20,694 nucleotides of DNA from Reclinomonas americana ATCC 50394 (taxonomy: Eukaryota). The DNA is taken from positions 212,511 to 233,204 of the forward strand of contig PS015059.1 in the NCBI GenBank assembly GCA_048213135.1, in the 5' to 3' direction. Below, in pieces: positions 1-20,694 of this stretch. The notes below the pieces were generated by a model. That model was not told the DNA's origin. It made no database searches and was given only the letters and a program-made list of their open reading frames with translations. The first letter of the stretch is position 1. Each line of letters starts with the position of its first letter. Position numbers and translations under genes: made by a program.

Positions 1-518
1 AGTGGAGTGGTGGTGCGAGAGCCGCCAGTGGCCGTGGCCACGGCGCGGAAGGCGTACGCCGAGGCAGCACTCAGACCCGACACTGTCACACTCTTGGTGG
101 TGACTCCAGTGCCGCTCAGCACCGAGCCAGCCACCGGCACCGATGTTCCCATACCCAACTGCAGCAGCGCATCCGATGCCGCATACTCGAACGCCAGCGT
201 CACGTCAGGCCCATCCAGTGCGTCGACATCCGCACTAAGCAACACCGATGTGGCGCGTATGGTCGATGCAGCCTGCAGTACCACCGACGGCAACTGCGTC
301 GTGTGGCGCACCTCAAAGGCGGCGGCAGTCGGCGTGATGTTGGCCACCGTGGCCACCAAGCGCACCGTGTACGACGTGTTGACGGCGAGGCCGCTCACAT
401 TCGCACTCACGTCCATCGGCATGGCAGTGATCAGTGGACTGGGAGAGGCCGGTACGGTGACCGCGGTACCCGCACCCATGGCTGTCGCGTAGTACTCGAA
501 CGACAGACTGACCGAGTC
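1..518 (-). CDS. Continuation of the giant exon beyond the 20-N gap: FN3-like repeats 9 (second part) and 10, open at the window edge
   Basis: The frame starting at 518 reads DSVSLSFEYYATAMGAG...VSGLAVNTSYTVRLVATV...PSVVLQAASTIRATSVLLSADV...LAFEY...VSGLSAASAYAFRAVAT with no stop down to position 1. The ORF track misses it because the 20-N placeholder shifts the frame. Confidence 0.9.
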
Positions 519-3500
519 NNNNNNNNNNNNNNNNNNNNGGAACCGTTGCCAGTCACACTGCCGTTCAACGTGAACGACGAGCTGGTGACGGCGGTGGCGG
601 CTGTGTTGGCCACGGTCGGACGTGCCAGGGTGGTGAATGACTGCACTGGCGCAGTGGCCGTACCAGTGGCCACATCACGCAGTTGGTAATAGTAGGTCGT
701 CGACGGTTGCAGGTTGACCAGAGCCACCGTCAGATTGGTGACTACCATGCCGCTGGCGGTGGGCGGCGAGGCGGCCACCGCCGTGCCATTGCCACCGGAC
801 ACATCAGCAGCGCTAACACTGGAGTAGTCGAAGAACAGCGTGCACGAGCCGTTATTGGGATTGACGGTGCCCAGGAGGGTGGTCGAGCCGGCCAGCACAT
901 TGCTTGTGCCGGTGACGGCCAGTGTTGGTGTCGACAATGTCGAAGCGCTGATGAGGGCGCCGTACAACTCGCGTTGCGTTGGACACTGCACGACGGCTCG
1001 GAACCACACCGTGGCACCAGCACTTAGTCCAGTAAGAGCTGCCGTGAACGGCGTGGTGCCAGTGACGGTGGCGGGAGTGGCCGATGCGGTGGAATAGCTC
1101 GCCGGCGCCGTCGGAGGCGTCAGTGAGCGAATGGTGCTCGTGCCAATGTCGGCAGCAAACAACAGCGGTTGCGTGGTGCTACTGGGAATGAGAACCAGAC
1201 CCTGGAGATTGGTGAAGCGCGCCGTGGTCACCGAGGAACCATCTGTGGAGCCCGTCGATCCGTGCACACCGGCCACGGTTGACACGCTGCCGGTACGCGT
1301 GACACGACGCACGGTGGTGCCACAGGCAACGTACAAGAGGCTGGCGTACCCATCGAACGTCATTTGCGAGGGATTGTTGAAGGTGGCCGCTGTCGCCGTA
1401 CCATCTGCACCGCCTGCCACACCTTGCTGGCCAGCCAGTACATCCGACTGGCCGCTGGCCAGATCCACCCATCGAATGACCTGGTTGACCGAGTCGGCCA
1501 CATACAGACGCCTGGAGGCGGCATCGAGCGCCACACCCTGTGGAGTGTTGAACTGCGGCGTTGCACCCACAACAAAACCGGCGCTGTCGGCCTGACCGCT
1601 GACAGTGCGCACGGCGCCGAGAGCGGTGACGCTGCGTACTGTGTGTGCAGCTGCGTCAACAAGGAACGCCAATCCGAAACCATCGGCGACAATCGCCGTC
1701 GGCTGTCGGAAGGTGGCATACGCACCGGTGCCGTCGGCCACACCGACAGCACTCGGCCGTCCAGCCACCGTACGCACTGCACCCGAGCTCAGATCGACAA
1801 GGCACACTCGCGCGTTGCCCGTGTCGGCCACCCACAGCGAGTTGGACGATGCGTCGTACGCCACTCCCTTCGGTGTGTTGAAGCGCGCCACAGCCGCTGC
1901 GCCATCGGCACGACTTGCCGTTCCCAGCTCGCCCGCCAGGGTCGTCACTGGGATCTGTGCCGTGTCAATCGCCAACTTGCGAATGGTGTGAGTACCACTG
2001 TCGGCCACATAAACGGCACGCTGGCCGCTGGTGGGTACCGCGGCGAGGCCCCACGGATTGGTGAATGTGGCGGTGAGACCGCTGGTGCCGTTACCGTTGC
2101 TGAGGCCGGCGGTGCTCGTCTGTCCGGCCACCAGAGCTGTGGTGTAGTCGAGAGCGGCACGCGAGCCAACAGCGTACTGGAACGAGGCCGACACCGCACC
2201 GGAGCAAGTGTTGGCCACACCCGAGCCCTGCAACGTCATGTCCGTGAACGACACCGCCGAGGCGCCAGTGGTGGTGGCGGTCGGCACCAGTGGCAGAGTG
2301 ACGTCTTGCACTGCGGTGACCGTGACGGGCGCACCGGAGCGGGCGGCCGTCACCAAGAACGAGTACGTGGCACCCGGAGCAAGATCAGCCACCGACGCAC
2401 TCACTGCTGTTGCCGTGTCGCCGACTGACGGCGAGCTGACCGTCAAGGCGCGCGCTCCGCTGCCCTGCATCCACACTCGTCGCACCGACTGTGTACCTGA
2501 CACGAGCAGGGTGCCGTCGGCCATGACTGCCACATCCTCTGCACCAGACCATGCGTCGGTGCCGGTTGTCGACGCCAGTGGACCGTCGGTCTGCGCACTG
2601 TACAACGTGGTGGTTTCACCGATGCCCGCCGTCAGCAGTCGCACGCCATTCGCGTCGGCAACATACACTGTGCCGCGTGAGCCGTCAACAGCAACGCCGC
2701 GTGGCGTAACAAAGCGTGCAGAGGGGCCCGTGGAGCCGTCGGTGAGAGAACCGGCAGCGGTGCTGGATCCAGCCAGCGTGGCGCTCACGCCTTGAGGATT
2801 GGAGATGATGCGCACCACAGCTCCGGCAGTGTTCGTGTCCTCGGTGGCCACCAACAGGCCCGTCACCGAGTCCACAGCCACACTCCACAGAGTGCCGTAC
2901 TGAGCGACAGTCGCAATGCCGTCGGCGAACTGTGTGGCGCCGCGCACACCGCTAATTTGCGTGATTGCTCCAGAGGCGACAGTGATCTGCCGAATGCCGT
3001 TCGTGCCACTGACCAGCACGGCGGTGCCACCGGCCGCAGTTACCACGCAGTCTGTAATCGTGTCCGCACCGGGATCGACCCAAATGGTGGTCACAACGCC
3101 CGCCATGGTCACTCGCCGCAATGCGTGATTCCCGCTGTCGGCCACAAACACGTCGGTGCCGACCTTGTTCTGGCACAAACCACGCGGTTGAGAGAAGCGC
3201 GCCGTGGCGCCGGTGCCGTTGGTCAGATTAGCTATGGTGAGTGAGCCGGCCAGAATCGTCAGTGTGCCGTCGGTTGCCAGTTGGCGCACCACGTGATTGT
3301 TCATCTCGGTGAATAGCACAGCGCCGCTACTATGTGCCAGCACGCCGGCCACACGATTGAGACGTGCATTGTACGGCGCGGCATCGTCCACTGCGCCAGA
3401 GGCAGACACGGAGCCGGCCACCGTCGACACTTGCGGGTACAGCATGCTCTTGTCGAACGCCACGTACACAGACACGCTTGCCGTCGCACCGCTTGCGCCA

Positions 3501-6500
3501 GCCTGCGCTGTAGTTGACACCGTAAAGCCAGTGACCGAAACGGAGGTGGAGGCCGTAGCGGAGAGCACAGCCGACGCCTTGGGTGCGTAGAACAAGCCTA
3601 CCGGTCCAGCCGCCTGGCGGCTGCTGACAGGTTCGGCTGTGTCTCGCAACATGGGAATGTAGTAGTAGACGGAGCCGGGCTGCACCACCGCCGTGCTGGC
3701 ATAACTGTATTGCTTGCTCACCGCCACGGACGACGTGCTGGTAACCGGTGCACTGTTCACGGCGGCGGACAGCGTCTCCGTGGTGACACCATTGTCGGAG
3801 TACGCGGCACGCAGAAGTCGGCGAATCGTGCCCGCCGAGTGCTCGGTCACGTAGACGGCGGAGAGCACGGCCGAAATGTTGGTGGGCGACACGAAGCGAC
3901 CGCCGCCAACACCGTCGGTGGAGATGGCGGTTCCCGGTTCGTTCACGCCGGCCAGCAAGCGCGAAACGCCCCGCGTCTCAATCGCACGAATCGTGTGGCA
4001 CGTGGTGTCGGCCGTCAGCACCCACGGTGACATGGTCGAACGGAACGAGTCCACCGCCAAGCCAGTGATGCCACCGGAGAAGCGCGCGTTGGCATTCAAC
4101 AGTGGCGTCGTATCGTTTTGACACTGCGCAGTTCCACTGGCACCGGCAACCGTGTACACCAGTCCGCCTGTGCTCACCGCACGAATCGAAGCCGCTGCGG
4201 AGGCCACGTACACAGCTGCCATTGGCGGGTACGCAGCGAAATAGTCAAGACCGATCGGGGACGTGAAGCGTGCCAGATCACGAATGTCGTCAACGTTGCC
4301 GGGTGCGCCGAACAGGCCGGCGAGAAGGACTACGGTCGTCGGCGCAGCCAAGGTGATTTCTCGAATGACATGGTTGCCGGTGTCGGCCACATACAGCAGA
4401 GAGCCGTCACTATTCGTCACGACGTCAGAGGGAGTGGAGAAACCGACATCGGTGTCGCTGCAGACGCCATCTGCTGCGAGCGCCGCTCCAGTACCGCACA
4501 GAGTCGTGACAGTGGGGCCCGACAGCAGCACCTGCCGGACAGCATGATTGCCGGCGTCCGCCACATACAGCAGAGACTCGTCAGGCGACAGCGCCAGACC
4601 GCGCGGCCCATTGAAACGGGCCGGCGAATCCGTAAATGGGGTGTTCGTCGCACTCTGACCAGCCACCAAGCTCACCACACCGCCCGACGACATGCTTCGG
4701 ATGGTGTGATCGGCCTCGTTCGAGAAGTACAGAGTACTACCGCCTGTGACCGCGATGCCCCACGGCTGCCCGAGCGAGCTGCCAATGGTGTCGACCTGGT
4801 CGAGAAACGCATGCGGATCCTTGGAGACTTGAAGGAAAACGTCAAATGGCGCACTCGCGCTCGAAGCCGTCGCAGACAGGTCGACCTGAAAGTCTGTGCT
4901 GGTCGGAAACGTGACCTGCACGTTGGCCACAGTGCCAGGACTGCGCGTGGTGAATGATTGCACCGTGGTAATGACAGGAAGGTAGCCGACACCGGTGCCC
5001 CGGATGCTGAAATAGTACGTGGTGTTGGCGTCGAGACCGTGCGTCTGTGCGCTGAGGGATATTGTCTTCGCAGTGTTGGTGACGCCCGTCACTGCCGGCA
5101 ATGGTGTCGTAAAGCCCTCGGCCCGCAGGGGACGGATAGCCGTGATGCGACTGGCAAAGGGATTGGCGTAAACCACGCCATCCCGGTCGACGGCCAAGCT
5201 GTCGACAAAGTAGTAATCGAAGTCGTCATTGGCGGAGATAATCGGCTCGAGTGTCACCGCATCCAATCGCAACAACGTGATACCGGCAGCTGCAAAATAG
5301 AGATTGTTGCTGTTGGATGGGTCAATAACAACAGCTGAGGGCTGAAGGGCAGCGGGAAGCTGTGCTCCGCCGGGAAGCGTAATCGTTTGGAACGGATCAC
5401 CAGCAAACACCGTCGTCACTGTGTACGGAGCGTTGATCGTCATCCGTCGAATGGCATAATTCTGCGAGTCTGCAATGTACACGTAGGAACCCGACACCGT
5501 CAGACCCAACGGATTCAGGAAATGAGCACTGGTGCCATCGCCATCGAGGAGTCCCGGCTCCCCATCGTTACCGGCGATCACCTGACTTGTATTCCCCTGA
5601 ACGTCCACCAAGCGCACGCTGTGCCCCCTAGTCATGTACAAGAGGCCTGTAGTGTCGTCCAGCGCGAGACCCATGCAGCCGGAAAAGATATTAATAGGTA
5701 CCGTGATCACCAAATTCGCCGACGCCGACGGCGACGGGTTTACCACTCGCAAATAAGTGCTGTTGTTGTCGGCAACATACAGAACCTTCTGACTTGCACT
5801 CCACGCCACTCCACCAACGATGCTTCCGATTTGCGCCACGGATGCGTCGCCATCTTGCAAGCCACACCCAGCCGACCCAACCAGCGTCACCAGCTGACCG
5901 CCACTGGTCAACTTGCGCACCGAACAGCCAGGGGTCGACCCCGCAAAGTACAGCGTCTGACTCTCAACGTCCATGGAGAGGCGGACAATGGTCTCCGTGT
6001 TCGCGACTGTGCGCACTCGCCGTTGCAGCAGGTTGGTTGCATCACGCGACCACAACGCCTGCAGTTGAACGCCCGAGGGCCATGCCTGCGCGTTTGCCGT
6101 GAAATTAATGTCCACTGCCGTCGTTCCCGTCACCGCGACGTTGATGTTGGTGATAGTCGGCGGATCAAACAATGTGATAAAGTAGTTGGCGCCGGAATCG
6201 AACGGCGAGATCAGGGTGGGAAGAGTGGAGCCGGCGGCCGCTGACACAGCACGGAGGCGCACAAAGCGCTTGTTGCCAGGCGTCAGGCCGGTTACCGTGG
6301 CCGTAAATGTCTGCACTGGGTTGGCCGGACCGAACGTCGTCGCCACGGTGGTGATGGCAGCAGTGTCCTTGATGGGCTTGTAGATGTAGATGGCGTGCGT
6401 AGTCGAGCTGACGTACACAAAGGCCAGTGGTCGGAAGGGAGCCACAGTGGTGAGGACGGCAAGGGCGTCGGCGGGGATACCGGCTCCGGGGATTGGCATC

Positions 6501-9500
6501 ACTGACTCGACCACGGATTCGGCGAGGCGAATGCGGCGAATTGTGGGGAGTTCCCGGTGCTGCACGAGAGGGAAAGTGGTGGGTGGGGAGAGGAAGGGGG
6601 GAGAAGGGGGGAGAAGGGGGAAGGGGAAGGGGAGGAGGGGGAAGGGGAAGGGGAGAAGGGAGAAGGAGAGAGGGGAGGAGAAAGGGGAAGGGGAAGGAGG
6701 AGAAAGGGGAGGAGAAGGGGAAGGAGGAAAAAGGGGAGGAGAAGGGGAAGGAGGAGAAAGGGGAGGAGAAGGGGGAAGGAGGGAATTTAATGTGAGAACA
6801 GTGGAGCAAGAGAGAAAGGTGAACAAACAATCACAACCCAAACACGGAAATCGCCACTACACAAGCAGGAAGAAGGATACACGGCACGGACGCGACACAA
6901 TAGAACAACAACAGCGGATCTGTCTGTCACAACAAACACACTCCTTCCCACTCACCGTGACATACAACGTGCCGTCGCCGCCGCACACAATTCCATTCAT
7001 AGTCGGCATGAACGCGGCGAAGCCGAACGGTCCATCGCCATTACCAGCTCCGTCGTTCACACTGATGAGACTGGTCACTTCTCCGGTGGGCGTCAGTCGC
7101 CGAATCAGGCCACCAGCAGGAGTAGAATTCGTCTGATCAGTGAAGTACAAGTTGCCGTCGGGACACACAGTCATGGCCATAATGTGGCGCATTTGCGCGC
7201 TCTTGCCGACGCCGTCAGTCGTAGCGATCAGCGGATCTGCGGAGCCAGCCACACGATCCCACAGTGCCATCTGTTTCGCAGTTACAGGGTACATGTCGCT
7301 GATGTTGAAGTCGAGGGTGAGGCGAAAGATGCTGAAGTTGTCCAGGTTGCCTTTGGAGCTGTAGTAGATGGCGCACGTGGTCGGGTCCACAGCCAATGCT
7401 GTTGCTGTGTCGAAGCTGAAAGACGAACTGGTGACTCCGACATCATCCGAGTCGATACCGGGATTAATAGAGTTAATGATGGTCGTAGTTGTCATCGTCG
7501 GCAAGTCCACCCAGCGGAAGGCATGGTTGCCGGAGTCTGCTCGGAGAACATCGGTGAGGAACAGTGAGCAGAGGGGAAAGGGGAGTGTGTGTGTGTAAAG
7601 GAGGGAGAGAGAAGGAGGGAGAGTGCCACGATAGCGCGATGTTTGTGTGCGAGACGTTGGAAAAGAGTAACATCACTCAAGCATCAGAGAGAAAAGGAAG
7701 AGGTGCATGTGAGGAGGGTGTTGTTCGTTGCAGACGCGACGGACGACGTCGAGAGACGAAGAAAGAGTAAGGATGTCCTAGAAGGAGCAGCAGTGAACTC
7801 CAGTGAAAGGACACACATATACATGATGACAGATAGACAGAGATCGCGCGAAAATGGGCAAGACATGTGAATCACAGAGTGCTGCCGACAAGATGAGACA
7901 AGAGCGAGACAACTGAAGAGACAGAGAGCCAGTGACAAGAGAGAATCTTGACGCACCGACAACAACCAGTGCCTGCTTCAGCGGGCAGTAGCCAAGTGCA
8001 GTAGGAAAATTGAACCTGGGTGGATTTCCAGAGTTGGAATCCAAGTAGTCGGGACCCATTGTCGGATCGCCAACCAACACCGTGGCGGTATACTGACTGG
8101 ACCCTGGCGCTGTCGGTGCCAGCTGGCGGATGCAGTGGGTGTCGGTCTGGGTGGAAACAAACAGTGAGTGGAGACTGGGAGGCGAAGAAAAGAGAAGTAG
8201 ACAGACGAATGCCCTCAAAACACCCTCAGTGCAGGAATACGACAGAGAAGCGAGATCAGAGAAACATGAGATCATCCGCAAAAGGCAGGTCATACCAAGA
8301 AAGGGCTATCAAGAGAGAACCACCAATTCATCCCTCCCACGCAACATCAGTCACGTAGATGCTCATCGGCCCGCTGTAGTTTGCGGACAAGGCTTGATAC
8401 GGCGCCGCGCCTACCACAATACCGGTCGGGGTGCTGTGCTTGCCAGTGCCGGCAACACCGTTGTCGTAACCCTGCATGCTGGGCGTACCGGAGAACAGCG
8501 CATGGGTATAGTCAAAGTCGGCTGCCGACTCAGCTAACTCGAGCAGGACATTCAACGATTCGACTGCGTTGTTGACGTGGCCGGTGATGACAGCGCCGGT
8601 GTTGGACGTTTGCACATCGTCGTACGGATTGTACTCGAAGTACGGCTTGCCCAACGTCGTAAAGGTCGACACGGGCGTGTTCGAAAACTGAACTGGCTGT
8701 GTGGCGGCGTCATTCTGTGTGTAACCCGTCACTGGCATTCGCACAATTAGCATTCGGTATGTGTAGGCAGTGGCTGGCCACAACGCGGTGGCGGCGACAT
8801 TGAGTGTGTTGACACTGGACATGTCGTTGAGTGCCACTGGGGCCGTCATTGGCAACACCGGGAAAGAAATACGTCGGATCAGGTGGTTGAAGGTCTGTGG
8901 TGCACCAGTGCGGCAATGAGGGAAGAGGAGGGAAGAGAAGAATATCGATACGCATCTCTCACACACTCACAAACATGCACATACACACACGCGCACACTC
9001 TTTCTCTCGCTCACTCTCACATACACACAAGAATCCAACTCACATCGGCAATCCACAGCGAATTGGTGTCATCGTCGCAGTACATGCCGATTCCGTTGCT
9101 GATGAGAGCTTGCGATATGCCAGGTCCGTCGGTCGTGCCACCATTACTGTAGGTGCCGGCAATAGTCCGGATATACACATTGTTGATCGCAAATTCCACC
9201 TCACGCACAGTGTAAAAATCAAGGAAGAACATTCGACCGCTCTTCTTGCAGACGGTGATGCCGAAAGGCGACTCGACGCCAGCGGTGCTTGAATTACCGT
9301 CCACGTAGGTGTTTCGTGAGCGAGCACCGGCAACCGTTGATACAGTCTTGGTCCACGGATTGATGACGCGGATAGTGTGGTTGAGTAATTCCGTAACGTA
9401 CACCTTGCCCGCAGCGTCGACAGCAATGCCCACCGGTGAATCGAACAGTGCTGACGATGCGGGGCCGTCGTTGAATGCACCGCCGGAAGGACTGCCTGCA

Positions 9501-12395
9501 AATGTTCGCACGTAGCCTGCGAGTGGGAAGGGAGGAAGGGAGCAGAGAGGGGATTAGCAATGAGTGATATGAATAATTCAAGCAGATAACACTGAAGACG
9601 GAATCGGAGAAAGACGAGATGAAAAGGAGGAGGGGGAACAGGAGCTCTCGAAAGTCGACAGTGAAGAAGACTAAGACGACGACATCTGCGAAGGCGGGCC
9701 GAATGAGGCAGACGAGCAACGAGAAACACGACGGAGCTTTGTGGAGATGAGAAGAGAAACAAGAGACGCAAACAACAATAACCAACCGATATGTTATTGA
9801 TGTGCAAGAAGAAAAAGGTGCCGCCAGAAAGCTGCTCACGCAGAATAGGAAGACACTCACTAAAGCAAGCCCACCCCAACCTGCTGCACTCACCAGAGGC
9901 AGTATCGTAGATGCGAATCGTGTGCAACGCAGAGTCAGCGATCCACAGCCATCCTCGCCTGCTGTCAAAAGCAATAGCCTGCGGCTTGTAGAACCGCGCG
10001 TCAGTTCCGAAACCGTCAATGTTCGCGTGGACACCACCGTCGAGGGCCGAGCGGCCAGCGACAGTCGTGAGAGAATCCGATCCAAACATTAGGTGGAGGA
10101 GACCAAATTTAAAACGCCGGATCGTCGAGTTGTCACTGTCGGCAATATACACGTCCATGGAGACCGGGTCCATCGCCAGTGAAAATGGCGAGAAGAACCG
10201 CATGGGACTGTCCGTGGAACCCGGAATGCCTGCCGCCCCGAACTGATACGTACTTGCTCCCCATTCCTGGTACACCGTGAGAGTGTGCTTGCCGTAATTC
10301 AAGATGAACAGAAACAGTCCAAACAAATCGTGATGATAGGATACCACACTCGACGGCGTGTACAAGCCATCGCTCACAGGGTCGGGGATACCCAGACCGG
10401 CACCGTCAACTGCACCCAGAAACCGACTGACATTCGGCTCGAGATACTCGGCACTAACAGCATACTGAAACGCCGCTCCCATGGCCGACGTGGCACCGAG
10501 GGTTGTTGCGGTACCGTGTAGCGTTGCGCTTGTAGCAGCGAGGTCGGTGGCGGCCGACGTGGTTAACACTGGGAGAAAAGCAGTGGTGCAAGTGGCCGGC
10601 GATGTCGAACGCATAATGACATTGTCACTACTTGAAACCACCCGGAAATAAACGCGGTACGTGGAGGCTGGGGCCAAGTTGAGAATGCGCACTGTTAGGG
10701 GCGTTCCGGGTGATGGAAATACGAGTACAGGCATCAATGGTCGGCGAGGAAGCGAGGCGACGCGAATGATCTGTTGGGGTGGAGTGGAAGGGTGGGTGAC
10801 AGAAAAGGGGGGAAGAAGGAGGAAGGAGAGGGAAGGAGAGGGAAGGAGGAAGCGAGGGGAAGGGAAAGACGGAAGAGGCGTGACGGAAGAGGGGAGAGTG
10901 GAGGGGGAAGGAGTGAGAGAAGGAGGGGAAGGAGAGAAAGAAGTAAGGGAAGGGGAAGGGAAGAGGAAGGGACAAGAGGCGCGACGCAAGGCGGAAGAGG
11001 GCAGAGACAAAATACGAGGAGGAAAGGAAGTAGAGACTGTAAGTCCTCTGAGTAGCGGGGAGAGAGATGTCAGAAGAGACAGGCCACATGATAGAAAAAA
11101 ACAAAGGGCAACAACAATGAAAAGCCCCAACAAGGAGAGAGAACAAAGAAGGGGAGATGCGACAAGCCAATCCCCATTGCGCCACTGCACTCACATTCGC
11201 CACATCGTCAACAATGTAGACTAGCTGCTTGTTCTTGGAGAACGTAATGTCGGCGGGACTAGAGAATGTCGCAAAGCTGCCCACACCGTCATCGTTGGAG
11301 TTGACGCCCACGCGACCCGCGACAACCGTGCTCGATCCGTACAGCGTCACCTCGCGAATCACGCGTGCTGTCCTGTCAGCCACAAGCAGATACGTCTGCT
11401 GTCGCTCGCCATTGTTCGTAATAAAGGCAACACCCGAAGGATATTGGAACCGTGCGCCGGTACCAGTACCGTCTTGGGTCGACGCAGCGGCAGTCGGGTC
11501 ACCGGCAATGGTGTCCACTCTATAGGACTCGGGCCCAAAACCGTCGTCGTTTAACTTGCGCACAACCCGTGAAACGGGATCCGTCATAAATATCCAGTTA
11601 AATTGATCAAGGCCTCCGTACGCCAAGCGGCCCGGTGACGTGAACTGCGCCAGAGTCCCAGTACCTAGCGTCGCGTAGCCATCCGTATTACCAGGTACAT
11701 TTGGCTGGCCATATTGTGTTATCGTGGGGTAAGCGAGATGCACGCTGAGATCGATACGTCGAATGACGTTGTTTCCGGTATCGGAGACGAACAGGAAGTA
11801 GCTATAAGGATCGGTAGCCACACTCGTCACCGACGACGAAAACGTTGCCACATTCCCATTTCCGTTAACAGGGGGCGAAGGACTCGGGCAAACCGTCGGA
11901 TTGCCAGCAAAGTGGGTAATCGTGTTGCCGACAATTTTGCTCACCGAGCACGAAGCCTGCGCCCCGCAACACACAATCGCTCAGTGAGCGAACAAGATCG
12001 CATAATGACAACAAGCAACTGCAGAACATCGACACGCAACATCGCCCACATACACAATCATTGGCCATCCGTCGCGATTGGCGGTAACTGCGGCAGGCGA
12101 TTTCAGTTGACCGACACCAACGCCGCCGTCTGCGTATCCGGGGGAGCCAACGGTGCCGGCGAGGGTTGACACCTCGCCGGTGTCATCCATGATGCGGATG
12201 ACATGATTACCGCTGTAATGGATAGGCAAAGGAGAATGAGAAAGCGGAGAAGGAGTGTGACACGCAGAAGGGGGAATACAGATGGTGATGGAGCGAAGCA
12301 AGCTGCAAGAGAAGAAGCAGACAGACAGAGAAATTATGAGGAACACTCTGAGATAGGAAGAGGGGGATTGAAAAGGAGAGACAGAATTGGGACAG

Positions 12396-12469
<74 letters not shown>

Positions 12470-12925
12470 CGAGCACCAACGTATCGGCCACTAGCAGCAC
12501 ATTGAAGTCGTCGGAGAAGTAAATGCTTGAAGGATTCTTGAAACGAGCGGCGGTGCGATTGCCATCGGCCCACGGCGTGGTCATGTCGTGACCCGGCTCG
12601 CCGGCCACGGTCTGCACGTTGAGACCCATGTCGTCGCCAATGCCATACTCCGCGTAGACACTAGATTCACCGCCACCAAAAGGAGCTGAATAACCATTGC
12701 TCTGCACGGTGAAGGTCACCGTGCACCCGGTGGGATCGCTGCCGGTCGAGGGGGACGAAATGTTGACGATGGAGGGCACGTTGAGGCCGGTGGCGAGCAG
12801 CGTCAGAGTGGCAGAGTGCACGATGAGTAAGAGGAATAGGCAGAGAGAGCTGGCCGGGGTGTGCACAGGGAAGGCGGGAAGGCGCCGCTGGCGGTGGCGG
12901 TGGCGGAGGAGGACGAGGTGGTCAA
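1..12925 (-). CDS. Giant multi-exon NHL-repeat beta-propeller / FN3-like repeat protein, >3,500 aa, 3'-partial. Exons: 12925-12481, 12212-12041, 11956-11195, 10770-9894, 9516-9044, 8894-8346, 8146-7957, 7536-6956, 6559-<1
   Basis: Many NHL-type repeats (e.g. AG..G.ADG....ARF..P.G.A.D....LYVADTGNH.IR.I) and FN3-like segments (L.P.TTY.Y.L...SFTT). All 8 internal introns are GT..AG with compatible phases, and splicing rebuilds NHL motifs across the junctions (LVADT|GNHVIR, WIAD|TFNHLIR, VVV|DSGNHAFR). Exon lengths sum to 10,588 nt excluding the 20-N gap. Confidence 0.9.
519..538. other. Assembly gap (20 N placeholder) inside a coding exon
   Basis: Run of 20 N. Complete codons abut it on both sides (TCC ends at 539, GAC starts at 518). 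Confidence 0.95.
539..6559 (-). CDS. Large exon of the giant gene (2,007 codons up to the gap): end of module 3, NHL/FN3 modules 4-7, plain FN3-like repeats
   Basis: Part of ORF 431..6841. Acceptor ctcgtgcAG|CAC CGG at 6560-6561 follows a long polypyrimidine tract. Confidence 0.92.
6590..6783. repeat. Pure polypurine/polypyrimidine tract in intron 6560-6955, including a 27-bp tandem repeat (gaaggggaaggaggagaaaggggagga, about 3.5 copies, 6687-6780)
   Basis: Only A and G on the + strand; units start at 6687, 6714 and 6741. Confidence 0.85.
6956..7536 (-). CDS. Internal exon of the giant gene (NHL blades, module 3)
   Basis: Acceptor gcAG|AC TCC GGC AAC CAT (D-SGNH), donor ACG|GTGAGT; 581 nt, phase 1 to 0. 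Confidence 0.9.
7957..8146 (-). CDS. Internal exon of the giant gene (NHL blade, module 3)
   Basis: Acceptor ccAG|ACC GAC ACC CAC TGC, donor G|GTGCGT; 190 nt, phase 0 to 1; reads TDTHCIRQL...PRFNFPTALGY. Confidence 0.88.
8346..8894 (-). CDS. Internal exon of the giant gene (end of module 2, start of module 3)
   Basis: Acceptor acAG|ACC TTC AAC CAC, donor GAT|GTTGCG; 549 nt, phase 0 to 0. Confidence 0.87.
9044..9516 (-). CDS. Internal exon of the giant gene (NHL blades, module 2)
   Basis: Acceptor gcAG|GC TAC GTG, donor GAT|GTGAGT; 473 nt, phase 1 to 0; reads FDSPVGIAVDAAGKVYVTELLNHTIR. Confidence 0.92.
9894..10770 (-). CDS. Internal exon of the giant gene (end of module 1, start of module 2)
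   Basis: Acceptor acAG|ATC ATT CGC, donor G|GTGAGT; 877 nt, phase 0 to 1. Confidence 0.92.
11195..11956 (-). CDS. Internal exon of the giant gene (NHL blades, module 1)
   Basis: Acceptor gcAG|GCT TCG, donor AAT|GTGAGT; 762 nt, phase 0 to 0; reads LFVSDTGNNVIRRID and DGTGTGARFQYPSGVA. Confidence 0.9.
12041..12212 (-). CDS. Internal exon of the giant gene (NHL blade, module 1)
   Basis: Acceptor acAG|C GGT AAT CAT, donor GAT|GTTGCG; 172 nt, phase 2 to 0. The following 84-nt intron carries an in-frame TGA and a CTCAC branch-point-like motif. Confidence 0.87.
12398..12469. repeat. Compound microsatellite (CA)n(GA)n in intron 12213-12480
   Basis: Directly visible. Confidence 0.95.
12481..12925 (-). 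CDS. 5'-most well-supported exon of the giant gene: basic stretch, hydrophobic signal-like segment, first FN3 half and first NHL blade
   Basis: Acceptor acgcAG|TT GAC after a ~300-nt polypyrimidine tract, donor AC|GTTGGT. Reads RHRHRQRR...SLCLFLLLIVHSATLTLLATG-LNVPSIVNIS...DGNRTAARFKNPSSI. The 5' boundary is less certain than the 3' boundary. Confidence 0.78.
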
Positions 12926-12934
12926 CTGCGTGGT

Positions 12935-13248
12935 GGAGGGAGAGGGGAGAGAGAGAGGGAAAGGGAGGTGGAGTGAGGGAGTGGGAGAGGAAAGAGGGAA
13001 GAGGGGAGAGGGAGAGGGATGAGGGAGAGAGGGAAGGGGAAGAGGGAAGAGGGAAGAGGGAGAGGGAGAGGGAAGAGGGAGAGGGAGAGGGAGAGGGAGA
13101 AGGAGAAGGAGAGGGCGGGGTAGAGAGGGAAAGGGAGAGAGGGAGAGAGAGGGGAGAGGAGGGGGTGAGAAGGAGAGGGAGAGGGAGAGGGCGGGGGTGA
13201 GAAGGAGAGGGAGAGAGGGAAGCAGAGAGAGAGAGAGAGAGAGAGAAG
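12935..13248. repeat. Polypurine (GAGG/GGA/GA) low-complexity tract, intronic
   Basis: Almost exclusively A/G on the + strand; ends just before the acceptor at 12926-12927. Confidence 0.85.
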
Positions 13249-13298
13249 TAAATGACCAGTGCCACCATCTCAAAACAGAGTACGAGGTTGCGCCTCAC

Positions 13299-13312
13299 GT
13301 GTGCACACAAGA

Positions 13313-13350
<38 letters not shown>

Positions 13351-13446
13351 CAGAGAGAGAGAGAGAAGAAGAAGAAGAATAAGAAAGGGAAAGGGGAAAA
13401 GTGCAGTGAAAAACCAAGCTCCTCGTCCCGTGCGGTTTGTGCTCAT
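13299..13446 (-). CDS. Possible first coding exon of the giant gene (MSTNRTGRGAWFFTALFPFPFLILLLLLSLSL...); may instead be 5' UTR
   Basis: ATG at 13446, 148 nt to a C|GTGAGG donor at 13298. Phase 1 matches the exon starting at 12925, but the segment runs through microsatellites. Confidence 0.3.
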
Positions 13447-14303
13447 GCACACCGCATGATGGGGATAAGCAAGAGAGAGAAAGGAGTGCACGCGCGACCC
13501 AAGTGCGTGTGCGCACAGTCACAGTCAGATGCATGACGGGCAACGCACACTGTCTCACATCGCACACACTGTTTGCGTGTGCAGCGACACATATAGAGTG
13601 CTGCATGCGCATGCAGAGAATGAGAGGAGAGAAAGAGAAAGAGAGAGAGAAAGACGTACGTGGTGGTGGAGGAAAAAGGCAAGTATTGATGACTCGAACA
13701 CCAACGATGTGTGTCTCATGGGAGTGCGCGCGCTCTGTGTGTTGCTCTTCTCACGCACCTTGGTCAGTTGACTGTCGTCGAGCGAGCGACGGCGCACGCG
13801 ATTGCATTGTTCAGCAGAGCTGCTCTCTCTCTCTCTCTCACACACACGCTCTCACTCGGTGATGTCTAACTCAACAAACGAGCTCCCGCGCAGTGGCAAG
13901 CAACGAAGGGACGGAGACAACGAAACAAAGACACGCGCGATGAGTGAGAGTGAGCGCGCGCGTGCGTGTGTGTTGTGAATGAATATGTATTGCGTTCGCG
14001 AGCGCGGAGTTTACCAATAAATACATCAGAAAAGTACAAAGAAATTTCTCGGCTTTTAGCAAAATCCGCACAGGGTTCGGAGTGGTCGGCGTTATTGTGT
14101 ATATTGGGCATCGAGCTGCGAGAGGCGTCGAGTGTGGCGCACAGTCATGTGTCACAGAGGTATAGCCTATGCATGCAGGTTGGAGTCCGCAAATTGGATC
14201 AATGGAAGTTTCTGGACAAATGCTCCGTTGGATCGTGAGGCACATGCACAGCAACAACAACTTTACTAATCCAAACAACAACACAGCTGCATCATGATCA
14301 GTG

Positions 14304-14941
14304 NNNNNNNNNNNNNNNNNNNNNNNNNNNNNNNNNNNNNNNNNNNNNNNNNNNNNNNNNNNNNNNNNNNNNNNNNNNNNNNNNNNNNNNNNNNNNNNNN
14401 NNNNNNNNNNNNNNNNNNNNNNNNNNNNNNNNNNNNNNNNNNNNNNNNNNNNNNNNNNNNNNNNNNNNNNNNNNNNNNNNNNNNNNNNNNNNNNNNNNNN
14501 NNNNNNNNNNNNNNNNNNNNNNNNNNNNNNNNNNNNNNNNNNNNNNNNNNNNNNNNNNNNNNNNNNNNNNNNNNNNNNNNNNNNNNNNNNNNNNNNNNNN
14601 NNNNNNNNNNNNNNNNNNNNNNNNNNNNNNNNNNNNNNNNNNNNNNNNNNNNNNNNNNNNNNNNNNNNNNNNNNNNNNNNNNNNNNNNNNNNNNNNNNNN
14701 NNNNNNNNNNNNNNNNNNNNNNNNNNNNNNNNNNNNNNNNNNNNNNNNNNNNNNNNNNNNNNNNNNNNNNNNNNNNNNNNNNNNNNNNNNNNNNNNNNNN
14801 NNNNNNNNNNNNNNNNNNNNNNNNNNNNNNNNNNNNNNNNNNNNNNNNNNNNNNNNNNNNNNNNNNNNNNNNNNNNNNNNNNNNNNNNNNNNNNNNNNNN
14901 NNNNNNNNNNNNNNNNNNNNNNNNNNNNNNNNNNNNNNNNN
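14304..14941. other. Assembly gap (638 N)
   Basis: Run of N. Confidence 0.98.
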
Positions 14942-15584
14942 TTTCTGCAAGAGAAACCACGCTGCGGCTCATGACGAGCATGGATTTGACGCCGAATTCC
15001 AAACAGGAATGCAGAAAGACAGCAAGTGGGGTTGCCAAAGAGAAGAAGGCACGTGCACATGTGCACAGTTCTTCGGCCGGCGCAAAGTGTGCTCGTACTG
15101 CGCCTGCTTTATCTTTGCAGGGCAGCAAGGAAGCACCTTGAACGTGTGAAGCGATGAGAGGAAGAGGAGAGAGACTTGATAAGACAGCGAGAAACCGAGG
15201 AACGAACAGAGAGATGAAGAGGCAAAGAGAGAGAAACATGTTAACAGGGAATATGGTGATTGAGAAAAAAGGGAGAAAGAGGATAGACATGCACAGAAGC
15301 TGACGAAGAGAGACGCGAGGACGGAGTGAAAGCTGAGGAAAGAAGAGAGAAGTAGAGGCAGAATAAAGGAGCCGGCGAGATAAAAGATAGAGAGAGGGGA
15401 AGAATAAGAGTAAAGGAGAGGCGCAGAAACGGTGAGCGTGTGTGTGAGAGAGAGAGAAAAAAAGAGACGGCGTGAGAGAGAGATGAGTCGGTCAACATGA
15501 CAGAGTTGCGCACAGTGACAGCCATCGGTCTTCGTGCATTCATTCAGCTCACTCCGTCCAGCACCATCCAGGCGCACGGCGTTC

Positions 15585-15932
15585 AATCACCTCTGCATCC
15601 TCCAGCACAAAGCACCGCAGCACGACGTCGACCAGGATCCAGTCATGGTGGTCGTCATCTCAGCAAGGAGCTCGTTGACGGCCAGCACGGCCAGTCGTGC
15701 GGCAGCAAGCTATTGCCGTGTCAGCGCACGTGGCGTGGACCACACACGGATCGTATTATCCCCACTCCCGCTCACGACGTGCTGGTCATCGGGAGTGACG
15801 GCGACGCAGAACGCACCTCCAGAGAGTCTTTCCAGCCGGTGCACCTGTTGCCCACTCGCCAGCGACCACACGCACACAGTCTTGTCATATCTTCCGCTCA
15901 CAACGTGCCGACCATCACCGTGTCAGTGTGCC
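15585..15932 (-). pseudogene. 5'-truncated WD40 paralog (copy C): last ~2 WD repeats plus the C-terminal tail
   Basis: Reads DGRHVVSGRYDKTVCVWSLASGQQVHRLE...VAVTPDDQHVVSGSGDNTIRVWSTPRALTRQ*LAAAR. A TAG at 15710-15712 stands where paralogs have GAG, and a frameshift precedes VVLRCFVLEDAEVI. Confidence 0.82.
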
Positions 15933-16043
15933 GTGTCCTGTCTTCTTCAATCTGTATCCCGCACAACCACCCACTCTCCTGCAAGAGGCGATGAACAGCT
16001 CACATTCACCAGCAGCCACCTTCTCTCCCTTCGAATCACCGAC

Positions 16044-17179
16044 TCAGCACCGGAAAGAGACAACCTCGGCATCCTCAACGATGAAACAGCGCAGAACCAG
16101 CTCGGGAAGGCACCGTGAGTCTACTACTTCCTCGACCACCTGCATCTCCTGCACAGCCTGCATGGTCGAGCGTGCGGCATCGAGCTCGAGGCGAGCAAGG
16201 CCACGCGGTGTGGACCACACTCGTATCGTCCAGTCATCACTGCCACTTACTATATGCTGACCATCGGGAGAGACGGCAACAGACATCACCAGGTCCGTGT
16301 GTCCCTCTAACCGTCGAACTTCCTCTCCGCTTGCCAGAGACCACACTCGAACTGTGCTGTCTCCACTCGCACTCACAATGTACTGACCATCAGAGGTGAC
16401 AGCAACAGACCACACCGTGCTGGTGTGTCCATCCCATCGTCGCACCTCCTCCCCACTCACCAACGACCACACCCGCACGTCGCAGTCCGCACTCCCACTC
16501 ACAATATGCTGACCATCAGGGGTGACGGCGACAGACTGCACAATGTGAGTATGTCCCTCCAGCCGTCGCACCTCCTTGCCACTCGCCAGCAACCACACCC
16601 GCACAGTTTCGTCTCCACCGCCACTCACAATATGCAGATTATCAGAGGTGGCGGAGACAGACCACACTCGATCTGTGTGCCCCGCCAGCTGTCGCAACTC
16701 TTCCCCGATCGCCAGCGACCACACCCGCACTGTATTGTCAAAGCTGCCACTCACGATGAACTCACCGTCGCGGGTGACGGCGACAGACGTCACCGTGTTG
16801 GTATGTCCCTCCAACCGTCGCACCTCCTCGCCATTCGCCAGCGACCACACACGTAGGGTGTTGTCTCCACCCCCATTTACAATGTATTGGCCATCGGGAG
16901 TGACGGCAACAGAAAACACTACATCAGTGTGTCCCACCAGTTGTCGCACTTCTTCGCCACTCGCCAGAGACCACACTCGAATGATCGTGTCCATACACCC
17001 AGCGACGATGTGCTTGCCATCGAGAGTGACAGCGATGGACTGCACCACAGCAGCGCGACTCTGAATGATCTGTGCCAGATGCTCGCAGTGAGACACACAA
17101 AGAGAGAGAGAGAGAGCAACAGCAACACACACGAATCCCTCTCACACACGCATGTGTGTGTGTGCACCTTGGTTGCCAT
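16044..17179 (-). CDS. WD40-repeat protein copy B (7 repeats plus ~55-aa tail, ~345 aa); exons 17179-17168 and 17069-16044
   Basis: Seven 42-aa GH..V.SVAVTPDG.HIVSG..D.TVRVWS repeats. Micro first exon ATG GCA ACC AAG|GTGCAC, a 98-nt intron, and acceptor acAG|ATC ATT (an alternative in-frame AG lies 9 nt downstream). Confidence 0.9.
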
Positions 17180-17894
17180 TGGAAGAGAGGAAGGTTAAAT
17201 GACTCTCCTCTCTTAATAGGTTCGCTTCTGTTGACTTTCTCTCTTCGCAGAGCAAGCCACCTGGTCGGTACTTTGCTGTGGTGGTCACGAAGAGTCTGCA
17301 CTCTTGCGTGCGTGTGTGTGTGCGACGATTGCTCGCTCGGGATTGTCACCGTTTCCCGCCTTGCCTCGCCCGCCTTGCTCTGAGACGTCGTTCATTCCTC
17401 GTCAGGCTGCAACCAGCACCCCACACAGCATACGACAGTGTGAGCGACGTGGCTCCGATGATGCTTGTGAGCTTTCGAAGACTCGTCGATGAGAAATCGG
17501 CAAAATGGACATGCTGGGTGGTGACACGACGTGACCCTCTACTCCGCTGTGCATGTCCAGCGACACTTCATTTCAACTGTCCTGCATTCTCTCTCAACGA
17601 GGACTGGAATGTCGGTCTGCTTGGATGTGCAGCCACAACAAGACAAGAAAGGCACAGACTCAAGTGATTCATCACGCTTGTACACAGAAACTGAGGTGAA
17701 AGAGACACGTACGCAGGGGGAGACATGCTTCACGCCCGCAACATTCATGACAGGATAACAAACAAAAAAGAACAATTCATCAACCTCAACACCGACCTCT
17801 CTCTCCAATCCACAGTCGTCCGCTCTTCCCCCAAGGGCACGAAAAACAACTCACAATCACCAGTAGCCACCCTCTCTCCCTTCGACGCACCAAC

Positions 17895-19035
17895 TCAGCA
17901 CCGAAAAAGGACGACCTCGGCATCCTCAACGATGAAACAGCGCAGAACCAGCTCGGGAAGACATCGTGAATTTACCTCTGCCTCTTGCATCTCCTGCACA
18001 GCATGCATGGCCGAGCGCGCAGCGTCAAGCTCGAGGCAAGCAAGGCCCCGCTGCGTCGACCACACTCGCACGGTCTTGTCCTTGCCACCCGCACTCACAA
18101 TATGCTGACCATCGGGAGAGACGGCCACAGACGACACCCATCCGTCATGTCCCACCATCCGACGTATTTCATCCCCACTTGCGAGAGACCACACCCAAAC
18201 AGCGTTGTCTCCACTAGCACTCACGACGTGCTGGCCGTCGGGGCTGACAGCGACAGACTGAGTCCGCCAGTTGTGCCCCACCAACCGTCGCACCTCCTCC
18301 CCACTCGCCAGTGACCACACCCGCACGGTGCTGTCCTCAATCCCGCCCACAATGTGCTGACCGTCCGGGGTGACAGCGACGGACATAATCGTATTGGTGT
18401 GTCCCCCCAGCCGTCGCACCTCCTCACCACTCGCCAGCGACCACACCCGCACTGTGTTGTCTCCACTCCCGCTGACTATGTGCCGACCGTCGGGAGTGAC
18501 GGCGACAGTCGACACCCACCGAGTGTGTCCCTCCAACCGCCGCACTTGCTCTCCACTCGCCAGTGACCACACTCGCACTGAGTTGTCGCTGCTGCCGCTA
18601 ACAATGTGCTGTCCATCAGGGGTGACGGCGACAGAGTATACCACATCAGTGTGGCCCTCCAGCCGTCGCACTTTTTTACCACTTACCAGCGACCACACTC
18701 GCACTGCGTTGTCTCGACCCCCACTGACAATGTGCTCGCCGTCAGGAGTGACAGCGACAGACATCACCCATCCACTATGTCCCCCCAGCCGTTGCACCTC
18801 CTTGCCACTCGCCACAGACCACACTCGAACAGCAGTGTCCATGCACCCACCAACAATGTGCTTGCTGTCGGGAGTGACAGCAATGGACAGCACCACAGCG
18901 AGACTCTGAATGATCTGTGCCAGAGGCTCACAGTGAGACGCACAAAGAGAGAGAGAGAGAGAGAGCAATAGCAACACACACGAATCCCTCTCACACGCTG
19001 TGTGTGTGTGTGTGTGTGCGCACCTTGGTTGCCAT
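17895..19035 (-). CDS. WD40-repeat protein copy A (7 repeats plus ~53-aa tail, ~343 aa); exons 19035-19024 and 18914-17895
   Basis: Same structure as copy B: ATG GCA ACC AAG|GTGCGC, a 109-nt intron, acAG|ATC ATT CAG, seven WD40 repeats, TGA at 17895-17897. Confidence 0.9.
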
Positions 19036-19164
19036 CAGAAGAGAGGAAGGATAAGATGACTCTTGTGCCCTCTCTTGATAGGTTCGCTTCTGTTGACTTC
19101 TTCTTCGGAGAGCAAGCCACCCGGTCGGTACTCTGCTGCGGTGGTCTCGAAGAGTCTGCTCGTT

Positions 19165-19165
<1 letters not shown>

Positions 19166-19221
<56 letters not shown>
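19166..19221. repeat. Compound microsatellite (GC)n(GT)n upstream of WD40 copy A, much shorter in copy B (~17306-17322)
   Basis: Directly visible. Confidence 0.9.
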
Positions 19222-19222
<1 letters not shown>

Positions 19223-20694
19223 GCTCGCTCGGGATTGTCACCGGTTCCCGCCTTTCTTCTCCCGCCTTGCTCTGAGACGTCGTCCATCCCTCGCCAGGCT
19301 GCAACCAGCACTCCAAAGAGCGTGCGGCAGTGTGGCCGATGTGATTCCCATGATGCGTATGGGCTTTCGAAGACCGACATGGGACTTGTCGATGCGAAGT
19401 CGGCAGCATGGACATGCAAAGATGATGGCACGACGTGACGCTCCACTCCGCTGTGCATGCCCAGCGACACTCCATTTCGACTGACCTGCATTCTCTCTCA
19501 GTAAGGACTGGATTGTCGGGCTGCTTGAATGTGCAGCTCTGACCCAGCTGACACATGTACACGAGAATCCATTGTGCAGCGAGTCAGCGACACCTCACAC
19601 CTCCTTGGCTCGGCCCACAGCGAGGTTGATGAGGTACATACGACGAGCCTCAAGGAACAGGAGAGGAACGACCACCACAGCAGCACAGTGGTGGAAGAGA
19701 CAGTCGTGTCGTGAGACTCCGCCCCCCCCCCCCCTAACCCCAACTCACAATCAATGCCTCGCGCCTTCAATCACACTCACAGTCGGTCGGTGAGTCGTCT
19801 CCAGCATGTACTGTGAAGCACGGAACCACGTGGCTTCGCATGCCAGTGGCCAATCCCTTCCCAGCACGCCTGTGTTACGATCACACAAAGATTGAGTCAG
19901 TCAATCTCCAAATCTCGCCAACTTGTTCCTCAACGCAAGTGTAGAGCACGCACCATGTGTTGCTGGCCTTGCACGAGTCTGCAGTCTCCCATGGCCACCA
20001 GCATCGTCGCTCGGCAGTGAGAGCAGCAACCAAGGTGTGTACATCATCGATCTGCTCCGACTCGCCAGCCGGGATTGAAAACGATCCACCGACAGGCCAC
20101 CCTTGGGGAATCACGACACACACTCCATGGCATCGACCTGCATGAATGAGGTGAGTGGAGGGAAGAAGGAAAGAGAAAGATTACGACACGAACAAGGCCA
20201 CACACCTGCTTCGTGTACGGTGGGATGCGAGTGGGGAGCCGACTGAGTGAGGTGATACCCGGTAACGGGCGATGCACATCACGGTCATTGTCACGACGCA
20301 ACCACCGACAAGAACGTGTTTCCAAGGTGCCTGCATATCGGTGTGCTGTGAGCAAAGGAATGGAGGAAGAGGAGCTCTTGTCTCGCCGACGAACACACCG
20401 ACAAGCACCTTATGCCAACACGCGTTTGGGCAAGCGACAAGCCGAGGGATGCTTCTGCACACACATTCATTCTACAAGAGTGCAGAGTGAGCAGAGTCAG
20501 CACGCAGTCATGCCACTTCGGTATCAGAATGCTTACCAATGCCTAACACGATGGCAGAATGGAAGTCGGCGCATCTTGAGCAGACCAGCATGCATGCTCG
20601 GCCTCGAGCTTGTGCGGGAAGGAGGGGTGGACGACTGGGGAAGATGGTGAGCGCACAAAGGAGGAAGACGGTGGAGAGAGAGAGAGAGAGAGAG

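What the first reader, a model, noticed from the sequence alone, without database searches (positions are those of the whole stretch)
16213..18905. WD40 array with near-identical scaffolds and hypervariable top-face residues, resembling HET-E/NLR-type variable receptors but without a NACHT domain
Seen: fourteen 42-aa (126-bp) repeats keep an almost fixed scaffold (SVAVTPDG.HIVSG..D.TVRVWSLASGEEVRRLEGH). Variation concentrates just after GH (B: TDVVF, TNTVT, TDRVW, THIVQ, TSTVW, TDLVM; A: SGWVM, TDVVY, TRWVS, TNTIM, NWRTQ, DGWVS) and around the Asp (B: GDN, FDN, GDE, ADC, GDS, DDW; A: RDN, SDN, GDN, EDS, GDN, KDK). Established: these positions form the top binding face of WD40 propellers, and the same pattern of high internal conservation plus diversifying selection defines Podospora HET-D/HET-E (HNWD) non-self receptors. 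Here the genes are stand-alone propellers in a tandem array. Inference: a diversifying intracellular recognition family in a microbial eukaryote.
Basis: partly seen in the sequence, partly recalled or inferred. Interest (0 to 1): 0.72.

Follow-up and report, generated by a model that had tools for sequence, protein, structure and literature searches.

The report
Tandem WD40 propellers, variable binding face
Two neighbouring genes in an unidentified intron-bearing microbe each encode a seven-bladed WD40 ring whose framework is tightly conserved while the few residues that normally grip partner proteins have changed unusually fast, which points to a small family of evolving recognition modules but not to a fungal-style immune receptor.

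Summary
The repeats are real. Two minus-strand ORFs (A 17895-18926, B 16044-17081) each encode seven WD40 blades plus a conserved 54-56-aa tail. A decayed third copy lies at 15576-15922. Variation does concentrate at top-face positions 16, 17, 19, 35 and 37. The scaffold is not near-identical, though: blades share 67% of residues and 65-79% of bases, and synonymous sites are near saturation (dS about 0.8). So there is no HET-E-style homogenisation; purifying selection keeps the scaffold (omega about 0.2). My codon-model test puts omega near 3 on the four codons equivalent to those selected in HET-E, and this holds across model variants. Simple counting gives omega about 1, and the comparison is between paralogous blades, not alleles. 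No NACHT lies in the window. Neither ORF has an in-frame ATG upstream of a strand that the fold needs, and each opens at a splice-acceptor-like site. The 5' end is therefore unresolved; a conserved 4-codon mini-exon is the best candidate. Best reading: a small birth-and-death family of partner-binding propellers with fast-changing binding faces and a constant tail. It is a new member of a known kind.

The parts
17895..18926 (-). Copy A main exon: N-terminal closing strand, 7 WD40 blades, 54-aa tail, stop codon 17895-17897. Blade 1 is 18819-18926, repeats 2-7 are 18060-18818, the tail is 17898-18059.
   Evidence: ORF and translation. Pfam WD40 with 7 stretches, E 7e-69. AlphaFold2 model with pLDDT 91 and 28 strands. 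Coordinates.
16044..17081 (-). Copy B main exon with the same layout. Blade 1 is 16971-17081, repeats 2-7 are 16215-16970, the 56-aa tail is 16047-16214, the stop is 16044-16046.
   Evidence: Pfam WD40 with 7 stretches, E 4e-73. Coordinates.
15576..15922 (-). Copy C, a decayed fragment: one partial and one full WD40 repeat, then a tail remnant with an in-frame stop and a frame change.
   Evidence: Three-frame translation, coordinates, 60-71% nucleotide identity to the A and B repeats.
19035..19530 (-). Conserved non-coding 5' flank of copy A, homologous to 17182-17626 upstream of B. It holds a (CA)n tract.
   Evidence: Alignment, 85-88% identity over aligned columns, blastn limits of the duplicated unit. 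No frame shows purifying selection. No Pfam hit.
17182..17626 (-). Conserved non-coding 5' flank of copy B.
18927..19023 (-). Candidate first intron of A: GTGCGC donor, (CA)n, (CT)n pyrimidine tract, then AG just before the exon. This is the best conserved stretch between the two units (92.8%).
   Evidence: Sequence, identity, candidate search. Inference only; no RNA evidence.
19024..19035 (-). Candidate 4-codon first exon of A (Met-Ala-Thr-Lys), ending in phase 0 at a GT.
   Evidence: One of 8 ATG-to-GT phase-0 candidates conserved in both units. Chosen for its place next to the acceptor. Unverified.
17168..17179 (-). Candidate 4-codon first exon of B with the same four residues. The candidate intron is 17082-17167 (GTGCAC donor).
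   Evidence: Unverified.

Best explanation
A and B are tandem paralogues of a small, lineage-restricted family of seven-bladed WD40 propellers. C is a dead copy, so the family evolves by duplication and loss (birth and death). Each protein is a closed, very regular propeller: an N-terminal strand closes the ring and every blade keeps the Asp-His-Ser/Thr-Trp tetrad. A helical tail follows, ending in a conserved hydrophobic motif.

Strong purifying selection holds the scaffold and the tail constant. The canonical top-face hotspot codons (16, 17, 19, 35) have been replaced faster than synonymous sites, so A and B present almost wholly different binding faces.

Inferred mechanism: the top face binds a partner protein or peptide and differs between copies. 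The constant tail is the common output or anchoring element. This works like the sensor part of HET-E-type receptors but is not a member of that family, because diversity comes from old, separately evolving blades and not from shuffling of homogenised repeats.

Shown here: the fold, the repeat anatomy, the selection pattern and the duplication structure. Inferred: binding, the role of the tail, expression and the 5' exon.
For: - Fold: Pfam WD40 with 7 stretches in each copy. AF2 model has pLDDT 91 and 28 strands, i.e. 7 blades. Foldseek TM 0.98 and rmsd 0.9 to the PkwA WD40 domain 5YZV. Best PDB sequence hit is 2YMU, E 2e-128.
- Tetrad: H14 in 12 of 12 repeats, S/T20 in 14 of 14, D36 in 14 of 14, W42 in 14 of 14.
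- Scaffold constraint: omega 0.17 by counting and 0.21 by ML. Tail omega is 0.17 between A and B. The tail is conserved at 66% in the single outside relative P0123, E 7e-8.
- Hotspots: entropy ranks of 17, 19, 35 and 37 are 4, 1, 2 and 5 of 42 (P 4.5e-5). ML omega is 2.9 with LRT 25, and 2.7-3.0 in 5 of 5 model variants. With the class's own synonymous rate the ratio is 2.6-4.8, with p<0.05 in 4 of 5 variants.
- Per site: omega>1 at p<0.05 for 16, 17, 19 and 35; sites 17 and 19 survive correction for 42 tests. In null simulations 0 of 150 reach 2.9. A-versus-B positional pairs give omega 3.2-3.9.
- The variable sites are not junk: Trp occurs 7 times against 1.1 expected, and Pro 0 times against 7.0 expected.
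- Birth and death: copy C. No homogenisation within genes.
Against: - Counting (Nei-Gojobori) gives omega of only 0.65-1.3 at these sites.
- For the six-position set, the test with its own synonymous rate is not significant in 5 of 5 variants.
- Synonymous distances are near saturation. Recombination among repeats or multi-base changes could inflate ML omega. A permutation test gives a marginal signal of shared tracts (84 of 2000).
- All comparisons are among paralogous blades, and positional orthology of blades 2-6 is weak (73.7% against 71.4%). A burst of early divergence followed by conservation (PMC5120217, abstract) would look similar.
- The gene model lacks a verified start.
- Only two intact copies are seen, and one outside fragment shares the tail.
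- No partner is known.
Confidence: 0.5

Rival explanations
1. A and B are ordinary WD40 adaptor paralogues. The blades were amplified long ago, each blade's binding residues diverged early and have been conserved since, and A and B simply serve two fixed partners. On this view omega>1 is an artefact of saturation, recombination or the blade-to-blade comparison.
For: dS among repeats is 0.83 and nucleotide identity is 65-79%, so the amplification is old. Counting gives omega about 1. Hu 2017 reports rare ancient repetitive WD40s held by purifying selection with median omega 0.19 (PMC5587647, passages). Persi 2016 describes biphasic repeat evolution (abstract). Stand-alone WD40 clusters of 300-385 aa are common in bacteria and fungi.
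Against: ML omega is 2.7-3.0 across 5 of 5 variants and no null simulation comes near it (0 of 150). The best-supported orthologous pair, A7-B7 (tree, shared tract), shares 0 of 6 top-face residues. By my reading of the alignment, that includes 0 of the 4 hotspot residues.
Confidence: 0.26
2. The ORFs are sensor exons of a larger signalling gene, for example a NACHT or NB-ARC NTPase lying upstream outside the window. A and B would be alternative 3'-terminal exons, or each would be joined to shared 5' exons. That would make a true NLR-like receptor with exchangeable propellers.
For: No in-frame ATG lies upstream of the strand that closes the ring. Each ORF opens just after a (CT)n tract and an AG. 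This genome has spliceosomal introns with GTGAGT donors and pyrimidine-rich acceptors. The closest sequence relatives are often parts of longer multi-domain proteins.
Against: No Pfam domain was found in 0 of 9 minus-strand flank ORFs tested at E<=0.01 (one chance-level SPW hit at E 0.088), nor in the one tested (19035-19583). The 750-nt spacer before B cannot hold an NTPase domain, and it evolves without coding constraint. Each copy carries its own conserved 5' flank of about 500 nt, as an independent promoter would. A conserved 4-codon mini-exon would make each copy self-sufficient.
Confidence: 0.12
3. The copies are non-functional relics of a duplicated exon.
For: There is no start codon in frame. 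A decayed copy C lies next door. No RNA evidence could be obtained.
Against: Both frames stay open for 365 and 379 codons despite dS 0.77 between them. Scaffold omega is 0.2 and tail omega is 0.17. The tetrad residues are intact in all blades.
Confidence: 0.04

Closest known systems
WD40 sensor domains of Podospora HET-E/HET-D/NWD (HNWD) NOD-like receptors
   Same: Both have 42-aa WD40 repeats with a conserved scaffold. Variation and omega>1 fall on the same four codons, the pair around the first residue of strand a and the pair around the Asp of the b-c turn. These are Paoletti codons 7, 9, 25, 27, equal to positions 17, 19, 35, 37 here by spacing and loop position. Six of the seven classification positions of Ament-Velasquez 2025 (10, 11, 12, 14, 30, 32, 39) map with a constant offset of 5 onto the six most variable positions here.
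   Different: No NACHT or HET domain was found in the window. There are 7 blades, not 10-12. Repeat identity is 67%, against over 80-100%. dS is 0.83, so there is no concerted evolution and no sign of repeat shuffling. The seventh HNWD position is invariant here. A unique C-terminal tail is present.
Highly or moderately repetitive WD40 proteins (Hu et al. 2017), for example the Nostoc propeller 2YMU and the Thermomonospora PkwA WD40 domain 5YZV
   Same: Consensus-like blades with a full tetrad in every blade. These are the best sequence and fold matches. The rare 'ancient, purifying selection, omega about 0.19' subclass described there fits dS 0.83 and omega 0.17-0.21 here.
   Different: The minimum pairwise identity among the six full repeats is 0.62 (A) and 0.57 (B). 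That places them in the 'moderately repetitive' class (0.4-0.7), not the 'highly repetitive' class. They are eukaryotic with an intron-type gene structure, form a tandem paralogue pair, and carry a family-specific tail.
Single-propeller WD40 adaptors such as WDR5, Tup1 and RACK1
   Same: Seven-bladed closed ring of about 300 aa that binds partners by top-face hotspots. Foldseek TM is 0.8-0.9 to WDR5 and Tup1.
   Different: Those have blade-to-blade identity mostly below 0.4 (Hu 2017), and their binding faces are conserved between orthologues. Here the blades are 67% alike and the face differs almost completely between the tandem copies.

Membership tests
WD40 beta-propeller (Pfam PF00400) | Several WD40 repeat matches above the family threshold | tested here: met
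   7 stretches in each ORF, 239 and 226 bits against a cut-off of 27.
WD40 beta-propeller (Pfam PF00400) | Closed propeller of four-stranded blades with the Asp-His-Ser/Thr-Trp tetrad | tested here: met
   Predicted, not solved: AF2 pLDDT 91, 28 strands, first strand closes the ring. TM 0.98 to 5YZV. Tetrad residues are present in all blades that can be scored.
HNWD / HET-E-type NLR sensor | NACHT (or other NOD) domain in the same protein | tested here: not met
   No NOD-type Pfam hit in A, B or the flank ORFs tested. The spacer before B is too short and unconstrained. Exons outside the window cannot be excluded for A.
HNWD / HET-E-type NLR sensor | High internal conservation: repeats at least 85% identical over at least 100 aa (Dyrka 2014), or over 80-100% within a gene (Ament-Velasquez 2025) | tested here: not met
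   Mean 0.67 and maximum 0.79 over 66 pairs. Criteria read.
HNWD / HET-E-type NLR sensor | Concerted evolution: low synonymous divergence among repeats, and exchange within and between genes | tested here: not met
   dS 0.83. Within-gene identity 72.5% and 72.1% against 71.4% between genes. The only shared-tract signal is the positional pair A7-B7, global p 0.042.
HNWD / HET-E-type NLR sensor | Positive selection on four top-face codons | tested here: inconclusive
   ML omega 2.7-3.0, p<1e-5 with the shared synonymous rate. With its own rate, p is 0.0025-0.09. Counting gives 0.65-1.3. These are paralogous blades only; no alleles were available.
HNWD / HET-E-type NLR sensor | Ten or more repeats (double propeller) and repeat-number polymorphism | tested here: not met
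   Seven blades in both copies. Polymorphism could not be tested.
Highly-Repetitive WD40 (Hu et al. 2017) | [quoted passage not shown] | tested here: not met
   The minimum is 0.62 in A and 0.57 in B, so both fall in the moderately repetitive class (0.4-0.7). Definition read.

The most novel reading that the evidence does not exclude
A protist (or other non-fungal eukaryote) runs a 'split' recognition system. Free-standing WD40 sensors have top-face hotspots under continuing diversifying selection. They multiply and die in tandem arrays, and they signal through a constant C-terminal motif to a separate partner instead of through a fused NACHT domain. This would be an NLR-like logic reached by birth-and-death evolution and not by repeat shuffling.
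Probability: 0.12. Interest if true: 0.75.

Novelty: new member of a known kind. Interest (0 to 1): 0.42.

Why it matters
Internally repetitive WD40 propellers with variable top faces are known from bacterial and fungal STAND and NLR proteins, where repeat shuffling is held to be the engine of diversity. This locus shows the same four codons turning over fast in a different setting. The blades are old and not homogenised, only one propeller is present, no NTPase is in sight, and there is a private conserved tail. If the pattern holds up, top-face diversification of WD40 sensors does not need concerted evolution, and microbial eukaryotes other than the filamentous fungi studied so far would be worth searching for such modules. 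As it stands, it is a modest addition to a described class.

Tried and rejected
- **Kinetoplastid-style intronless polycistron.** Suggested by one-strand genes, pyrimidine tracts and microsatellites. Rejected because the neighbouring NHL gene is split by introns with GTGAGT donors.
- **Whole genome.** None is held, so no family or NACHT census was possible.
- **Sequencing runs.** None was listed and no RNA holder was listed, so expression, splice junctions and polymorphism could not be examined.
- **Earlier scan notes.** Nothing for this genome or this sequence.
- **Homologue search with the whole protein.** Only generic repetitive WD40s came back, the best at 54-58% identity, with no close family member among the 120 listed.
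- **Tail-only searches of the 5.8-billion-protein set.** None at near lengths and none at longer lengths.
- **Metagenome scan with P0123.** All 80 loci kept match its WD40 part. The strongest listed rows stop at about query residue 53-69; the few that run on to residues 72-93 are only 41-62% identical and were not inspected. I saw no convincing tail relative.
- **Cluster look-up for names.** Not available, so the source organisms of P0123 and P0017 are unknown.
- **Atlas searches.** Only generic NHL and WD40 clusters, with no taxonomic lead. Rfam gave no match in the window.
- **Open plus-strand ORFs in both 5' flanks** (17203-17667, 18972-19484). No Pfam hit and omega 0.7-1.2, so these are treated as chance.
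- **Upstream exon search.** 8 conserved ATG-to-GT phase-0 candidates were found, none with a GT[AG]AG donor. Only the one next to the acceptor is kept, as a candidate.
- **Recent repeat exchange between A and B.** No repeat pair exceeds 80% nucleotide identity.
- **Literature.** Two searches listed no paper on free-standing WD40 propellers under diversifying selection in protists. Supplementary tables of the papers cited were not opened.
Full report
**What is there.** The window is GC-rich (0.53-0.66 outside the N-gap bin). It carries two 126-bp tandem arrays at 16238-16976 and 18058-18881. On the minus strand they lie in two stop-to-stop ORFs, B (16044-17141) and A (17895-19034). Each ORF gives seven Pfam WD40 matches. 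The best sequence match among solved structures is the highly repetitive Nostoc propeller 2YMU, E 2e-128. Each ORF has a shorter first blade, six full repeats (42 aa; the last one in A has 43) and a tail of 54-56 residues. Just downstream of B lies a third, decayed copy at 15576-15922. It has one partial and one full repeat, and a tail remnant broken by a stop and a frame change.

**How alike the repeats are.** Over the 66 pairs of full repeats, amino-acid identity averages 0.67 (0.52-0.79). It is 0.75 after the six most variable positions are removed. Nucleotide identity is 65-79%. Codons for the same scaffold residue are the same codon in only 1007 of 1712 comparisons. Nei-Gojobori counting gives dS 0.83 and dN/dS 0.17 for the scaffold.
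- This fails the 'high internal conservation' criterion used for fungal NLR repeats: 85% over 100 aa (PMC4986451), or over 80-100% within a gene (PMC12222747) (passages read).
- It also fails the 0.7 cut-off for 'highly repetitive' WD40s, so both proteins are 'moderately repetitive' (PMC5587647).
- That paper describes a rare class of old repetitive WD40s held by purifying selection, with median omega 0.19. That is the regime seen here.
- Repeats are no more alike within a gene (72.5% and 72.1%) than between genes (71.4%). Same-position pairs are barely closer (73.7%).
- A permutation test for shared tracts is marginal (84 of 2000), and its best pair is the positional pair A7-B7.

So there is no sign of the concerted evolution that defines HET-E-type repeats.

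**Where the variation sits.** I number each repeat from the Ser that follows Val-Trp. The five highest entropies are then at positions 19, 35, 16, 17 and 37. The AlphaFold2 model of A (window 17898-18926, 28-row alignment, pLDDT 91, pTM 0.85) has 28 strands. In each repeat, positions 7-11, 18-23, 29-34 and 39-43 are strands d, a, b and c.
- The variable sites therefore lie in the d-a loop, at the start of strand a, and in the b-c turn.
- Paoletti 2007 places these loops on the top face (PMC1805685, passages).
- By the rule of Wu 2012 (bulky residue, R1, R2, bulky residue; D-1 sits before the tetrad Asp), positions 17, 19 and 35 are the R1-2, R1 and D-1 hotspots (PMC3419727, passages).
- The four HET-E codons under strong positive selection (7, 9, 25, 27) flank conserved codons 8 and 26. 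They map by spacing and loop position onto 17, 19, 35 and 37, which flank Val18 and Asp36. I inferred this mapping; no HET-E sequence was aligned here.
- The chance that four pre-named positions all fall in the top five of 42 is 4.5e-5.
- Top-face loop positions average 2.36 bits and bottom-face loop positions 0.73 bits.
- Nonsynonymous divergence is 0.79-1.25 at top-face sets against 0.16 in the bottom loops.
- The variable sites are not unconstrained. Trp occurs 7 times against 1.1 expected from flank base composition. Pro occurs 0 times against 7.0 expected (84 residues).

**Selection test.** Counting methods give dN/dS of 0.65-1.3 at the variable sets. Both rates are near saturation. I then wrote a codon-model test.
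- Method: Goldman-Yang type model on an IQ-TREE topology. Branch lengths and kappa were fitted on the 36 scaffold codons. Omega was then fitted for chosen codons against that shared neutral clock.
- The scaffold gives omega 0.21 and kappa 4.6. The four HET-E-equivalent codons give omega 2.9 (LRT 25, p 5e-7). The bottom loops give 0.23.
- Per site, omega exceeds 1 at p<0.05 for positions 16, 17, 19 and 35. Sites 17 and 19 survive correction for 42 tests. Sites 37 and 38 are about 1.2 and not significant.
- The class estimate stays at 2.7-3.0 with other codon frequencies, two scaffold omega classes or a star tree (5 of 5 variants).
- When the four codons are given their own synonymous rate, the ratio is 2.6-4.8 with p from 0.0025 to 0.09 (below 0.05 in 4 of 5 variants). 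For the six-position set this stricter test is not significant in any variant.
- Simulated neutral data on the fitted tree never reach 2.9 (0 of 150, maximum 1.92). The false-positive rate is 3.3%.
- Same-position A-versus-B pairs give omega 3.2-3.9, p 3e-4 to 1e-5.

Caveats remain. Distances are large (1.4-3.5 neutral changes per codon between A and B blades). Recombination and multi-base changes are not modelled. All comparisons are between paralogous blades. Persi 2016 reports that repeats typically diverge fast after duplication and are then conserved (PMC5120217, abstract). I read the result as moderate evidence that the hotspot codons turned over faster than neutral. It is not proof of ongoing diversifying selection.

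**Gene structure.** This genome has spliceosomal introns. The long NHL-repeat gene on the same strand is cut into exons. The exons end at GTGAGT (also apparently GTGCGT) and begin after pyrimidine-rich tracts and AG. Neither WD40 ORF has an in-frame ATG before the Met inside blade 1. Yet the model places the residues just after the ORF opens (Leu-Ala-Gln-Ile-Ile-Gln) as the strand that closes the ring, with block pLDDT 92. A start at the internal Met would delete three strands. Each ORF opens right after a (CT)n tract and three in-phase AGs. The ORFs are therefore best read as exons that need a 5' exon.
- Among 8 conserved ATG-to-GT phase-0 candidates, the one beside the acceptor is a 4-codon exon (Met-Ala-Thr-Lys). 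Its donor is GTGCGC in A and GTGCAC in B, with an 86-97-nt intron. This is a candidate only.
- A large N-terminal domain in the window is unlikely. The one minus-strand flank ORF tested has no Pfam hit. None of the nine has a hit at E<=0.01; the only hit is a chance-level SPW match at E 0.088.
- The 5' flank shows no coding constraint in any frame.
- Only about 750 nt separate A's stop from B.
- Exons beyond the window edge (20694) cannot be excluded for A.

**The tail.** After the last blade the model has a helix (residues 292-317, pLDDT 65-72) and a low-confidence end. Between A and B the tail has dN/dS 0.17, so it is coding and constrained. A full HMMER scan of 1.84 billion cluster representatives finds one relative, P0123. 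This is a 116-aa fragment with the last repeat and a 66% identical tail (E 7e-8), and it shares the motif around Arg-Cys-Leu-Pro-Glu...Cys-Phe-Ile-Val-Glu. Word-based searches of the larger set find none. The family as defined by this tail is therefore rare in public data.

**Duplication history and an unexplained contrast.** The duplicated unit runs from about 500 nt upstream of the exon to 50 nt past the stop. Between A and B the divergence differs sharply by region:
- 5' flank: 85-88% identity.
- Acceptor region: 93% identity (K 0.08-0.17).
- Blade 1: 84% identity.
- Tail: 86% identity.
- Repeats 2-7: 69-79% identity.

Synonymous divergence is 0.39 in blade 1, 0.46 in the tail and 0.77 in repeats 2-7. 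Non-coding flanks are thus several times less diverged than synonymous sites in the exon. Possible causes:
- gene conversion confined to the flanks and exon edges;
- constraint on a promoter, UTR or intron;
- replacement of the interior repeats from other family members.

I could not tell these apart without the genome.

**Comparison and verdict.** The locus works like the sensor part of HET-E-type receptors in one respect: it has a regular WD40 scaffold whose four hotspot codons vary and appear positively selected. It fails the family's defining features of a fused NOD domain, high internal conservation, concerted evolution and ten or more repeats. It belongs with the moderately repetitive WD40 propellers that Hu 2017 found in about 2% of fungal and protist WD40 proteins. 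It is distinguished by a tandem paralogue pair with unlike faces, a dead third copy and a private conserved tail. That is context, not support.

Noticed in passing
window 431-13300, minus strand: A very large multi-exon gene rich in NHL repeats (Pfam NHL E 7e-35, with weaker Teneurin-NHL, SGL and fn3 matches). It has one uninterrupted exon of about 6.3 kb and several upstream exons. These are separated by CT/CA-rich introns with GTGAGT donors. Its start and full extent were not worked out.
   Followed up: partly
window 519-538 and 14304-14941: Two runs of N (20 and 638 bases). The first lies inside the NHL gene. The second lies about 630 bases downstream of the decayed WD40 copy, so further copies of the array could be hidden or lost there.
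   Followed up: no
window 19035-19530 versus 17182-17626: The non-coding 5' flanks of the two WD40 copies are 85-93% identical (K 0.08-0.17), while synonymous sites in the adjoining exons have diverged by 0.39-0.77. This could reflect conversion limited to the flanks, regulatory constraint, or replacement of the interior repeats. It remains unexplained.
   Followed up: partly
window 17203-17667 and 18972-19484, plus strand: Both copies of the 5' flank keep a long open frame on the opposite strand (154 and 170 codons). There is no Pfam hit and no sign of coding constraint between the copies, so this is probably chance in GC-rich DNA.
   Followed up: yes
protein P0017: A 563-aa protein from a JGI source, 58% identical over the repeats, shares the unusual 'Val-Trp-Ser-Leu-Ala-Ser-Gly' blade junction. 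It carries an unrelated N-terminal region of about 260 residues with no Pfam match among the 25 families listed. It hints that related blades occur fused to other domains elsewhere.
   Followed up: partly
window 12398-12469, 12936-13246, 13333-13366, 19180-19221: Long (CA)n, (AG)n and GA-rich microsatellites fill the introns and spacers. On the gene strand they read as pyrimidine-rich tracts ahead of acceptor sites.
   Followed up: no
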